Positions 1 to 64,000 are shown, numbered from the stretch's first letter. The stretch is DNA of 64,000 nt from an uncultured archaeon (GCA_964342815.1 CAYFHS010000013.1:1-64000); one strand, 5' to 3'. The notes: a model not told the origin generated them from the letters alone. A program made the numbers and translations.

Positions 1-1
1 T

Positions 2-784
2 GAGTCTATCAAGTCCCCCGAATGGCTTTGGTACCATGAACTTATCGGCGGGGGGAGATGCCCCATCGTTGACACCTGGTGGCAGACCGAGACCGGCGGA
101 ATCCTCATCTCACCCATCCCGGGAGCGGTCCCGCTGAAACCGGGATCGGCTACAGTTCCCTTCTTCGGTGTGGAGCCCGTGGTCATGGACGACAGCGGTA
201 ATGAGATGACCGGAAATAACGTTACCGGAAACCTCGCTATAAAATCGGCCTGGCCGGGAATAATGAGAACGGTATACGGCGATCACACGAGATTCAAACA
301 CACCTATTTTTCAATGTACCCCGGTTATTTCTTTACGGGAGACGGCTGCCGACGCGACGAGGACGGCTACTACTGGATAACGGGAAGGGTGGACGACGTC
401 ATGAACGTGTCCGGTCACAGGATCGGTACTGCCGAAGTGGAGGGTGCGTTGGGTAAGCATCCGAAGGTGGCCGAGGCCGCGGTGGTAGGTTTCCCCCACG
501 ATATCAAGGGGCAGGGAATCTACGCTTACGTGACCCTTAAGACAGGCGAGGCCCCAAACGATGAGCTGAAGCGGGAACTGGTAATGACGGTGAGAAAGGA
601 GATCGGAGCAATCGCATCGCCGGACAAGATACAGTTCACCGAAGGGCTTCCGAAGACCAGATCCGGGAAGATCATGCGCCGTATACTGAGAAAGATAGCA
701 GAAGGAGCGGGGGACAAACTGGGAGATATCAGCACTCTTGCCGACCCGTCGGTTGTGGATAAGTTGGTCACTGGGGCTCAGTGA
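2..784 (+). CDS. acs: Acetyl-CoA synthetase (acetate--CoA ligase), 3' part; 5' end outside window
   Basis: Frame open from nt 2 ([33 protein letters not shown]); motifs [26 protein letters not shown] and [11 protein letters not shown]. Confidence 0.95.
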
Positions 785-821
785 AAAAACTGGTATCTGA
801 GTCGAAACGGTGGAGGGGTAC

Positions 822-2135
822 TTAATGATTTACATCAAGGGATTCATTAAATACCCATTTCCATATTGGTCGATACTCAATTATACCCTCATTCATTTTT
901 ATAGTTTCTTCATGGTCCCAAGTAATTATGGTCCCTTGAGGTAAATCGAAATGGAACATGGTCTTCATCAAGCTCCGTTCTTCCCTTTTTTTTGTTTTCG
1001 GATCGTCTATAGAGTAGCATACCTGGATCAAAGAAGTAACCTTTTCACCCTGCTTTACTATGAAATCAATATCGGTTTTCCCATCTTTCCAATAATACAC
1101 GTCACCCATATTTCGTAGTATGAGAAAGACAATATTCTCAAGCAACCTCCCTCGATCCGGACTAAAACTGAAACTCAACGCGCTTCTTATTCCCGGGTCT
1201 ACACAATACACTTTTCTTGGATAGGTGTATTGTGATTTCAAAGAATATGAAAAATGATTAACAAAAAATACCAGATATGCTTCTTCAAGGTCGTCCAGAT
1301 ACTCCTGAACTGTATGAATATTCAGATTCATCGTGCTTCCCAGGGATTTTGCGCTTAGCATGTTTGCTATATTCGTGAGAAGATATACACCAAGCCTCCC
1401 CATTTTTTTCCTTTCCCGGATTTCATACCTGGATATCACATCTCTTGATAGAATTGCATTGAAATACTCTTTTAATAATGTAAATTTCATAGTTGGATTG
1501 TCTTCCATGACAACTTCGGGAAAACCTCCGTATTTCAAGTATTCTCCAAGAAGATTTTTTATTAGGGACTTGTTTGCTATCAGATCGCTTTCGGTCTTAA
1601 TTTTTACGTCTTTAAATTGAAGATATTCCAAAAAAGACAATGGGAATAGTTCATAGCTCAAACTTCTTCCAACCAGATATGTTGAATATTCCGTTTGCAG
1701 AAGAGAAGAATTTGAGCCGGATATTACTATCTTGATATTCTGAAAGGAGTCGTACGATTTCTTGACCCATCGTTCCCAGTCATCGATGTTTTGTATCTCA
1801 TCAAGAAAAAGATAACTCATCCCCTGAAATGGCATTAATTCCTTATACGTCTCATATATTTTCTCAAGGGTTGCATTCTTGAAAGTCGGATCATCCAAAT
1901 TCACATACATTACTGTTTCCGGGTTCTGACGTTTCAGGATATCTTGTATTATAAGATGCATCAAGCTTGTCTTTCCGGCTCTCCTTACTCCAGTAATTGC
2001 CGTGACTTCTTTTCTTAAAAATAACGGTTTAATATTTTCCAGTGCTTTCCTATCTTTGAGATGAATGAACATTTCTTTGCTACTCTGCCACCATGGATTC
2101 CAAAATACCAATGCATCCTTCAACAATTCTATCAC
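822..2135 (-). CDS. AAA+ ATPase, AAA_14/DUF4143 family
   Basis: N-terminal WNPWW, Walker A GVRRAGKT, Walker B FLDEIQ, GGFPE, C-terminal DIDF nuclease-like motif. Start moved to GTG at 2135 (track gives 2177); start is inferred. Confidence 0.85.
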   Translation of the reverse strand: MIELLKDALVFWNPWWQSSKEMFIHLKDRKALENIKPLFLRKEVTAITGVRRAGKTSLMHLIIQDILKRQNPETVMYVNLDDPTFKNATLEKIYETYKELMPFQGMSYLFLDEIQNIDDWERWVKKSYDSFQNIKIVISGSNSSLLQTEYSTYLVGRSLSYELFPLSFLEYLQFKDVKIKTESDLIANKSLIKNLLGEYLKYGGFPEVVMEDNPTMKFTLLKEYFNAILSRDVISRYEIRERKKMGRLGVYLLTNIANMLSAKSLGSTMNLNIHTVQEYLDDLEEAYLVFFVNHFSYSLKSQYTYPRKVYCVDPGIRSALSFSFSPDRGRLLENIVFLILRNMGDVYYWKDGKTDIDFIVKQGEKVTSLIQVCYSIDDPKTKKREERSLMKTMFHFDLPQGTIITWDHEETIKMNEGIIEYRPIWKWVFNESLDVNH

Positions 2136-2401
2136 CTTGCACCATATTTGACTAAAAGGTGTAACGTGATGCACCATTATATTCTTTTCTACAGGTGTAT
2201 TATTAAAGATAATGTGATGAACCGAAGAGAAAACTGGTGATGACAGTACGAAAGTAGACCGGGGTAATTGCCTCGCTTGAAAACACCTGGTTTAAAGTAT
2301 GGGGTAGTTCGTTTCGAAATTTTTTTTCAAATATTAATATAATAACAAGTGCATGTTATTATCATACACATGAATCTACTAATAATATACAGGTAACATC
2401 G

Positions 2402-2728
2402 ATGAAGGAAAGTGAACTAAGAGAAAGATGGAAAGAGGTACAAAAAATTATCGAATCTACTAAGGATTCGGATTTTAAAAGGACACTTATCGTACCGTTA
2501 AAAGACTGGAATCCATCGATACTCTCAAAGAAAAGAAAGCGTTTGCTCTTGATGTTGAAAGAGAGAGAGGCCGAATCGGAAACGCATTTAGCGAAACTGT
2601 TAGGCCGAAAAAGACCAAACGTTGTTGCTGATCTTAAACTTCTTGAACATTATGGCCTAATTGAACGAATAAAACGAGGCCAGAGAACGATTCCAAGAGC
2701 TATAAAAAACCTGATTATAATATATTGA
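2402..2728 (+). CDS. Winged-HTH DNA-binding protein
   Basis: SETHLAKLLGRKRPNVVADLKLLEHYGLIE helix-turn-helix pattern; overlaps next ORF. Confidence 0.7.
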   Translation: MKESELRERWKEVQKIIESTKDSDFKRTLIVPLKDWNPSILSKKRKRLLLMLKEREAESETHLAKLLGRKRPNVVADLKLLEHYGLIERIKRGQRTIPRAIKNLIIIY

Positions 2729-3012
2729 TATCATATGGTAACAAACTAGTGAAAAAAGAAAAAAGGGAATTATCGCCCGGCGTGTACGCTGATGTGGAGA
2801 TCTGTTCTCAATGTGAAGACGAATGGGTCGATGAGGACGAATATGAAAGACTCAGATCATTATTTAAACGTAAAGCTTTCAAGATCGGAGGGAGCCTTGC
2901 GGTGAGAATTCCCAAAGAAATTGCGGATGCAGTTGGTCTGCATGATGGAGACGAATTGAACATTTCCATATCTGATCGTAAAGTGGTGATTGAACCGATT
3001 ACTTCTCCGTAA
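2725..3012 (+). CDS. AbrB/MazE/SpoVT-domain protein with partial N-terminal zinc ribbon
   Basis: C-terminal KIGGSLAVRIPKEIADAVGLHDGDEL; a single CxxC (CSQC); TTG start overlapping the upstream stop. Confidence 0.7.
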   Translation: MISYGNKLVKKEKRELSPGVYADVEICSQCEDEWVDEDEYERLRSLFKRKAFKIGGSLAVRIPKEIADAVGLHDGDELNISISDRKVVIEPITSP

Positions 3013-3102
3013 GGAAATTAATAAATAATAACCGGAGGGTTCACACCTTCCAATGTCAGGCGGGTGCTGACAGTTTATCTGGAGTAATTTTTTAAATCGT
3101 AA

Positions 3103-3205
3103 ACGAGGCCCGTGCCCGCTTCGCTCCGGTGCATTGGAAACGCACCTGCATCCTCAGAAATCTATCGTTTCTTACGGATGTTCGCCTGAGGGCCCCGGGC
3201 CTCGT
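3103..3205. repeat. REP-like multi-hairpin element downstream of the fdh operon
   Basis: Outer inverted repeat ACGAGGCCCG (3103-3112) / CGGGCCTCGT (3196-3205) with inner hairpins; minus strand carries GGAGCGAAGCGGG and CGTAAGAAACG, the latter also present in the 60604 element. Confidence 0.65.
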
Positions 3206-3232
3206 AAATAACGAATAACAATCATACCTGCT

Positions 3233-5914
3233 CTACTCAGCCTTCTCCACAGCCACCGCACACACTTTTAATTCAGGTATCTTCGCAATGGGATCCAACA
3301 CAGGATTGGTAAGAACGTTTGCCGCGGCTTCCGCGAAATGGAAGGGTATGAAAACTGAACCCACTTCTACCTTATCCGTCATCTGAACCTTCGTTCTTAT
3401 CTTGCCCCGCCTGCTCATCACTTTCACGTAATCCCCTTCCTTCACGCCTAGTCTCTCTGCGTCCTTCGGATTCAGTTCCACATAGCCCTCGGGAATGGTG
3501 GCATCCAGGGTATGAGAGCGCCTGGTCATGGACCCGGTATGGAAATGATATAACATTCGTCCCGTAGACAGCACGAAGGGATATTTCTCGTCAGGCAGCT
3601 CCGCAGGTGGTTTATACTCTATTGCATGGAAAATTCCCTTTCCGTGGGAGAATTTCCCCTTGTGGAGATATTTGGTACCGGGATGATTTTTATCCGTACA
3701 CGGCCACTGCAGTCCGTAATCTCCCAGACGGTCATAGCTCATGCCGCCGTATATGGGCGCCAAGGATGCGATCTCGTCCATGATTTCCGACGGGTGATCA
3801 TAGTTCATCTCATACCCGCAGGCTGTTGCAACTTCGCATAATATTTTCCAGTCTACTCTCGCATCTCCCGGTGGATCCAATGCCTTGTACGTCCTCTGCA
3901 CCCGACGTTCAGTATTCGTTATTGTGCCTTCCTTCTCCGCAAAACAGCTGCTGGGAAGAACCACATCCGCAAGCTGCGCGGTCTCGGTGAGGAAAATGTC
4001 CTGTACAACCAGGAAATCCAGGTTCTTGAGAGCCTTTCTCACATGATTCGTATCGGGGTCCGACACCATTGGGTTCTCGGCGAAAACGTATAACCCGCGA
4101 ACATCTCCCTTTGACGCGGCGTTCAGTATCTCCACAACGCCTAGCCCTGCCTTGTCCGGTAAATTAACGGACCAGGACCTTTCGAATTTTCCGCGCAGTT
4201 CGGCATTGGTGACATCCTGATATCCGGGAAGCACATTCGGAAGAGCGCACATATCGCAGGCCCCCTGTACGTTGTTCTGGCCCCGGAGAGGATTTACACC
4301 CCCGCCTTCGATACCCACATTTCCGGTGAGCATGGCAAGATTTGCTATTGAAAGAACGTTTTCGGTCCCGGTAATATGTTGAGTAATACCCATGGAATAG
4401 TATATGGCGCCCCGCTCAGCTCCGGCATACAAGCGAGCGGCTTCCCTCAGGTCGTCTGCAGGAATGCCGCTTATCTTCTCAACATACTCCGGCGTGTATT
4501 TCTTAACCAGTTCAGCGACCTCTTCGAAACCCGTACACCTCTCTTTTACATAATCCATATCCGCAAGCCCTTCAGATAGAATGACGTTCATCATTCCGTT
4601 TATCCAGGCAACGTCGGTGCCGTTCCTTTGTCTTAGCCATATATCCGAATACTTTACAAGCTCTATCTTTCTGGGATCTACAACTATAAGTTTTGTCTTA
4701 CCAAATTTCACCGCCCGCTTCATCAATGAACCTATGACCGGATGGGTCTCCGTCGTATTGGAGCCGGTCACCAGTATCACATCGGCCTTACCCACCTCGT
4801 CTATGGAATTCGTCATTGCCCCCGAACCGAAGGCCCGTTTCAAACCTGCAACGGTTGATGCATGGCATAATCTGGCGCAGTTATCCACATTATTCGTTCC
4901 GAAAACAGCCCGGACCAGTTTCTGCATTAAAAAGTTCTCTTCATTGGAACACTTGGACGAACTGAATCCGGCCAACGCATCGCTGCCAAATTCATTCTTA
5001 ATACCCATGAACTTCTCTGCTATTCGGGCATAGGCTTCATCCCATGTGGCTTCCCTGAATTCGCCGTTCTCTTTTATCAGGGGTTTCGTCAAGCGGTCGG
5101 GATGATTGATGAAATCAAGTCCGAACTTCCCCTTGACACACGACATTATCCCATTTACAGGCTGGGGTTTTATTGTGGTTGCTCTCACAAATTTCCCTGC
5201 AAACGAATTTAGCTCGAAGGTACAGCCAACACCGCAGTACGGGCAAACGACCCTGCTCTGATCCATTTCATAGGTTCGGCCCATTCCTATAGATCGTTTA
5301 TCCACAATAGCTCCCACCGGACATGCCGCCACGCACCCTCCGCATATTACACAGTCAGAATCCTTGTAGCTCTTGTAGAATGCCGTACTTACCCGTGTTT
5401 CTTGGCCTCTACCGGTGAAACCAAGAACTTCATTCATCAACAAATAGTTGCAAGCCGTGATGCACCTGCCGCAAAGAACACATTGGTCCATATTTCGATA
5501 AATGGCTGGCGACGAATCATCTTCCACATCGCCCCTTGCCTTGAATCCGTACCGTGATTTCTCCACTTTAAGCTCGTAGGCGACCTTTTGTATCTCACAG
5601 ATGCCGTTCTTTTCACACGTCAGGCATTTCAGGTCATGGGACCTTAAAATCAGCTCGAGTATGACCTTTTGTGCTTTCCTGATCCTCTTTGTCTTCGTTT
5701 GGATGTTCATTCCGTCCTTGACGGGATACGAACAGCTCGTACACAGCTTTCTAACCCCCTCTACCTCTACGAGACATAACCTGCATACACTCGTCACAGG
5801 TAGACATTCATGATAACATAGAGTAGGGATGAATATATTGTTTTCCCGTGCGACCTCGAGTATGGTCTGCCCCTTTTTGTACTCAAATTCCTTTCCATCG
5901 ATCTTGATCATCAC
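3233..5914 (-). CDS. fdhF: Formate dehydrogenase alpha subunit (Mo/W-bisPGD, Cys-ligated) with NuoG/HydA-like N-terminal FeS domains
   Basis: N-terminal 2Fe-2S, HxxxCxxC cluster and two ferredoxin motifs; CPYCGVGC; active-site NCARLCHAST (Cys, not Sec); PLRGQNNVQG; C-terminal molybdopterin-binding domain. Confidence 0.93.
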   Translation of the reverse strand: MMIKIDGKEFEYKKGQTILEVARENNIFIPTLCYHECLPVTSVCRLCLVEVEGVRKLCTSCSYPVKDGMNIQTKTKRIRKAQKVILELILRSHDLKCLTCEKNGICEIQKVAYELKVEKSRYGFKARGDVEDDSSPAIYRNMDQCVLCGRCITACNYLLMNEVLGFTGRGQETRVSTAFYKSYKDSDCVICGGCVAACPVGAIVDKRSIGMGRTYEMDQSRVVCPYCGVGCTFELNSFAGKFVRATTIKPQPVNGIMSCVKGKFGLDFINHPDRLTKPLIKENGEFREATWDEAYARIAEKFMGIKNEFGSDALAGFSSSKCSNEENFLMQKLVRAVFGTNNVDNCARLCHASTVAGLKRAFGSGAMTNSIDEVGKADVILVTGSNTTETHPVIGSLMKRAVKFGKTKLIVVDPRKIELVKYSDIWLRQRNGTDVAWINGMMNVILSEGLADMDYVKERCTGFEEVAELVKKYTPEYVEKISGIPADDLREAARLYAGAERGAIYYSMGITQHITGTENVLSIANLAMLTGNVGIEGGGVNPLRGQNNVQGACDMCALPNVLPGYQDVTNAELRGKFERSWSVNLPDKAGLGVVEILNAASKGDVRGLYVFAENPMVSDPDTNHVRKALKNLDFLVVQDIFLTETAQLADVVLPSSCFAEKEGTITNTERRVQRTYKALDPPGDARVDWKILCEVATACGYEMNYDHPSEIMDEIASLAPIYGGMSYDRLGDYGLQWPCTDKNHPGTKYLHKGKFSHGKGIFHAIEYKPPAELPDEKYPFVLSTGRMLYHFHTGSMTRRSHTLDATIPEGYVELNPKDAERLGVKEGDYVKVMSRRGKIRTKVQMTDKVEVGSVFIPFHFAEAAANVLTNPVLDPIAKIPELKVCAVAVEKAE

Positions 5915-7803
5915 TCATCACCCCCCTCACCGCTAACATAACTATCAACTTTCGTAACCGCTAGAACCTTCTTTGGACAAACACTGTAGCATATTCCACA
6001 TTTTATGCACTTATCATTGTCAATTTTATAGGGCTGTTTTTTCTCGCCGGAGATCACATCTATCGGACAGTTCTTGGCACACAATCCACAACCGATACAT
6101 GTCTCCTTGTCGATAACATAATGGAATAACTCCTTGCAAACCTTGGCCGCGCATCTCTTTTCTTTGATGTGCGCTTCATATTCATCCCGGAAATACTTGA
6201 TAGTAGTCAAAACAGGGTTCGGTGCCGATTGACCAAGACCGCAGATCGAGGAGTCGATTATTACTTCTCCGAGATCCTCCAATATCCCTATGTCCTCAAG
6301 TTTACCAGTACCCTTCGTAATATCGGTCAGCTTCTCAAGCATTACCTGAGTGCCTTCCCTGCACGGAGTACATTTACCGCATGATTCGGCCTGTGTGAAA
6401 TTTGTGAAAAATTTGGCAATATCAACCATACAGCTATCCTCATCCAAAATAACCATCCCGCCGGAGCCCATTATTGAATCCAATTTTGCAAGTTCCTCAT
6501 AATCTACAGGCGTATCCAGAAATTGAGCGGGAATACAACCGCCGGACGGGCCGCCGGTCTGAACCGCTTTGAATTTTTTATCGTCCGGTATGCCGCCGCC
6601 GATATCGAATATTATTTCCCTCAGATGCGTTCCCATGGGTACTTCGATCAAACCGCCTTTGGCTATTTTACCCGTAAGGGCAAATACAGCCGTTCCCGCA
6701 CTTTTTTTGGTACCGATATTTGCAAACCACTGGGCTCCGTTATTTATTATCTGAGGTACATAAGCAAAGGTCTTAACATTATTCAACAACGTTGGTTTGT
6801 CCAAAATCCCCTTTTGAGTGGTGCGAGGACGTGGAAGAGGTTTGGGCATGCCTCGTTTACCTTCAATGGAGAGAACCAATGCTGTTGACTCACCGCATAC
6901 GAACGCCCCCGCACCCTGGAATATTTCCAGGTCGAAACAGAAATCGGTTCCCAGAATATTGTTTCCCAATATCCCTCTAGCCCGGGTAATTGCGATGGCA
7001 TGGTTCAAGTGCTCCACAGCCAAAGGATATTCGGCACGTACATAGATGTACCCTTTTGTTGCACCAACTGAATATGCGGCAATTATCATTCCTTCGATTA
7101 CCGCATGCGGGTCTCCTTCCAAAATTGAACGGTCCATGAAGGCGCCGGGATCCCCCTCGTCTGCATTGCATACTACGTATTTCGGTTCGCCCGGAGAATT
7201 TCTGCAAGAATCCCATTTTCTACCGGCAGGGAAACCTGCACCCCCGCGACCGCGAAGACCGGATCGGCTAACTTCGTCGATAACTTCTCCGGGCTCCATT
7301 GTTATAATGGTTTTCAACGCACTGTATCCATCCCGGGCGATATAATGGTCAAGATTCGTTGGATCGATGATCCCGCAATTTTTCATGACGATCCTCTTTT
7401 GTCTTTTCATATCCGGATGCTCGAATAAAGGTGGAATATTCCCAATGCCCTTATCGCCCAGAACACCGATGGCAAGGGCCTCATTGGCATCTCCCCCCTC
7501 CAGATACGATCGCAATAGTCCTTCGATCTTTTTAGATGACACATTTGAATAACAGATGGGTTGCGCTCCGGGTTTCTGAATATATACCAGCGGTTCATAG
7601 TAGCAGGGTCCGAGACATCCTACATCGATCAGTTCCGCCTCAATGTTCAATTTTGTCAACACCTGTCTTGCCGTCTCTTTTACTTCCATTATGCCCGCAG
7701 CTCTTCCGCAGGAAGCTGCGCCAAAATATATTACCGGGATGGTGCTGTGCTTCAAATTATCCCAAACAGCTAACGCCTTCTGCCGAATATTATCAAAATC
7801 CAT
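5911..7803 (-). CDS. NADH/FMN-binding flavoprotein subunit, NuoF/HydB-like, with N-terminal thioredoxin-like FeS domain and C-terminal 2x[4Fe-4S]
   Basis: GLRGRGGAGFP, CNADEGDPGAFMDR, GAGAFVCGE, GGPSGG, ESCGKCTPCREG, CIGCGLCAKNCP and CIKCGICYSVCP. Confidence 0.92.
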   Translation of the reverse strand: MDFDNIRQKALAVWDNLKHSTIPVIYFGAASCGRAAGIMEVKETARQVLTKLNIEAELIDVGCLGPCYYEPLVYIQKPGAQPICYSNVSSKKIEGLLRSYLEGGDANEALAIGVLGDKGIGNIPPLFEHPDMKRQKRIVMKNCGIIDPTNLDHYIARDGYSALKTIITMEPGEVIDEVSRSGLRGRGGAGFPAGRKWDSCRNSPGEPKYVVCNADEGDPGAFMDRSILEGDPHAVIEGMIIAAYSVGATKGYIYVRAEYPLAVEHLNHAIAITRARGILGNNILGTDFCFDLEIFQGAGAFVCGESTALVLSIEGKRGMPKPLPRPRTTQKGILDKPTLLNNVKTFAYVPQIINNGAQWFANIGTKKSAGTAVFALTGKIAKGGLIEVPMGTHLREIIFDIGGGIPDDKKFKAVQTGGPSGGCIPAQFLDTPVDYEELAKLDSIMGSGGMVILDEDSCMVDIAKFFTNFTQAESCGKCTPCREGTQVMLEKLTDITKGTGKLEDIGILEDLGEVIIDSSICGLGQSAPNPVLTTIKYFRDEYEAHIKEKRCAAKVCKELFHYVIDKETCIGCGLCAKNCPIDVISGEKKQPYKIDNDKCIKCGICYSVCPKKVLAVTKVDSYVSGEGGDE

Positions 7804-7804
7804 T

Positions 7805-8293
7805 TCAATCCTCCTCCCTATAGCTATTTAGTATGTCACGTATGTTCGCAGGCGTACAATAACCGTAAGCGTTTTCGTCAACTACTATCACCGGAGCCAA
7901 TGCGCAACAGCCAAGACAAGCTACTCTATCAAGACCGAAAATTCCGTCATCGGTTGTTTCTCCCGGACCAATGCCCAACTCGCGCTCCAGGACCTGCCCT
8001 ATGGCGGCCCCGCCTTTAACATGGCAAGCAGTTCCCTCGCACACCTTTATTGTATGGTCCCCGGGTTTGTTGAATCTGAACTGCTCGTAGAACGTTGCTA
8101 TACCCATGATCTCTATCTCGGGCTTTCTAAGGTGACGTGAAATAGAGGTGACTATTTCCCTCGAGATATATCCGTACTTTTGCTGTACCAACTGCAGTAT
8201 CTCAATTGTCTTAGTTTGATCCATAGACTCTGAAGAGATCAGCTCTTTAATGAATGAGTCAACTTCAATAGTGCTTTCTTTTTCCATGTCCAT
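7805..8293 (-). CDS. NuoE/HydC-like [2Fe-2S] subunit
   Basis: IATFYEQF, VCEGTACH and ACLGCCALAP motifs; start moved to ATG 8293 (MDMEKE) behind a purine-rich RBS-like tract. Confidence 0.9.
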   Translation of the reverse strand: MDMEKESTIEVDSFIKELISSESMDQTKTIEILQLVQQKYGYISREIVTSISRHLRKPEIEIMGIATFYEQFRFNKPGDHTIKVCEGTACHVKGGAAIGQVLERELGIGPGETTDDGIFGLDRVACLGCCALAPVIVVDENAYGYCTPANIRDILNSYREED

Positions 8294-8466
8294 TCCCCTA
8301 AAATGTACCTTTCTTGGTAAAAAAAATGAATTATATACGACTTTGCCAACAGGTGTATTTTCAATGTAACAATGTGCCATCATAATTATGATATTAATAA
8401 CTTTTGGGGTTCTTCGGTACTGGGATATTGTCAATGGTGAAAATCTCGATGAATCAAGATTCATCT

Positions 8467-8543
8467 TACTTGTCAAGTAACGATGCATCCGAGGATGCAT
8501 CTAATTTGCCAGTTGGTAACCTGTCAAACCGTAACTTGACAAG
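8467..8543. promoter_or_regulatory. Candidate operator pair TACTTGTCAAGTA ... TAACTTGACAAG upstream of the fdh operon
   Basis: 13-bp odd palindrome at 8467-8479, second half-matching copy at 8532-8543 and a perfect 9-bp hairpin (8482-8501) between them; identical pair at 54986-55025. Confidence 0.45.
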
Positions 8544-8562
8544 CCGTTACATGTCATAGTTC

Positions 8563-8697
8563 GCGGAATCAATGCCCGTTAGCATACCCATGGGGTTTGC
8601 GGAGCGTAGCGGGAGCCCGTAGGCTTATTAGCCGAGGGCACAGCAATGCCCGAAGGGTGTTGCGTAGTGAAACGCGTGCCCGACGGGCCGATTCCGC
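8563..8697. repeat. REP-like / structured non-coding element
   Basis: Outer stem GCGGAATC-AAT-GCCCGT / ACGGGC-C-GATTCCGC enclosing several hairpins; contains GGAGCGTAGCGGG, similar to GGAGCGAAGCGGG of the 3103 element. Confidence 0.6.
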
Positions 8698-8914
8698 TGA
8701 ATATTTCAATGTTCCAATGACTTTCTTATTGTGAAAAAGGAATGCAAATATTACTCCATATACCTATTGCGGTCATTTCAATCCTGGCTCCTGTAATTAT
8801 GTGAGGATCAGGACCGATTCAATTAAAACAACTCGACTTTTGCCGCAAAAAATAATAGAAATCATATTAATGAATAACCCGATACCAATATCTCCCTAAT
8901 CGAGTTCACGTATA

Positions 8915-11900
8915 ATGAAGGGGATAATATTTATGAAAAGAGAAAAAATTATCGGAATAGCTGTTCTAATTATGTTCTTCTGTCAGATATTACCCGTCAT
9001 TGGGGCTAGTGTCAGTTCCGCCCAGGAAAGCTCTCCGCCAATTCCTATGACAAGGGCTACACACAAAGTGAACGGGACTGGTGGGGGTGATTACACCTCT
9101 ATTCAGGCGGCAGTGGATGCCGCTGCATCAGGAGACGTGATCGAAGTTGATCCGGGAACCTACCGGGAAAACGTTCTCATTACCGAAAAATCTTTGACCA
9201 TCAGGGGGGCCGATCCAAGCACAACCATCATCGACGGCAGCGAGGTGGGGGTTGGGATAAACCTCATGAGCAGCAATAACCGCATAGAGAGCATTAGGGT
9301 CCGAAATTCCGAACACGGAATCAAGATAAGTTCCACCGAGAACAATATAATAACCGATTGTCATCTGGTTTACAACAGTTTTACCGGCATACGATTAAGC
9401 GGTGGCCGGTACAATACCATAACTGATTCCCTTTGCAGCAGGAATGAATACGGCATACGACTCTACGACAGCTGCGATGACAATACCATCAGCGGGAACC
9501 GCTGCGAGAACAATACTTTCGGTATTTACATACAAAATTCCGACAACAATACCATAACGGACAATATATGTAAGTACAACGAGGTGTCAACAAGAACCCG
9601 AGAAGTTTATTTCTCCGCGGGAATATACGCAAACGGAGACTGCCATTACAACTCGCTATCCTCGAACACATGTAGCTCCAACGGCGAGTACGGATTTTAT
9701 ATATACCAGTCGAACAGAAATACCATTGAAGAAAATATTTGCAAGAACAATAAAAATGACGGATTTTTTATCAGCAGTGCCAGTTATAACCTTATAGGTA
9801 ACAATACCGTTGAGAACAATGAAAGATACGGAATCCAAATATTCTATTCCCCGTCAAATGTTCTCAACTATAACGAACTTGTATCGAACGAAATTTACAG
9901 CATATACATCGATTCGTCCCCCTACTCAACATTGATCGATAACGAAATGACTGGGGGTGGCCTCTATCTGGCAGGGGATGATCTCGAGGATTGGAACACA
10001 CATGTCATTGAACAAACCAACACCGTGGAAGGCGATGCAGTCAAATATGTCAGGGACGCAAGCGATGAAGAGATTTCCGGTTTTACCTACGGAGAGGTGA
10101 TCCTTGCAAACTGTACCGGAATCACAGTGACCGACGTGGAATCGAATGGTGGAAGCATAGGTATCATTCTTGGATATTCATCGTACAACACCATCTCGGA
10201 GTGCAAGTTCAATTCCAACATCCATTACGGCGTTCTACTTTACGGAAAATCGGATTACAACATCATAGCCAACAATACATGCAATCAGAATCGGTATGGC
10301 ATCTACGTGAATGAATTTTGCCTCAGTAACGAGTTGAATGATAATACCTGCAACGATAATGAACTGGCGGGAATATTTGTGGCGGATAATTCCAATGACC
10401 AGACCCTTAACAGAAATTCCTGCAAAGATAATTACAACGGCATTGAAATCTCATCGGATTCTAACTCCATATACTCGAACACTTGCGAGGCAAATACAGC
10501 CGCGGGTATATTGTTCGACGAGGGTTCGAAAGGTAATCAGATCGAAGCCAATACCTGCAGCGAGAACCTGCACGGCATATATATGTCGAACACAGGCTCC
10601 AATAACCTTCTTTCGAACGTCTGCAGCAGCAACCTGGGGAAGGGAATCGCCCTATACACTGCCACAACCAGCACCCTTGCGGATAACCAGTGCAAACTCA
10701 ACCTGGAGGAAGGAATCTACGTGGGTTCGTTCCAGGATAAATCAACGAACATAATAATACAGGAAAATGATCTGGAAAATAACAGCTACGGCCTTATCCT
10801 GGTGGAATCGGACCACTGCATAGTGAATGATAACAGGTTCTACTCGAACATAAATGACGGGATGGTACTTTCGCATTCTGCAACGAATACTGTCACCAGG
10901 AACACTCTTTCCGGGAACGATATGTACGGGCTTAGATTCGGGGCTGTAAGTTCGGGTAATACCATCGAAAAAAACAATTTCCAGGACAACGGGAATTATG
11001 CCATCCTTCTGGACACCGGCAGCAACAATCTCATAAAATACAACAGGTTCTCTGATAATAACGGCGGTTCCAACCAGGCTTCTGATAACGGTTCAGGTAA
11101 CATCTGGGATGACGGTGCTGACAAGGGGAATTACTGGTCGGACCTTCGCTCCCCTGATGCAAATGGCGACGGAATCGTGGACGTACCATATAATATTGAC
11201 GGGAGCGCGGGTGAAAAGGATCACTTCCCCTTATTCCAATCCTTCGATATCTCGTCCCCTGTTGCCGATGCCGGGGAGGATGCCGAAATAGGGCAGGGAG
11301 ACGCATTCACCTTCGATGCATCCGGTTCCGGCGATGACAGGGGTATCGTCAACTATACCTGGACGTTCATCTACATGGGAGTCACCACAACCATCTATGG
11401 TACCGGCCCTTCCTTTGTATTCGATGAAATTGGAACCTACAAGATAACGCTGCGCGTATCGGATGCCGGTGAAAACTGGGGGGAGGATACTGTTACCGTA
11501 AAGGTCATCGACACAATACTACCGGTATTGGTCATCGACAGGGATATTACCGTTGACCAGGATAAGAACGCAACGCTTGACGGAAGCAAATGTTATGACA
11601 ATATAGGTATCGTTAACTACACCTGGAAATTCACATATAATAACGTGGAATATCTGCATTACACCAGCAAGATCTCATTTCTATTCGCCAATGTTGGTAC
11701 ATACGAGATAACGCTTATACTGACCGATGCGGCAGGCAACAGTGTCACCGGTATCATAAATCTTACCGCGAAAGACGTTATTCCTCCCAGGGCGAAAGCC
11801 GGAGAGGACCTTAATATCAAAATGGGAGATACCGTTCATTTCGACGGGGTGGGCAGCAGCGATCTGGTGGGAATAACAAATTATACATGGTCATTTTCCT

Positions 11901-12889
11901 ATAACGGCAGCACGAAGATATTGAAGGGTGTATCTCCGGATTTCACCTTTGATATACCGGGGAATTACACGGTGCTGCTTACTGTGAAGGATGCATCCGG
12001 TCAAACCGGCAACGACGAGCTTGTGGTAAACGTTATGGGAGAAGACGATCCGGATGATGATGACGATATTACTCCTGGCGATGATGATATTACTCCCAGT
12101 GATGATGATACCGAACCCGGAACCTCCAAAACAAAAGGCATCAGTTCGAACCTGCTAATAGGAATCGGAGCTGCGGTACTTGTGAGTGTGATTCTCATCG
12201 TGATTGTGATAATGGTCAAGAAAAAGAGTGCACAAAAAGCAAAGAGAAACGTAGAAAAATCCGAATACGAAAACCTTTACGGCGATACTGGCAGAAAACC
12301 TCAACGGAGAGGGCGAAAAGAGGAGATACCGGCAGTGGGAAGCACAGATGCACTGGACGATAGCTGGATGAAAGAGGTATTGGATTCGGAAGAGTATTCC
12401 GCTGCCTCCGATGTAAAAAAGGATGGAAAACGGTCGGTATCCAGGCGTCGGAAAGCCCCTGCCCATCGAGGGAGGCGCCAGGAGACGAAATATGAGATGA
12501 AACATCGCGGGAGGAACATGAAAAAGGTGCGGCGGGATGAGGGCGAAAGGGACGTTGAACAAGTTTCCAAGTTCGAGAAGAACGAGAAAGGCGGCGAAAG
12601 AATATCTGAAAGCAGGAAGAGGAGGGACATCGAAAAAGAACTCGACATGTATCATGGAGAGATGGATGAGGGGACAAGCAACGATGAAACAGCATGGGAT
12701 GATGACCTTGAGAAATCTTCCACATCATGGGATGATGGCGACGGCGATGAGGACGATACGGCTGAAGATGAGGTTAAGAAAGGGAAAGATGATTTCGAGT
12801 GGGCTGAGGATGAGGAGGAAAAGGAGGAGGTGGAAGAAAGGAAGGATATTGCCGGGTGGGATGATGAAGATGATGAGTGGGAGGTCTGA
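8915..12889 (+). CDS. Large membrane-anchored surface protein: NosD/CASH right-handed beta-helix, ~3 PKD domains, Asp-rich linker, TM helix, long charged cytoplasmic tail
   Basis: Signal peptide; GGGDYTSIQAAVDAA start; many GIxL/NNxI repeats; GNYWSD; PKD-like ADAGED...FDASGS...YTW repeats; DDDITP repeats; TM LLIGIGAAVLVSVILIVIVIMV. Confidence 0.85.
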   Translation: MKGIIFMKREKIIGIAVLIMFFCQILPVIGASVSSAQESSPPIPMTRATHKVNGTGGGDYTSIQAAVDAAASGDVIEVDPGTYRENVLITEKSLTIRGADPSTTIIDGSEVGVGINLMSSNNRIESIRVRNSEHGIKISSTENNIITDCHLVYNSFTGIRLSGGRYNTITDSLCSRNEYGIRLYDSCDDNTISGNRCENNTFGIYIQNSDNNTITDNICKYNEVSTRTREVYFSAGIYANGDCHYNSLSSNTCSSNGEYGFYIYQSNRNTIEENICKNNKNDGFFISSASYNLIGNNTVENNERYGIQIFYSPSNVLNYNELVSNEIYSIYIDSSPYSTLIDNEMTGGGLYLAGDDLEDWNTHVIEQTNTVEGDAVKYVRDASDEEISGFTYGEVILANCTGITVTDVESNGGSIGIILGYSSYNTISECKFNSNIHYGVLLYGKSDYNIIANNTCNQNRYGIYVNEFCLSNELNDNTCNDNELAGIFVADNSNDQTLNRNSCKDNYNGIEISSDSNSIYSNTCEANTAAGILFDEGSKGNQIEANTCSENLHGIYMSNTGSNNLLSNVCSSNLGKGIALYTATTSTLADNQCKLNLEEGIYVGSFQDKSTNIIIQENDLENNSYGLILVESDHCIVNDNRFYSNINDGMVLSHSATNTVTRNTLSGNDMYGLRFGAVSSGNTIEKNNFQDNGNYAILLDTGSNNLIKYNRFSDNNGGSNQASDNGSGNIWDDGADKGNYWSDLRSPDANGDGIVDVPYNIDGSAGEKDHFPLFQSFDISSPVADAGEDAEIGQGDAFTFDASGSGDDRGIVNYTWTFIYMGVTTTIYGTGPSFVFDEIGTYKITLRVSDAGENWGEDTVTVKVIDTILPVLVIDRDITVDQDKNATLDGSKCYDNIGIVNYTWKFTYNNVEYLHYTSKISFLFANVGTYEITLILTDAAGNSVTGIINLTAKDVIPPRAKAGEDLNIKMGDTVHFDGVGSSDLVGITNYTWSFSYNGSTKILKGVSPDFTFDIPGNYTVLLTVKDASGQTGNDELVVNVMGEDDPDDDDDITPGDDDITPSDDDTEPGTSKTKGISSNLLIGIGAAVLVSVILIVIVIMVKKKSAQKAKRNVEKSEYENLYGDTGRKPQRRGRKEEIPAVGSTDALDDSWMKEVLDSEEYSAASDVKKDGKRSVSRRRKAPAHRGRRQETKYEMKHRGRNMKKVRRDEGERDVEQVSKFEKNEKGGERISESRKRRDIEKELDMYHGEMDEGTSNDETAWDDDLEKSSTSWDDGDGDEDDTAEDEVKKGKDDFEWAEDEEEKEEVEERKDIAGWDDEDDEWEV

Positions 12890-12893
12890 GAAC

Positions 12894-13874
12894 ATGGTCA
12901 AAATTGGAGTTATGGGCACAGGTGTAATGGGTAGGAACCACGCTAGAGTAGCGGCCAATGCAGGTCTACTGAAAGCGGTATGCGATCTGGATGAAAAAGC
13001 AGCTCGAGACGTCGGTAAATGTTATGAGGTAAAGTCCTATACAGACCCCAAAGAGTTCTTTTCCGCCTCTGATATCAACGCTGTGATCATCGCAACTCCC
13101 ACCAGCACCCATTATCCAATGGGAAAACTGGCTCTCAGCGCAGGCAAACACCTTCTTCTGGAGAAACCCATTTGCTCCACAGTGGATGAGGCAAAAAATT
13201 TAATCGAACTTTCCCGAAGAAAAAACCTAGTGCTGTCTGTGGGCCTCATCGAGAGGCACAATCCGGTTGTTTCCTTCACAAGGGATCTACTGGAAAAAGG
13301 GACTCTTGGAGATGTTATTTCAATATGCGCCAGAAGGGTCTCTCAATATCCTGCCAGAATAAGGGATGTGGGCGTGATAATGGACCTGGGTATACACGAC
13401 ATCGATGTTCTTAGATATCTTGCCGGTGACGAGGTACAGACCGTCTATGCCCAGGCTGGAAGGAGCAGGCATGAAAAGTTCGAAGATCATGCCAATATTA
13501 TGCTGAAATACAGGTCAGGCATCATCGGCTACATTGAGACAAACTGGCTGACTCCCATGAGGGTCCGGAAGGTCTACATCACCGGCTCAAAGGCATTTGT
13601 CGTAATGGATTATATGGCCCAGTCCATAGAGATTTCAACCAGTTGCTATATTGACGGCGACACATCCGATCTCTATCATATGGGAGCCCAGTTTAATAAA
13701 AAGACCATTGACGTAAAGCATGAGGAGCCTCTTAAAAGAGAACTGAACGATTTTATCCATGCCATCGAAAACGGGTGCGACCCCTTTGTTACCGGGGAGG
13801 ACGGTTTGAGATCTCTGCAGATAGCTCAGGCTTGCCTCAAGTCATGTAATGAGGGGACTGCCATTGAACTGTGA
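12894..13874 (+). CDS. Gfo/Idh/MocA oxidoreductase, WbpB-like UDP-sugar 3-dehydrogenase
   Basis: MVKIGVMGTGVMGRNH Rossmann motif, EKP, MDLGIHDID; start ATG 12894 (track ORF extension from 12537 overlaps the upstream gene). Confidence 0.85.
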   Translation: MVKIGVMGTGVMGRNHARVAANAGLLKAVCDLDEKAARDVGKCYEVKSYTDPKEFFSASDINAVIIATPTSTHYPMGKLALSAGKHLLLEKPICSTVDEAKNLIELSRRKNLVLSVGLIERHNPVVSFTRDLLEKGTLGDVISICARRVSQYPARIRDVGVIMDLGIHDIDVLRYLAGDEVQTVYAQAGRSRHEKFEDHANIMLKYRSGIIGYIETNWLTPMRVRKVYITGSKAFVVMDYMAQSIEISTSCYIDGDTSDLYHMGAQFNKKTIDVKHEEPLKRELNDFIHAIENGCDPFVTGEDGLRSLQIAQACLKSCNEGTAIEL

Positions 13875-14014
13875 AGGCCATCACAAGTAATAAATCAACT
13901 ATTTCGTTAAAATTTTATTTCTTAAAATATTATTAATCAGTTGATTTTATAAATAGAGACATGCGGCAAAAACATAAAATAGTATTATAGGAGTTATTAA
14001 ATGGTTAGAGTAAA

Positions 14015-16963
14015 TTGGGGCCCATATCAATGTCCATCTCAAACAAATCCCAGGGTGAACAAATATTATTTACCGTCATTTCGATTATGTGTGCAATATT
14101 ATTATTTTCCCCCAACCTGCCGCTCTTGGATGATTCATCCCCGATTGAGAGTCCGTCACCTAAATCAAACGGTAAAGACGACCCTTCAGGCTCGCCACAC
14201 TTTCAAGCCGAGTCTGTTGGACTCGACTTTTCAAGCAAAGGTACAAAAGAAACCATCTCCACGGGAAATCTTGACAACGGTCCGATATCATCCAATGAAA
14301 GAGGGGGTCGACAAAATAACTATCTCTCTTCAAGATCAGGCGGTAACAAGTCCATAGGTGCATGGACTATTTTCTGGGACCCTGAATCGCATAAAAATAT
14401 CACAGCAAACGGCGACACATTCACCCATGTCTACCCTTACTGGTATACGATCAACCATGTGGGAAGCGTTTCGGCGACAGCCGATCCGGATAATGATTAC
14501 CTGAATAAGACCAGTACATATCATAAGCTCGGTTTGACAGTAATGCCAATACTGTACTCCGGTGATTATGAGACCTACACCTATATTATGGAAACCCCCG
14601 ATCTGAGAATTAGTCATATCCTGGAGATCCGTAATCTGGTAAATATAATGGGATTCGACGGTATCGAGATCAATTACGAAGCACTTCCTTATGCCGATCG
14701 TTTCTTGTTTGTATCTTTCATTGAAGATCTTGCCGCGGAACTGCATACGTACAATAAAACCCTATGTGTAACTCTCTATCCGCGAAGTACCGGGAATTTA
14801 AGCGGTCTGGCCTGCGATTCATATCTGTACGAACCGCTGGGAAACGCTTCGGATTATGTCAAATTAATGGCATACAATGAACATTGGTCCACACACCCCT
14901 ACGCCGGTCCTATTGCATCCTATCCCTGGGTCGAGGGGGTTGTAAAATACGCGGTTCAGACGATACCCCTGGAAAAAATAATTCTCGGGACGCCGACATA
15001 CGGATATGATTGGGCGGTGGATCCGTATGGGAAAACTGTAGAAATATCCCGCAATTACTCGTATAAAGATGCTGAACGAGTGCGGAAACAATATGGTGTA
15101 AAAAGATTATGGAACGTCAGTGGCAGGTGCCCGTATTACACCTATTTTGACGATTTTGGATATAACAAACTTCGAGAGGTACATTATTCCGATAACATGA
15201 GTTTTTCATATATACTCTATCTTGTCAACAAATACGATATTTTCGGAGTCTGTCTTTGGTATCTCGGTGGACACGATAGTAAAATAAATAAGATATTGGA
15301 AAAATGGAAATTATCGGATTATTCGAATCTCCCACCTCTCGCGCATACGGACACGGGCAGGTTTGCCCAGGTTGGCCAGCCGGTCTATTTCAATGATTCT
15401 CTTGCCCTGGATGTAGATGGAGCAGTATATAGAATTCAGTGGGATTTCGGTGACGGAAATACCTCTGAAAGACTAAATCCGATGCACATATACTATGAAA
15501 CTGGTTTGTATAGGGTCTCATTTGTCGTTGAGGATGACAGTGGGTTTTCAGACATTTGCATCGCTATTATCAAGGTTGGGCCGTATATCTATGCAGGCCC
15601 GGATATGGTAACGAATGAGGATGCCGAAACCATTTTTGATGGCTCCAGCTCATTTGACCAGGACGGAATAATCAGCTATAGTTGGGATTTCGGCGACGGA
15701 AACATAGCGTTCCATGGAGGCGCCCAAGTGTCCCATGTCTACGAAGATCCAGGTAATTATACGGTAAAGCTAACGGTCATAAACCGAACGGGATTTACCG
15801 CCTCGGATAACTGCACGGTATGGGTTCGTGACGTTACAGCACCAACCGCTCATGTAACGGAGCACCTGATAATAGGAAAAGGCCAAATTGCCTCATTTGA
15901 TGCCTCGGGATCGACTGATAACGGTAAGATCGTACGCTACAAATGGATTTTTGGCGACGGAAGCTCCGTGAATACTACCCAGCCATGGATCAATCACGTT
16001 TACCGGAAGATGGGCAATTATGACCTTTATGTGATGGTATATGATTCTGACGGTAACTGGGATTATGCCAAGGGATTCGTAATGGTGGTGGACGGCGATC
16101 CCCCCTCGATCAATGTCACATATATGTCAGTTGTTCCATACGGAACCACAGCATTCTTCAATGCAAGTGGAAGCACTGACAATATCAATATAACATCATA
16201 CAATTGGACATTCGGTGATGGGTCGGGACCGATAACAACACTGGATTCCGAGGTGGAACATTTCTACAGCGAACCTGGTGGATATTTTGTCACTCTCCAG
16301 ATCCTGGATGCCGTGGGAAACTGGAACAGCACCACTTTCAGTATCGTTGTGAAGGATGTGTTTCCCCCCAAGCCAGTTATTAACCTGTCTCTTTTGGAAG
16401 ACGGCAATATTACTGAACAATACGAATATCGAATCGAGAACCCCGATGCAGCAAATAAAACCGAAACGCAAGTATTAAGGGCGAAGATGAACCAAACGAT
16501 AATCTTCAACTGTTCGAAATCCAAAGACGATTTCGGAATTGTTAATTTCACCTGGGAAATCGGTGATGGTTCTATTTTCCATAACAAAACGTTCTATTTC
16601 GCCTATTCTATGGCGGGTGAGTATACAATAGTACTGTGGACGGCGGACGGGGGGAATAATATTGAGGAACTCGTTGTGCCTATCGTAATATTCGAACCTC
16701 TTCCAATAGTGGCGAACACTGACGGAAACGACGCAAATCTGAATAATAGCAATATAACCTATATTCCACGGAAAGGGATTAACGAAGCCCTGGTGATATC
16801 ATTCTGGATAATCTTCGGCATCGTTGTCATTATCATCATCTTGTTTGACGTAACCATTAACATCAGGGGATTGCACATCGAGAAGGAGATGGATTATTAT
16901 ATCCAGAAACGGGATACGGCAAAAAAAGGAGCTAAGGGGGATCTGAGAAAAAAGAAGATGTAA
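14015..16963 (+). CDS. GH18-family glycoside hydrolase (YaaH/YdhD-like) with ~5 PKD domains and C-terminal TM anchor
   Basis: FDGIEINYE catalytic strand, LMAYNEHW, EKIILGTPTYGYDW, repeated WDFGDG/WxFGDG PKD motifs, C-terminal hydrophobic helix and basic tail. Confidence 0.85.
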   Translation: MGPISMSISNKSQGEQILFTVISIMCAILLFSPNLPLLDDSSPIESPSPKSNGKDDPSGSPHFQAESVGLDFSSKGTKETISTGNLDNGPISSNERGGRQNNYLSSRSGGNKSIGAWTIFWDPESHKNITANGDTFTHVYPYWYTINHVGSVSATADPDNDYLNKTSTYHKLGLTVMPILYSGDYETYTYIMETPDLRISHILEIRNLVNIMGFDGIEINYEALPYADRFLFVSFIEDLAAELHTYNKTLCVTLYPRSTGNLSGLACDSYLYEPLGNASDYVKLMAYNEHWSTHPYAGPIASYPWVEGVVKYAVQTIPLEKIILGTPTYGYDWAVDPYGKTVEISRNYSYKDAERVRKQYGVKRLWNVSGRCPYYTYFDDFGYNKLREVHYSDNMSFSYILYLVNKYDIFGVCLWYLGGHDSKINKILEKWKLSDYSNLPPLAHTDTGRFAQVGQPVYFNDSLALDVDGAVYRIQWDFGDGNTSERLNPMHIYYETGLYRVSFVVEDDSGFSDICIAIIKVGPYIYAGPDMVTNEDAETIFDGSSSFDQDGIISYSWDFGDGNIAFHGGAQVSHVYEDPGNYTVKLTVINRTGFTASDNCTVWVRDVTAPTAHVTEHLIIGKGQIASFDASGSTDNGKIVRYKWIFGDGSSVNTTQPWINHVYRKMGNYDLYVMVYDSDGNWDYAKGFVMVVDGDPPSINVTYMSVVPYGTTAFFNASGSTDNINITSYNWTFGDGSGPITTLDSEVEHFYSEPGGYFVTLQILDAVGNWNSTTFSIVVKDVFPPKPVINLSLLEDGNITEQYEYRIENPDAANKTETQVLRAKMNQTIIFNCSKSKDDFGIVNFTWEIGDGSIFHNKTFYFAYSMAGEYTIVLWTADGGNNIEELVVPIVIFEPLPIVANTDGNDANLNNSNITYIPRKGINEALVISFWIIFGIVVIIIILFDVTINIRGLHIEKEMDYYIQKRDTAKKGAKGDLRKKKM

Positions 16964-16992
16964 CAATGAGTATCGGCAAAATACCATAAAAG

Positions 16993-19900
16993 GTGATTAA
17001 AATATATCGACAATACGGAGCTCGCGGGAAATATCTCATTATCGCTTCGGTGGCAATATTGCTGTTATCTGCTTCAATTATCGGTACGAATGTTGAACTA
17101 TTATCAATTGTTTGTCAGGAAAAAAGGGCCGAGAGAAACGAGGATATGCAGGCCAATCGTTTAATATCAGGTCAAAGAAATGAATTCATAGAATATAGAG
17201 GTATGTGGACAGTGGGTTACAGTATTGTTAATATGAGTAATATATTGGAATTGGTCAACTTCGCCCAGGACAATAATTTCAACGTGGTCAGCCCGCTGAT
17301 CAATGGGGACCGCAATGGTGTTTATTACAACTCCAAGTACCAACCAAAACATGTCGATGTGGACCCGGATTTCGACCCTCTTCTCAATCTGTGTATTGAA
17401 GCGCATAAAAGAGGTATCGAGGTACATGTCTGGATACATCCCCATGATAACATATGGGCCTTCCAGCAGCATCCCGAGTTCAGAGCAAATGGAGCGAACC
17501 GCTTCAATACGAACAGACCCGACGTCAGGGAATACATGGTCGATACCTTCATGGAGATGGCAAGTTATCCCATAGACGGTTTGAGAATGGACCACCTGTA
17601 CATTCCGGATTCCAACGATGCCTATACGAACCAGCTGTTTTTAGAATCCGGATACACATCCAGGAGCAAATGGAACTTCGACATGTTCACCGAAATGATA
17701 AGGATGTACAGGGAAAGATTGAACGAATACAAACCCGAGTTCTGGTTATCCATGGATGGTGGTCCGGGGAGAACCTGGATTAATGACGGTCTGATCGACT
17801 ACATCACTCCCATGATATACACCACTAGCACCTCTAGTTTCAGGTCCAGTATCAGAAGCAATGTGAACGGAGTAAATGGGAAACCGGTCATTGCCGGTCC
17901 ATATGTCTACTACCCCGGAAACACTGCTCACGGACGAGTGAATTCGGCGGAAGAGGGTAGAAACCTCCTCGTGGAGCAGATTCGAATAGCCTTTGATCAG
18001 GGGGCCGATGGCGTATGTCTTTTCAGGTACGAATTCCTCCGGGACAATCCATCTTTCGCCTGGGCCCTGAAAACTGGCCCATTTTCGTCGTATACACGAC
18101 CCCCCATCAAAGAGCAGACAGTTCCATCAAAACAGCGGCGGTGGGAGTTCAATGATCAAACACTTCGGGAAGGGTGGGAATTGTATCCCAGAAGGAACGA
18201 TTATCCTCTTTCCGGCCAGTGGAAAATCCATAATGCGGCGTCGGGAACACAAATTGTATCCCCTCTGGTAAATATAGCTCCGGGGAATGTGACCACACTG
18301 GAATTTCGGGCAAGGAATGACGGTGATTTACCAATCACTCTGAGCTTTGAATGGCGTAAAGGTAATAGTATGGTTCCGGACCCAGGCAACGAGCAGGTAA
18401 CCTTTACACTGCCTCCGGATAATGCATTCCACGTGTACAGTAAAAGATTGGATTCGGTGGAAGGTTGGCCTAAAAATACTTCAAGAAATCCTATCAATAT
18501 TTTAAATGTATCACGTATTCAATTTTCTATCATTTCAGGAAATGACCCGGGGACAATGCTGGCTTTTGACTACGTTAGATTATTGTCCGTCCCCATATGC
18601 CAGAAGGAATGGCTTTTGCTGGGACCTTTCCCCAATGTGGACTATGAACACGCCATTAATACGGATCATCTCCGTATAGATGTAAACCATTCTGATGATC
18701 TGAACATATCAATATGTCCAAAACCAGGTGACATTATATGCGGTCTCGAGTGGCAGTTGTTCGACACTCCGCGAGATTATATTGATTTTAAGGAAATCTA
18801 TCTGGACACCCCGTTCAATGTCATGTATGCATTTTCATATATTCTGGCCGAGAGCGGAGGTGACTGTAATTTGTTGGTGGGTGCTGATGACGGCGTCAAG
18901 GTTTGGATAAACGAAGAACTGGTACTGGAAGATGAAACCATTTCTATTAATTCTGAACCAAATGAATTTACAATACCGATTCACGTGAAAAGAGGCCTCA
19001 ACACGCTGCTGGTCAAAATTGCCCAGAAATCGGATGAATTTGGCTTCTTTATTCGAATAATTGATAAGGATAAACGATCCGCAGAAAATAATATCGCTTT
19101 CTATCCGGTTCTACCGGAAATACCCACACCCATACCGGATGATTTTCGGGAAGGGTGGAATGACACAACTCCTCCTTATTTCCGCTTCAACCTTGTAAAG
19201 GTGGATGACCCCGCCCCATTTTTCGATATTTCGACCTACTGGTGGGCAGTGGATTCTTCTGAACCGGAACGTATAATGGTGAGCGAGCAGGACCGGATGA
19301 ACGGATATCTAAACGTGTCCCTTTCCGAGCAGTCTGATGGCATTCATGTGTTTTCCGTTAAAGCTCAAGATGCATTCGGTAGAAACAGCACATGGGGAAA
19401 ACATGAGTTCTATATCGATCGTGCCACCCCTTCCTACAGTCCACCAATCCCCGATAGAACGATTATAACCCCTGCAGATTTCCAGATGGGTATGGCCCAC
19501 CTTGAATGGACATGGAACGCCACTGTCATACCTTCATCCGGTATCGCTAGAACGGAGTTAATGGTTGGGACAGCCCCAGGCAAAGCAGATATAGATAATA
19601 ATACGGTAAACGGAATTATTACCTCATATTCGTTTCCAATTATGACCGAACGGTATGAGTTTGTTTATTTGACCGTAGTACCTGTGAGCGGAGTCGGAAT
19701 AGAGGGGCCGATTTCGGCCTCCAGCGAGAGAGTGACGGTAGATTTCACCCCGCCTGAAAGGATCTCATCGCTGAAGGTGGAGGTTCAACTTTCTGCCGAC
19801 AAAAGGAGTGTGGAAGCCTATGTTATATCGTGGGAAAGTGTCCAGGACCGCGGCGTCGGTTCTGGAATAGACCATTACATTGTGGAATACAGAAGCCAGA

Positions 19901-20688
19901 ATATGGTTGATTGGAATGTTTTGGCCCGGACCGTTGGATCTGATAACTCACATCGATTTGCGGGTCCCGGGAGGAGCGAGCGATATAAATTCAGGGTATG
20001 TGCGGTTGACGGCGCTGGCAACAGCGGTCTCTTTTCCGAAGAACTGGCGACGCTGAATCTAGCCCCTGCTGCAATGATATCCTCTTCAAAGATTGAGTCA
20101 GGTAACATATCATCGGGTGAAACGATATTATTATCTTCAGAGGACTCATTCGATCCCGATGGAGAGATCACAAGCTATTTTTGGAACTTCGGCGACGGGA
20201 CGTTTTCATACCGCTCTTGGGCATATCATACCTTCCGTTATCCACAGGAGTATAATTTGAGCTTGACCGTGTATGACGATTTTGGTAATCATAATCTTAC
20301 CCTTTTAGTACTTAATGTCACCGAGCCCCGGGAGGAGGAGACTGACCAGGGAAGCGGACGTGCTATCAACGAGACCTCAGAACCACCGAATGACCCCATG
20401 GGGGAAAATGAAACAAATGAAACGCAAGTAGAGGGAGACGGCAGTAGAGAAGATAATTTAGCCATTTCAGAAATCCTTATGAAATCCAAGGTAGGCTATG
20501 TCCTTATGGCGACCCTGTTCCTGTTCATCCTGCTCTTCGGGGCAGTGTTCTGTTCAAGCATCATCTTCCGACGACGGGAACGGGATAAGTTCACGCTTTA
20601 CAAATCCCCCGGAACAAGACAAAAAGGCACAAATAGGAAACTTGAAAAGCACCCCAAGAAGAGTAAAGAGAAAAGGAACACCAAGTAA
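16993..20688 (+). CDS. GHL10 (DUF187-like) glycoside hydrolase with CBM/PA14-like, FN3 and PKD domains and TM anchor; paralogue 1
   Basis: EYRGMW, EAHKRGIEVHVW, DGLRMD, IDYITPMIY; GADDGVKVWIN PA14-like motif; FN3 YKFRVCAVDGAGN; PKD WNFGDG; C-terminal TM. Confidence 0.8.
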   Translation: MIKIYRQYGARGKYLIIASVAILLLSASIIGTNVELLSIVCQEKRAERNEDMQANRLISGQRNEFIEYRGMWTVGYSIVNMSNILELVNFAQDNNFNVVSPLINGDRNGVYYNSKYQPKHVDVDPDFDPLLNLCIEAHKRGIEVHVWIHPHDNIWAFQQHPEFRANGANRFNTNRPDVREYMVDTFMEMASYPIDGLRMDHLYIPDSNDAYTNQLFLESGYTSRSKWNFDMFTEMIRMYRERLNEYKPEFWLSMDGGPGRTWINDGLIDYITPMIYTTSTSSFRSSIRSNVNGVNGKPVIAGPYVYYPGNTAHGRVNSAEEGRNLLVEQIRIAFDQGADGVCLFRYEFLRDNPSFAWALKTGPFSSYTRPPIKEQTVPSKQRRWEFNDQTLREGWELYPRRNDYPLSGQWKIHNAASGTQIVSPLVNIAPGNVTTLEFRARNDGDLPITLSFEWRKGNSMVPDPGNEQVTFTLPPDNAFHVYSKRLDSVEGWPKNTSRNPINILNVSRIQFSIISGNDPGTMLAFDYVRLLSVPICQKEWLLLGPFPNVDYEHAINTDHLRIDVNHSDDLNISICPKPGDIICGLEWQLFDTPRDYIDFKEIYLDTPFNVMYAFSYILAESGGDCNLLVGADDGVKVWINEELVLEDETISINSEPNEFTIPIHVKRGLNTLLVKIAQKSDEFGFFIRIIDKDKRSAENNIAFYPVLPEIPTPIPDDFREGWNDTTPPYFRFNLVKVDDPAPFFDISTYWWAVDSSEPERIMVSEQDRMNGYLNVSLSEQSDGIHVFSVKAQDAFGRNSTWGKHEFYIDRATPSYSPPIPDRTIITPADFQMGMAHLEWTWNATVIPSSGIARTELMVGTAPGKADIDNNTVNGIITSYSFPIMTERYEFVYLTVVPVSGVGIEGPISASSERVTVDFTPPERISSLKVEVQLSADKRSVEAYVISWESVQDRGVGSGIDHYIVEYRSQNMVDWNVLARTVGSDNSHRFAGPGRSERYKFRVCAVDGAGNSGLFSEELATLNLAPAAMISSSKIESGNISSGETILLSSEDSFDPDGEITSYFWNFGDGTFSYRSWAYHTFRYPQEYNLSLTVYDDFGNHNLTLLVLNVTEPREEETDQGSGRAINETSEPPNDPMGENETNETQVEGDGSREDNLAISEILMKSKVGYVLMATLFLFILLFGAVFCSSIIFRRRERDKFTLYKSPGTRQKGTNRKLEKHPKKSKEKRNTK

Positions 20689-20706
20689 TATAAAGTTAAG
20701 CTCAAG

Positions 20707-23700
20707 GTGGTCATTATACATCTGCATAGAAAAATCCGTTTGGAATACATATTGCTCACCGTGGCGGTTTTATTACTGTTTTCCGGGTCGTTTCCGAGAA
20801 TTACTCAGGACCAGATTTCACGTGTCCTTGGGAAAAAAGGAAATGAGCGAACCGAAGACTTCGTTGATATTCAGTTTGATTCCCAAGCTAGAAATGAATT
20901 TGTGGAGTACCGGGGTATGTGGTGTGATGGTTACAAGATCGTCAATCGATCGGAAATCTTAAACCTTGTTAATTTTGCACAAGATCACAATATAAACGTA
21001 TTAAGCCCTCTTATAAACGGTCATTCTGCCGGTGTATTCTATAATTCTGAGCTGTATCCCAAGCACACGGATGTCCGTCCGGATTTCGATCCTCTCATGA
21101 CCCTGTGCATAGAAGCCCATAAAAGAGGTATAGAGATTCAGCCTTGGATCCATATGTGTTACAATAGACTTGCCAGGCAGGGTCATCCTGAATGGGCTCA
21201 AGAAAATAGTGGTGGTTCAAAGAGCTCAGTATGGATTAATCCGGCCCGGCCGGATGTGAGACATCACCTAGTAGAAATGATGATGGAGATGGCCGGGTAT
21301 CCGCTGGACGGCTTGAAAATGGACACGATCCGATATGGCGGGAGTGGTTACTCTTACGACGCTTACTCGAATCAGGCTTTTGCGGATTCGGGATACTCCA
21401 ACCGTGCGCAGTGGCAGCGCGATCAGGTAACTGAACTGGTTCGTATGGTAAGAGCGGCAGTGAACGAATACAAACCCTATCTGTGGATTGGGGCGGACGT
21501 GTGGCAGGATTATGGTTCATGGTATAATGGTGTCTTCCAGGAGAGTCGGGCATGGACCGCTGAAAATCTAATTGATTATATACAGATCATGGGCTACACA
21601 ACGAACGACGGTTCTTTCAGAAACGGGGTGGACAGCTACGTGGACCACAAAGACGATAACCTTGTGAATGCCGGCCCTTATGCCTTTGTTCCGGGGAATA
21701 ACGCCCACGGGAGAGTAAATAACGAAACCGAAGGAATTAATCATCTCATCGATCAAATAGAGATCGCACGAGAGGAGGGAGCCGACGGAATCAGCATCTT
21801 CAAATACGAGTTCCTGCAAACTCATCCCACATACGGATGGGCATTGATGTTGAATCCCTATGCTCAATATGCCCGCCCGCCCATAAAAGAACAGAGGGTT
21901 CCGGTCAAACAGAGGCGGTGGGAGTTCAATGAAACAACTATGCGAGAAGGGTGGGAACTGTATCCCCGCAGGAATGATTATCCACAAAATTACCAATGGA
22001 CGGTTCATGACGCAGTACCCGGAACAAAGCTTGTCTCCCCTTTGATCAATGTCGTCCCCGGTAATGTTACCACATTGGAGTTCCGGGCAAGGAACCATGG
22101 AAAAAAACCGGTCACCTTGGGCTTTGAATGGCGCGAGGGACCTGAAATGGTTCAAGATCCCTCCGCCGAAACCCTCTCGTTCACAATACCCCCCGACAAT
22201 ACATTCCACATCTACAGTAAAAGACTTGAATCGGTGGCCGGTTGGAATTCGAACGGCTCAAGAAATGAAATCAATATTTCAAATATCTCCCGTATTCAAT
22301 TTTCGGTTATTTCCGCTGATGATCCCGATACGACATTGGCATTTGACTATATTCGATTGCTCAATGTCCCCATATGTCAGAAGGAATGGCTACTGCTTGG
22401 ACCGTTCCCGAATGCGGACTATGAGCATGCCATGGAAATCGATCATCTCAGAATCGGAACTAATTCATCCGAAGGGCTGAACTTATCCATAGGTCCTATC
22501 CCAGGGGATATCCTCTCCGGTAACGAATGGCAGTTGTTCAATACCTCCCGGGATTACATAGATTTTAGAGACATCGATCTTGCAAACGATTTCAATGCCA
22601 TGTATGCATTTTCGCAGATAATTGCCGACCCTGGAGGAGAATACGATTTTCTCATTGGTGCGGATGACGGCGTAAAGGCTTGGGTAAATGGTGAAATTGT
22701 GGTGTCCGAGGAAAAGATTGCCATTAATTCCGAACCCAACGAATACATCATACCCATCAACCTAAAGAGAGGTCTCAATTCTTTGTTGATCAAAGTGGTT
22801 CAGGAATCGGACGAGTTCGGATTCTATGCTAGGATCACGGATCCCATGAATCGTTCCATAAGCGATAATATCACTTACTACCCGGTCTTACCGGAGATAC
22901 CAATACCAATACCCGATGATTTCCAGGCAGGGTGGAGTGTTTCACCAAAACCTCGATTCCGATTCAATCATAGTCCGATAAATGATCCTTCCCATTTCTT
23001 CGAGGTTCCAAGCTACTGGTGGCGTGTTGACTTCGGAGAACCCCAATCCATTACCGTGACCGACATGGACCGGATGAACGGGTATTTGGAGATCGAGCCC
23101 CCCATACAATCAAACGGTAATCATGTATTTGAGGTAAGAGCACAAGATAAACTTGGCAGGAACGGGCCGTGGGGCAAGCATGAGTTCAACATCGATGATG
23201 CGGTGCCGTCCTACAGCTCTCCGATCCCCGATAAACTGCTGATAATCCCGCTTGAAAGCGAAATTGGATCCGAGCAGGTCACCTGGACATGGAACGTAAC
23301 GCATCTGCCTTTATCCGGCATCGTTCAAACGAAGATAATGATCGGGACCGGCCCCGGCAAAGCTGATGTCTATGAGAAGACGGTCCCGGGAATGCTTAGC
23401 TCTTTCACCTTGCCGATTTCAACCGATTGGGACGAATTTATCTATTTGACCGTGGTACCGCTAAGTAGAGCTGGGTTGGAGGGGGCGCCCTCTTGCTCGA
23501 GCAAGGGGGTTTTGATAGATTTTACACCGCCCAGGAAAATCACCTCAATGAAGCTGGATATACTTCGGTCTTCTGACAAGCGAAGTGTGGATGCTTGCGT
23601 CATTACCTGGGACCCTACCCCGGATCACGATATGGGTACTGGAATAGACCATTACATGTTGGAATACAGCAGCCAGAACATTATTGATTGGCATGTTTTA

Positions 23701-24573
23701 GCGAGGATCCCAGGAACGGAAAGCTCATATCTATTTGCCAAGCCCAAAAAGAGTGAAAGATATAAATTCAGGATATATGCTGTGGACGGGGCAGGAAATA
23801 GCGGTCCTCTTTCCGAAGAACTTGTGATACCCAATCTTCCCCCCATGGCAATGATAACTTCTACAAAGTTCGTAACTGATAACATATCTACGGGGGAAAC
23901 AATATTTTTGTCTTCTCAAGACTCATTTGATCCCGATGGTGAGATCACAAGTTATTTTTGGAACTTCGGCGACGGGACGTTCTCTTACCGCCCGTGGGTA
24001 TACCATACTTACCGTTATCCCCAGAAGTATAATCTGAGCCTAACCGTATATGACGATTTCGGAAATCATAAACTGACACTTATTGTTATCAATGTCACCG
24101 ATCCTCGGGTGAATGATACTGACGGGGAAGGGGGACCTGGGATCAATGATACAGCAGGGACGGAGAATGCCCCGGCGGGGGAAAATGAAACAAATGGAAC
24201 ACAAGGGGATGAAGACGATGGTAAAAAAAATAACATACCCATTTTAGAAATCATTATGAAATCCAAGATAAGCTATGTCCTTCTAGGCACTCTCTTCGTG
24301 TTCATCCTGCTCTTCGGAACAGTATTCATTTCAAGATTTATCTTACGACGGCAGGAACAGGTTCGGTTTTCACGATATAATTCCATTGGCCCACGGATCA
24401 ATTCGGTCAAAAATGGTTTTGTTGAACCTCCACCCGCTCATATACCCAAAAAACACCAAAAAAAAGAAGGGGCTGCATCCGAGCGGACCTCCAAATCATC
24501 AAAAAATTCGCCCAAAAAAGGAGGGGGTAATAACGAGAGGAAACTCGTTCCTATTCGTAAAAAGAAGAATTAA
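20707..24573 (+). CDS. GHL10 (DUF187-like) glycoside hydrolase with CBM/PA14-like, FN3 and PKD domains and TM anchor; paralogue 2
   Basis: Collinear with upstream gene; EYRGMW, EAHKRGIEIQPW, WINPARPDVR, DGLKMDTIRY, IDYIQIMGY. Confidence 0.8.
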   Translation: MVIIHLHRKIRLEYILLTVAVLLLFSGSFPRITQDQISRVLGKKGNERTEDFVDIQFDSQARNEFVEYRGMWCDGYKIVNRSEILNLVNFAQDHNINVLSPLINGHSAGVFYNSELYPKHTDVRPDFDPLMTLCIEAHKRGIEIQPWIHMCYNRLARQGHPEWAQENSGGSKSSVWINPARPDVRHHLVEMMMEMAGYPLDGLKMDTIRYGGSGYSYDAYSNQAFADSGYSNRAQWQRDQVTELVRMVRAAVNEYKPYLWIGADVWQDYGSWYNGVFQESRAWTAENLIDYIQIMGYTTNDGSFRNGVDSYVDHKDDNLVNAGPYAFVPGNNAHGRVNNETEGINHLIDQIEIAREEGADGISIFKYEFLQTHPTYGWALMLNPYAQYARPPIKEQRVPVKQRRWEFNETTMREGWELYPRRNDYPQNYQWTVHDAVPGTKLVSPLINVVPGNVTTLEFRARNHGKKPVTLGFEWREGPEMVQDPSAETLSFTIPPDNTFHIYSKRLESVAGWNSNGSRNEINISNISRIQFSVISADDPDTTLAFDYIRLLNVPICQKEWLLLGPFPNADYEHAMEIDHLRIGTNSSEGLNLSIGPIPGDILSGNEWQLFNTSRDYIDFRDIDLANDFNAMYAFSQIIADPGGEYDFLIGADDGVKAWVNGEIVVSEEKIAINSEPNEYIIPINLKRGLNSLLIKVVQESDEFGFYARITDPMNRSISDNITYYPVLPEIPIPIPDDFQAGWSVSPKPRFRFNHSPINDPSHFFEVPSYWWRVDFGEPQSITVTDMDRMNGYLEIEPPIQSNGNHVFEVRAQDKLGRNGPWGKHEFNIDDAVPSYSSPIPDKLLIIPLESEIGSEQVTWTWNVTHLPLSGIVQTKIMIGTGPGKADVYEKTVPGMLSSFTLPISTDWDEFIYLTVVPLSRAGLEGAPSCSSKGVLIDFTPPRKITSMKLDILRSSDKRSVDACVITWDPTPDHDMGTGIDHYMLEYSSQNIIDWHVLARIPGTESSYLFAKPKKSERYKFRIYAVDGAGNSGPLSEELVIPNLPPMAMITSTKFVTDNISTGETIFLSSQDSFDPDGEITSYFWNFGDGTFSYRPWVYHTYRYPQKYNLSLTVYDDFGNHKLTLIVINVTDPRVNDTDGEGGPGINDTAGTENAPAGENETNGTQGDEDDGKKNNIPILEIIMKSKISYVLLGTLFVFILLFGTVFISRFILRRQEQVRFSRYNSIGPRINSVKNGFVEPPPAHIPKKHQKKEGAASERTSKSSKNSPKKGGGNNERKLVPIRKKKN

Positions 24574-24651
24574 TAAATTTGAGAGAAACATAATTCTCAA
24601 TCGACAATTATAAAACGAATTCAGAAGTGAAAATTCATAGTAAGCATCAGA

Positions 24652-26166
24652 GTGGTGGCTTTCATATTGACCTTGATCATAATAGTGCCAATGTTCTTCC
24701 TGCCAAATACCATAGGATTATACATACGCGACCCGAAGGAAATTACCCAAGAACAGTCCCAGGAGCTCATTATATGGAAGTTCGACCAAAGAACATTCTC
24801 GGCAATAATGATTTTTGTGATAGAAGGTTTCTATTATTTTTTCCTTATAGCAACCCTTTTTCCCGGGATATTCCTCATAATATGGTCAACCCTCGCCAAA
24901 TGGAGAGAGGGGCATCCCATTCATGGGAAAATGTCCTTGAATGAGATTAAAAAGGACGACAAAATAATTAAAAAGCGTAAGAAATTCTTCTCCCTCACTC
25001 GAAGCGATAGGGACTATCTTCCCATGGGTCTCTACAAGGAAACGGAATTTCCAATTAATCTGACTGAAGATCTGACCAAATTCAACGATTATCCTGACAT
25101 ATCCTTAATAATTCCCTGCTACAATGAAGAGCAAAATGTTGCCCAAGCCATCGAGAATGCCTATTTGCAGGATTATCCGGGAAAAATGGAGATCATAGTT
25201 GTGGACGACGGGTCGAGGGATAATACCAGAGCCATTTGCGAGATTCTAAAGGAGAACGGCAAGGACCGCAAGATAATAGCCCTTCATAAATCCAATGGCG
25301 GCAAAGCAAGCGCCATCAACCTTGGCCTGGATCATGCTAAGGGCAAGATAATAATAACCACCGACGGCGATTCTCATTTTAATCGGGATTGCGTATCCTC
25401 TATCATACATGAGTTCAAGAGGCATCCAAAAGCAGGTATAATAGGGGGTTTCGTGCTTATAAGAAACACTGAAAAGGGGTATCTCGTCAAACTTCAGCAA
25501 ATGGAATATATTCTCACACAGCATGCCGTACGTATCCCACAGAGTGAGATGGGGAATGTGTTGATAGAACCGGGGCCCGTATTTGGTATCCGGGCGGATG
25601 TGGCCAAGCGATATCCCTGTTTGACAAGAACATGCTGTGAAGATGTGGATCTAACCCAAACGGTACTCGGCTGCGGATACCCGACTCGAACCGCTCTCGG
25701 TGCGGTGTCACTGACAAACGCTCCCACCACCTGGCGTCAATGGTACAACCAACGGAAACGATGGATTTACGGACAATATCAGTCATGGCGTGAAAACAAA
25801 CATTTCCTGAAACGGAATCTATGGGGCCTGTACATGTACTTTACGTGGTTGTCCTCCTTTATAACGCTATGTATTCTCATTACGCTTATGGTGGTCACGT
25901 TCATACTTCTGCCTATGCTGTATTTCAACCAGTATCTTTTTGTGTTTATTTCGGTTCGTACGGTATTGATCGTTCTTATATATCTTATTGTGAGGGTAAT
26001 CGTCCTATACCAGTATAAGGAGGGAAAATCCGTCATCCTTTACCTTCCCTTCAAGGTGATATATGATCTGTTGAATAGTCTGCTCTCCGCTGTACTTTAT
26101 TTCAGGTTCGTGACCGGATTGGGAGTTAAGATCCGGTGGGGTGAAAAAACCATAAAACTGCGTTGA
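24652..26166 (+). CDS. Processive GT2 glycosyltransferase (IcaA/PgaC/NodC/chitin-synthase-like superfamily)
   Basis: IPCYNEE, VDDGS, NGGKA, TTDGD, CCED and QRKRW give the full D,D,D,QxxRW signature; 2 N-terminal and ~3 C-terminal TM helices. Confidence 0.9.
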   Translation: MVAFILTLIIIVPMFFLPNTIGLYIRDPKEITQEQSQELIIWKFDQRTFSAIMIFVIEGFYYFFLIATLFPGIFLIIWSTLAKWREGHPIHGKMSLNEIKKDDKIIKKRKKFFSLTRSDRDYLPMGLYKETEFPINLTEDLTKFNDYPDISLIIPCYNEEQNVAQAIENAYLQDYPGKMEIIVVDDGSRDNTRAICEILKENGKDRKIIALHKSNGGKASAINLGLDHAKGKIIITTDGDSHFNRDCVSSIIHEFKRHPKAGIIGGFVLIRNTEKGYLVKLQQMEYILTQHAVRIPQSEMGNVLIEPGPVFGIRADVAKRYPCLTRTCCEDVDLTQTVLGCGYPTRTALGAVSLTNAPTTWRQWYNQRKRWIYGQYQSWRENKHFLKRNLWGLYMYFTWLSSFITLCILITLMVVTFILLPMLYFNQYLFVFISVRTVLIVLIYLIVRVIVLYQYKEGKSVILYLPFKVIYDLLNSLLSAVLYFRFVTGLGVKIRWGEKTIKLR

Positions 26167-26249
26167 TATGATGATCCTTCGTATGAAAGGTAGAAATGTA
26201 AAAACTTCAACACCCGGGGAATAAAATAATACGAAAGAGGCCGAAGCTA

Positions 26250-28949
26250 ATGAAAAAGCGTCCAAAAAAGGCAATGCGGAAGAAAAGCAAAAAGCACTCG
26301 CACCAGTGCTTCAACTGCAAAACACCGTTTCTGCCGGACCAAGAACCACTCTGTTTAAGATGCAGGACCACTCTCGCGGATGATTTCTTCATCAATCTCA
26401 ATTTCGTTTATGCCCTTTCCCTTGTTGGAATTATTGCCAACCTGTACCTTTTATATCCGGCATCAATGGGAACATTGACCGATATCTTAAACCTGGAAGG
26501 GAGTCGTACTATCAGTACTCTTCAATGGCTGGCCCTGGCAATCCTCTTTCTCATGCTTGGAGTTACATATTTCAATTTGTTCAAGATAAGAAGCATTGCA
26601 TTCCATCGGGAAAGCATACGGTTTTTTGGATTATATCTGGCAATAATGCTGGCCTGTTTCGGTCTGGTGTACGGGGTACACAGTCTCGATGAACTTTCAT
26701 CGAGAACAGTTATCGGCGCGGGTATTCTGAACTTATCCATCATATTGGGAATCTTCAATAGGAAATATCTATCCCGATTATCCGGGGCATCCCTTTCCAT
26801 TCTTGTTTTTGGCGTCACGTTATTAATGATCGTATTGGTTAGGGCAAGTCTCGGAGTCGGCGATACGGGAACAAATTGGTTTTTCCAATTTCCCGGGCTT
26901 GCGATCATCGGTCTCGCGGGATTGATGATAGGCATTCTTCTTATTTCCAGAAGAATGAATATTGTACCAAAGACCTTCGGATATTACAACCTCTGGACCC
27001 TTGGAATTACTTTCAATACCGGGATGTTCGCTTTCTATAAAATTTTCGCCAAACGGATCACCATCACGAACGAAGTGTTGATAATCATAATCGGGCTTAA
27101 TACGCTTCTACTAGTAATAAGCCTTACACATTATGCAATTAAAAGGTATCTGGACATGCGATTTCAAACGATACTGCTCACAATAAAACAGCATATGGAA
27201 GATAGCTACAGATTCATCAAGGCGGGGGAATATTTCTATGCGTTGAAAGCCATCAATACAAGTTTCGAGCTAAATCCGCTGCATAACATCGATAAGATAA
27301 GTGGGGAGGACGATGGCAAAAGGTTTGGAGGCCTGATGAAGGGCCTTAACATCAATGGGAAAGAAATTCCCCGAAATATAGCCATAGGAAACAAAAAAAT
27401 CAAATTGGATAATTTTAATGGGAATTTCAAAGGTTCGGAGCTTGCATGGATAAAGAAAGCTGAGCTTGCAATAATTAAGGGCAACATACCTGAAGCGGTA
27501 AAATGCTATAAAAACGGGATAAAAGCGAATCCTAAACTCGGCGAAACATGGCTGGAGCTGGGCAACCTTTATGCCAGTTTGAAAGGATTTACAGGTAAAG
27601 CCAGGAAATGCTACGAAAAAGTATTGAAACTGAAAGCGGAAGCGATCAGGAGACTTACGAAAGGCAAACTGCCGCTTCGATATATCTCTTGGCTGATAGT
27701 AAGCTACCTTTTTTATGAGATTTCTTTGCGTAAAAAAAGCTCTATTCTCGGAAGCGTTGCCCACGGGAATCTGGGTGAAGCAGAACGTCTTTACGGGAAA
27801 AGAGCATATATTAGGGGAGTCAGCGGAAGTGAATCTCGAGAGATACATGCATCGGATCTAACGATGTATGAGGAAAAAAAACCTACTTTTCAGGACAAAA
27901 CTGGAAAAAAAAGTAAAAAAGTTGACGCTGGCCTTGGATTAAAGTGGGACGATACGATTGGCTCGGGGATGAAAAAGAAGAAAGAAGGGCGTTATTCCTT
28001 AGCAGCTTTTGACAGCGATTATTCAGTCGAGACCCATAGGTATAAAATTCGCACATCGGCTTCAAACAGAGAGCAGGCTATAGATGGTTATTTTAGGATA
28101 TTAGGTGAGTTTGGTATTGATAATATTTCAGCCGATTCTGATGAAGAAAATGTGTCCGTGCCTCCAATAAAAAAGAGAAAACGAAAGAAAAAGAGGGGGC
28201 GTGGCCCTCAAAAGAAGGATTCGAATAAAAAAGCTAGCAAGGGGAAAATTAAAAAAAGGAAGGGACGACGAAAGGGGCAAAAGAGGAAAATACCGAAGGA
28301 TGGTGAAACAAGGGGAGTTGAGGGGGAATATATCAGTACACCTCCCAAAAAAGTGGATGAAGCAGAAAATGAGATTGAACAAAAAGAAAAATTGAAAGAA
28401 ACCAAAAGTAAAGAAGAAGGAAAAATAAAAGCGAGTCCCCGTGAAAGTAGGGGAGAGAGAGATAATCTTCCAAAAGATCCGGAAAAAGAATTGGAAGAAG
28501 AGAAAAGGGAAGATGCTGAGATGGAAACGAAAATAATCGGGGAAGATGGAGCCGCCGGTCAAATGGTTTCCAAGAAGCTTGAGGAAGAGGTGGAATGGGC
28601 CGTTTCTGAGAGCTTGAAGGAGGGAGCGGGAACCAAAGGGAGGAGGAAGGAACCATCCGAGGATTTTGGGGAACCGGCGGTGGATGAGGTTGAAATCCCC
28701 GAGGTCAGCCGTGAAATCATAAAGGATGAAGTAGAAACTTCAGAGGCTGAACCTGAAACAACGGGGGGTGAAGTGGGAGCGCGGGAAGCTGGTACAAAAC
28801 CCATATATGAGGTGAAGGAAAAAGAGGTCTCGCAGGTATTATCCGATACAACTGATACAGAAAAACAAGATGTCTCGGAAGAAAGCCCGCTCGATGAATT
28901 GATGAACCTATTAAACGTTAGGGACCTTGAGGACGAAGGCGAGTTATAG
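26250..28949 (+). CDS. Multi-pass membrane protein with N-terminal zinc ribbon, TPR repeats and charged C-terminal tail
   Basis: CFNC...CLRC; ~9 hydrophobic segments; TPR-like AVKCYKNGIKANPKLGETWLELGNLY; K/E-rich low-complexity tail. Confidence 0.7.
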   Translation: MKKRPKKAMRKKSKKHSHQCFNCKTPFLPDQEPLCLRCRTTLADDFFINLNFVYALSLVGIIANLYLLYPASMGTLTDILNLEGSRTISTLQWLALAILFLMLGVTYFNLFKIRSIAFHRESIRFFGLYLAIMLACFGLVYGVHSLDELSSRTVIGAGILNLSIILGIFNRKYLSRLSGASLSILVFGVTLLMIVLVRASLGVGDTGTNWFFQFPGLAIIGLAGLMIGILLISRRMNIVPKTFGYYNLWTLGITFNTGMFAFYKIFAKRITITNEVLIIIIGLNTLLLVISLTHYAIKRYLDMRFQTILLTIKQHMEDSYRFIKAGEYFYALKAINTSFELNPLHNIDKISGEDDGKRFGGLMKGLNINGKEIPRNIAIGNKKIKLDNFNGNFKGSELAWIKKAELAIIKGNIPEAVKCYKNGIKANPKLGETWLELGNLYASLKGFTGKARKCYEKVLKLKAEAIRRLTKGKLPLRYISWLIVSYLFYEISLRKKSSILGSVAHGNLGEAERLYGKRAYIRGVSGSESREIHASDLTMYEEKKPTFQDKTGKKSKKVDAGLGLKWDDTIGSGMKKKKEGRYSLAAFDSDYSVETHRYKIRTSASNREQAIDGYFRILGEFGIDNISADSDEENVSVPPIKKRKRKKKRGRGPQKKDSNKKASKGKIKKRKGRRKGQKRKIPKDGETRGVEGEYISTPPKKVDEAENEIEQKEKLKETKSKEEGKIKASPRESRGERDNLPKDPEKELEEEKREDAEMETKIIGEDGAAGQMVSKKLEEEVEWAVSESLKEGAGTKGRRKEPSEDFGEPAVDEVEIPEVSREIIKDEVETSEAEPETTGGEVGAREAGTKPIYEVKEKEVSQVLSDTTDTEKQDVSEESPLDELMNLLNVRDLEDEGEL

Positions 28950-29010
28950 AAATTACCGGATTTCGAAAAAACAGATGTCCGCACCAAGATTAGATCATGA
29001 GGTGAACAGT

Positions 29011-32000
29011 ATGAATGCGAAGGGGATCATAATTACCAAGCAAAGTGTCTTCGAGACTGCCCACACTCATTACAAATTCATTTCATTAATTATTATTTTT
29101 CTTTTCCTGTCACTAGCACCAATGTCTTCAGGAGTAAAAAGAGGAAACGAAGAATTTCATTTACCAGCAGTGATCATATTAAAAGAAGAGGCATCGGTTT
29201 CCAGGGAAACTCTGAACTTCAACGCATCCATATGCACATGGTATGGCAACAATTCTGCTGCCATCAGCCTTACATTTGACGATGCATTAGCCTCACAAGC
29301 AGATCTTGCAGCTCCATTGATGCGCGATAGAGGATTGAGGGGGACCTTCTACGTTCCTGTTTATGATGTAAATACCACCAGTTCAAATGGTATTTGCGCA
29401 GACTGGAATGATATAATAAATATTTCAAATTGGGGAAATGAAATAGGATCGCATACCTTGACCCATCTGGACCTGATCACCCTTTCCCCCCAAGAATTAT
29501 GGGATGAGGTGGTTCTGGCCAAGCAGTATCTCAAAGAGAATATTACGGGAGCGTCCGTAGATACCTTCAGCTACCCATACGGTTCCTATAACGAAGAAGT
29601 GCTGGATCTGGTAAGGGAACATTATATTGCCGCACGCGGCGATAGACACAACATCTCAGCCGCCCCAAGTCCTTCGGGCAGTTCACCAACGAAGCGGTTC
29701 ACGCTGACCCCATGCAATTTCGGCAGCACGGAGATGCTGGCGGATATGAACCAGCTCGTGGAGGATGCAGTAAATATGAAAGGGTGGCTGGTTGAGATGA
29801 TCCACGCAATTGAGGCGGACGGGTGGGATCCCGTTCCACTTATTACATTTACAAGTCATCTGGACTATATCCATTCAAGGCTTGATGACGTATGGTCGGC
29901 CCCGTTCTCGAACGTTACCAGGTATTACCGGGCCAGGGATGCTGCCATTCCGGTGATATCAGATATAACCAATCATAGTTTTTCGGTCTTTCTGGACTCT
30001 CAGTTGGATCCATCGATTTATAATGAACCCTTGACTCTTAACATTTCGGTTCCCTCCAATTGGGAGGACGTGAGAATAATCGTAGGTAACAATAACTATA
30101 CAATGAAAACCCAACCAGATGCCGGGGAGCGGTCCTTCCTTCTGAACCTTCCTTTGAACGTTTCAGCTGAGATTATAAAGGATAATTTCCCACCTATCCT
30201 TGAATCGGTTGAAATGATCCCGGGATTCCCTGTCAGTTATTCTCCATTGAACGGCTCCAGCAGCACTGAATTCACCTTTCAGGTCAATTACCGCTCACCG
30301 GCGAACCGGAGCCCGGAACTAAGCCCCGTTTGCATATTTGACCTCAACGGGGATGGTGATACAATAGACACTTTCGGAGGTGAGAGAGAAGGAGCTAGGG
30401 AAATGTATAAGCTGAATCTATCGGATGAAAATTATTCTGACGGTAGTATTTACCAGCTGAAAAGTTTTTTTCCCCCTGGCAGCAAACCCCGATTCTCCTA
30501 CTTCGCGAGGGATTCTGAGGGATTTGAAGCCCTTGACCCGGACGGTATTATGAAGATGAATCCGGGCCCTGCAATAAATAATCCTCCCGGGATACCGATG
30601 AACCTGACGAAGAATTCCTACCACGATCTTTTTCCTCATTTTTCCTGGGTCCCGTCAGTGGATCCCGATGGTGATATGATAATCTATTATCTAAAAATTG
30701 AAAATATTTCAGCTGGGTCGGTCTGGGAGGGAGACACCACTTCGAACAACCTAACAATGGTCACTCCGCTGGAATACAATTTAGCTTATACGGCAAAGCT
30801 ATATGCCGACGATCTCAAAGGCGGCAAATCCCCGGAAACAAAACTGAGTTTCATTTTGAGAAATTATCCCCCTATGGCAATTAGTAATTTCAGCTTTCGA
30901 CTTCCACACCCGCTAATGCCGGAATTCAGTTTTACGGCTCTCCCCGACCCCGATTCTGACCAGATAAAGTTCTATTTCGACCTTTTTGAAGGTGATGGCA
31001 TTAATTCCTCGAAAATAATCTCGCGGGAGGAATTTAATAAGTCAATATACAGAATGAGAACGAATCTCTCAGACCACAGTTTTTATACACTCCTACTATG
31101 GGTAGAGGACTCCCACGGTGCCGAAAGCCCCGTCTATAATTATTCCTTCTATCTGAACAGAGCTCCTTTTCCCGTGAAGAATTTGACCGTAGAAGACCTG
31201 AAAGGCTATGAAAACGGTTTGAACTTATCCTGGACTCCATCATCTGAAGATGACATTGCGAAATATGAAATCTACCGATTTGACAATTCCACCGTTGAAT
31301 TGGAGGAAAATGGACCAATAGCCATCTTGGAAAATGATAATCATTACAAAGACTTGGATGTTTTTGACGGGTTGACATACTACTACTGCGTAGTTGCTGT
31401 AGATAAAGACAGGGCTGCTGACCATAACAATTTCACCATTGCGAGCGGAAAATCGGTAGATGATGTTCCCCCTGAACCACTGGACGGTTTTTTGGTCAAG
31501 GACCTTCCCAATAACTCAGGAAGTCTCGAAGTAAGCTGGAATGCCAGCAAGGACGGTCGTTTCCAGGGATATCATATTTACCGTGCTCTATTTCCGTTTA
31601 ATTCTACTATAGGAATGAAGCCGGTTCATACCACGATCTCAAATATGGTAAGCGATACTTTTTGGGTGGATAATAATGTTTCAGACAATGTTACCTATTA
31701 TTACGTTGTAGCCGCCTTTGATCGGAACGGAAACGAGCTCCAAACAAATCTGAACTGGACAGAAGGAATCTCAATAAACGATACTGATGCGGGGGCGGAT
31801 AACGACGAGCAGAACGGTGACCGGGAAAAATATGAAGAACCGGAAAAAAGGAGTTATTCAATAAAAATCGCTGTTGCCGTAGGTGCCATATGTATAATTT
31901 TCGTCATAATAGTGTTATTGGTACTGAAAAAAAAAGCAAAAAAGGAAAAACCCGATGGTACCACAGAATTAGAAAGCGGAGCATCGGCCGTTGAGGATGA

Positions 32001-32328
32001 AGTAAAAAATAAGATTGAATATGAAAAATTGTATGGGACAATTGGTAAATCTCAAAATAATAAAAGGGAAAAATCGAGTGAACGCCTTAAAGAATTAGCC
32101 CGGTATAGAAATGAACGAGAAGCGCGTGAAAGAAAAGAAAGTGCCGAATTAGAAAATATGGATAATTTACAGGAACAGTTGATTGAATTTGAGACGGATA
32201 AAAGTTGTTCGGAAAAACAAGCCGATGAAAACATGTCCGATCAACAATTTAATGGGTCGAAAACTGACGAGCCGAAAATTAAAGAGCTAAGTGATGATAC
32301 GTGGGATTGGTTGGATGAACCGGATTAA
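29011..32328 (+). CDS. CE4/NodB-type polysaccharide deacetylase with Ig/FN3 domains and C-terminal TM anchor
   Basis: ISLTFDD, EIGSHTLTH, FSYPYG, LVEMIH; FN3-like YYCVVAVD and YYVVAAFD; ATG 29011 preceded by GAGGTGA. Confidence 0.85.
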   Translation: MNAKGIIITKQSVFETAHTHYKFISLIIIFLFLSLAPMSSGVKRGNEEFHLPAVIILKEEASVSRETLNFNASICTWYGNNSAAISLTFDDALASQADLAAPLMRDRGLRGTFYVPVYDVNTTSSNGICADWNDIINISNWGNEIGSHTLTHLDLITLSPQELWDEVVLAKQYLKENITGASVDTFSYPYGSYNEEVLDLVREHYIAARGDRHNISAAPSPSGSSPTKRFTLTPCNFGSTEMLADMNQLVEDAVNMKGWLVEMIHAIEADGWDPVPLITFTSHLDYIHSRLDDVWSAPFSNVTRYYRARDAAIPVISDITNHSFSVFLDSQLDPSIYNEPLTLNISVPSNWEDVRIIVGNNNYTMKTQPDAGERSFLLNLPLNVSAEIIKDNFPPILESVEMIPGFPVSYSPLNGSSSTEFTFQVNYRSPANRSPELSPVCIFDLNGDGDTIDTFGGEREGAREMYKLNLSDENYSDGSIYQLKSFFPPGSKPRFSYFARDSEGFEALDPDGIMKMNPGPAINNPPGIPMNLTKNSYHDLFPHFSWVPSVDPDGDMIIYYLKIENISAGSVWEGDTTSNNLTMVTPLEYNLAYTAKLYADDLKGGKSPETKLSFILRNYPPMAISNFSFRLPHPLMPEFSFTALPDPDSDQIKFYFDLFEGDGINSSKIISREEFNKSIYRMRTNLSDHSFYTLLLWVEDSHGAESPVYNYSFYLNRAPFPVKNLTVEDLKGYENGLNLSWTPSSEDDIAKYEIYRFDNSTVELEENGPIAILENDNHYKDLDVFDGLTYYYCVVAVDKDRAADHNNFTIASGKSVDDVPPEPLDGFLVKDLPNNSGSLEVSWNASKDGRFQGYHIYRALFPFNSTIGMKPVHTTISNMVSDTFWVDNNVSDNVTYYYVVAAFDRNGNELQTNLNWTEGISINDTDAGADNDEQNGDREKYEEPEKRSYSIKIAVAVGAICIIFVIIVLLVLKKKAKKEKPDGTTELESGASAVEDEVKNKIEYEKLYGTIGKSQNNKREKSSERLKELARYRNEREARERKESAELENMDNLQEQLIEFETDKSCSEKQADENMSDQQFNGSKTDEPKIKELSDDTWDWLDEPD

Positions 32329-32446
32329 GGACAAAATTCGAAGTCCCCACTTTGAATAATGTAACCATCGAGCCCCTTAGATTTTTTTTTTACTTTTTAT
32401 CTTTAAACCGCAAAGAATAAATTGTATATCTCAGGTAGCGCAAACC

Positions 32447-33040
32447 ATGGAAAGAAAGAACGTCAGGATCCACGAGACCGCGGAAGTATCCGACGAGGCC
32501 GTTATCGGCGAGGGGACCAGCATATGGCATTACTGCCAGATACGCGAGAGGGTTTCCATCGGTAAGAACTGCAATTTCGGTAAAGGAGTGTATGTGGATT
32601 TTGACGTCGTCATGGGAGATAACGTGAAAGCCCAGAACCGGGTGAACATCTACCACGGCGTCGTCATCGAGGACGACGTTTTCCTGGGACCTTCCATGAC
32701 CTTCACCAATGATATGTTTCCAAGATCATTCATAGACGATTTCGCAGTTTACAAGACACTGGTGAAAAAGGGGGCTTCAATTGGAGCCAACGCAACCATC
32801 ATCTGCGGGATCACAATTGGTAGATACGCAATGGTGGGTGCCGGAGCGGTGGTAACGAAGGACGTGCCCGATCACGCTCTGGTTCTGGGCAATCCCGCGC
32901 GGATAGTAGGATTCGTATGCACCTGCGGCAGGAAAGCCGAATTTTCCCGAGACATAAATGATGGAAAGGTAGAAATGAAATGCGGCAAATGCGGCAAGAT
33001 AATCGAAATCGAGAAACCTGCGTACGAAAACCGAAAATAG
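32447..33040 (+). CDS. Hexapeptide-repeat N-acetyltransferase, WbpD/WlbB-like
   Basis: IHETAEVSDEAVIGEGTSIWHY, VFLGPSMTFTND, GASIGANATIICG; C-terminal CxC...CxxC. Confidence 0.85.
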   Translation: MERKNVRIHETAEVSDEAVIGEGTSIWHYCQIRERVSIGKNCNFGKGVYVDFDVVMGDNVKAQNRVNIYHGVVIEDDVFLGPSMTFTNDMFPRSFIDDFAVYKTLVKKGASIGANATIICGITIGRYAMVGAGAVVTKDVPDHALVLGNPARIVGFVCTCGRKAEFSRDINDGKVEMKCGKCGKIIEIEKPAYENRK

Positions 33041-33054
33041 TTTGAGGAATGTGA

Positions 33055-34122
33055 ATGATAAGCAATGTAAGCATCAAGATCAACGAGGCTGCGGTGGCTG
33101 CCGTGGTGGAAGTACTGCGTTCAGGGTATCTGGTCCAGGGACCGAAGGTAAAGCAGTTCGAGGAGGATTTTGCGGCATACTGCGGTGCGAAATATGCAGT
33201 GGCGGTTTCGAACGGGACCACCGGGCTTCACCTAGCCCTTTTGGCTCTAGGGGTCGAGCGGGGCGACGAGGTGATTACCACACCGTTCACCTTCATAGCT
33301 TCCGGGACCTCGATACTGTTCGTTGACGCAAAACCGGTGTTCGTGGACATCGATCCGAAGACCTTCAATCTCGATCCCGAACTGATAGAGGCGGCCATCA
33401 CCGATCGGACCAAAGCCATCATGCCGATTCACCTTTACGGACAAAGTGCCGAGATGGGCCGCATAATGGAGATCGCGGAGAAGCATGATCTTGCGGTACT
33501 GGAAGATGCCTGCCAGTCGCACGGCGCCGAGTACAATGGGAAAAAGGTGGGTGCCATTGGCGATGCAGGTGTTTTCAGTTTTTATCCGACAAAGAACATG
33601 ACCACGGGAGAGGGGGGAATGATCACCACCAATGACCAGCATGTGATGGAAATCCTTAAATTACTTCGCAACCACGGACAGGAATCACGTTATTCCCACG
33701 TACTGCGGGGCTTCAACTTCAGACTTACGGACATCGGTGCGGCCATCGGCATCGAGGAACTTAAACTGCTGGAAGGGAGAAGCAAAAAGAGGATAGCGAA
33801 CGCGAAATACCTCTCGGAGCGCCTGGCTGATGTGGTGGAAATTCCATACATAGCGCCCGGAAGACGCCACGTGTTTCACCAGTACACAATTATGACGGAC
33901 AGACGGGATGATCTGATCAAATCGCTCCAAGAGCATGAAGTGGGTCACGGGATATATTATCCGAAGCCTCTGTATGCTTTCAAACCCTTTGAGAACTTTG
34001 ATACTACGAAGCTACCCGTGACCGAGGAACTTATCAAAAAGGTTTTATCACTGCCGGTTCACCAGGACCTGACACGGGAAGACCTCGATACCATTGTTAA
34101 AGCGGTAAGGAACGCTTTTTAG
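33055..34122 (+). CDS. DegT/DnrJ/EryC1/StrS PLP aminotransferase, WbpE-like
   Basis: AVAVSNGTTGLH, PIHLYGQ, EDACQSHG, SFYPTKNMTTGEGG. Confidence 0.92.
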   Translation: MISNVSIKINEAAVAAVVEVLRSGYLVQGPKVKQFEEDFAAYCGAKYAVAVSNGTTGLHLALLALGVERGDEVITTPFTFIASGTSILFVDAKPVFVDIDPKTFNLDPELIEAAITDRTKAIMPIHLYGQSAEMGRIMEIAEKHDLAVLEDACQSHGAEYNGKKVGAIGDAGVFSFYPTKNMTTGEGGMITTNDQHVMEILKLLRNHGQESRYSHVLRGFNFRLTDIGAAIGIEELKLLEGRSKKRIANAKYLSERLADVVEIPYIAPGRRHVFHQYTIMTDRRDDLIKSLQEHEVGHGIYYPKPLYAFKPFENFDTTKLPVTEELIKKVLSLPVHQDLTREDLDTIVKAVRNAF

Positions 34123-34138
34123 TTACTAAGGAATTCTT

Positions 34139-34317
34139 ACTATAGAGGGCCGGGGGCCGTAAGGCGTGCACCGGCCCGATATAAAAATATTAAACATAAT
34201 TAAAAAGGAGGCCGACGGCCTCCGGGTCGGTATTTCGCCGACCAATATTTTTCAGAATGTTAATTTTATAGGGTCGTAGACGAGACCGATGCATGCCCTG
34301 TACGGGCCCTCGGTCTC
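34139..34317 (+). repeat. 3'-intergenic structured repeat, copy A
   Basis: ACTATAGAGGGCC-stem, A/T-rich spacer, GGAGGC-CGACG-GCCTCC, GGTCGGT/GCCGACC, plus extra GAGACCGA/TCGGTCTC stem; starts ~16 nt after the DegT stop. Confidence 0.7.
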
Positions 34318-34443
34318 TTTGGAGAAGATTATGGTGCCGAATCCCATCGAATTGTCTACATGTACCGCATACCTTTTTTCACCCATCCGCTCAGTCCTTT
34401 CGGTAAATATAAATAACCGCTAATTAATAGTCCCCCTGATAGC

Positions 34444-35538
34444 ATGCAGATAGGATTTCTTTTCAGCAAGATATGGAAATTCCTTGCGATTTTCATATTC
34501 GTCCTGCTTATAAGTTCTCTACTATTCTATCAGTTCGAGTACGTTCCGGAAGATGAGCGTGGAGACAGCTACAGCGGTCCCGAAGACATATACGATTCGT
34601 TCTGGTACGGGATAGTTACTCTATCAACTGTAGGTTATGGAGACCGCTTTCCCGTGACCTCCGAGGGAAAGATAGCGGCATTGTTCCTGGTAATCTTCAC
34701 CTTCACATTTCTGGGAGCCATGATAGGCATGGTCAGCGATGCGGTGATGGAGGCTCGTAAAAGGGAGGAGTTAGGCATGGAAGGCACTAAGTTCAAAAAG
34801 CACATAGTGATATGCGGCTGGACTAGCATTTCGAGGGTCAGCCTCGAGGAACTGCTGGTGGCCGATCAGAACGTGGTAGTGATAACGAACGATCAGAACG
34901 AGATTCCCAAGGTACGGGATATGGGCAGCAAAAAGAACCTCTTCGTGGTCTTCGGACAGTACAGCAACAGGAAAGTCCTCAACCGGGCCAACGTTAAATA
35001 TGCGAGAACGGTGATAGTTGCCACCGGGGACGACACGGAAACGCTGATCGCTTCACTCACAATCAAGAGCCTGAATCCCAATGTCCGATTGATCGTATCC
35101 ATATCCGAGGAGGAGTTGAAAAAGACCCTGTACTCGGCTGGCGTCACCTACGTCAGCTCACCATCCGAGCTCACCGGAAGGTTAGTTGCAAGCGCGGCTT
35201 TCGAGCCGGAAGTGGCCCTGTTCGTGGAGGATATAACATCTGCCACGGCGGGTTATGATCTCCAGCAGTACACCGTGGCTGAAGGTTCGTTCGCCAAGGG
35301 TATGACGGTAAAAAAATTCAGGGAAAAGATGGCGGGTATTGCCGGGCCGCTTCTGGTGGGTGTCGCGATTTATAAGCCAAAAACGGGAGAGAAAGCCGAA
35401 AGTCCAAGTAACTGGGCTTTGAGGCCCAATCCGGACAGCGATCTGAAGCTGAAGAAGAACGATATTATCATAGTTCTTGGCGATGACGATCAGAATGACA
35501 AATTGTTCAAAATGATCAAAACACCGCAGGGACGATGA
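34444..35538 (+). CDS. Two-TM potassium channel with RCK (TrkA-N/C) domain, MthK-like
   Basis: Selectivity filter TLSTVGYGD between two TM helices; HIVICGW RCK start. Confidence 0.9.
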   Translation: MQIGFLFSKIWKFLAIFIFVLLISSLLFYQFEYVPEDERGDSYSGPEDIYDSFWYGIVTLSTVGYGDRFPVTSEGKIAALFLVIFTFTFLGAMIGMVSDAVMEARKREELGMEGTKFKKHIVICGWTSISRVSLEELLVADQNVVVITNDQNEIPKVRDMGSKKNLFVVFGQYSNRKVLNRANVKYARTVIVATGDDTETLIASLTIKSLNPNVRLIVSISEEELKKTLYSAGVTYVSSPSELTGRLVASAAFEPEVALFVEDITSATAGYDLQQYTVAEGSFAKGMTVKKFREKMAGIAGPLLVGVAIYKPKTGEKAESPSNWALRPNPDSDLKLKKNDIIIVLGDDDQNDKLFKMIKTPQGR

Positions 35539-35573
35539 AGCTGCTGCCACACCACTAAGGGATTTTTTTACTA

Positions 35574-35783
35574 CTAATATCGGTCATTCTCATCCCTTAT
35601 CCCTTCCTTCGATATCTCGCCGTACCTGCCCTTCATTTCTCTGATATTCCCGACAGGAATGATGTGAATGATACCGTTCTTCTCTCCTATGACCACCTTT
35701 TCACCAGGATGAATGCTGATACGTTCACGTATTGCTGCGGGGATGACGACCTGATATTTGGGTGAAACAGTTGCAGTTTCCAT
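35574..35783 (-). CDS. AbrB/MazE/SpoVT-family antitoxin-like protein, no adjacent toxin
   Basis: METATVSPKYQVVIPAAIRERISIHPGEKV AbrB fold pattern. Confidence 0.8.
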   Translation of the reverse strand: METATVSPKYQVVIPAAIRERISIHPGEKVVIGEKNGIIHIIPVGNIREMKGRYGEISKEGIRDENDRY

Positions 35784-35984
35784 TTCATTACCGTTAAAGA
35801 TAATTGTAATCGATATTAGTTTAATTTTCCGAATGATTCTCGGAAATTGTTAGAATCGATGTTATAAAGATTCATACAGACTAAATTATTCGTGTAGGAT
35901 ATTCGAGTATACTCTCTATGTTTTATCCCAAATATTACTACTATACTCGAAACCTATATAAAGAACAAACAATATATCTATAAT

Positions 35985-37283
35985 ATGCTTCTCGTAAAGG
36001 AGACTGTAGGACATATAATAATGGAAATGAACCATTGGTGGATACGGGGGTCGGTATCGAGTGATTTTACCGGGATTCCAAGAAAAATGTATTCCAGTCA
36101 GTTACAGGAATCATTGAACATACAAGAAATTATCATACTTACGGGGATGCGCCGAACAGGCAAGACAACAATGATGTACCAGCTAATCCAACATCTCATT
36201 CAAATGAATGTAGATCCATTTAGGATTTTATATGTCCAATTCGACCACCCTTTACTGAAAAACCTGGATATATCCGATCTAATAAGGCAGCACAGAGTAG
36301 ATCACGGCATATCGAAAAAGGAGATCCTCTATGTATTTTTCGATGAGATTCATTACCTGGAGGATTGGGCTCAATGGGTAAAGGTTATCTATGATCAAAA
36401 ACAGGTGAAGATGTTCATAAGCGGTTCTTCAAAGGCCTTGCTGCTCCCAAAGGCCATGACCCATCTGTCCGGCAGATATCTCACCTACAATATATGGCCT
36501 CTTTTCTTTCCGGAATTCCTGGATTTTCGCAAATCGGAGCCTGAACCGGGGGATGAACACAGATACGTTTCCCTGGCGGAAGAATATCTCTCGACCGGAG
36601 GCTTTCCCCGCATCGTATTGGAGAAGAACGTGGAATTCCGGGGCCGACTAATGAGAGAATACTTCGACGGCATCGTATTCAAGGATATTGCAGCGGTTCA
36701 TGAGATAAGGGACATACGAACTCTCAGGGATCTGGCAGCATTCCTGGTTACGTCCTCGGGAAAACCCGTAAGTTTCAATAAACTGAAGAAGTCTTTCAAA
36801 TTATCCATCGATACCATAAGAGAATATATCTCGTATATAGAAGAATCTCATTTGATTGAAGAATTACCTGTGGCTTCCAGATCCAAGAACGAACGGGTGT
36901 ATAATCCGAAAAAATACTATGTGCTCGATCCCGGTATGCGGACGGCCCTGACCGGGGAAAAAGAAACCGGTCCGAGAGCGGAAACGGCACTGCATCTTCA
37001 TCTGAAACAATTGAAATTACCTCTCGGATACTGGAAACAGGTCCACGAGGTGGATTTTATCATTCAGGGAAAACCACTTATTGCGGTAGAGTGTAAATAC
37101 AAAAACGAGATAACAAAAAAGGATCTGAAATCTCTCGAAAAATGGCTGGCGAAGGAGAAAAAAGGAAAGGGCATCATCGTCACACGCGATCTGGAAGAGA
37201 CCATCGAGTTGGGCAAAAACACAGTGAGAGCATTACCCTTGTGGAAAGTTCTTCTTGATCCAAAGATACTATTACTCGACTAA
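35985..37283 (+). CDS. AAA+ ATPase, AAA_14/DUF4143 family (paralogue of 822-2135)
   Basis: MNHWW, GMRRTGKT, FFDEIH, GGFP, C-terminal EVDF. Confidence 0.88.
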   Translation: MLLVKETVGHIIMEMNHWWIRGSVSSDFTGIPRKMYSSQLQESLNIQEIIILTGMRRTGKTTMMYQLIQHLIQMNVDPFRILYVQFDHPLLKNLDISDLIRQHRVDHGISKKEILYVFFDEIHYLEDWAQWVKVIYDQKQVKMFISGSSKALLLPKAMTHLSGRYLTYNIWPLFFPEFLDFRKSEPEPGDEHRYVSLAEEYLSTGGFPRIVLEKNVEFRGRLMREYFDGIVFKDIAAVHEIRDIRTLRDLAAFLVTSSGKPVSFNKLKKSFKLSIDTIREYISYIEESHLIEELPVASRSKNERVYNPKKYYVLDPGMRTALTGEKETGPRAETALHLHLKQLKLPLGYWKQVHEVDFIIQGKPLIAVECKYKNEITKKDLKSLEKWLAKEKKGKGIIVTRDLEETIELGKNTVRALPLWKVLLDPKILLLD

Positions 37284-37328
37284 AAAAGGAAAAGATTGTT
37301 CTAAAATTATATATAATCTTACTCTCAT

Positions 37329-40300
37329 ATGTTCTTTTACTCGGAGTTGTTTCCAATGTCCCCTCCAAGAGCTATGGTGATAAGTCTTTTTCTTATTTTC
37401 ACATTCGTTTGTGGGATATTACCTCCCATGGGCGGGGAGCCTACCCCCCCGCAGAGTGATGGGGGGCGCTCCAGAGGGACTATAGTCGTAAATGCGTCAG
37501 GGGGCGGGGATTACACGCATATACAATGGGCGATTGATAATGCCAGTGACGGGGATACAATTAAGATCCACCCTGGCATCTATTATGAGAATCTTGTTAT
37601 AGATGTCAGTATCCAACTTGTCGGAACTTCAAAATTAAATACGATCATAGATGGTCAAGAACAAGATACATGCATTTTAGTACTGAATGATAGTGTAACA
37701 ATTATGAATGTTAACGTAATTAATAGCGGTAAAAATCGGGAGGATTCAGGCATAATGGTCTCAAAAAATGGGAAATGTATAGTTCGAAATTGTACAATAA
37801 ATAATCACCTTAGGGGAATTTGGTTGGGAGGTTGGAGGGGGGTTCACTTTCCCAAAATTAATAATACGATTGAAAATAATATCATTTCAAACAATAGTTT
37901 TGGCATTCTCTCTGAATACTCCGACTACAATCAAATAAATAACAATTCATGTTTCAATAATGGGATTGGAATATCATTGAATGATTCGAATAGGAATATT
38001 GTTGTAAATAATTCATGCTATCAAAATCGTTGGTATGGGATTTCGGCATTGGCGTCGAGTAATAATAATATTGTCAGAAATTTAGTTTATCAAAATAATA
38101 ACACTGGAATCAGTTCGTACTGGTCAAATAGTAATAGTCTCATTAACAATACTTTATCAAACAATGGTAATGGAATCCGTCTTGGTGGGACGAAGTTTCA
38201 CACTTTATACAATAATAAACTTGAAAATAATGGTATTACTCTCTCAGATAATGATGATCTAAATGAATTGCTTACACATACGATGGATGTTTCAAATTTG
38301 ATAAATGGGAAACCACTTTATTATTGGAAAAATGTAACTGGGGGATCGATTCCCAGCGGAGCAGGCCAAATAATCCTTGTAAACTGTTCGGAAGTGCTTG
38401 TAGAAAATCAAGAAATAAAAAACAGTTCGATAGGTATTTTCCTTGGTTACTCTTCAAGAAATACTATTTCACGTAACAAATGTTCCGATAATTCAAATGG
38501 AATTGAAAATTGTGGAATTCAACTTTGGTATTCAGATTATAACGTTGTTACAGAGAATACATTCAATTCGAATGCAGGTGATTATGCGGGGCATGGGATT
38601 CAATTGTTTTTTTCAAATAAAAACGACATCTCTAAAAACATATGTAATGAAAATGACATCAACGGTATCTCAATTCAATACTCAAATTACAACAACGTGA
38701 CAAACAACACTTGTAACAAAAATGGTTTTGAAGGCATTTATCTTTATAGTTCCATTATTAACACAATCTCTAACAGTACTTTTTTTTCAAATGAGCTATA
38801 TGCCATTTCGATAAATTATTTGTCAGAAGAGAATACAATTTTTTTAAATTCATTTATCGATAATAACAATGGTGGCGATCAAGCCTATGACAATGGTATC
38901 GGTAACAAATGGAACAGCTCGGATAAAGGAAATTATTGGTCTGATTGGAATAAACCGGATACGGATTCCGATGGCATTATTGATACCCCCTATATAATTG
39001 ATAGTAATTTAAACTCGAAAGATTATTACCCGCTTGTAGCACCACCACGGAATATCACGCCTATTGCAGACGCAGGGCATAGTGTAATAATAAACCAGCA
39101 TGAGGATGTGAGATTTAATAGTTCAAATACTATACACAGAAGACTGGTTATCAATTATACGTGGAGTTTTATTTATGACAATATCAATCAATCTCTCTAC
39201 GGACCATCACCATCGTTCACGTTTCACACCGCCGGGACATATGAAGTTCTACTTACGGTAATTGGCTGTTTTAGGCAAAACTCAAATGACACAGTTATCG
39301 TTAAGGTGTTGGACATTACATATCCCATAGCCAACGCTGGAAACGATACCATTATCGAAGTGTTCGGATCAATGCTTTTCAACGCCTCGAACAGTTCGGA
39401 TAATGTAGGGATTAGCGTATACCAGTGGAGATTCAGTTATGACAATGAAGAAAGGATTCTCTTTGGTGAAACAGTCTCCTTCGGTTTCGATAAATGCGGA
39501 GTTTATGTAGTAACACTGAATGTCAGAGATGAAGAGGGGAATTCAGCTTCAGATATCATAAACATAACAGTTATAGACGCAACAGCTCCCATTGCTGATG
39601 CTGGAGAAAATATTTCTATTCGCACAGGTGAAACAATTATTTTTGATGGAACCGATAGTACAGACAATGTAGGGATAATAAATTACACCTGGTCCTTTTA
39701 TTACAATCGAACGGATCAAAACCTTTATGGTTCTAAATCACAATTCAAATTTGAGATAGCTGGAAATTTTTCAGTTACTTTGCATGTAAGAGACGCAATA
39801 GGTCTGTGGGACGTTGATTCCATAGGGATAAATGTGATTGATAACGAGAAACCTAATGCAGATGCCGGAGAAGATGTTAACATAAATTCCAATGGTTCAG
39901 TCCATTTCCAGGGTAATGGAAGCTGGGACAATGAAGGTATTAAAAATTTCACCTGGACCTTTGAATACAATAATAGTATAATCACGTTATACGGCTCAAC
40001 TCCAAATTTCAGATTCGAGATACCTGGGAAATACAATGTAACATTAAGAGTAACAGATATTGAAGGGAATATGGGAACCGATTCATTAATTGTAATCGTC
40101 CACCCAGATAAGGTTATTCCTTCTGATGATGATGATGACGTTAGTCCGACAGATGATGATATTGATCCTACTAATGATGATGTTGATCCGAACGACGGTT
40201 CTGATGCCAGAGAGTCGGGTTCCGGAATTCCCGTATGGGTCTGGATACTCCTGTTCTTTTTTATAGTCGCTATCATTACTGTATTAGTCTTTCTTATCAG

Positions 40301-40388
40301 GAACCCGAATGTGATAGAGAATGAAAAATCTTCAGAAGATTATTTGGGAAGGGTTGAGAAATCCGAAGAATCGGAAATAGAAAAATGA
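37329..40388 (+). CDS. NosD/CASH beta-helix + ~4 PKD surface protein with TM anchor (paralogue of 8915-12889)
   Basis: GGGDYTHIQWAIDNA, GNYWSD, ADAGE/PKD repeats, DDDDVSPTDDDIDP linker, C-terminal TM. Confidence 0.85.
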   Translation: MFFYSELFPMSPPRAMVISLFLIFTFVCGILPPMGGEPTPPQSDGGRSRGTIVVNASGGGDYTHIQWAIDNASDGDTIKIHPGIYYENLVIDVSIQLVGTSKLNTIIDGQEQDTCILVLNDSVTIMNVNVINSGKNREDSGIMVSKNGKCIVRNCTINNHLRGIWLGGWRGVHFPKINNTIENNIISNNSFGILSEYSDYNQINNNSCFNNGIGISLNDSNRNIVVNNSCYQNRWYGISALASSNNNIVRNLVYQNNNTGISSYWSNSNSLINNTLSNNGNGIRLGGTKFHTLYNNKLENNGITLSDNDDLNELLTHTMDVSNLINGKPLYYWKNVTGGSIPSGAGQIILVNCSEVLVENQEIKNSSIGIFLGYSSRNTISRNKCSDNSNGIENCGIQLWYSDYNVVTENTFNSNAGDYAGHGIQLFFSNKNDISKNICNENDINGISIQYSNYNNVTNNTCNKNGFEGIYLYSSIINTISNSTFFSNELYAISINYLSEENTIFLNSFIDNNNGGDQAYDNGIGNKWNSSDKGNYWSDWNKPDTDSDGIIDTPYIIDSNLNSKDYYPLVAPPRNITPIADAGHSVIINQHEDVRFNSSNTIHRRLVINYTWSFIYDNINQSLYGPSPSFTFHTAGTYEVLLTVIGCFRQNSNDTVIVKVLDITYPIANAGNDTIIEVFGSMLFNASNSSDNVGISVYQWRFSYDNEERILFGETVSFGFDKCGVYVVTLNVRDEEGNSASDIINITVIDATAPIADAGENISIRTGETIIFDGTDSTDNVGIINYTWSFYYNRTDQNLYGSKSQFKFEIAGNFSVTLHVRDAIGLWDVDSIGINVIDNEKPNADAGEDVNINSNGSVHFQGNGSWDNEGIKNFTWTFEYNNSIITLYGSTPNFRFEIPGKYNVTLRVTDIEGNMGTDSLIVIVHPDKVIPSDDDDDVSPTDDDIDPTNDDVDPNDGSDARESGSGIPVWVWILLFFFIVAIITVLVFLIRNPNVIENEKSSEDYLGRVEKSEESEIEK

Positions 40389-40431
40389 TTTACGGCATCA
40401 TCCCAATCTATGGTCGGCATCTTCCTAAGAT

Positions 40432-40534
40432 GGTCGGTGTGTACCGACCTTGGAGGCAAAGCCTCCTTTATTACATTTTTTTTTATTTTGGGCTCGGGCC
40501 GCCGTTTGCCTGGGGGTCGGCGGCCCTCTTTAGT
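40432..40534 (-). repeat. 3'-intergenic structured repeat, copy B, directly downstream of the ACC gene
   Basis: Minus strand reads ACTAAAGAGGGCC-stem, A-rich spacer, GGAGGC-TTT-GCCTCC, GGTCGGT-ACAC-ACCGACC; same layout as copy A. Confidence 0.75.
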
Positions 40535-40564
40535 TATTTTCAAATTCTAATATATTACAAAAGA

Positions 40565-43500
40565 TCATTCCCATTCCACCTTCTCCAACCCCTCCACCAG
40601 TGCATTGTATATCCTCTCTCTTGCTTTTCCCGTAGATACCACCTCATGGGCCGTACCCACTATCTTCATTCGCTCCGCCGTGTTGTGTTTCCTGAATATT
40701 CGAATCCATTTCTTGACGTATTTGGGATACAATTCCTTTTCCCGTTCATCCAGCTTCTCATCTATATCCCTTACACGGTCCAGCTGGCCGGGATAGCGCT
40801 TCCTCTCATCATAGAGCTTGGCGAGAGCCGGGTCGTTTTTCCTCATATCCTTTCTTATCTCCCTCTCCACCAATGGTACCGATTCCATTCCCGACGGTTC
40901 CAGCACCGAGCCAGTGGCGTGCTCGTCCACGAGAAACTTTATATGATCGGGATTTATCTGGCTGTCCACCACCACCCACGCGCCGCCCCTGATCTCTGCG
41001 TAAGGCGGCATGTACAGTACAACTGGAAGATCATATTTCGACAGCTCGTCAACTATCATGGCTCCGTATTTCAGCACTTCCTCGAACAATTCCAGTTTGC
41101 CTCCCGCAAAACCCCGCCAGTTCGGCATTATGACAAGGGGCCGCCTCTCCCGCCTCATGAATTCGATCCACTGGGCCGTCTTGAAGGCCGAGTCGGGGTA
41201 CCAGACCTGCCCGAACTCCATTTTGTCCTTTGTTGCGGTGTCTGGGTCCGCCGGGTCGGCGGGAACGTGCTTGATCGAGGTTCCCGTTTCCACCGCTATG
41301 AAACCTATGGGCAGACCGCCCATGGTTGCCCGTCCCACGCGGACACCTCCGCCCCATTCAGCCATTTCTTCCTCTGCGCTGCCGCTGTCGAAGAGTATCT
41401 CCGCCAGCCTGAGGCCGTCATAGGATTTTGGCCGCTCCGCATCGGGGGCAGGTGGGCTGATAAGGCCGTTTGGCCCGATGAGAGCCTCCCCGATATCCCT
41501 TTCGATGGTATCATCGCAGCGGATCGACGGAGTTTTCTTTCCAACTACAGGCGGCAAACCCCGGATCCACCTCAGAAGGAGCCTGCATGCATCTCGCTCA
41601 TCCTCAGCTATGCGGTGACTGACACCGTTGGGACCCATAATCTCGGGACCTCCCAGTTCCCGGTTAGACGAAAATATCTTCTCACCGCCGTAAAGAGCAT
41701 TTAGAGCCCTGTAGCCGGTGAGGATTATTTCCGATTGCCTCGTCTGTATGACTCGCTTTAAAAGCCGAACGTTATAGGATATGATACCAGTACAGGTGTC
41801 GGTTATGATAGCCATGGTTGGCACGGAGTGGAATGCCATGGATGAAGCACGGGCCGTTCTTGCCGAGCCCGAAAGGTTCTCCTGGTTCAATTCAGGGGAG
41901 CTTTTTATTATCGAGCTTATTACCCACCGCCGCTGTTCAGTGCCGTTGATGATAACCTTTCTTTCATGGGCCTCGACATTATCGCCGTGTATACGGTAAT
42001 CCGGCTCAGTAAGATACAAATATTCTCCGTCAATATCCGCACGTATCCCCGGGACTCCTCCGATGATACTCGTGACAACATAACTTTCCTCGCCCCCTGT
42101 CTTTCCGCCAATCCGCGGGCGGGCCATTACCAGTGGTTTTAATAGCTTGTAATCAGAAGCGCTAAGGTACAGTTCATCGGATTCGTCATCATAGTTCAGG
42201 CTGTGGCTGACGAGACGATCCAACCCTATTCTAGCCCCGCTGCCCTCTGCAAAATAGACAAATGGAATTCCCTCGGCGGTGGCCAGCTCCGACGCAGCAG
42301 CGTAGGTCATATCTTCACGTATGGCCACGGAACCGCCACGAATGGTCATGTCTCCCGAAACTATTACAATATTCCGTCCTTTCGGAGCTTCAGGTGTTTT
42401 TATGTGGACCTTCCATACTACTATGGAAAGAATACTTCTCTCAGGAGCCCGCTCGATGGGGACGAGATGACACGAACGGTCAAGTATCAGTTCATTTGCA
42501 CTGAAGATATTGTCCGGTTTTGCCATACCGGATTCACCCCATATCTTTTCCAGCTCACCCTCTATGAGGGCAGGCCGGTCATACACGTAGACCTTCCCTC
42601 TGCTTCGGCGCGCCTGCCTCTTTCGATCCAGACGGTCCAGGTCGCGGTATAGCTCGTCAAGTTTCTGCCAAGCTTCTTCCGGAGGTGAGTAGTCAGCATC
42701 TTTCAGGCTGTGCTCAAATTCCTCATTGGGTATGATCGCTCTGGTAGGCTCGGACTCCCCGGGAAATGTGTGTTCCATGATAACATAAGGTTTGAATTGC
42801 AGCATCTGACCTGTGGGATTGTCCACAACTATCAAAATCTCCACGGATTTTTCCGGGCGATACGATGAATAAGCCCAGCCGTGTATCTCAGTACGGGTCA
42901 GGTCCACGTCTGCATAATCTCTTAGATGGTGCTGCATCTTCACAAGGATTCTCCGCGTCTCTGTCCAGGACAATCGTATGGGCCTCACGAACCTGAGGTA
43001 TATCTGATTATTATGTGTCTTAGCCCCCGTAGCCGCATAGGATATGCGGAGATGGCGGAGCGAAGCCCGGAACGCCTCCTTGGCTGCAGGGAACGTGGGT
43101 CCATCCTCCCCCATGACAATGCGGGAATTGCGGATCATGGTCCTAACGTAAATTCGATTCTCTATTTCCGGATAATCCCGACCCCTTGGATTTTGTTTCA
43201 AGTAATGATAAAGGTGTACGTTCATATCGCTGGACGGTAGTTTAGCCATGTAATTCGCAAATGGTTCAAGCTGCCTTATGTTTAGAACATGACCCAGTGA
43301 CGGGTGAAGGTCCCTATAAAGCCGGTCTTCAACATATTCCCCATCCTTGCCAAGGGGTCGGAATGTATAAAGACCGGGATAGTTCTCGTTGCTGTCCCGC
43401 ACCACAAAGGTTATCCTTCGTAGCATTGCGTGCCCCAGAGAGTTATTTATCGTATCTCTGAGAATGGCGGATAACTGGTCGCTGTCGGCAGCATCCGATG

Positions 43501-46500
43501 GTCTCGAGATAAGCAACTCTATTACGTCGTCGAGATGTGGTGAGTCCGGTTCGCTTAACCACATGCTTTCCAGTTTTGAGTATAATCGGAGTAATAGCTC
43601 TTCCATGGTTTCCCCAGGCAGTACCAAGCTCACCAATCCAATCCTGAAATGATTCGACCTCTCATCCCGGAACCTCCAAATATACGTCCTTTTACCTTCT
43701 GGCGATTTCTCATAAACGCAGCTAAGGTCCGGGTGCCGCCTGTAAGCTCTGAGAATTATTAGCTTTCCTGCCAACCTCCTCAATCCGGTCCTGCCGGTGA
43801 GCAGGTATCCGATTAGCCGTCCCATAAATGATTCGGAGGCCTCCATGAGAGCGCCGATGATCCGCTCCTTAGCTTCCTTATCCCCCGACTCTTCCGCTTC
43901 GAGGATCTGCTCCATCATTTCATCAAGGTCCTGAGAGGTTCCCGATTTAAGGGAAAGAAGATAAAGAAGTTCTTCCGCCTTTGCCACTATCTCTCGATAC
44001 TGGTCGTTGTAACCCAAGGATACAACTGCTTTAAGATCGTCGGCAATGCTCCGATAATCCATCACCGACAAACCGTCGAGGAGGCGAGAGAGGACATAAC
44101 GCTTCAAATCGAGCTGGGCGTGGGAGCGAGCTAACGTGTGAAAATCCACTGGATCATTGATAATATCGATGGCCTCGAGCGCAGCGGCAACATTCACACC
44201 GCCGCTGAAATGCCTCTCGTCCCGATAGAAACGTTCGCTCAGTGTAGAAAGAAATGAAATCCATTCACTCTCGTTAACAACCTCTCTGAGTCGGAGCGAC
44301 TCTTCCAAGAGAAGCTCGACAATTGCCGCAGGATATGAATACCCGCTCAGGATGAACTCCAGCGGTTCACGAAGTGAATTAAGAGCTATAGGTGGAGAAA
44401 TGGAACGGAATTGAGCAAGGGTTACTTCCTTGTTTTCGCCTAACAGAGAATACCACAAATCCTCTATTCGTTTATCCGGTACTACCTTTGTTTCCTCCCT
44501 GCATATCTCATTATCCGTCTCCCCTTCGAAGCGGACAAGTATGGCACCGGCTTCCACACTGTCCCCTGTCTTAACAAGGATCTCTGAAACCATTCCTTCG
44601 AGTGGGGTTTCGAGAGATGTGATCATTTTCATCGCTTCGAGGCTCAGAAGAGTGTCGCCTTCCTCCACTCTAGATCCGGCTTCCACAAGAATTTCGGTAA
44701 CTGTCCCACTGAGCGGAGCTCTAAAAGTCGTTGGATCAAGGTCTGTGGTGAATGTTGTTGTACGTCCCCCTATCTCGATATGACTTTCTACCACCTCATC
44801 TGTGCGATATACTCTGAGAATCTCACCGCCGGCCTCGAAGAGATAACTTCCAAACGGGTCATTCTCCCAGAAACGCACAGATGCGGTCATACCGCACAAT
44901 GTAACGTTATACAGATCCACCCCCGCCTCGCGGACGTAGATCTCATAGATATTGCCTCTGTACCGGACTCTCGTAATGGAAGTATTGGCCATTAGCGTAG
45001 GTCGAATCGTCTGACCGGTTTTAATACAAGAAAGAAACTGCATCCTCAGGTCCGCTTTCCTCACGTTCAGGTCAATAAGTGCCATTGCCATAAGTGCAAG
45101 ATCAGGCCTTTCAGTAACACTACCCACGGCGGAATCTCTCTTCTTTATGATTTCCGGGACCCAGCCCGTATGTATATTTTTACCGTCAATGTATTCGGGA
45201 TCTCGCAACAGGTCCATGGCGAAACCCGTGGACGTAAGTATTCCCCTGTATCGGAGTCGATCCAGGAAGGAGATCATGTGCAGTCTTGCTTCCTCCCGGT
45301 TCTTTCCTTTGGATACCACATGGCCGATCTGACTGTCGGCAAAAGAATGAACCATTCCTCCCGGCCCATGACTGAAATAATAGCGAGGAGTATTGGGATC
45401 CGTGGGCGGTATTTCAATATCCTTCACAGTTCCTGACTGAGGGCTGAATCCCGCGTCGGGATTTTCCGCTAATAACCGGACCGATAGGCTGTGCCCGTAG
45501 GAGGTAAAATCCAAGCCGCGGTTCCTCAATTCGGGGGACAGCGGAATTCCCATGGCTACCTTCAACTGTTCGACCACCAGGTCAAGACCCGGAATGAGTG
45601 CTTCCGTTGCGATGTGTTCCACCTGCAGACGTGTATTCATTTCCATGAAATACGGATTTCCTCGGTCGTCCACCAGGAACTCCACCGTTCCAGCACCCTG
45701 GTATCCAACCGAAATAGCGGCGGACACGGATGCTTTACGAATACGTTGGCGGGTTTCTTCTGAAATGGGTATGCCGACCCCTGCTTCCTCGATCAGTTTC
45801 TGATTATGCCGCTGTATGGAGCATTCGCGTTCACCTAGTGCCACCACGTTCCCATGACAGTCCGCCAGTATCTGTTCCTCCACGTGGCGGATTCCTCCGA
45901 TTGCAGCTTTTTCCATAAAGACTACTTCGTTTCCGAAGGCTGCCCTGGATTCCGCACGAGCCGCGTTGAAGCCGCTTTCAAGCTCGCCCCTATTATTAAC
46001 GAAGCGGATACCACGCCCACCCCCGCCAGCGGTGGCTTTTATTGCCACGGGAAACCCGATCCTCCTTGAAATCTCTGCTGCTCTACCGAAGGTATGCACG
46101 CCGAAATTATCGTATGCAATCCGGTACAGGTCCCCCTTCATCTCGAGTATTTTTTCCCCGCCCCTTGTGAATAATAACTTTTCGATTTCATCAATCTTGT
46201 TTATATTATCCTGGATGACGTCGTAGCTCCCGCTCCACCTCAGCATGGGAACCCCTGCAGCCTGCATGATCAATTTTGACATGATCTTGTCGCCCATGGC
46301 TCTCATGGCGTTGACCGGCGGACCGATGAAAACGAGACCTCTATCATGAACTTTCTTGGCGAACTCAACATTCTCGGCAAGATGACCCCAACCAACGGCA
46401 ACTGAGTCGCATCGGTACTCTTGGGCGATTCGAAGCACCTTGTCCTGGTTCTGGTATGTATCCGTAGGACGGGTCCCGTCCAGTCGTGCGATCTCGATAC

Positions 46501-46828
46501 CGAATTGTTTCAGATACCCGGGTCGTCCCACTGCATCTTCGTTGCTATCACCGATCCAATCGGCATCGGAGGCCAGGGCTACGATCTGGATGAGATTTGA
46601 GTTTGTGCCCCCGGATATAATATAGGAAAGTGATTTTATACCCTGGATGAGACGCAGGGCGGACAAGCCGTTATTAACGATAAGAATTCGGCAGAAAGTT
46701 CTTTCCGGCATGCCGCTTTGTTCCTCAATAAAATTTCTAATAACAGAAATACTATTTTTTGTCTTATGAGAAAGTGTATTGGAAGATCCCGTCTTTCCTT
46801 TGATTTTTTTTTCCAGAACTGCGTTCAT
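40565..46828 (-). CDS. acc: Single-chain, eukaryote-type acetyl-CoA carboxylase (BC-BT-BCCP-central-CT)
   Basis: Uninterrupted ORF of ~2,090 aa. BC: ILIVNNG, GWGHLAEN, GPPVNAMRAMGDK, IKATAGGGGRGIR, EMNTRLQVEH, HSFADSQIGH. BCCP: EAMKM (Lys codon 44627-44629). CT: GSGARIG, GGPEIMGPNGVSH, GQVWYPDSAFKTAQ, NWRGFAGG, EIRGGAWVV. Start inferred at ATG 46828 (track: 46891). Confidence 0.93.
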   Translation of the reverse strand: MNAVLEKKIKGKTGSSNTLSHKTKNSISVIRNFIEEQSGMPERTFCRILIVNNGLSALRLIQGIKSLSYIISGGTNSNLIQIVALASDADWIGDSNEDAVGRPGYLKQFGIEIARLDGTRPTDTYQNQDKVLRIAQEYRCDSVAVGWGHLAENVEFAKKVHDRGLVFIGPPVNAMRAMGDKIMSKLIMQAAGVPMLRWSGSYDVIQDNINKIDEIEKLLFTRGGEKILEMKGDLYRIAYDNFGVHTFGRAAEISRRIGFPVAIKATAGGGGRGIRFVNNRGELESGFNAARAESRAAFGNEVVFMEKAAIGGIRHVEEQILADCHGNVVALGERECSIQRHNQKLIEEAGVGIPISEETRQRIRKASVSAAISVGYQGAGTVEFLVDDRGNPYFMEMNTRLQVEHIATEALIPGLDLVVEQLKVAMGIPLSPELRNRGLDFTSYGHSLSVRLLAENPDAGFSPQSGTVKDIEIPPTDPNTPRYYFSHGPGGMVHSFADSQIGHVVSKGKNREEARLHMISFLDRLRYRGILTSTGFAMDLLRDPEYIDGKNIHTGWVPEIIKKRDSAVGSVTERPDLALMAMALIDLNVRKADLRMQFLSCIKTGQTIRPTLMANTSITRVRYRGNIYEIYVREAGVDLYNVTLCGMTASVRFWENDPFGSYLFEAGGEILRVYRTDEVVESHIEIGGRTTTFTTDLDPTTFRAPLSGTVTEILVEAGSRVEEGDTLLSLEAMKMITSLETPLEGMVSEILVKTGDSVEAGAILVRFEGETDNEICREETKVVPDKRIEDLWYSLLGENKEVTLAQFRSISPPIALNSLREPLEFILSGYSYPAAIVELLLEESLRLREVVNESEWISFLSTLSERFYRDERHFSGGVNVAAALEAIDIINDPVDFHTLARSHAQLDLKRYVLSRLLDGLSVMDYRSIADDLKAVVSLGYNDQYREIVAKAEELLYLLSLKSGTSQDLDEMMEQILEAEESGDKEAKERIIGALMEASESFMGRLIGYLLTGRTGLRRLAGKLIILRAYRRHPDLSCVYEKSPEGKRTYIWRFRDERSNHFRIGLVSLVLPGETMEELLLRLYSKLESMWLSEPDSPHLDDVIELLISRPSDAADSDQLSAILRDTINNSLGHAMLRRITFVVRDSNENYPGLYTFRPLGKDGEYVEDRLYRDLHPSLGHVLNIRQLEPFANYMAKLPSSDMNVHLYHYLKQNPRGRDYPEIENRIYVRTMIRNSRIVMGEDGPTFPAAKEAFRASLRHLRISYAATGAKTHNNQIYLRFVRPIRLSWTETRRILVKMQHHLRDYADVDLTRTEIHGWAYSSYRPEKSVEILIVVDNPTGQMLQFKPYVIMEHTFPGESEPTRAIIPNEEFEHSLKDADYSPPEEAWQKLDELYRDLDRLDRKRQARRSRGKVYVYDRPALIEGELEKIWGESGMAKPDNIFSANELILDRSCHLVPIERAPERSILSIVVWKVHIKTPEAPKGRNIVIVSGDMTIRGGSVAIREDMTYAAASELATAEGIPFVYFAEGSGARIGLDRLVSHSLNYDDESDELYLSASDYKLLKPLVMARPRIGGKTGGEESYVVTSIIGGVPGIRADIDGEYLYLTEPDYRIHGDNVEAHERKVIINGTEQRRWVISSIIKSSPELNQENLSGSARTARASSMAFHSVPTMAIITDTCTGIISYNVRLLKRVIQTRQSEIILTGYRALNALYGGEKIFSSNRELGGPEIMGPNGVSHRIAEDERDACRLLLRWIRGLPPVVGKKTPSIRCDDTIERDIGEALIGPNGLISPPAPDAERPKSYDGLRLAEILFDSGSAEEEMAEWGGGVRVGRATMGGLPIGFIAVETGTSIKHVPADPADPDTATKDKMEFGQVWYPDSAFKTAQWIEFMRRERRPLVIMPNWRGFAGGKLELFEEVLKYGAMIVDELSKYDLPVVLYMPPYAEIRGGAWVVVDSQINPDHIKFLVDEHATGSVLEPSGMESVPLVEREIRKDMRKNDPALAKLYDERKRYPGQLDRVRDIDEKLDEREKELYPKYVKKWIRIFRKHNTAERMKIVGTAHEVVSTGKARERIYNALVEGLEKVEWE

Positions 46829-47016
46829 TTTATCACACGGATGCGGGATGACATCTCGGCATTTACTTGCCGTATTAAAGCTTTGCCTCACTATTAACCA
46901 AGCTGTTCAGTAAAATGAGTAATTTCAACCATTAAATGAAACCGATAAAAAAAGATAATAGGAAGGTCCGTATCACGTGGTACAGTAGTCGTTAACAATA
47001 ACTAGAAGGTGTACTG

Positions 47017-48249
47017 ATGGATCTGAATGATGTATTTCAAAGGATAGACGATTATTCGCAACAGATGTATGACACGTTGATGGACGTGTGCAAAATAAAG
47101 GCTCTGGCTCCCGAGAATGAGGGTGACGGAGAACTCGATAAAGCCGAATTCCTGATCAAAGTGCTCAAGGATTCCGGGATCGAAGACGCTAGGATAATTA
47201 AAGCACCGGACGCAAGGGTGACCTGTGGATTCAGACCAAACGTCATCGCAGTTCTCGAAGGCAGCAGGCCGGAGCTGGGTACCATATGGTCCGTTGCTCA
47301 TATCGATGTGGTGCCGCCGGGGGACCTGGGGCTCTGGAACACGGAGCCATATGAGCCGGTGGAAACAGACGAAAAGATAATCGGAAGAGGGGTGGAGGAC
47401 AACACCCAGTCATTGATCGCCTCGCTATTTGCCGCCCGTGCGGTCAGGGATTCCGGGATAGGTCATGAATACAATATCGGGCTCGCCTTTGTGGCAGACG
47501 AGGAAGTCGGCTCAAAGTACGGCATCAAATATCTGGTGGAGAACACCGAGCTATTCGACCGGGAGAAGGACCTCATCGTGGTCCCCGATTCGGGAAATCC
47601 GGAAAGCGATTTCGTGGAGGTTTCCGAGAAGAGCATCATGTGGTTAAAGGTCACCACCACGGGAAAACAATGTCACGCATCAAGCCCCGAGCGGGGCAAT
47701 AACGCTTACCGTGCCGCAATGAAATTCTTGCTGAAGGCTGACGAGTATCTACACGAAAGATACGGACTTTCCGATCCGCTATTCGATCCTCCGATCTCCA
47801 CCTTCGAGCCAACGAAGAAGCTGGCTAACGTCGGAAACGTGAACACAATACCCGGTGAGGATGTTTCCTATTTCGATATGAGGATCCTTCCCGATTACGA
47901 TCCCGATGCGATCCTTGCGGACATGGAGGAGATCGCCCGTGAGATTGAACAGGAGACCGGAGTAACGATAAATTTCGAAAAGGAGAATTACGACCGGGCG
48001 GCACCGCCGACGCCTCCGGATGCCCCGGTGGTGAAAAAGCTCATGAAGGCGATAAAGAGGGTATATGACAATCAGCCGAAACCGGGGGGGATCGGCGGAG
48101 GCACTTGCGCAGCCATCTTCAGAAGGGCGGGGTACAATGCCGTGGTCTGGAGCACCATTGACGAACAGGCTCACGCGCCCAACGAGTACATCTACAAGAA
48201 GAATCTTATCAATGACAGTAAGGTATTCGCTACGCTTTTTACCGAATGA
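47017..48249 (+). CDS. M20 family metallopeptidase/deacylase (ArgE/DapE-like)
   Basis: AHIDVVPPG, GRGVEDN, ADEEVGS, QAHAPNE metal-ligand motifs. Confidence 0.92.
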   Translation: MDLNDVFQRIDDYSQQMYDTLMDVCKIKALAPENEGDGELDKAEFLIKVLKDSGIEDARIIKAPDARVTCGFRPNVIAVLEGSRPELGTIWSVAHIDVVPPGDLGLWNTEPYEPVETDEKIIGRGVEDNTQSLIASLFAARAVRDSGIGHEYNIGLAFVADEEVGSKYGIKYLVENTELFDREKDLIVVPDSGNPESDFVEVSEKSIMWLKVTTTGKQCHASSPERGNNAYRAAMKFLLKADEYLHERYGLSDPLFDPPISTFEPTKKLANVGNVNTIPGEDVSYFDMRILPDYDPDAILADMEEIAREIEQETGVTINFEKENYDRAAPPTPPDAPVVKKLMKAIKRVYDNQPKPGGIGGGTCAAIFRRAGYNAVVWSTIDEQAHAPNEYIYKKNLINDSKVFATLFTE

Positions 48250-48338
48250 GTTAAGGAAATTATGATTCGATGTTCACAACTATAGAGAATGCTATCTTCG
48301 GAGTAAAATTCACGGAGACGTAGAATCCGGATCAACGC

Positions 48339-48809
48339 TCAAAGGAAGACGTTTTTCTTGATCTCCGACCTTGTTATGGTGCCGTCTTCACCGATAGCTA
48401 TGATATATGACCAATCATCTTTTCTTTTAAAAAAACGTGAAGAATCGGTTAGGTTATCCGTCTTCGAAAATCGGACATCTCCGCTGGGATGAAAATGTAT
48501 GACCACCTGTATAATATTGGGTTTCAAATATTTTCTATAACTTATGGGAGCGTCACAACTATTAAACGTACCAACATCCCCAATTTCGTAATCGATCAGT
48601 TGATTGGTACCTCTATCGATAAAAGCTATAGCACATGCCTCTCTCCATTGATTCATCCTGCAGAATTCAATTAATTTTTTTTCCACCTTAAAAAGGCTTC
48701 TCAATTTCTCCGAGTTGAAAAAATCCTTAATCGATTTTCTAACTCCTACCGGATTTAATACGGGGTCCCTGTTCTCTATTTGGTTTAGTATTTTATACAA
48801 TACCTTCAC
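48339..48809 (-). CDS. Stand-alone JAB/MPN+ (JAMM) domain protein
   Basis: HFHPSGDVRFSKTD matches HxH-x7-S-x2-D; upstream Glu in WREACAIAF. Confidence 0.7.
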   Translation of the reverse strand: MKVLYKILNQIENRDPVLNPVGVRKSIKDFFNSEKLRSLFKVEKKLIEFCRMNQWREACAIAFIDRGTNQLIDYEIGDVGTFNSCDAPISYRKYLKPNIIQVVIHFHPSGDVRFSKTDNLTDSSRFFKRKDDWSYIIAIGEDGTITRSEIKKNVFL

Positions 48810-49035
48810 CTGCTGTGAATTCCAATTTTATCAAATGGTGGACTGTGGCCATTATGCGATTTACTTCGATGTTAATTCATTTACTACTATAAAATTGTAT
48901 GGGTTTTGAGTTAAAAAGAGAAGGTGCACAAACAGGTCCGATGCTGTAACAAGGATTTACGCTCGGGGTAAATGATTCATTGATCGTAGATATCCGAACA
49001 AGTTCTTAAGGATTCATCAGGTGTGGATTTGATAG

Positions 49036-49695
49036 TTATTCTAGATCACCCCCATAACCGCAAAATGGACAAACCAAATCTGCCAAACCAAGATCACTAT
49101 CCTCTTTTTCAAAATCCTTATTACAATTTGGGCAGGTAAGTTCAAATTTCTCATCTTCTACTACTTCAAATTCAATGGGTTCTACTTCGGTTGACATCAT
49201 TTGCTCATTAATTGCAGATTCTTTTTCTTTTAAAAATGCATTTTTCACCCGATCACTTGACAGATATAACATAATAATACCGTTAATCGCCAAGGCGATA
49301 ATACTTGAAAAACAATCACTCGTGAAAGGTATTTCATCGGATCTATTTTGAAAGGCTCCAACCAGTACGCTAGTGAATAAATTATATATTATTCCAATTA
49401 TTGAAAGAATTAATAGGCTTATTGTCGCAATTCTCGCCCATTCCTTTCCTTTCCATAAATAAATTGCAGAAATAAATCCAAATACCAACAAAAGAAAGCT
49501 TATGAACAAAAACGCGGCAATTGATAAAGTTAGATCAATTGATGGTACATAATCAGATAGCGATAAGACAAAGTTGATGAAAATAAATATAAATGCTAAA
49601 TAAAGGAGAGATAGCGAATACATGATGCACAATAATACAGATACTACTTTTACACCAGTTGGGAAAGTTCGTCTCATGTCATCTCCATACATCAT
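49036..49695 (-). CDS. Membrane protein (4 TM) with C-terminal zinc ribbon
   Basis: Four hydrophobic helices; CPNC...CPFC. Confidence 0.7.
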   Translation of the reverse strand: MMYGDDMRRTFPTGVKVVSVLLCIMYSLSLLYLAFIFIFINFVLSLSDYVPSIDLTLSIAAFLFISFLLLVFGFISAIYLWKGKEWARIATISLLILSIIGIIYNLFTSVLVGAFQNRSDEIPFTSDCFSSIIALAINGIIMLYLSSDRVKNAFLKEKESAINEQMMSTEVEPIEFEVVEDEKFELTCPNCNKDFEKEDSDLGLADLVCPFCGYGGDLE

Positions 49696-49794
49696 TCCTT
49701 ATCTTATATATTATTTCCATTCTGTGACACAAAAATAATCACGTGTCAGGTGTGAAACTAATGTTTTCAATACCCATCTTGCAATTGGAAATTA

Positions 49795-50460
49795 TTATTT
49801 AGAATTAACAAAAGACAATATCTTTCGAGCAACGGTTGGGCTAATGCCCTCAATTTTAATTAACGATTCAGTGTCCATTTCCTTAAAGTCAGTTATATGA
49901 TGATAACCAGCGTCCTTTAAGGTTTTGATGAGTTCTTTTCTAATGTCCAGTTCATCGATAATATCATCAATTGACATTGTATTAGAATCTTCGATTTCTT
50001 CTGTTGGATCAATGTTTTTATTTTCCAGCGTTTCGGTTTGTTTATCAGGAAATTCCATTTTACATATAGGGCAGTATAGTTCTTTTTCATACAGTGCTTC
50101 ACCACACTCCGGGCATTCCACTAAGAGTTTCTTTACCTCTTCACCCGTTATCTTTTCCTCTGTTTCTATTTTGGATTTTTCCTTAACATGGACGTAATAT
50201 ATTATAGCACCAAAAATCAATAGAAAGAATATCAAAAAGCACCAGTTTCTACTCAATCCACGTCTTTTCGCATCTTTGTACACTACTGCAACAAACCAAA
50301 GACTAACAATATAGTAGATAATGATGGTAATCTTAAATAGAGTTTTTGGCCTCAAAAAAAAACTGTCAAATATTTGTAGTAATATGCCACCAAATACTAG
50401 TACTATCATATAAACGATACTACAAACGGAATAAATTTCTAATTTTTTTGAAAATCCCAT
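49795..50460 (-). CDS. Membrane protein with zinc ribbon and C-terminal helix-hairpin-helix
   Basis: Three TM helices; CPEC...CPIC; LIKIEGISPTVARKI HhH motif. Confidence 0.7.
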   Translation of the reverse strand: MGFSKKLEIYSVCSIVYMIVLVFGGILLQIFDSFFLRPKTLFKITIIIYYIVSLWFVAVVYKDAKRRGLSRNWCFLIFFLLIFGAIIYYVHVKEKSKIETEEKITGEEVKKLLVECPECGEALYEKELYCPICKMEFPDKQTETLENKNIDPTEEIEDSNTMSIDDIIDELDIRKELIKTLKDAGYHHITDFKEMDTESLIKIEGISPTVARKILSFVNSK

Positions 50461-50770
50461 GATTACACACTTTTGAATAATGTCAATTTATTATTTAAGG
50501 ATTGGTTTTATTAACCACTTATGTGAAGGCACTGGGCTAGTGATCTGGAGCATAGACGGTTCTTAGAGGTCGCTTTTCAAGTCAGGAATACCTGGACGGA
50601 CTTGATAAGTTAGAGTAGCACGCGGGGGTACTCGTTATCTGATGCCTCTGGAGTCCACCCCATGCCAAACACGCTGTAGAGGGATTATCCTATATTGTAA
50701 ACATACCTTTTATATATGTGAAACATTATTTTTGAAAAAAGCAAGTTTATAAATGAGACGGAGTGATAGG

Positions 50771-52066
50771 ATGAAAAAAGGAATGAAGATAGGAATAGGG
50801 CTGATCCTAGGAGTCATGCTAATAAGTATAGTAATACCGTTGAATGCAAGAGCTGGATCTGTATCTAATATTAAGGTCTATAGTGAAGTGTCTGGTAATA
50901 GATTTTCTGTAAATGCAAAATGGGATGAAGATGGTTATATTGACGTCGAGGGTAAATTATACCACAACAGTATTATTATAATAGAATCGGAAGCTAATTA
51001 TTACATTGGAGACACGAATTATCTCACTTTATATGATAATACTTTAGAATCGGGAACCTATAGGTTTCAGCTATGGTCTAACACCGATGATAAGGAACTA
51101 TTTGCAAAATCGTGGGATGTTCCAAAACTTGCCATTCGCCAAACTATTACTAACCAAAATGGTGATGTAGTAGAAGGAGGAAGTTCAGTAACAATGGATG
51201 GACAGATTGGGAGTATGTTCATATCCACCACAGAATTGTCTATAGAAAGTGGTGGGCCAGACTCATACAGGGTTGATGGCGTTTTAACATTGAATTTTAA
51301 TGATGTTTCTATAGAGCAAAACATCAATAACTGGATTAGTAATCGAGGTTATTATGAATATTATGGGATCGATGATTATACAATTGAACCGGTATTCGCC
51401 TCTACAATATTCGGTCTTCCGGGAGGAAGTTACGCTATTCAATCGGAATATTCAAATCAGTACATCCAGTTAACTTCGGGCTCAATAAATGTTTATGTAA
51501 ACGACCAATATCAACCTATAATTGATGATTTAGAAGACGATGTCGACTCTCTTGAAAAGGACTTATCAGATACGAATAAGGAATTGAATACAACTAATGA
51601 GGAACTAGTAAAAGCAAAATCAGATGTCGCAAGTCTTTTAAGTAAGATTAATTCTCTATGGAATGAAATATCTAATTTAAAAAATTCGGACAATTCAACA
51701 GGTGAAAAGATTGATGATAATCAAAATGTGGTTTCTCAAGATATTAAAAGCGTTAAAGAAGATTCAGAAGGATACACAGGCAATGTCATGTATATGGCGA
51801 TAGGTGGCATAGTGTTGGCATTGATCGGAATAATTGTGGGATTTATTGCCATTTCAAAAGCGAAAAAGGGAAAGAAACCTCCTGTATCTGACCAACATTT
51901 CTCCGCTGAACCCAAAACACATTCTTACCCTGAACCAAGCCATGAACCTCAACAACAGCATACTCACTCACCACCTTCACCACATCAACGACCTGAGCAA
52001 AAGCATTCACCCCTTTCTGATTCAGGCAGACCTCCACCAAGACCCCCTATGATGAAACCAATGTAA
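50771..52066 (+). CDS. Secreted/membrane-anchored protein with coiled-coil stalk and Pro/His-rich tail
   Basis: Signal peptide ending ARA; heptad segment DDLEDDVDSLEKDLSDTNKEL; TM MAIGGIVLALIGIIVGFIAI; start at ATG 50771 inferred. Confidence 0.7.
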   Translation: MKKGMKIGIGLILGVMLISIVIPLNARAGSVSNIKVYSEVSGNRFSVNAKWDEDGYIDVEGKLYHNSIIIIESEANYYIGDTNYLTLYDNTLESGTYRFQLWSNTDDKELFAKSWDVPKLAIRQTITNQNGDVVEGGSSVTMDGQIGSMFISTTELSIESGGPDSYRVDGVLTLNFNDVSIEQNINNWISNRGYYEYYGIDDYTIEPVFASTIFGLPGGSYAIQSEYSNQYIQLTSGSINVYVNDQYQPIIDDLEDDVDSLEKDLSDTNKELNTTNEELVKAKSDVASLLSKINSLWNEISNLKNSDNSTGEKIDDNQNVVSQDIKSVKEDSEGYTGNVMYMAIGGIVLALIGIIVGFIAISKAKKGKKPPVSDQHFSAEPKTHSYPEPSHEPQQQHTHSPPSPHQRPEQKHSPLSDSGRPPPRPPMMKPM

Positions 52067-52101
52067 AGATAACTTTTTTCAGAAACGCGCTATAGGACAC
52101 C

Positions 52102-52143
52102 GAACAGAAAGCATTACCAGAGCATCAATTCACGCCGTGAGAA
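52102..52143 (+). repeat. 42-bp direct repeat, copy 1 (orphan gene 3' end)
   Basis: GAACAGAAAGCATTACCAGAGCATCAATTCACGCCGTGAGAA; one mismatch to 54185-54226. Confidence 0.9.
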
Positions 52144-52288
52144 TCATTTCACCCGATAATATCCCGATCTCCTTTAACTTCTGTCCTGCAGTCCTCCAAT
52201 TCTTAACGATAGTGTTAAATATCCTTTGAATCTATCAGCACAACCACAAAGATTTTACATCTATGGAATGGAATATGAGGGATGGAAT

Positions 52289-52894
52289 ATGAAAACGAAA
52301 TGGAAGGTTGTAATTTGCATTTCTGCAATAATTGCTCATGTTGTAACTGCCTATGTTGTATATCCGTTTATTGAATACGAGACAGTAGATGATTTTTTCG
52401 GATGGGATCGGAGTGATAATGAGCCGAAAATTGAGTATGTAGATAGAATAGAATATATCAACAATACGGAATATGTAGATACAATTCATTATGTGGACAA
52501 GATTGAATATGTCGATAGGGTTGTCTATATTGATCAACCGAGAACAAATATCAATTCTGTAAAGGTGACAATTAAGAAGGCAGATTGTAATCATGATACC
52601 GATGAGGGAGACACTGGAACTTCCCGTTATCCCGATTTGTTTGTAGGAGTTACCGTGTATGATATTACTGAATACACGACAACAATGAACAATGACCGAG
52701 ATCCATATTTTGGTTGGTTCAAAACTTTCATTGCACATGAGATAACTGACATTTATATCGAATTATACGATGAGGATGCTAATGACAATGAGTTAATCGG
52801 TAACTTTGTAGCCGATCCGGGGAATGTAACAGATAGGATGTATCGTGGTGATGGGTGGAGTGTAACTTATTCGGTTAGTTACAAATACGAATAG
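52289..52894 (+). CDS. Membrane-anchored protein with (V/I)D-x-(I/T)-(E/H)-Y repeats and a C2-like domain
   Basis: N-terminal TM; repeats VDRIEY/INNTEY/VDTIHY/VDKIEY/VDRVVY; PDLFVGVTV, NNDRDPYF, IELYDEDANDNELIG resemble C2 strands and loops. Confidence 0.6.
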   Translation: MKTKWKVVICISAIIAHVVTAYVVYPFIEYETVDDFFGWDRSDNEPKIEYVDRIEYINNTEYVDTIHYVDKIEYVDRVVYIDQPRTNINSVKVTIKKADCNHDTDEGDTGTSRYPDLFVGVTVYDITEYTTTMNNDRDPYFGWFKTFIAHEITDIYIELYDEDANDNELIGNFVADPGNVTDRMYRGDGWSVTYSVSYKYE

Positions 52895-52912
52895 GGATAG
52901 AGAATAAGAGGT

Positions 52913-54223
52913 ATGGACATGAAAAAGATAGTCTCGATAGGAATCGTTGTGTTATTGTGCTTAGTGATCTTGAACACCATGGGTAACGCCCGAGGGGATA
53001 ACCTCGCCGGTGATCTGGACCAACTACTCGAGAATGAAAAGATGTTGAATATGAAGGATGGGGATTTCAATGAATCAACATACACCTATGGTATGAACAA
53101 TACTTATGTATGGGGGATTTGGCATGATGGGAATAATCTATTTGATGGAACCCATCAAAGTGCTGAGATGACGAGCCTTAATTATTTGCCTTTCTTTTTC
53201 CCTCATAGCCTAAAGATAACCCGGATTAGAGTTTATCCGATGGATGAAAACGGAGTAAAGGAAATAGAAAATATTTACATTCATCAATATCTTGAAATGA
53301 TGATTTCTGGCTCATATATTTTTTGGGATTTCCCTATATCAGAGTCAAACACCATAGGAGTGGTCTACAAAACGGACTATGTCGAATTTACTTTTCCAAA
53401 TTTTATAAGCTCCAGTCTAGCTATTAAATGTTCCGGTGTGATGTATTCACATATCAACGAAATAGAAATCTATTATGACAAGTACTATAACCCGTATCAT
53501 TACACCTCAGAGATCAACAACAATTATACCAACATCACCAACGAATACAACAATGATACCTATCTCAGTTACCAGAACGATACATACATCAATAACACCT
53601 ATCTTAACAGCACCTATCAGAACGATACATACATCAACCAGACCAATGCAACAACCAGAGTGATCCATGAGAACAACACCAATCTCAATAATACATATCT
53701 CAATGAAACCATCCTTTCAGACAACCAACGACTAGAGCAGAAGTTAAACGAGGTATGGGAACAGCTGAACGATACCAAAGGAGGCGGCGAAGCGGTTAAG
53801 GAATCCAAATCACTTGCAGATAGTACCTATTCCGACCCTATCCTTATCATTCTCCTACTGGTCATTATCGTACTCCAGATAATAATATTCCTGAGAAGGA
53901 AGAAAGGACAAGGGGAAATGATGACGGGTAATAATGCTATAGAACCGGAGGTAGAGCATACACCTAAACCGGGATTCAGCAGAGAAACAGAGGTAGACAT
54001 CATATCAAGGAAGGTTCAACAAGAGAAGCTAACCGAACATCAACCACCACCTACTCAACAAACCCAATATCAACATAGACAACCGAAACCGCAATCATCC
54101 GCACCTATCCCACCAGGGCAATCTATGACACCTCAACACATGGTAACAAACCCACAGGTTCAGACACCACCCCCACAACCACAAGAACAGAAAGCCTTAC
54201 CAGAGCATCAATTCACGCCGTGA
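52913..54223 (+). CDS. Secreted/membrane-anchored protein with sequon-dense Asn/Thr/Tyr repeat stalk and Gln/Pro tail
   Basis: Signal peptide; YQNDTYINNTYLNSTYQNDTYINQT; TM PILIILLLVIIVLQIIIFL. Confidence 0.72.
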   Translation: MDMKKIVSIGIVVLLCLVILNTMGNARGDNLAGDLDQLLENEKMLNMKDGDFNESTYTYGMNNTYVWGIWHDGNNLFDGTHQSAEMTSLNYLPFFFPHSLKITRIRVYPMDENGVKEIENIYIHQYLEMMISGSYIFWDFPISESNTIGVVYKTDYVEFTFPNFISSSLAIKCSGVMYSHINEIEIYYDKYYNPYHYTSEINNNYTNITNEYNNDTYLSYQNDTYINNTYLNSTYQNDTYINQTNATTRVIHENNTNLNNTYLNETILSDNQRLEQKLNEVWEQLNDTKGGGEAVKESKSLADSTYSDPILIILLLVIIVLQIIIFLRRKKGQGEMMTGNNAIEPEVEHTPKPGFSRETEVDIISRKVQQEKLTEHQPPPTQQTQYQHRQPKPQSSAPIPPGQSMTPQHMVTNPQVQTPPPQPQEQKALPEHQFTP

Positions 54224-54226
54224 GAA
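54185..54226 (+). repeat. 42-bp direct repeat, copy 2 (encodes EQKALPEHQFTP-stop of 52913-54223)
   Basis: GAACAGAAAGCCTTACCAGAGCATCAATTCACGCCGTGAGAA. Confidence 0.9.
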
Positions 54227-54244
54227 ATGTATAATACCCTTGGA

Positions 54245-54781
54245 TTATTTTAGCTCAATTTCTCCAAACCAATCGTCTCCCTTCCCCCAATGGTCTCCCC
54301 CCCTTATTTCAAAATACATACCGGGCTCAGCATAGCCCGGTGATGGATTTCCATCATTATCTATATGATCTATGCTCTTTATTATAAAGAAATCACCCAT
54401 TGAGATATTTCCATTACCATCATTGTCTTGAAAAACTATGAAGGTTTCATTGTCTATTGATTTATTAGTAATTTCAGATACTTGATGCTGTCCGTTTGAC
54501 ATATCACGCCGATCCGCACTAAAAAGGGTGAATCTTGCATCCTCGATAGGGCATTCTTTATGGGGTTCGGTCTCGATAATTAACACGGTATAATCATTGT
54601 TTTCTGTCCGATTACCTAATTTCGTGTAAATGGAATGATATATTCCCGTGCCTTCGTGGTTTTCGCTAACCCAGAGCCAAAGAAAAGAGAATAGCACCAC
54701 TGTTATTACTAATACAATAGCTAAACTGGTGATGAAGTATAAAATAATTTTTTTGAATGAAATAACTTCGTTAGGTGACAT
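54245..54781 (-). CDS. Archaeal type IV pilin-like membrane protein (degenerate N-terminus)
   Basis: Hydrophobic ITVVLFSFLWLWVS helix and C-terminal FQDNDGNGNISMGDFFII motif; no clear class III cleavage site. Confidence 0.5.
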   Translation of the reverse strand: MSPNEVISFKKIILYFITSLAIVLVITVVLFSFLWLWVSENHEGTGIYHSIYTKLGNRTENNDYTVLIIETEPHKECPIEDARFTLFSADRRDMSNGQHQVSEITNKSIDNETFIVFQDNDGNGNISMGDFFIIKSIDHIDNDGNPSPGYAEPGMYFEIRGGDHWGKGDDWFGEIELK

Positions 54782-54985
54782 AATATTGATAATATTCTTT
54801 TATTACCATATAGACTTTATCCCATTGGTTGTAAAATTTTCAATTTCTATGCTCTCTGATGGCCTCTAGAGGACGTTCTAGGGATCAGGTGAGTATGAGC
54901 CATGGGGAAGTATGCCTATAACCTAAGTATAGTCTAAAATTCTAGTATCCTATGCTCTGTAAAGGTGACCCTTACAGGTTCACCA

Positions 54986-55025
54986 TACTTGTCAAGTATC
55001 GTCCGGTTATTCCTAACTTGACAAG
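54986..55025. promoter_or_regulatory. Second copy of the TACTTGTCAAGTA ... TAACTTGACAAG motif pair
   Basis: Exact matches at 54986-54998 and 55014-55025, in a divergent intergenic region. Confidence 0.45.
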
Positions 55026-55080
55026 AGAGGCTAAGAACAGAGATGTAAAGATTTTATAGGATGAAGGGAATGTATAATCA

Positions 55081-55401
55081 ATGGAGAAAAAGGATAGATG
55101 TTGGATGGCATGGGTATGTCTTATAATATCACTCATTATTTTTATACTAAGTCTGATTGATATACGTATCCAACCTGAAACTAGTGATGATTTTTGGGAA
55201 ATTACTTTTAATGATACGATGGGATATCCTGATATAAATGACAGGAATCAAGCCCTTTGCTGCGGGCTCCCTTTGGGTTTTATGTTTATATTGTTAGCGA
55301 TAATTTTTAAAACTCACCATTCGAAAAAGTATCGAAAACGAAGCATGGTCGAATCCGAAATCGACACCGATACAGAAGTGAATCAAAAAGGACAAATATA
55401 A
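55081..55401 (+). CDS. Small two-TM hypothetical protein
   Basis: Two hydrophobic helices; ATG after AG-rich tract. Confidence 0.55.
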   Translation: MEKKDRCWMAWVCLIISLIIFILSLIDIRIQPETSDDFWEITFNDTMGYPDINDRNQALCCGLPLGFMFILLAIIFKTHHSKKYRKRSMVESEIDTDTEVNQKGQI

Positions 55402-55465
55402 ATACTCATTCTCTTCAACTATGTTCAACATATTATATAATGTGGGTTTTGAACCCAAAAGAATA

Positions 55466-55479
55466 TGGACCCGTCGGGA
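55466..55479 (-). repeat. att-like duplication of the tRNA-Ala 3' end
   Basis: TGGACCCGTCGGGA identical to 55536-55549. Confidence 0.85.
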
Positions 55480-55535
55480 CCGCAGTAATTCATCAGAAAT
55501 GCGAGGACCGAGACGGGTACACGAGTAAAAGCGAG

Positions 55536-55657
55536 TGGACCCGTCGGGATTTGAACCCGAGGCCTCCTCCACTTCGGCCAACTGGTTGGCCTATGTCCTC
55601 GGTCTGGCCAACCTTCGGATGCCAAGGAGACGATCTTCCGGACTGATCTACGGGCCC
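55536..55657 (-). tRNA. tRNA-Ala(GGC) with 48-nt intron at canonical position 37/38 (intron 55572-55619)
   Basis: Acceptor GGGCCCG/CGGGTCC with G3:U70; D stem GATC/GATC; T arm GGTTCAAATCC; BHB motif UUGG:CCGA flanked by 3-nt bulges CA|U and AG|U; CCA not encoded. Confidence 0.95.
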
Positions 55658-55924
55658 ATACATGGGCGTGGGGGGTTTCTGGGATAATAGGGCATTGGGA
55701 CCGTCATCCGTGAACAACATGTTTACGGTGTGAAGGGTCCATTACCAACGAACGGAGCGAGTATTTTATTTCTATTTTATATTTTCCTTGCCAGTATGAG
55801 ATTATGTTCAAGCTTATGGGAATCACACAAATGCAAAGGTTCCGGGTATAAGGTAAAAACGGAGAATAGTATTAATTATTAGCATAGCAATATTGTCCCA
55901 TCAAACAAGTCCGCGTGATCACAC

Positions 55925-56902
55925 ATGAACATCATCAAGACGGAGAACCTGACCAAGCGTTTTGGTAAAGTGGAAGCCCTGCGGGGAGTAAGTCTCGAAG
56001 TGGGCGAGGGAGCCGTAGGTCTTCTGGGACCCAACGGCGCCGGCAAGACCACGCTTCTTCGGATACTGCTGGGACAGACCAAGAAAACCTCCGGGAACGC
56101 CATGCTGCTGAACACCTCCATCAGCGACAAGAATTTCGAGGTGCGCCGCAATTTCGGTTACATGCCGGAACACGAATGCCTGGTTCCCACCATGAACGCG
56201 GTCACTTTTATTTCGTATATGGCCATGATCAACGGCCTGCCCCGGGCCGATGCCGTTCAGAGAGCCCACGAATCACTCCATTACGTGGGTATCGGCGACG
56301 AGCGGTACCGCCATATCAAGACCTATTCCACGGGTATGAGGCAGAAGATCAAATTCGCCCAAGCCATCGCACACGACCCCACGGTGCTTTTTCTCGATGA
56401 ACCCACCAACGGCATGGACCCCGAAGGACGCAGGCAGATACTGGAGCTTATCAAGGACGTTCACGTTAATCACGGCAAATCCGTAGTCCTTTCGAGCCAC
56501 TTGCTGGCCGATGTGGAAGCCATATGCGACCACGTGATCGTGTTGAACGAGGGGAAGCTGGTTCTTGATGATCTTCTATCGGCACTGACCGGCAGCGATA
56601 AATATACTCTGGACATCAAGATCAAGGGTGATGGCGATCGGTTCATGTCCGTACTTCAAAAACAGGGCTTCAATGTAACCCGCGAGGAAAATCTGTTCAA
56701 GGTGGAACGCAAGGGCGATACTCTCGACATCATCATCAGGTTGTGCGCCGAGAACGACATCCAGCTCCGTTATGCCAACCAAAGTTTCAGATCATTGGAA
56801 GATATCTTTATCGACATAATATCCGCAAGTTCCGGGGAAAGAGACGGAAAAGGACAGAAAATTTCAAGCCCTGGTGCAGGGGGTGGTTCCGGTGCCAATT
56901 GA
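55925..56902 (+). CDS. ABC transporter ATP-binding subunit
   Basis: GPNGAGKT, YSTGMRQ, FLDEP, SSH. Confidence 0.95.
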   Translation: MNIIKTENLTKRFGKVEALRGVSLEVGEGAVGLLGPNGAGKTTLLRILLGQTKKTSGNAMLLNTSISDKNFEVRRNFGYMPEHECLVPTMNAVTFISYMAMINGLPRADAVQRAHESLHYVGIGDERYRHIKTYSTGMRQKIKFAQAIAHDPTVLFLDEPTNGMDPEGRRQILELIKDVHVNHGKSVVLSSHLLADVEAICDHVIVLNEGKLVLDDLLSALTGSDKYTLDIKIKGDGDRFMSVLQKQGFNVTREENLFKVERKGDTLDIIIRLCAENDIQLRYANQSFRSLEDIFIDIISASSGERDGKGQKISSPGAGGGSGAN

Positions 56903-58847
56903 GAAGGGGGGATACAGAGCCTGGAAGGGTAAATCCAGGGGACTCGTATACCGAATATTTTCCATAGCAAACTGCGAGCTGCGGTATCGGCTGAAAAGAC
57001 CGGCAATCATAGTGGTTCTGGCCATACTTGGGCTCTATACCCTGATAACCGGACTGGTGCCGGTTCTCGGCAGCATCTTTGGCGGAGAGAATATGTTTGT
57101 TTACGACCCCAATGTCGATTTCAACCAATATCAGGTGCCCGATGTTGTAATGAGCGGGGTGACCATCTCAAACACCAGTGATACACTAAAGCAAATCGAT
57201 GCCGGCCTTGAACTCTTCGACCTTGGGATTGAGCCCGGGCAAACGGCAGTTTACCAGCTGGAGATCACCAACGCGGGGACTCGTTCGGGTACGTTTAACG
57301 TAATGCTCGAAGGATATTCGGGCAGCAGTTCTTGGGATGTGCGACTAATAGAAGGGAGCATTTCATTTGACACGCGAAGTTATACCCAACCGGATGCGGA
57401 AGTTTATGAAAATGACTCTCGAACCAGACAATTCGATGAAAAAAGACCGGGCTCCGAAAGCAACCGGGACATATCCGATAACCAAAATTTCGGTACCCTT
57501 ACGTTGGACCTGGAGGCCGGTTCATCGAATACCGTATCTGTAAAAGTATACCTCAGCGAAAACAACATTGGCTTCGACACACTGGCTCTATCGATATCGG
57601 TTGAAAACATCATCGATTGGAACGATTATGATGTGGCCTCACCCACCTATTACCGGACGAAACTCAGATTCGATCTATTCACCAATATTACATGGCCTGC
57701 GTCATCCGAGAAACCATTCATGGAAATGAAATTGACCGGGCTCAAGGACTCCTCTGGGAAATGGTCCCAGGACCGAATAAATCAGCTCTACGATAAACCT
57801 CCGAAGGTGAAATGGGAGGATACTTTAGAATTTACGTTCAGCATTAAGAATACGGATGACGAGACCATTTACGTAAAACGCCTGCTGGACCCGGATTCAA
57901 ATAATTATGATTACTACTATGAAGATGATTTCGGCGATCCATTCAGGTCCGGCGGAAATTCCAACCAAGAGGAGACAAAGGAAATAAAGAGCGGCGGGAC
58001 CGAAGCTTTTACCGTGTATGTAACTCCTTATATCGGGAAAAAACCCGGCAACGGTTATCACCAACTTATCTTCGTTGCCAGCGATATAAATGGTATCTTT
58101 GACGAGGATATCATGCAATCGTATCAGGAACGCGGAGGCGGGGGGAAGAACCTGAGCTTTTCGTCTGTTCCCTACATTGTTAAAAGTTACCATCTTCCGG
58201 TGCAGGATGATACCGCAGAATACTTCTTCAACACCTTCTACACAGGCGGGATCAACATTTGGGTCATATTAATCGCCGTGCTCGGAGGATCAGGTTTGAT
58301 CGCTGACGACAGGGCCAACAAGACCCTGCCCCTGTACTACTCGAAAGCAATACCCAAATATGGTTATCTCGCAGGCAAGTTCCTGGGTTTGGCCTCGTTG
58401 ATCGCTCTGGTGACTATTGTCTGGAACAACCTGTGGTTCACCGCCATCATGTTAATGGGAGGGTTCAGCTGGCAGTTCTTCACCTCGCACATGTGGATAA
58501 TGGGAGCTTTTACCCTGTACGGCCTTATCATCACTTTCTTCATGTCGGCGCTTGTCCTGGGAGCCTCCTCTCTTGCAAAGAACCGTTATATCGTGGGCGC
58601 ATCGGTATTTGCATTGTTTCTCATAAGCGCTTTAATGGGTACGCTCATCTCGGTGGTAACAAGGGAGGATAACTATCTCATGTTATCGCCCTCTGCAGAT
58701 TTTATTTTTGTCGGATATGCTCTGTTCGATCTTGGAGCCACCCCGGTAGACTGGGTACACGCCCTGATGGCTCTCGCCGGGATTTTTGTCGTCTTTATTG
58801 GAGTTCTATACTGGCAGCTCGTACAAAGGGAGGTGAGCACCGAATGA
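56892..58847 (+). CDS. ABC-2-type permease with large extracellular Ig-like insertion
   Basis: One N-terminal TM, ~350-aa soluble loop (YQLEITNAG, FSIKNT), then IADDRANKTLPLYYSKAI and several TMs; GTG start 56892 overlapping upstream stop. Confidence 0.85.
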   Translation: MPIEKGGYRAWKGKSRGLVYRIFSIANCELRYRLKRPAIIVVLAILGLYTLITGLVPVLGSIFGGENMFVYDPNVDFNQYQVPDVVMSGVTISNTSDTLKQIDAGLELFDLGIEPGQTAVYQLEITNAGTRSGTFNVMLEGYSGSSSWDVRLIEGSISFDTRSYTQPDAEVYENDSRTRQFDEKRPGSESNRDISDNQNFGTLTLDLEAGSSNTVSVKVYLSENNIGFDTLALSISVENIIDWNDYDVASPTYYRTKLRFDLFTNITWPASSEKPFMEMKLTGLKDSSGKWSQDRINQLYDKPPKVKWEDTLEFTFSIKNTDDETIYVKRLLDPDSNNYDYYYEDDFGDPFRSGGNSNQEETKEIKSGGTEAFTVYVTPYIGKKPGNGYHQLIFVASDINGIFDEDIMQSYQERGGGGKNLSFSSVPYIVKSYHLPVQDDTAEYFFNTFYTGGINIWVILIAVLGGSGLIADDRANKTLPLYYSKAIPKYGYLAGKFLGLASLIALVTIVWNNLWFTAIMLMGGFSWQFFTSHMWIMGAFTLYGLIITFFMSALVLGASSLAKNRYIVGASVFALFLISALMGTLISVVTREDNYLMLSPSADFIFVGYALFDLGATPVDWVHALMALAGIFVVFIGVLYWQLVQREVSTE

Positions 58848-59824
58848 AACGGGGCAGCGCCAGTACTACGGATAAAGAGAAACTGCAGGAGGGCATCTTT
58901 CTCAACAACGTATCGAAATGGTACGGTCAGGTTATGGGTCTCATCGACGTGACGGCATTCATAGGTAAGGGAGTGACCGGCCTTCTGGGCCCAAACGGCG
59001 CGGGAAAGAGCACTCTAATCAAGCTCGTAACCGGTCAGATACGTCCAAACAAGGGAACCATCACAGCCTTTGGAATGCCGGTATGGAACAATCCACAGTA
59101 TTACCGAATGGTGGGTTACTGCCCGGAATTCGAGAACATGTACGAATGGCTTACCGGCCTCGATTTCGTAACGTACATGGTGAGATTGAACGGTTACGGA
59201 AAGAGCGAGGGGGAGAAACTTGCACGGCAGGCAATAGAGACCGTGGGAATGAAAAAGGAGTCGGGTCGTAAGATAGCCACGTACAGCAAGGGAATGCGGC
59301 AGAGGATCAAACTGGCCCAGGCCATAGCTCACAAACCGAAGATACTCTTTCTGGATGAGCCCTTGGCAGGGACCGACCCGGTAGGCAGGGTGGAGATAAT
59401 CAATCTGATCAGGCAGCTTGGAGACAAAAAAAGCGGTATTTCGGTGGTGGTTTCCAGTCATATCTTACACGAGATCGAGCGTATGACGAAACGGGTTTTA
59501 ATGGTACACAAGGGGCGGCTGCTCGCCTGGGGGGATATGAACGAGATCCGGGACAAGCTGGATCGCTTCCCACACACACTCTCCATCAGCTCCGCCGAGG
59601 ATCGGAGACTGGCAAGGCACCTTATCAATATGCCCGAGGTCAGTTCCGTCAAGGTGGATGATAAAGAATCCGTATTGAGAGTTAAGATATTGAAGCCGGA
59701 TAATTTTTACTCGAAACTACCGAAAATCCTTGTGAAGGAGAAGATATCAATCGACCAGCTAGGCAGCCTCGACGAGGACCTGGAATCAATCTTTGCATAT
59801 CTTACGGGAGGTGTTGGAAAATGA
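58844..59824 (+). CDS. ABC transporter ATP-binding subunit
   Basis: GPNGAGKS, YSKGMRQR, FLDEP, SSH. Confidence 0.95.
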   Translation: MKRGSASTTDKEKLQEGIFLNNVSKWYGQVMGLIDVTAFIGKGVTGLLGPNGAGKSTLIKLVTGQIRPNKGTITAFGMPVWNNPQYYRMVGYCPEFENMYEWLTGLDFVTYMVRLNGYGKSEGEKLARQAIETVGMKKESGRKIATYSKGMRQRIKLAQAIAHKPKILFLDEPLAGTDPVGRVEIINLIRQLGDKKSGISVVVSSHILHEIERMTKRVLMVHKGRLLAWGDMNEIRDKLDRFPHTLSISSAEDRRLARHLINMPEVSSVKVDDKESVLRVKILKPDNFYSKLPKILVKEKISIDQLGSLDEDLESIFAYLTGGVGK

Positions 59825-60591
59825 ACGGTGAGAATCGTGGAAGTTCCGGCTCGATCCTACCGGTGATCGTGTCTACCACCTTTCGGCAGCTTCTTTTCCG
59901 AAAGCAGATATTTTTGCTGATATTTTTCATGCTTCTTCCAGTGGTTGTGGCTCTGGTATGGCTTGGGAACGTGGAAGATCCCGAACCCATGGTTTTTTTC
60001 TCCGAGCTCTACAACAACCTGTACCTTCACATCCTCCTTCTTCTGGTATCGTTGATACTGAGCGTAAATATATTCAATTCGGAGTTCAAGGACCGCACAA
60101 TGGCCTATCTCTTCACCCGGCCGGTTCCCAGATGGAATATATATGTCGGGAAATTCATTGCCGTCCTGCTGGTTCAGTTCGTGGTTGTTCTGCCCTCGGT
60201 GCTTATTACGTTCTGGATAATATTTGCAAAAGGGGGGCCCGCAGGTTACTGGGATGACCTGGGCGGATTTCTAGTAGTTTCCATGATGGCTATTTTAGTA
60301 TACTCCTCCTTCTTTGTCATGCTGGGCATCAAGCTCAAGTATCCGCTTCTGATAGGGCTTTTCGTGGCTTTCATATGGGAGATAGTGATCTCGGCCCGCA
60401 GTACCACAATAGCAAAATTGACGGCAATGTATCACCTACAGTCCATAGCACATGGGGTGACCGACGAAGGGTATTTCGCGTACTTGCTCAATTATGGCGA
60501 AACGGGATCCGCCTTTATTGTGTTATACTGTATTACCGGAGTGATGGCTGGAATTTCCATTTATTTTCTGTACACGAAAGAATTGGAATAA
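59821..60591 (+). CDS. ABC-2-type permease
   Basis: Six TM helices; SEFKDRTMAYLFTRPV. Confidence 0.88.
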   Translation: MNGENRGSSGSILPVIVSTTFRQLLFRKQIFLLIFFMLLPVVVALVWLGNVEDPEPMVFFSELYNNLYLHILLLLVSLILSVNIFNSEFKDRTMAYLFTRPVPRWNIYVGKFIAVLLVQFVVVLPSVLITFWIIFAKGGPAGYWDDLGGFLVVSMMAILVYSSFFVMLGIKLKYPLLIGLFVAFIWEIVISARSTTIAKLTAMYHLQSIAHGVTDEGYFAYLLNYGETGSAFIVLYCITGVMAGISIYFLYTKELE

Positions 60592-60603
60592 TTTTAGATT
60601 AAA

Positions 60604-60728
60604 ACTAAAGAGGGCCTGCGACGTAAGAAACGCAGGCCCGACCGCAAATTAAAAAGAAAAATGGGATACTGCGTAATATGAATTGAGGCCCGGCGGCCTC
60701 AAAGTGTTCGAAATCCTAAGCAAGCACT
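60604..60728 (+). repeat. 3'-intergenic structured repeat, copy C
   Basis: ACTAAAGAGGGCC, stem GGGCCTGCG/CGCAGGCCC, A-rich spacer, TGAGGCC/GGCCTCA; ~12 nt after permease stop. Confidence 0.7.
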
Positions 60729-60755
60729 ATACCCGACACCTGCGCTATTCCAGCA

Positions 60756-62321
60756 TTATCCTTTTATTTCATCCCGGATATAAACAAACATCTTTTTTGG
60801 ATTGAAAACGTCAAGAAAATATCTAAGATCGTTTTTTGTAATCTCCCGAATTATATACAATATTAAAAAGTGCGCGGCCAGGCCAACAAGAAAATAAATT
60901 GGAACCGCAAATAAATATCCAAATTCAGATATCACAGGGGAGATCCATGACAAAACTGCGTCTATTGCCTCCGGTAAAACTCTCAATGGGAATATCAGAT
61001 TTAGAATTAAAAAGAAAACGGCCAATATTGTTCCTGACAATACAAACCGGATCATTCGCCAGTTTGGTTTTGTCCTTGTAACAATATATTTCCTCACAAT
61101 AAATCGAACGAGTATAAAAATGGCTACAGACGAGATCAATGTGGCCGCTGCTGCGCCAGTACCTTTCATACCCGGCAAATTAATTCCAAATAACGAATTG
61201 GGTATTAATAGTACCAAAAAAAGTCCGTTTAAAATGCCTTGAATAATTCCAACAAAAGCATAGATCCATGGCCGATCAGTACCCAGTATTTGAGATATAT
61301 AGGGTACGTTCAAAGCAGTGAACAGGGCCGATATAGCCATAATTCTTATCATGGGAACCGCTGGATGAAAAGAGTCACTTAGAAAGATGATTACAAGGTC
61401 TTTTGGGAATAGTATGAGAATGACAATGGCGGGTAATAAAAAGAGGGCGATGTATTTTTCTGCCTTGTAGGTGTACTCAGAGATACGAGAGTATAATTTT
61501 TCGGAATGAAATTTAGAGAATGTTGGAAATAATAATATTCCCACCACGAAAATTAAATTCGTAGATGAAATCATTCTCCAGGCGGCAAAATAATTACCAA
61601 CATCTTCTGGAGACCAGAAAAATCCAATAATTACCCGATTAATACTTACGGATGCCGCTAATCCCACAATAGTTGCAATAAAAAGTGGAATAGCAAATCG
61701 AATATAGCTCTTCATGAGAGGCCACGAAGGTCTTTTGATCCTGTATCCTTTGAACATGAGCAGGTAGAAAATAGTTTGAAACAAAATACTGAAGAGATAG
61801 GTCCCCGCTAGTCCGTATATCCCAAGTTGATTAATTACTACAAATACCACCGCACCCATCCTGACCACATTGAAAATCAGTTTCCCGATCTCGATCTTGG
61901 CGATCTCCAATCTTGCTTCGAAGGTGCTGATGAAAATGTCATTCAAATTTTCCAATATCAGAAATATGATTAGGAAGTATATGACATTGCGATGTTCAGG
62001 AGATTCAAAACCACTTCCAAATACTAATAATGTTATGAAAAGAAAAATCAAGGATATTACAGTCAACAATATCTTTCCAGCAATATAAGTTCCAATGCAT
62101 TTCCCCAGATCTTTTCCCTCGGAAATTCGTTTAATATGAGCACTTTTTAAAAGTTTGGTAATTCCAAGCCACATGCCAATAAATGCTAAGCTAAATGCCA
62201 CTATACCATATGAAAAATCGGCATCATCCAGGCCTCTCACGATATAGAAAATCATCAGAGAAGATAGAACTCCGATGATAATTGCATTCAATACCATTAA
62301 TAGCATCTTTCGTCCTATCAA
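60756..62321 (-). CDS. Oligosaccharide flippase (Wzx/RfbX, MOP superfamily)
   Basis: ~14 TM helices; INRVIIGFFWSPEDVGNYFAAW; start uncertain (62321 TTG or next ATG). Confidence 0.85.
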   Translation of the reverse strand: MIGRKMLLMVLNAIIIGVLSSLMIFYIVRGLDDADFSYGIVAFSLAFIGMWLGITKLLKSAHIKRISEGKDLGKCIGTYIAGKILLTVISLIFLFITLLVFGSGFESPEHRNVIYFLIIFLILENLNDIFISTFEARLEIAKIEIGKLIFNVVRMGAVVFVVINQLGIYGLAGTYLFSILFQTIFYLLMFKGYRIKRPSWPLMKSYIRFAIPLFIATIVGLAASVSINRVIIGFFWSPEDVGNYFAAWRMISSTNLIFVVGILLFPTFSKFHSEKLYSRISEYTYKAEKYIALFLLPAIVILILFPKDLVIIFLSDSFHPAVPMIRIMAISALFTALNVPYISQILGTDRPWIYAFVGIIQGILNGLFLVLLIPNSLFGINLPGMKGTGAAAATLISSVAIFILVRFIVRKYIVTRTKPNWRMIRFVLSGTILAVFFLILNLIFPLRVLPEAIDAVLSWISPVISEFGYLFAVPIYFLVGLAAHFLILYIIREITKNDLRYFLDVFNPKKMFVYIRDEIKG

Positions 62322-62490
62322 GTATTCACCGTCGTGGATTTGCTATGAAACCTGTTATGGATTTACACAATATCAAACTTTCGAAGGATTTACTATAAAT
62401 CATATTTTTACAAAATAATTGTATTAAACTGAAGGCATTACTCCGTAAAATATAACCGTGTGTACGTTCATCGAGATTTTAGGTAGAAAA

Positions 62491-62727
62491 ATGGCTGTTA
62501 AAACCATCACTATCGATATGAAAGCCTACGATCTGCTTGTGAGCCTGATGGACGAGGGAGATTCCTTCAGCAATGTAATCAAGAAGCACTACAACCGTCC
62601 ACGATCCATGGAGGCGTTCGAGCGGGCGCTAGAGAAAAATATACTGTCTGGGGATTGTATAGGATATATCGAGGGCATATCCGAAAAACTCCGTGCAGGA
62701 AGGCCTAGTTTTGAGAAAATTCCGTGA
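62491..62727 (+). CDS. Archaeal VapB-type (DUF217-like) antitoxin, no adjacent toxin
   Basis: MAVKTITIDMKAYDLLVSLMDEGDSFSNVIKK pattern. Confidence 0.75.
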   Translation: MAVKTITIDMKAYDLLVSLMDEGDSFSNVIKKHYNRPRSMEAFERALEKNILSGDCIGYIEGISEKLRAGRPSFEKIP

Positions 62728-62772
62728 ACGAGATTGGAAACTTATTGAGATACCATTTAGAACAATAAAAAA

Positions 62773-62823
62773 GGGTCTCGGTGTGCCTCACGACACACCA
62801 AACGACCATGGGCCTCGAATAGT
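62773..62823 (-). repeat. Divergent/short copy of the 3' structured repeat after ribH
   Basis: Minus strand ACTATTCGAGGCCC then GGTC..GGTGTG/CACACC..GACC stems; ~15 nt after the ribH stop. Confidence 0.45.
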
Positions 62824-62838
62824 TTTTCGAATATTAAA

Positions 62839-63249
62839 TCACAGCTTTCCCAGGTTCTTGTGAAGTTTAACAACAGCTTCAACTGCCGATTTAGCCCTAT
62901 CGATCCTCTCCTCCGCTTGAAGCCTGCTCATTCCCGGACCGGTTATACCAAGACCCACCGGCTTGTTCATATCAAGCGACAGGTCGATAAGCTTCCGGGA
63001 CGCGTGTCCCATAACCACCTCGTCATGACCGGTTTCTCCCTCGAGCACGGCTCCAAGTGCCACCACGCCGTCAATGTCCTTCAAACTCAGTAGCTTCTTA
63101 GCTGCAAGGGGTATGTCGTAACAACCGGGTACGGTAACAAGTTCGGTCACCTCGGCCCCCAAGAATTCCGCATGCGCCTTGGCCCTTTCCACCATCATGG
63201 ATGTTATCTCATAGTGGAACTCTGCCACAACTATTCCTATTTTCATCAT
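62839..63249 (-). CDS. ribH: 6,7-dimethyl-8-ribityllumazine synthase
   Basis: KIGIVVAEFHYEIT, VPGCYDIPL, LGAVLEGETGHD, PVGLGITGP; ATG 63249 after GGAGG. Confidence 0.95.
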   Translation of the reverse strand: MMKIGIVVAEFHYEITSMMVERAKAHAEFLGAEVTELVTVPGCYDIPLAAKKLLSLKDIDGVVALGAVLEGETGHDEVVMGHASRKLIDLSLDMNKPVGLGITGPGMSRLQAEERIDRAKSAVEAVVKLHKNLGKL

Positions 63250-63283
63250 TCTGCCTCCATTTTTTTGGTCGAATCGTAAATTA

Positions 63284-64000
<717 letters not shown>

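Follow-up and report, generated by a model that had tools for sequence, protein, structure and literature searches.

Homomeric acetyl-CoA carboxylase (ACC) is commonly presented as an enzyme of eukaryotes, and the archaeal carboxylases as multi-subunit ones. The Sulfolobales-type acyl-CoA carboxylase (AccC/AccB/PccB) is composed of several subunits and has neither a BT nor a central domain (CD). Characterised archaeal acyl-CoA carboxylases serve a 3-hydroxypropionate/4-hydroxybutyrate-type cycle. In the eukaryotic ACC (yeast Acc1, 5CSL/5CSK; human ACC1, 6G2D/8XKZ) one chain carries the domains in the order BC-BT-BCCP-CD-CT. Single-chain enzymes are also found in bacteria: SACE_4237 of Saccharopolyspora erythraea is a ~200-kDa homodimeric multidomain ACC producing malonyl-CoA (Livieri et al. 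2019, PMC6491548). The initial annotation of the locus studied here had assumed the central domain to be missing from single-chain carboxylases of bacteria. This was incorrect, since SACE_4237-type enzymes have it (PMC6491548) and its Pfam family, PF08326, is carried by thousands of bacterial proteins of ~1,860 aa; central-domain single-chain ACCs are widespread in Bacteria.

The window, the whole stretch of 64,000 nucleotides from an uncultured archaeon that was analysed, contains one gene with the eukaryotic domain order and a similar length. We consider it likely that this gene is native to Ca. Penumbrarchaeia, was acquired one time from a bacterium, and encodes a predicted functional, biotin-dependent, homomeric ACC of the eukaryote type that probably supplies a PfaA-type synthase. 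It is apparently the first case in Archaea of an enzyme kind that is already known. In agreement with the initial annotation, a literature search that was not exhaustive turned up no description of a homomeric ACC from an archaeon, and the main text of the Ca. Penumbrarchaeia paper contains none of the words "carboxylase", "malonyl" or "polyketide" (PMC12220078).

The single open frame at 40565..46891 on the minus strand gives 2108 aa if started at the GTG. We judged the ATG at 46828 (residue 22 in GTG-based numbering), which had also been proposed initially, to be the likelier start, because P0003, a homologue 86% identical to the ACC, starts at the same MNAV and because the TATA-like CTTTAATA lies 44 nt upstream of this ATG, i.e. 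within the GTG extension of the frame.

Features of the ACC locus, in coordinates of the window. Domain residues are counted from the GTG, not from the ATG.
Feature	Position	Strand	Evidence or remark
M20 metallo-hydrolase	47017..48249	(+)	divergent from ACC; sole neighbour conserved with ACC
TATA-box-like CTTTAATA	46873..46880	(-)	44 nt upstream of ATG 46828; reading from sequence alone
Homomeric acetyl-CoA carboxylase CDS	40565..46828	(-)	2,087 aa from ATG; frame reaches back to GTG at 46891
BC domain, residues 67-578	45158..46693	(-)	Pfam Biotin_carb_N 67-196, CPSase_L_D2 265-452, Biotin_carb_C 471-578
BC motif GGGGRGIR	46004-46027	(-)	within BC domain
BC motif FMEMNTRLQVEH	45614-45649	(-)	within BC domain
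BT (BC-CT interaction) domain, residues 598-714	44750..45100	(-)	ACCA_BT 24.3 bits, slightly below 27-bit cut-off
BCCP domain, residues 722-787	44531..44728	(-)	Pfam Biotin_lipoyl 59.4 bits
Biotinyl-lysine motif EAMKM	44624-44638	(-)	in BCCP domain
Central domain (CD), non-catalytic, residues about 795-1495	42407..44509	(-)	Pfam ACC_central (PF08326)
CT domain, residues 1501-2093	40613..42391	(-)	Pfam Carboxyl_trans 267 bits
CT N-lobe insertion, tandem duplication, copy 1 DELYL..SYVVTSIIG	42044-42178	(-)	alignment
CT N-lobe insertion, tandem duplication, copy 2 EYLYL..RRWVISSIIKS	41900-42028	(-)	alignment
CT active-site strand TDTCTGIISYNVRLLKR	41753..41803	(-)	alignment of CT rows
CT motif NWRGFAGG	41099-41122	(-)	within CT domain
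CT motif EIRGGAWVV	40970-40996	(-)	within CT domain

All five domains are fused in one intact, intron-less frame, which confirmed the architecture first proposed for the gene. The BT domain is annotated in close homologues as well (precomputed PF21385 annotation). The BC motifs GGGGRGIR, ERECSIQRHNQK, FMEMNTRLQVEH and VRLLAENP, whose residue roles we took to be those in E. coli biotin carboxylase, and the BCCP motif EAMKM are all intact. EAMKM was found where the initial annotation had put it, as were GPPVNAMRAMGDK, VHSFADSQIGH, KRQARRSRGKVYVYD, GQVWYPDSAFKTAQ, VLKYGAMIVD, LRAYRR, RIYVRTMIR and NQIYLRF. The archaeal ACC retained 69% of the (nearly) eukaryote-invariant columns in BC and 76% in CT. 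Compared with a 93%-identical orthologue, dN/dS was 0.05-0.10 in each domain; every domain of the ACC is under purifying selection. In HMMER comparisons the protein scored 701.9 bits with yeast 5csk and 753 bits with human ACC1, whereas its identity to eukaryotic ACC is only about 31-36%. None of the NCBIfam models reached its cut-off, and no prokaryotic family model names the protein; in the public record of one orthologue it is called "carboxyl transferase domain-containing protein".

The central domain begins with a helical N-terminal part, followed by alpha/beta sub-domains. ACC_central matched it in two stretches with 108.5 bits, far above the cut-off of 23.2. We searched with an AlphaFold model of this domain (pLDDT 72) in Foldseek, and ranks 1-31 were all ACC chains from yeast, human or Chaetomium, with a best E of 2.8e-28 and alignments of about 740-770 columns in the best matches, i.e. 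the full length. The domain's dN/dS was 0.08 against the same 93%-identical orthologue. In sequence, and in fold as modelled, this region is homologous to the ACC central domain.

By its scores the archaeal CT appears to belong to the eukaryotic type, reaching 300-360 BLAST bits against eukaryotes compared to just 63-97 bits against the ~1,860-aa bacterial family, into which we assumed SACE_4237 to fall. Assignment of the archaeal ACC to the SACE_4237 type was rejected: both are prokaryotic single chains with a central region, but with 2,087 aa instead of 1,800-1,900 the archaeal protein exceeds the bacterial ones by about 220 aa, and the bacterial family forms a separate clade with 100* support. 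It is not a multi-subunit acyl-CoA carboxylase either. The chemistry and the host domain are the same, but BC, BCCP and CT all lie in one polypeptide and the CT domains are very distant.

In an alignment of CT from 9 Thermoplasmatota, 10 bacterial and 5 eukaryotic rows the motifs NWRGF and (E/L)RGGAWVV were kept. The tandem duplication in the N-lobe insertion (41900..42178 as a whole; YLYL..IIG) is specific to the archaeal clade, as bacterial and eukaryotic relatives have a single copy. The eukaryote-invariant Arg and GIGAY of the R-x-VGIGAY strand are replaced in all Thermoplasmatota members, which read T-x-TGII(S/A)Y. Together with the biotin motif EAMKM and the archaeal host, these features distinguish the protein from eukaryotic ACC. 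Given the altered strand, substrate preference may differ, and the change would suit an enzyme that is mainly a carboxylase of propionyl-CoA or other short acyl-CoAs, or promiscuous like SACE_4237, instead of a dedicated acetyl-CoA carboxylase. No carboxyltransferase other than the homomeric ACC was found in family f7, where the enzyme may therefore have to meet all carboxylation needs. However, contig C1 of the window's genome encodes a multi-subunit CT+BC pair distinct from the ACC that could handle propionyl-CoA, and the AT domain of the megasynthase described below resembles malonyl transferases (FabD 196 bits, under its cut-off). We regard an enzyme of either of these kinds as rather unlikely and favour production of malonyl-CoA.

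The BC, CT and concatenated trees agreed in placing the archaeal clade outside a clade of a few rare bacterial lineages and all eukaryotes. The clade of eukaryotes with three bacterial lineages had 100/100 support and the eukaryote clade itself 100/99, with many of the "eukaryote" rows being cluster representatives. The root was set by one long outgroup, a multi-subunit archaeal-type CT, with a terminal branch of 8.3 (CT tree) and 3.6 (concatenated tree) substitutions per site. In the trees the common ~200-kDa bacterial family is basal and more distant from eukaryotes than the archaeal clade, whose deepest split separates two groups of Thermoplasmatota sequences. Outside its own clade the protein had its best sequence matches in eukaryotic ACC1/2 (about 789 bits), the best named ones being animal. 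We place the archaeal ACCs as a single deep clade within a family whose members are mostly bacterial.

The rare bacterial long-form ACCs (P0123, P0130, P0128, P0124, P0167; hosts Deltaproteobacteria, Pseudomonadota and unclassified MAGs) share the PF08326 architecture with the archaeal clade and, like it, lie in the upper part of the tree. They occur in ACC-ACPS-(FAS I) cassettes, whereas the archaeal gene stands alone or adjoins a PfaA-like synthase. The archaeal ACC has the eukaryotic architecture with a full central domain, and its tree position is nearer to the eukaryotes than that of the widespread ~200-kDa family. This could be taken to mean that eukaryotic ACC descends from it directly and vertically, or is its exclusive sister, via the archaeal host of eukaryogenesis. 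Against this, three sequences on prokaryote-like contigs (P0123, P0130 and P0128) branch closer to the eukaryotes than the archaeal sequences do; P0123 and P0130 share 90-92% of the eukaryote-invariant columns, compared to 66-82% in the archaea. An exclusive clade of Thermoplasmatota and eukaryotes, a grouping chosen after the tree had been seen, was rejected in the AU test (p 3e-65, delta lnL 124.5), and the gene was found in just two families of one Thermoplasmatota class. Such a relationship is very improbable, and an archaeal origin of eukaryotic ACC is not shown by this clade. The gene was probably gained once, from a bacterium, by the ancestor of the two Penumbrarchaeia families, and eukaryotic ACC would go back to the prokaryotic pool shared with this clade, not to the clade itself. 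The relevance to eukaryotic ACC origins that was suggested at first is only weakly supported: the clade is one rung on a ladder that is mostly bacterial, a few bacterial lineages are closer, and the exclusive sister relation was rejected. Still, the clade is a well-sampled prokaryotic rung just under the clade of eukaryotes and bacteria, and with the rare bacterial cassettes it can help to root the eukaryotic enzyme.

As for its role, malonyl-CoA supply, as already suggested in the initial annotation, is plausible, and the probable recipient is a PfaA-like fatty-acid/polyketide megasynthase. The megasynthase of G000 passed the NCBIfam model omega_3_PfaA (1211.7 bits, cut-off 1010.1), and an orthologue was found in 15/15 ACC-bearing genomes. 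In G017 it lies directly upstream, with the ACC following 87 nt later on the same strand. This gene-order link is limited to one genus, and elsewhere the two are on different contigs. The co-occurrence is confounded by common ancestry. Additionally, 13 f7 genomes have a PfaA-like gene but no carboxyltransferase was found in them, to which MAG incompleteness may contribute; the synthase is therefore not strictly dependent on this ACC. By family resemblance, the Lys of EAMKM would be biotinylated by BirA, which is encoded elsewhere in the genome and passes TIGR00121. The BC domain would then carboxylate biotin with ATP and bicarbonate, and BCCP would swing to the CT active site, where the CO2 would be passed to acetyl-CoA, possibly propionyl-CoA too, to yield malonyl-CoA. 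The central domain would act as the scaffold of a dimer. The malonyl-CoA would most likely be used by the iterative megasynthase of PfaA type (ACP-KS-AT-ACPn-KR-DH) and by a small FabZ/KS/FabG cluster, whose genes lie elsewhere in the genome.

Autotrophic CO2 fixation in a 3-hydroxypropionate/4-hydroxybutyrate-type cycle, as in Thermoproteota, would be another use of malonyl-CoA and is the known task of characterised archaeal acyl-CoA carboxylases. The genome search proposed at the outset returned BirA and the KS/FabZ/FabG cluster, but in this genome, at 88.9% completeness, HpaB_N (4-hydroxybutyryl-CoA dehydratase type), a type III PKS and a fungal-type FAS helical domain were sought and not found. 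Moreover the class, EX4484-6 or Ca. Penumbrarchaeia, is described as heterotrophic or mixotrophic (PMC12220078), and we give the CO2-fixation role only a slight chance. Supply of the megasynthase, the preferred role, is relevant to the "lipid divide" and to the question of whether there are archaea that form fatty-acyl products. More tentatively, and with considerable doubt, ACC and megasynthase may form a malonyl-CoA-dependent route to long, possibly polyunsaturated acyl chains in Penumbrarchaeia, with the ACC clade as a surviving branch of the prokaryotic stem of the eukaryotic enzyme. If true, such a route would amount to bacterial/eukaryote-style lipid chemistry within an archaeon.

ACC orthologues were present in 15 of the 401 Thermoplasmatota genomes searched, all within two families of class EX4484-6 (f1, 4/4; f7, 11/24). 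These genomes come from independent assemblies, and one of them, G017 (MAG M17C-73-04), from an enrichment culture reported as archaea-only. The adjacency of ACC and the M20 gene recurs in three assemblies (window, L010 and L009) and is restricted to the window's own family. Pieces identical to the locus are present in seawater metagenomes of other studies. For the proposed check of both junctions, contigs from other studies bridged 46735-47075 (ACC/M20), while the 3' junction 40388/40565 was bridged by none of the short, low-depth pieces listed, none of which spans the whole gene. At 45614-45653 the depth rises to a spike with loose ends, which is no breakpoint but corresponds to the universal EMNTRLQVEH of other organisms' biotin carboxylases. 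A mis-binned eukaryotic contig or a recent eukaryote-to-archaeon transfer, the origin first considered, is very improbable in spite of the animal matches and the high GC of the gene, because the archaeal sequences branch outside the eukaryotes and the gene is inherited within two archaeal families, and it also conflicts with the independent assemblies, the recurring junction, the absence of introns and the prokaryote-like flanks. The gene is not contamination but native to a marine Thermoplasmatota lineage, in which the full eukaryote-type architecture, central domain included, has been stably kept.

In an all-against-all ORF comparison of ten loci no neighbour was common to the whole clade besides the family-limited M20 hydrolase, the other "shared" ORFs being antisense shadows of ACC. 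The GC of the ACC is 0.509 (99th percentile; genome 0.454) and its tetranucleotide distance is ordinary (87th percentile). Foreign origin from high GC alone was not accepted. The compositional outliers are two flanking stretches, 37.3-40.4 kb and 48.3-55.9 kb (GC about 0.36-0.37). The latter stretch measures about 7.7 kb in the window and about 3 kb in L010, between the same two conserved genes.

The acetyl-CoA carboxylase (ACC) of the window was encoded in a single unbroken frame on the minus strand (40565..46891), 2108 aa if counted from a GTG. From the sequence, the ATG at 46828, which the initial annotation gave as the end coordinate, is likelier to be the start than the GTG, since a homologue with 86% identity (P0003) opens with the same MNAV; the product then has 2,087 aa. 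A putative TATA-like element, CTTTAATA, was found within the GTG extension, 44 nt upstream of this ATG. Pfam profiles gave the domain order Biotin_carb_N, CPSase_L_D2, Biotin_carb_C, ACCA_BT, Biotin_lipoyl, ACC_central and Carboxyl_trans. The initial annotation had claimed a eukaryote-type enzyme, and the ACC_central profile (PF08326) confirmed the central domain (CD) in two stretches, well past the cut-off (108.5 vs 23.2 bits). Carboxyl_trans scored 267 bits and ACCA_BT 24.3 bits, slightly below its cut-off. All motifs previously read from the window were found at their places. Among solved structures human ACC1 ranked first with 753 bits, followed by yeast ACC with 702 bits; the alignments ran in several stretches, BC-BCCP and the carboxyltransferase (CT) among them.

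The biotin carboxylase (BC) motifs were legible, namely the glycine loop GGGGRGIR, ERECSIQRHNQK, FMEMNTRLQVEH and VRLLAENP; EAMKM could likewise be read at the biotinyl-lysine site, and NWRGFAGG and EIRGGAWVV in the CT. We take the BC and CT motifs to have the catalytic roles known from E. coli biotin carboxylase and yeast CT. Compared with 27 eukaryote rows, 69% (BC) and 76% (CT) of the invariant or nearly invariant columns were retained. Against an orthologue of 93% identity from another MAG (L010) the dN/dS was 0.09 for the whole gene and 0.07, 0.05, 0.08 and 0.10 for BC, BT-BCCP, CD and CT, respectively. Thus the non-catalytic central domain was also under selection. An AlphaFold model of the CD (residues 795–1495, 13 archaeal sequences as input, pLDDT 72) matched eukaryotic ACC central domains only. 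In the Foldseek search ranks 1–31 were all ACC chains from yeast, human and Chaetomium (best E 2.8e-28), with approx. 740–770 columns aligned in the top matches, and the lower ranks were noise. The same genome encoded a BirA biotin ligase passing NCBIfam TIGR00121.

The host MAG comprised 4.35 Mb (88.9% complete, 3.2% contamination), and the window belonged to a contig of 116.7 kb. Of 401 Thermoplasmatota genomes searched, 15 had ACC_central, all of them in families f1 (4/4) and f7 (11/24), which both belong to the class of the window. Their public-record names were Thermoplasmatota, Thermoplasmatales or Thermoplasmata archaeon, or uncultured archaeon, and they came from cold seeps, OMZ water, sediments and enrichments. 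One bearer, MAG M17C-73-04 (G017, contig JARVGK010000022.1), has been classified as EX4484-6 and originates from an enrichment community for which only archaea were reported (PMC10477458); hence the class of the ACC-bearing families is EX4484-6, which has been named Ca. Penumbrarchaeia (PMC12220078). The deepest split of the ACC tree lay between two groups of Thermoplasmatota sequences. A divergent M20 hydrolase adjoined the ACC in three assemblies, and seawater metagenomes of other studies held contig pieces with zero differences to the window, one of them spanning the ACC/M20 junction (46735–47075). The GC content of the ACC gene was 0.509 against 0.454 for the genome (99th percentile) and that of the M20 gene was also high (0.526); the tetranucleotide distance of the ACC gene was ordinary (87th percentile). 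On these grounds a chimeric or eukaryotic contig was excluded for practical purposes.

The real compositional outliers were the flanks at 37.3–40.4 kb and 48.3–55.9 kb, low-GC islands (GC 0.36–0.37, below the first genome percentile) between which the ACC-M20 pair was situated. The flank at 48.3–55.9 kb measured approx. 7.7 kb, whereas in L010 the corresponding two conserved genes are approx. 3 kb apart. This island contained RadC-like, HhH and coiled-coil genes; a surface protein with NosD/PKD/beta-helix features was encoded in the other one.

The architecture was also found in bacteria. The premise that bacterial single-chain carboxylases are devoid of the central domain proved wrong, as SACE_4237, a homodimeric actinobacterial ACC of approx. 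200 kDa, is homologous to eukaryotic ACC from end to end including the central region (Livieri et al. 2019, PMC6491548). A Kofleriaceae carboxylase of 1,804 aa used as query retrieved thousands of bacterial proteins of approx. 1,860 aa; among the matches listed most carried a precomputed PF08326, and the named sources were Acidobacteriota, Woeseiaceae, Solirubrobacteraceae and Myxococcota. The CT of this approx. 200-kDa family matched the archaeal CT with 63–97 bits only, whereas eukaryotic CTs reached 300–360 bits. When a profile of the archaeal CD was run against 1.84 billion cluster representatives just 368 matches were obtained, and the best ones past the archaeal cluster were long proteins on prokaryote-like contigs. 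Two of these bacterial long-form ACCs, P0123 and P0130, shared 90–92% of the eukaryote-invariant BC/CT columns, and of the prokaryotic sequences they branched closest to eukaryotic ACC. Both showed the order ACC-ACPS followed by a giant ORF, with an overlapping BolA-glutaredoxin pair upstream of P0130. P0124, from a Pseudomonadota MAG, neighboured ACPS, thiolase and GPAT; P0128 was located on a Deltaproteobacteria MAG contig with many toxin-antitoxin genes, and P0167 had a fungal-type FAS I immediately after it. On four bacterial contigs (L042, L044, L041 and L046) rare long-form PF08326 ACCs were observed in ACC-ACPS-(fungal-type FAS I) cassettes.

Trees of CT (75 rows), BC (55 rows) and concatenated BC+CT gave the same branching order. 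For the concatenated tree (47 rows, 1,052 columns; IQ-TREE, LG+C20 PMSF; support as ultrafast bootstrap/SH-aLRT) the multi-subunit enzyme of the host genome, a long branch, served as root. Nearest the root were the bacterial groups P0183/P0264 and P0167/P0238/P0248, followed by P0124/P0126 (100/99). The Thermoplasmatota clade (100/100) was then sister, at 94/87, to a clade of bacteria and eukaryotes (100/100), in which first P0128 and next P0123+P0130 branched off before all eukaryotes (100/99). Most eukaryote rows were unnamed representatives anchored by named animals and Naegleria, and in the single-domain trees additionally by Cyanophora, Ancoracysta and Corallochytrium. Eight added members of the approx. 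200-kDa family formed a separate basal clade (support 100). The best tree with an exclusive Thermoplasmatota+eukaryote clade, a group named post hoc from the tree, was 124.5 lnL units worse (AU p 3e-65). We read the central-domain-bearing ACC as a prokaryotic, mostly bacterial invention, and the archaeal clade as a deep side branch, which lies outside the eukaryotes and is not their closest relative but is nearer to them than the common bacterial form is. The clade gives no support to an origin of the eukaryotic enzyme in archaea. The simplest account would be one ancient acquisition by the ancestor of f1 and f7, with later losses in some f7 genera.

Two CT features were specific to the archaeal clade, both present in 9/9 aligned Thermoplasmatota sequences. 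The element YLYL...(W/Y)V(I/V)xSIIG was tandemly duplicated, whereas bacterial and eukaryotic ACCs contain one copy, and the eukaryote-invariant strand R-x-V-G-I-G-A-Y was changed to T-x-T-G-I-I-(S/A)-Y.

Coordinates of features in the window and in related genomes
Feature	Location	Remark
AAA_14 + DUF4143 ATPase	window 822-2177 (-)	paralogue of 35985-37283
Three neighbouring genes	window 3233-8500 (-)	molybdopterin formate-dehydrogenase-like subunit with NuoG-type Fe-S domains; NuoF-like; NuoE-like
AAA_14 + DUF4143 ATPase	window 35985-37283 (+)	paralogue of 822-2177
Low-GC island	window 37329-40388	
Altered R-x-V-G-I-G-A-Y strand	window 41753-41803	from alignment
Duplicated YLYL...SIIG element	window 41900-42178	CT N-lobe insertion; from alignment
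Low-GC island	window 48339-55900	
Megasynthase, host genome	contig C41 (L032:6693-16301 (-))	3,202 aa; ACP-KS-AT-(KS-like)-ACP x5-KR-DH
Type II-like cluster, host genome	contig C33 (L033:6434-10592)	ACPS (minus strand), FabZ-like dehydratase, unknown 205-aa ORF, FabF-like KS, FabG-like reductase, nitroreductase
Multi-subunit carboxylase, host genome	C1:182825-185615	549-aa CT beside 529-aa BC
Third biotin carboxylase, host genome	C28:21662-21982	492 aa
PfaA-like gene, M17C-73-04	L064 (G017:C17) 819-10745	C-terminal phosphopantetheinyl-transferase domain
ACC, M17C-73-04	L064 (G017:C17) 10833-17261	
Split ACC, G035	C13:31797-35439	1,033- and 332-aa frames; possible frameshift, pseudogene or assembly error

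No conserved operon partner was found for the ACC. The megasynthase of the host genome passed NCBIfam TIGR02813 'PfaA' (omega_3_PfaA; 1211.7 vs 1010.1 bits), and no published description of it was found. A PfaA-like gene was present in all 15 ACC-bearing genomes, a co-occurrence that is phylogenetically confounded. In M17C-73-04 it was followed by the ACC 87 nt on, on the same strand, the sole genome in which such an order was seen. The homomeric ACC was the only carboxyltransferase detected in f7, and 13 f7 genomes (genera g11, g15 and g18 plus G024 and G031; i.e. G011, G015, G020–G022, G024, G026, G029, G031–G034 and G036) kept the PfaA-like gene with zero Carboxyl_trans domains. These count against a strict dependency of the synthase on ACC, and MAG incompleteness may contribute to the missing domains. 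Strong KS matches in frames of several thousand aa were seen in all f1 and nearly all f7 genomes and in a few other Thermoplasmatota families. The host genome also contained a FabZ-like/KS/FabG cluster that includes a phosphopantetheinyl transferase; nearby were genes for a second SDR and a radical SAM protein. As to other malonyl-CoA users, no type III PKS, fungal-type FAS or 4-hydroxybutyryl-CoA dehydratase-type domain was found in this genome (88.9% complete). As a conventional multi-subunit carboxylase was present in the genome in addition to the ACC, the window's family holds both enzyme types.

Neither the paper library searched nor the main text of the Ca. Penumbrarchaeia paper yielded a description of a homomeric archaeal ACC, and no NCBIfam model names the protein; one orthologue was already deposited in GenBank under the name 'carboxyl transferase domain-containing protein'. 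With its two CT features specific to the lineage, the enzyme is apparently the first archaeal case of a known kind. In the context of archaeal lipid and acyl metabolism such an enzyme is a real surprise, and its clade is useful as a taxon for tracing how eukaryotic ACC evolved.

Elsewhere in the window, the three genes at 3233–8500 together resemble a soluble NAD-linked module of the formate dehydrogenase or hydrogenase type. The AAA_14 + DUF4143 family, with two paralogues in the window, also adjoined the bacterial ACC P0128 (L043).
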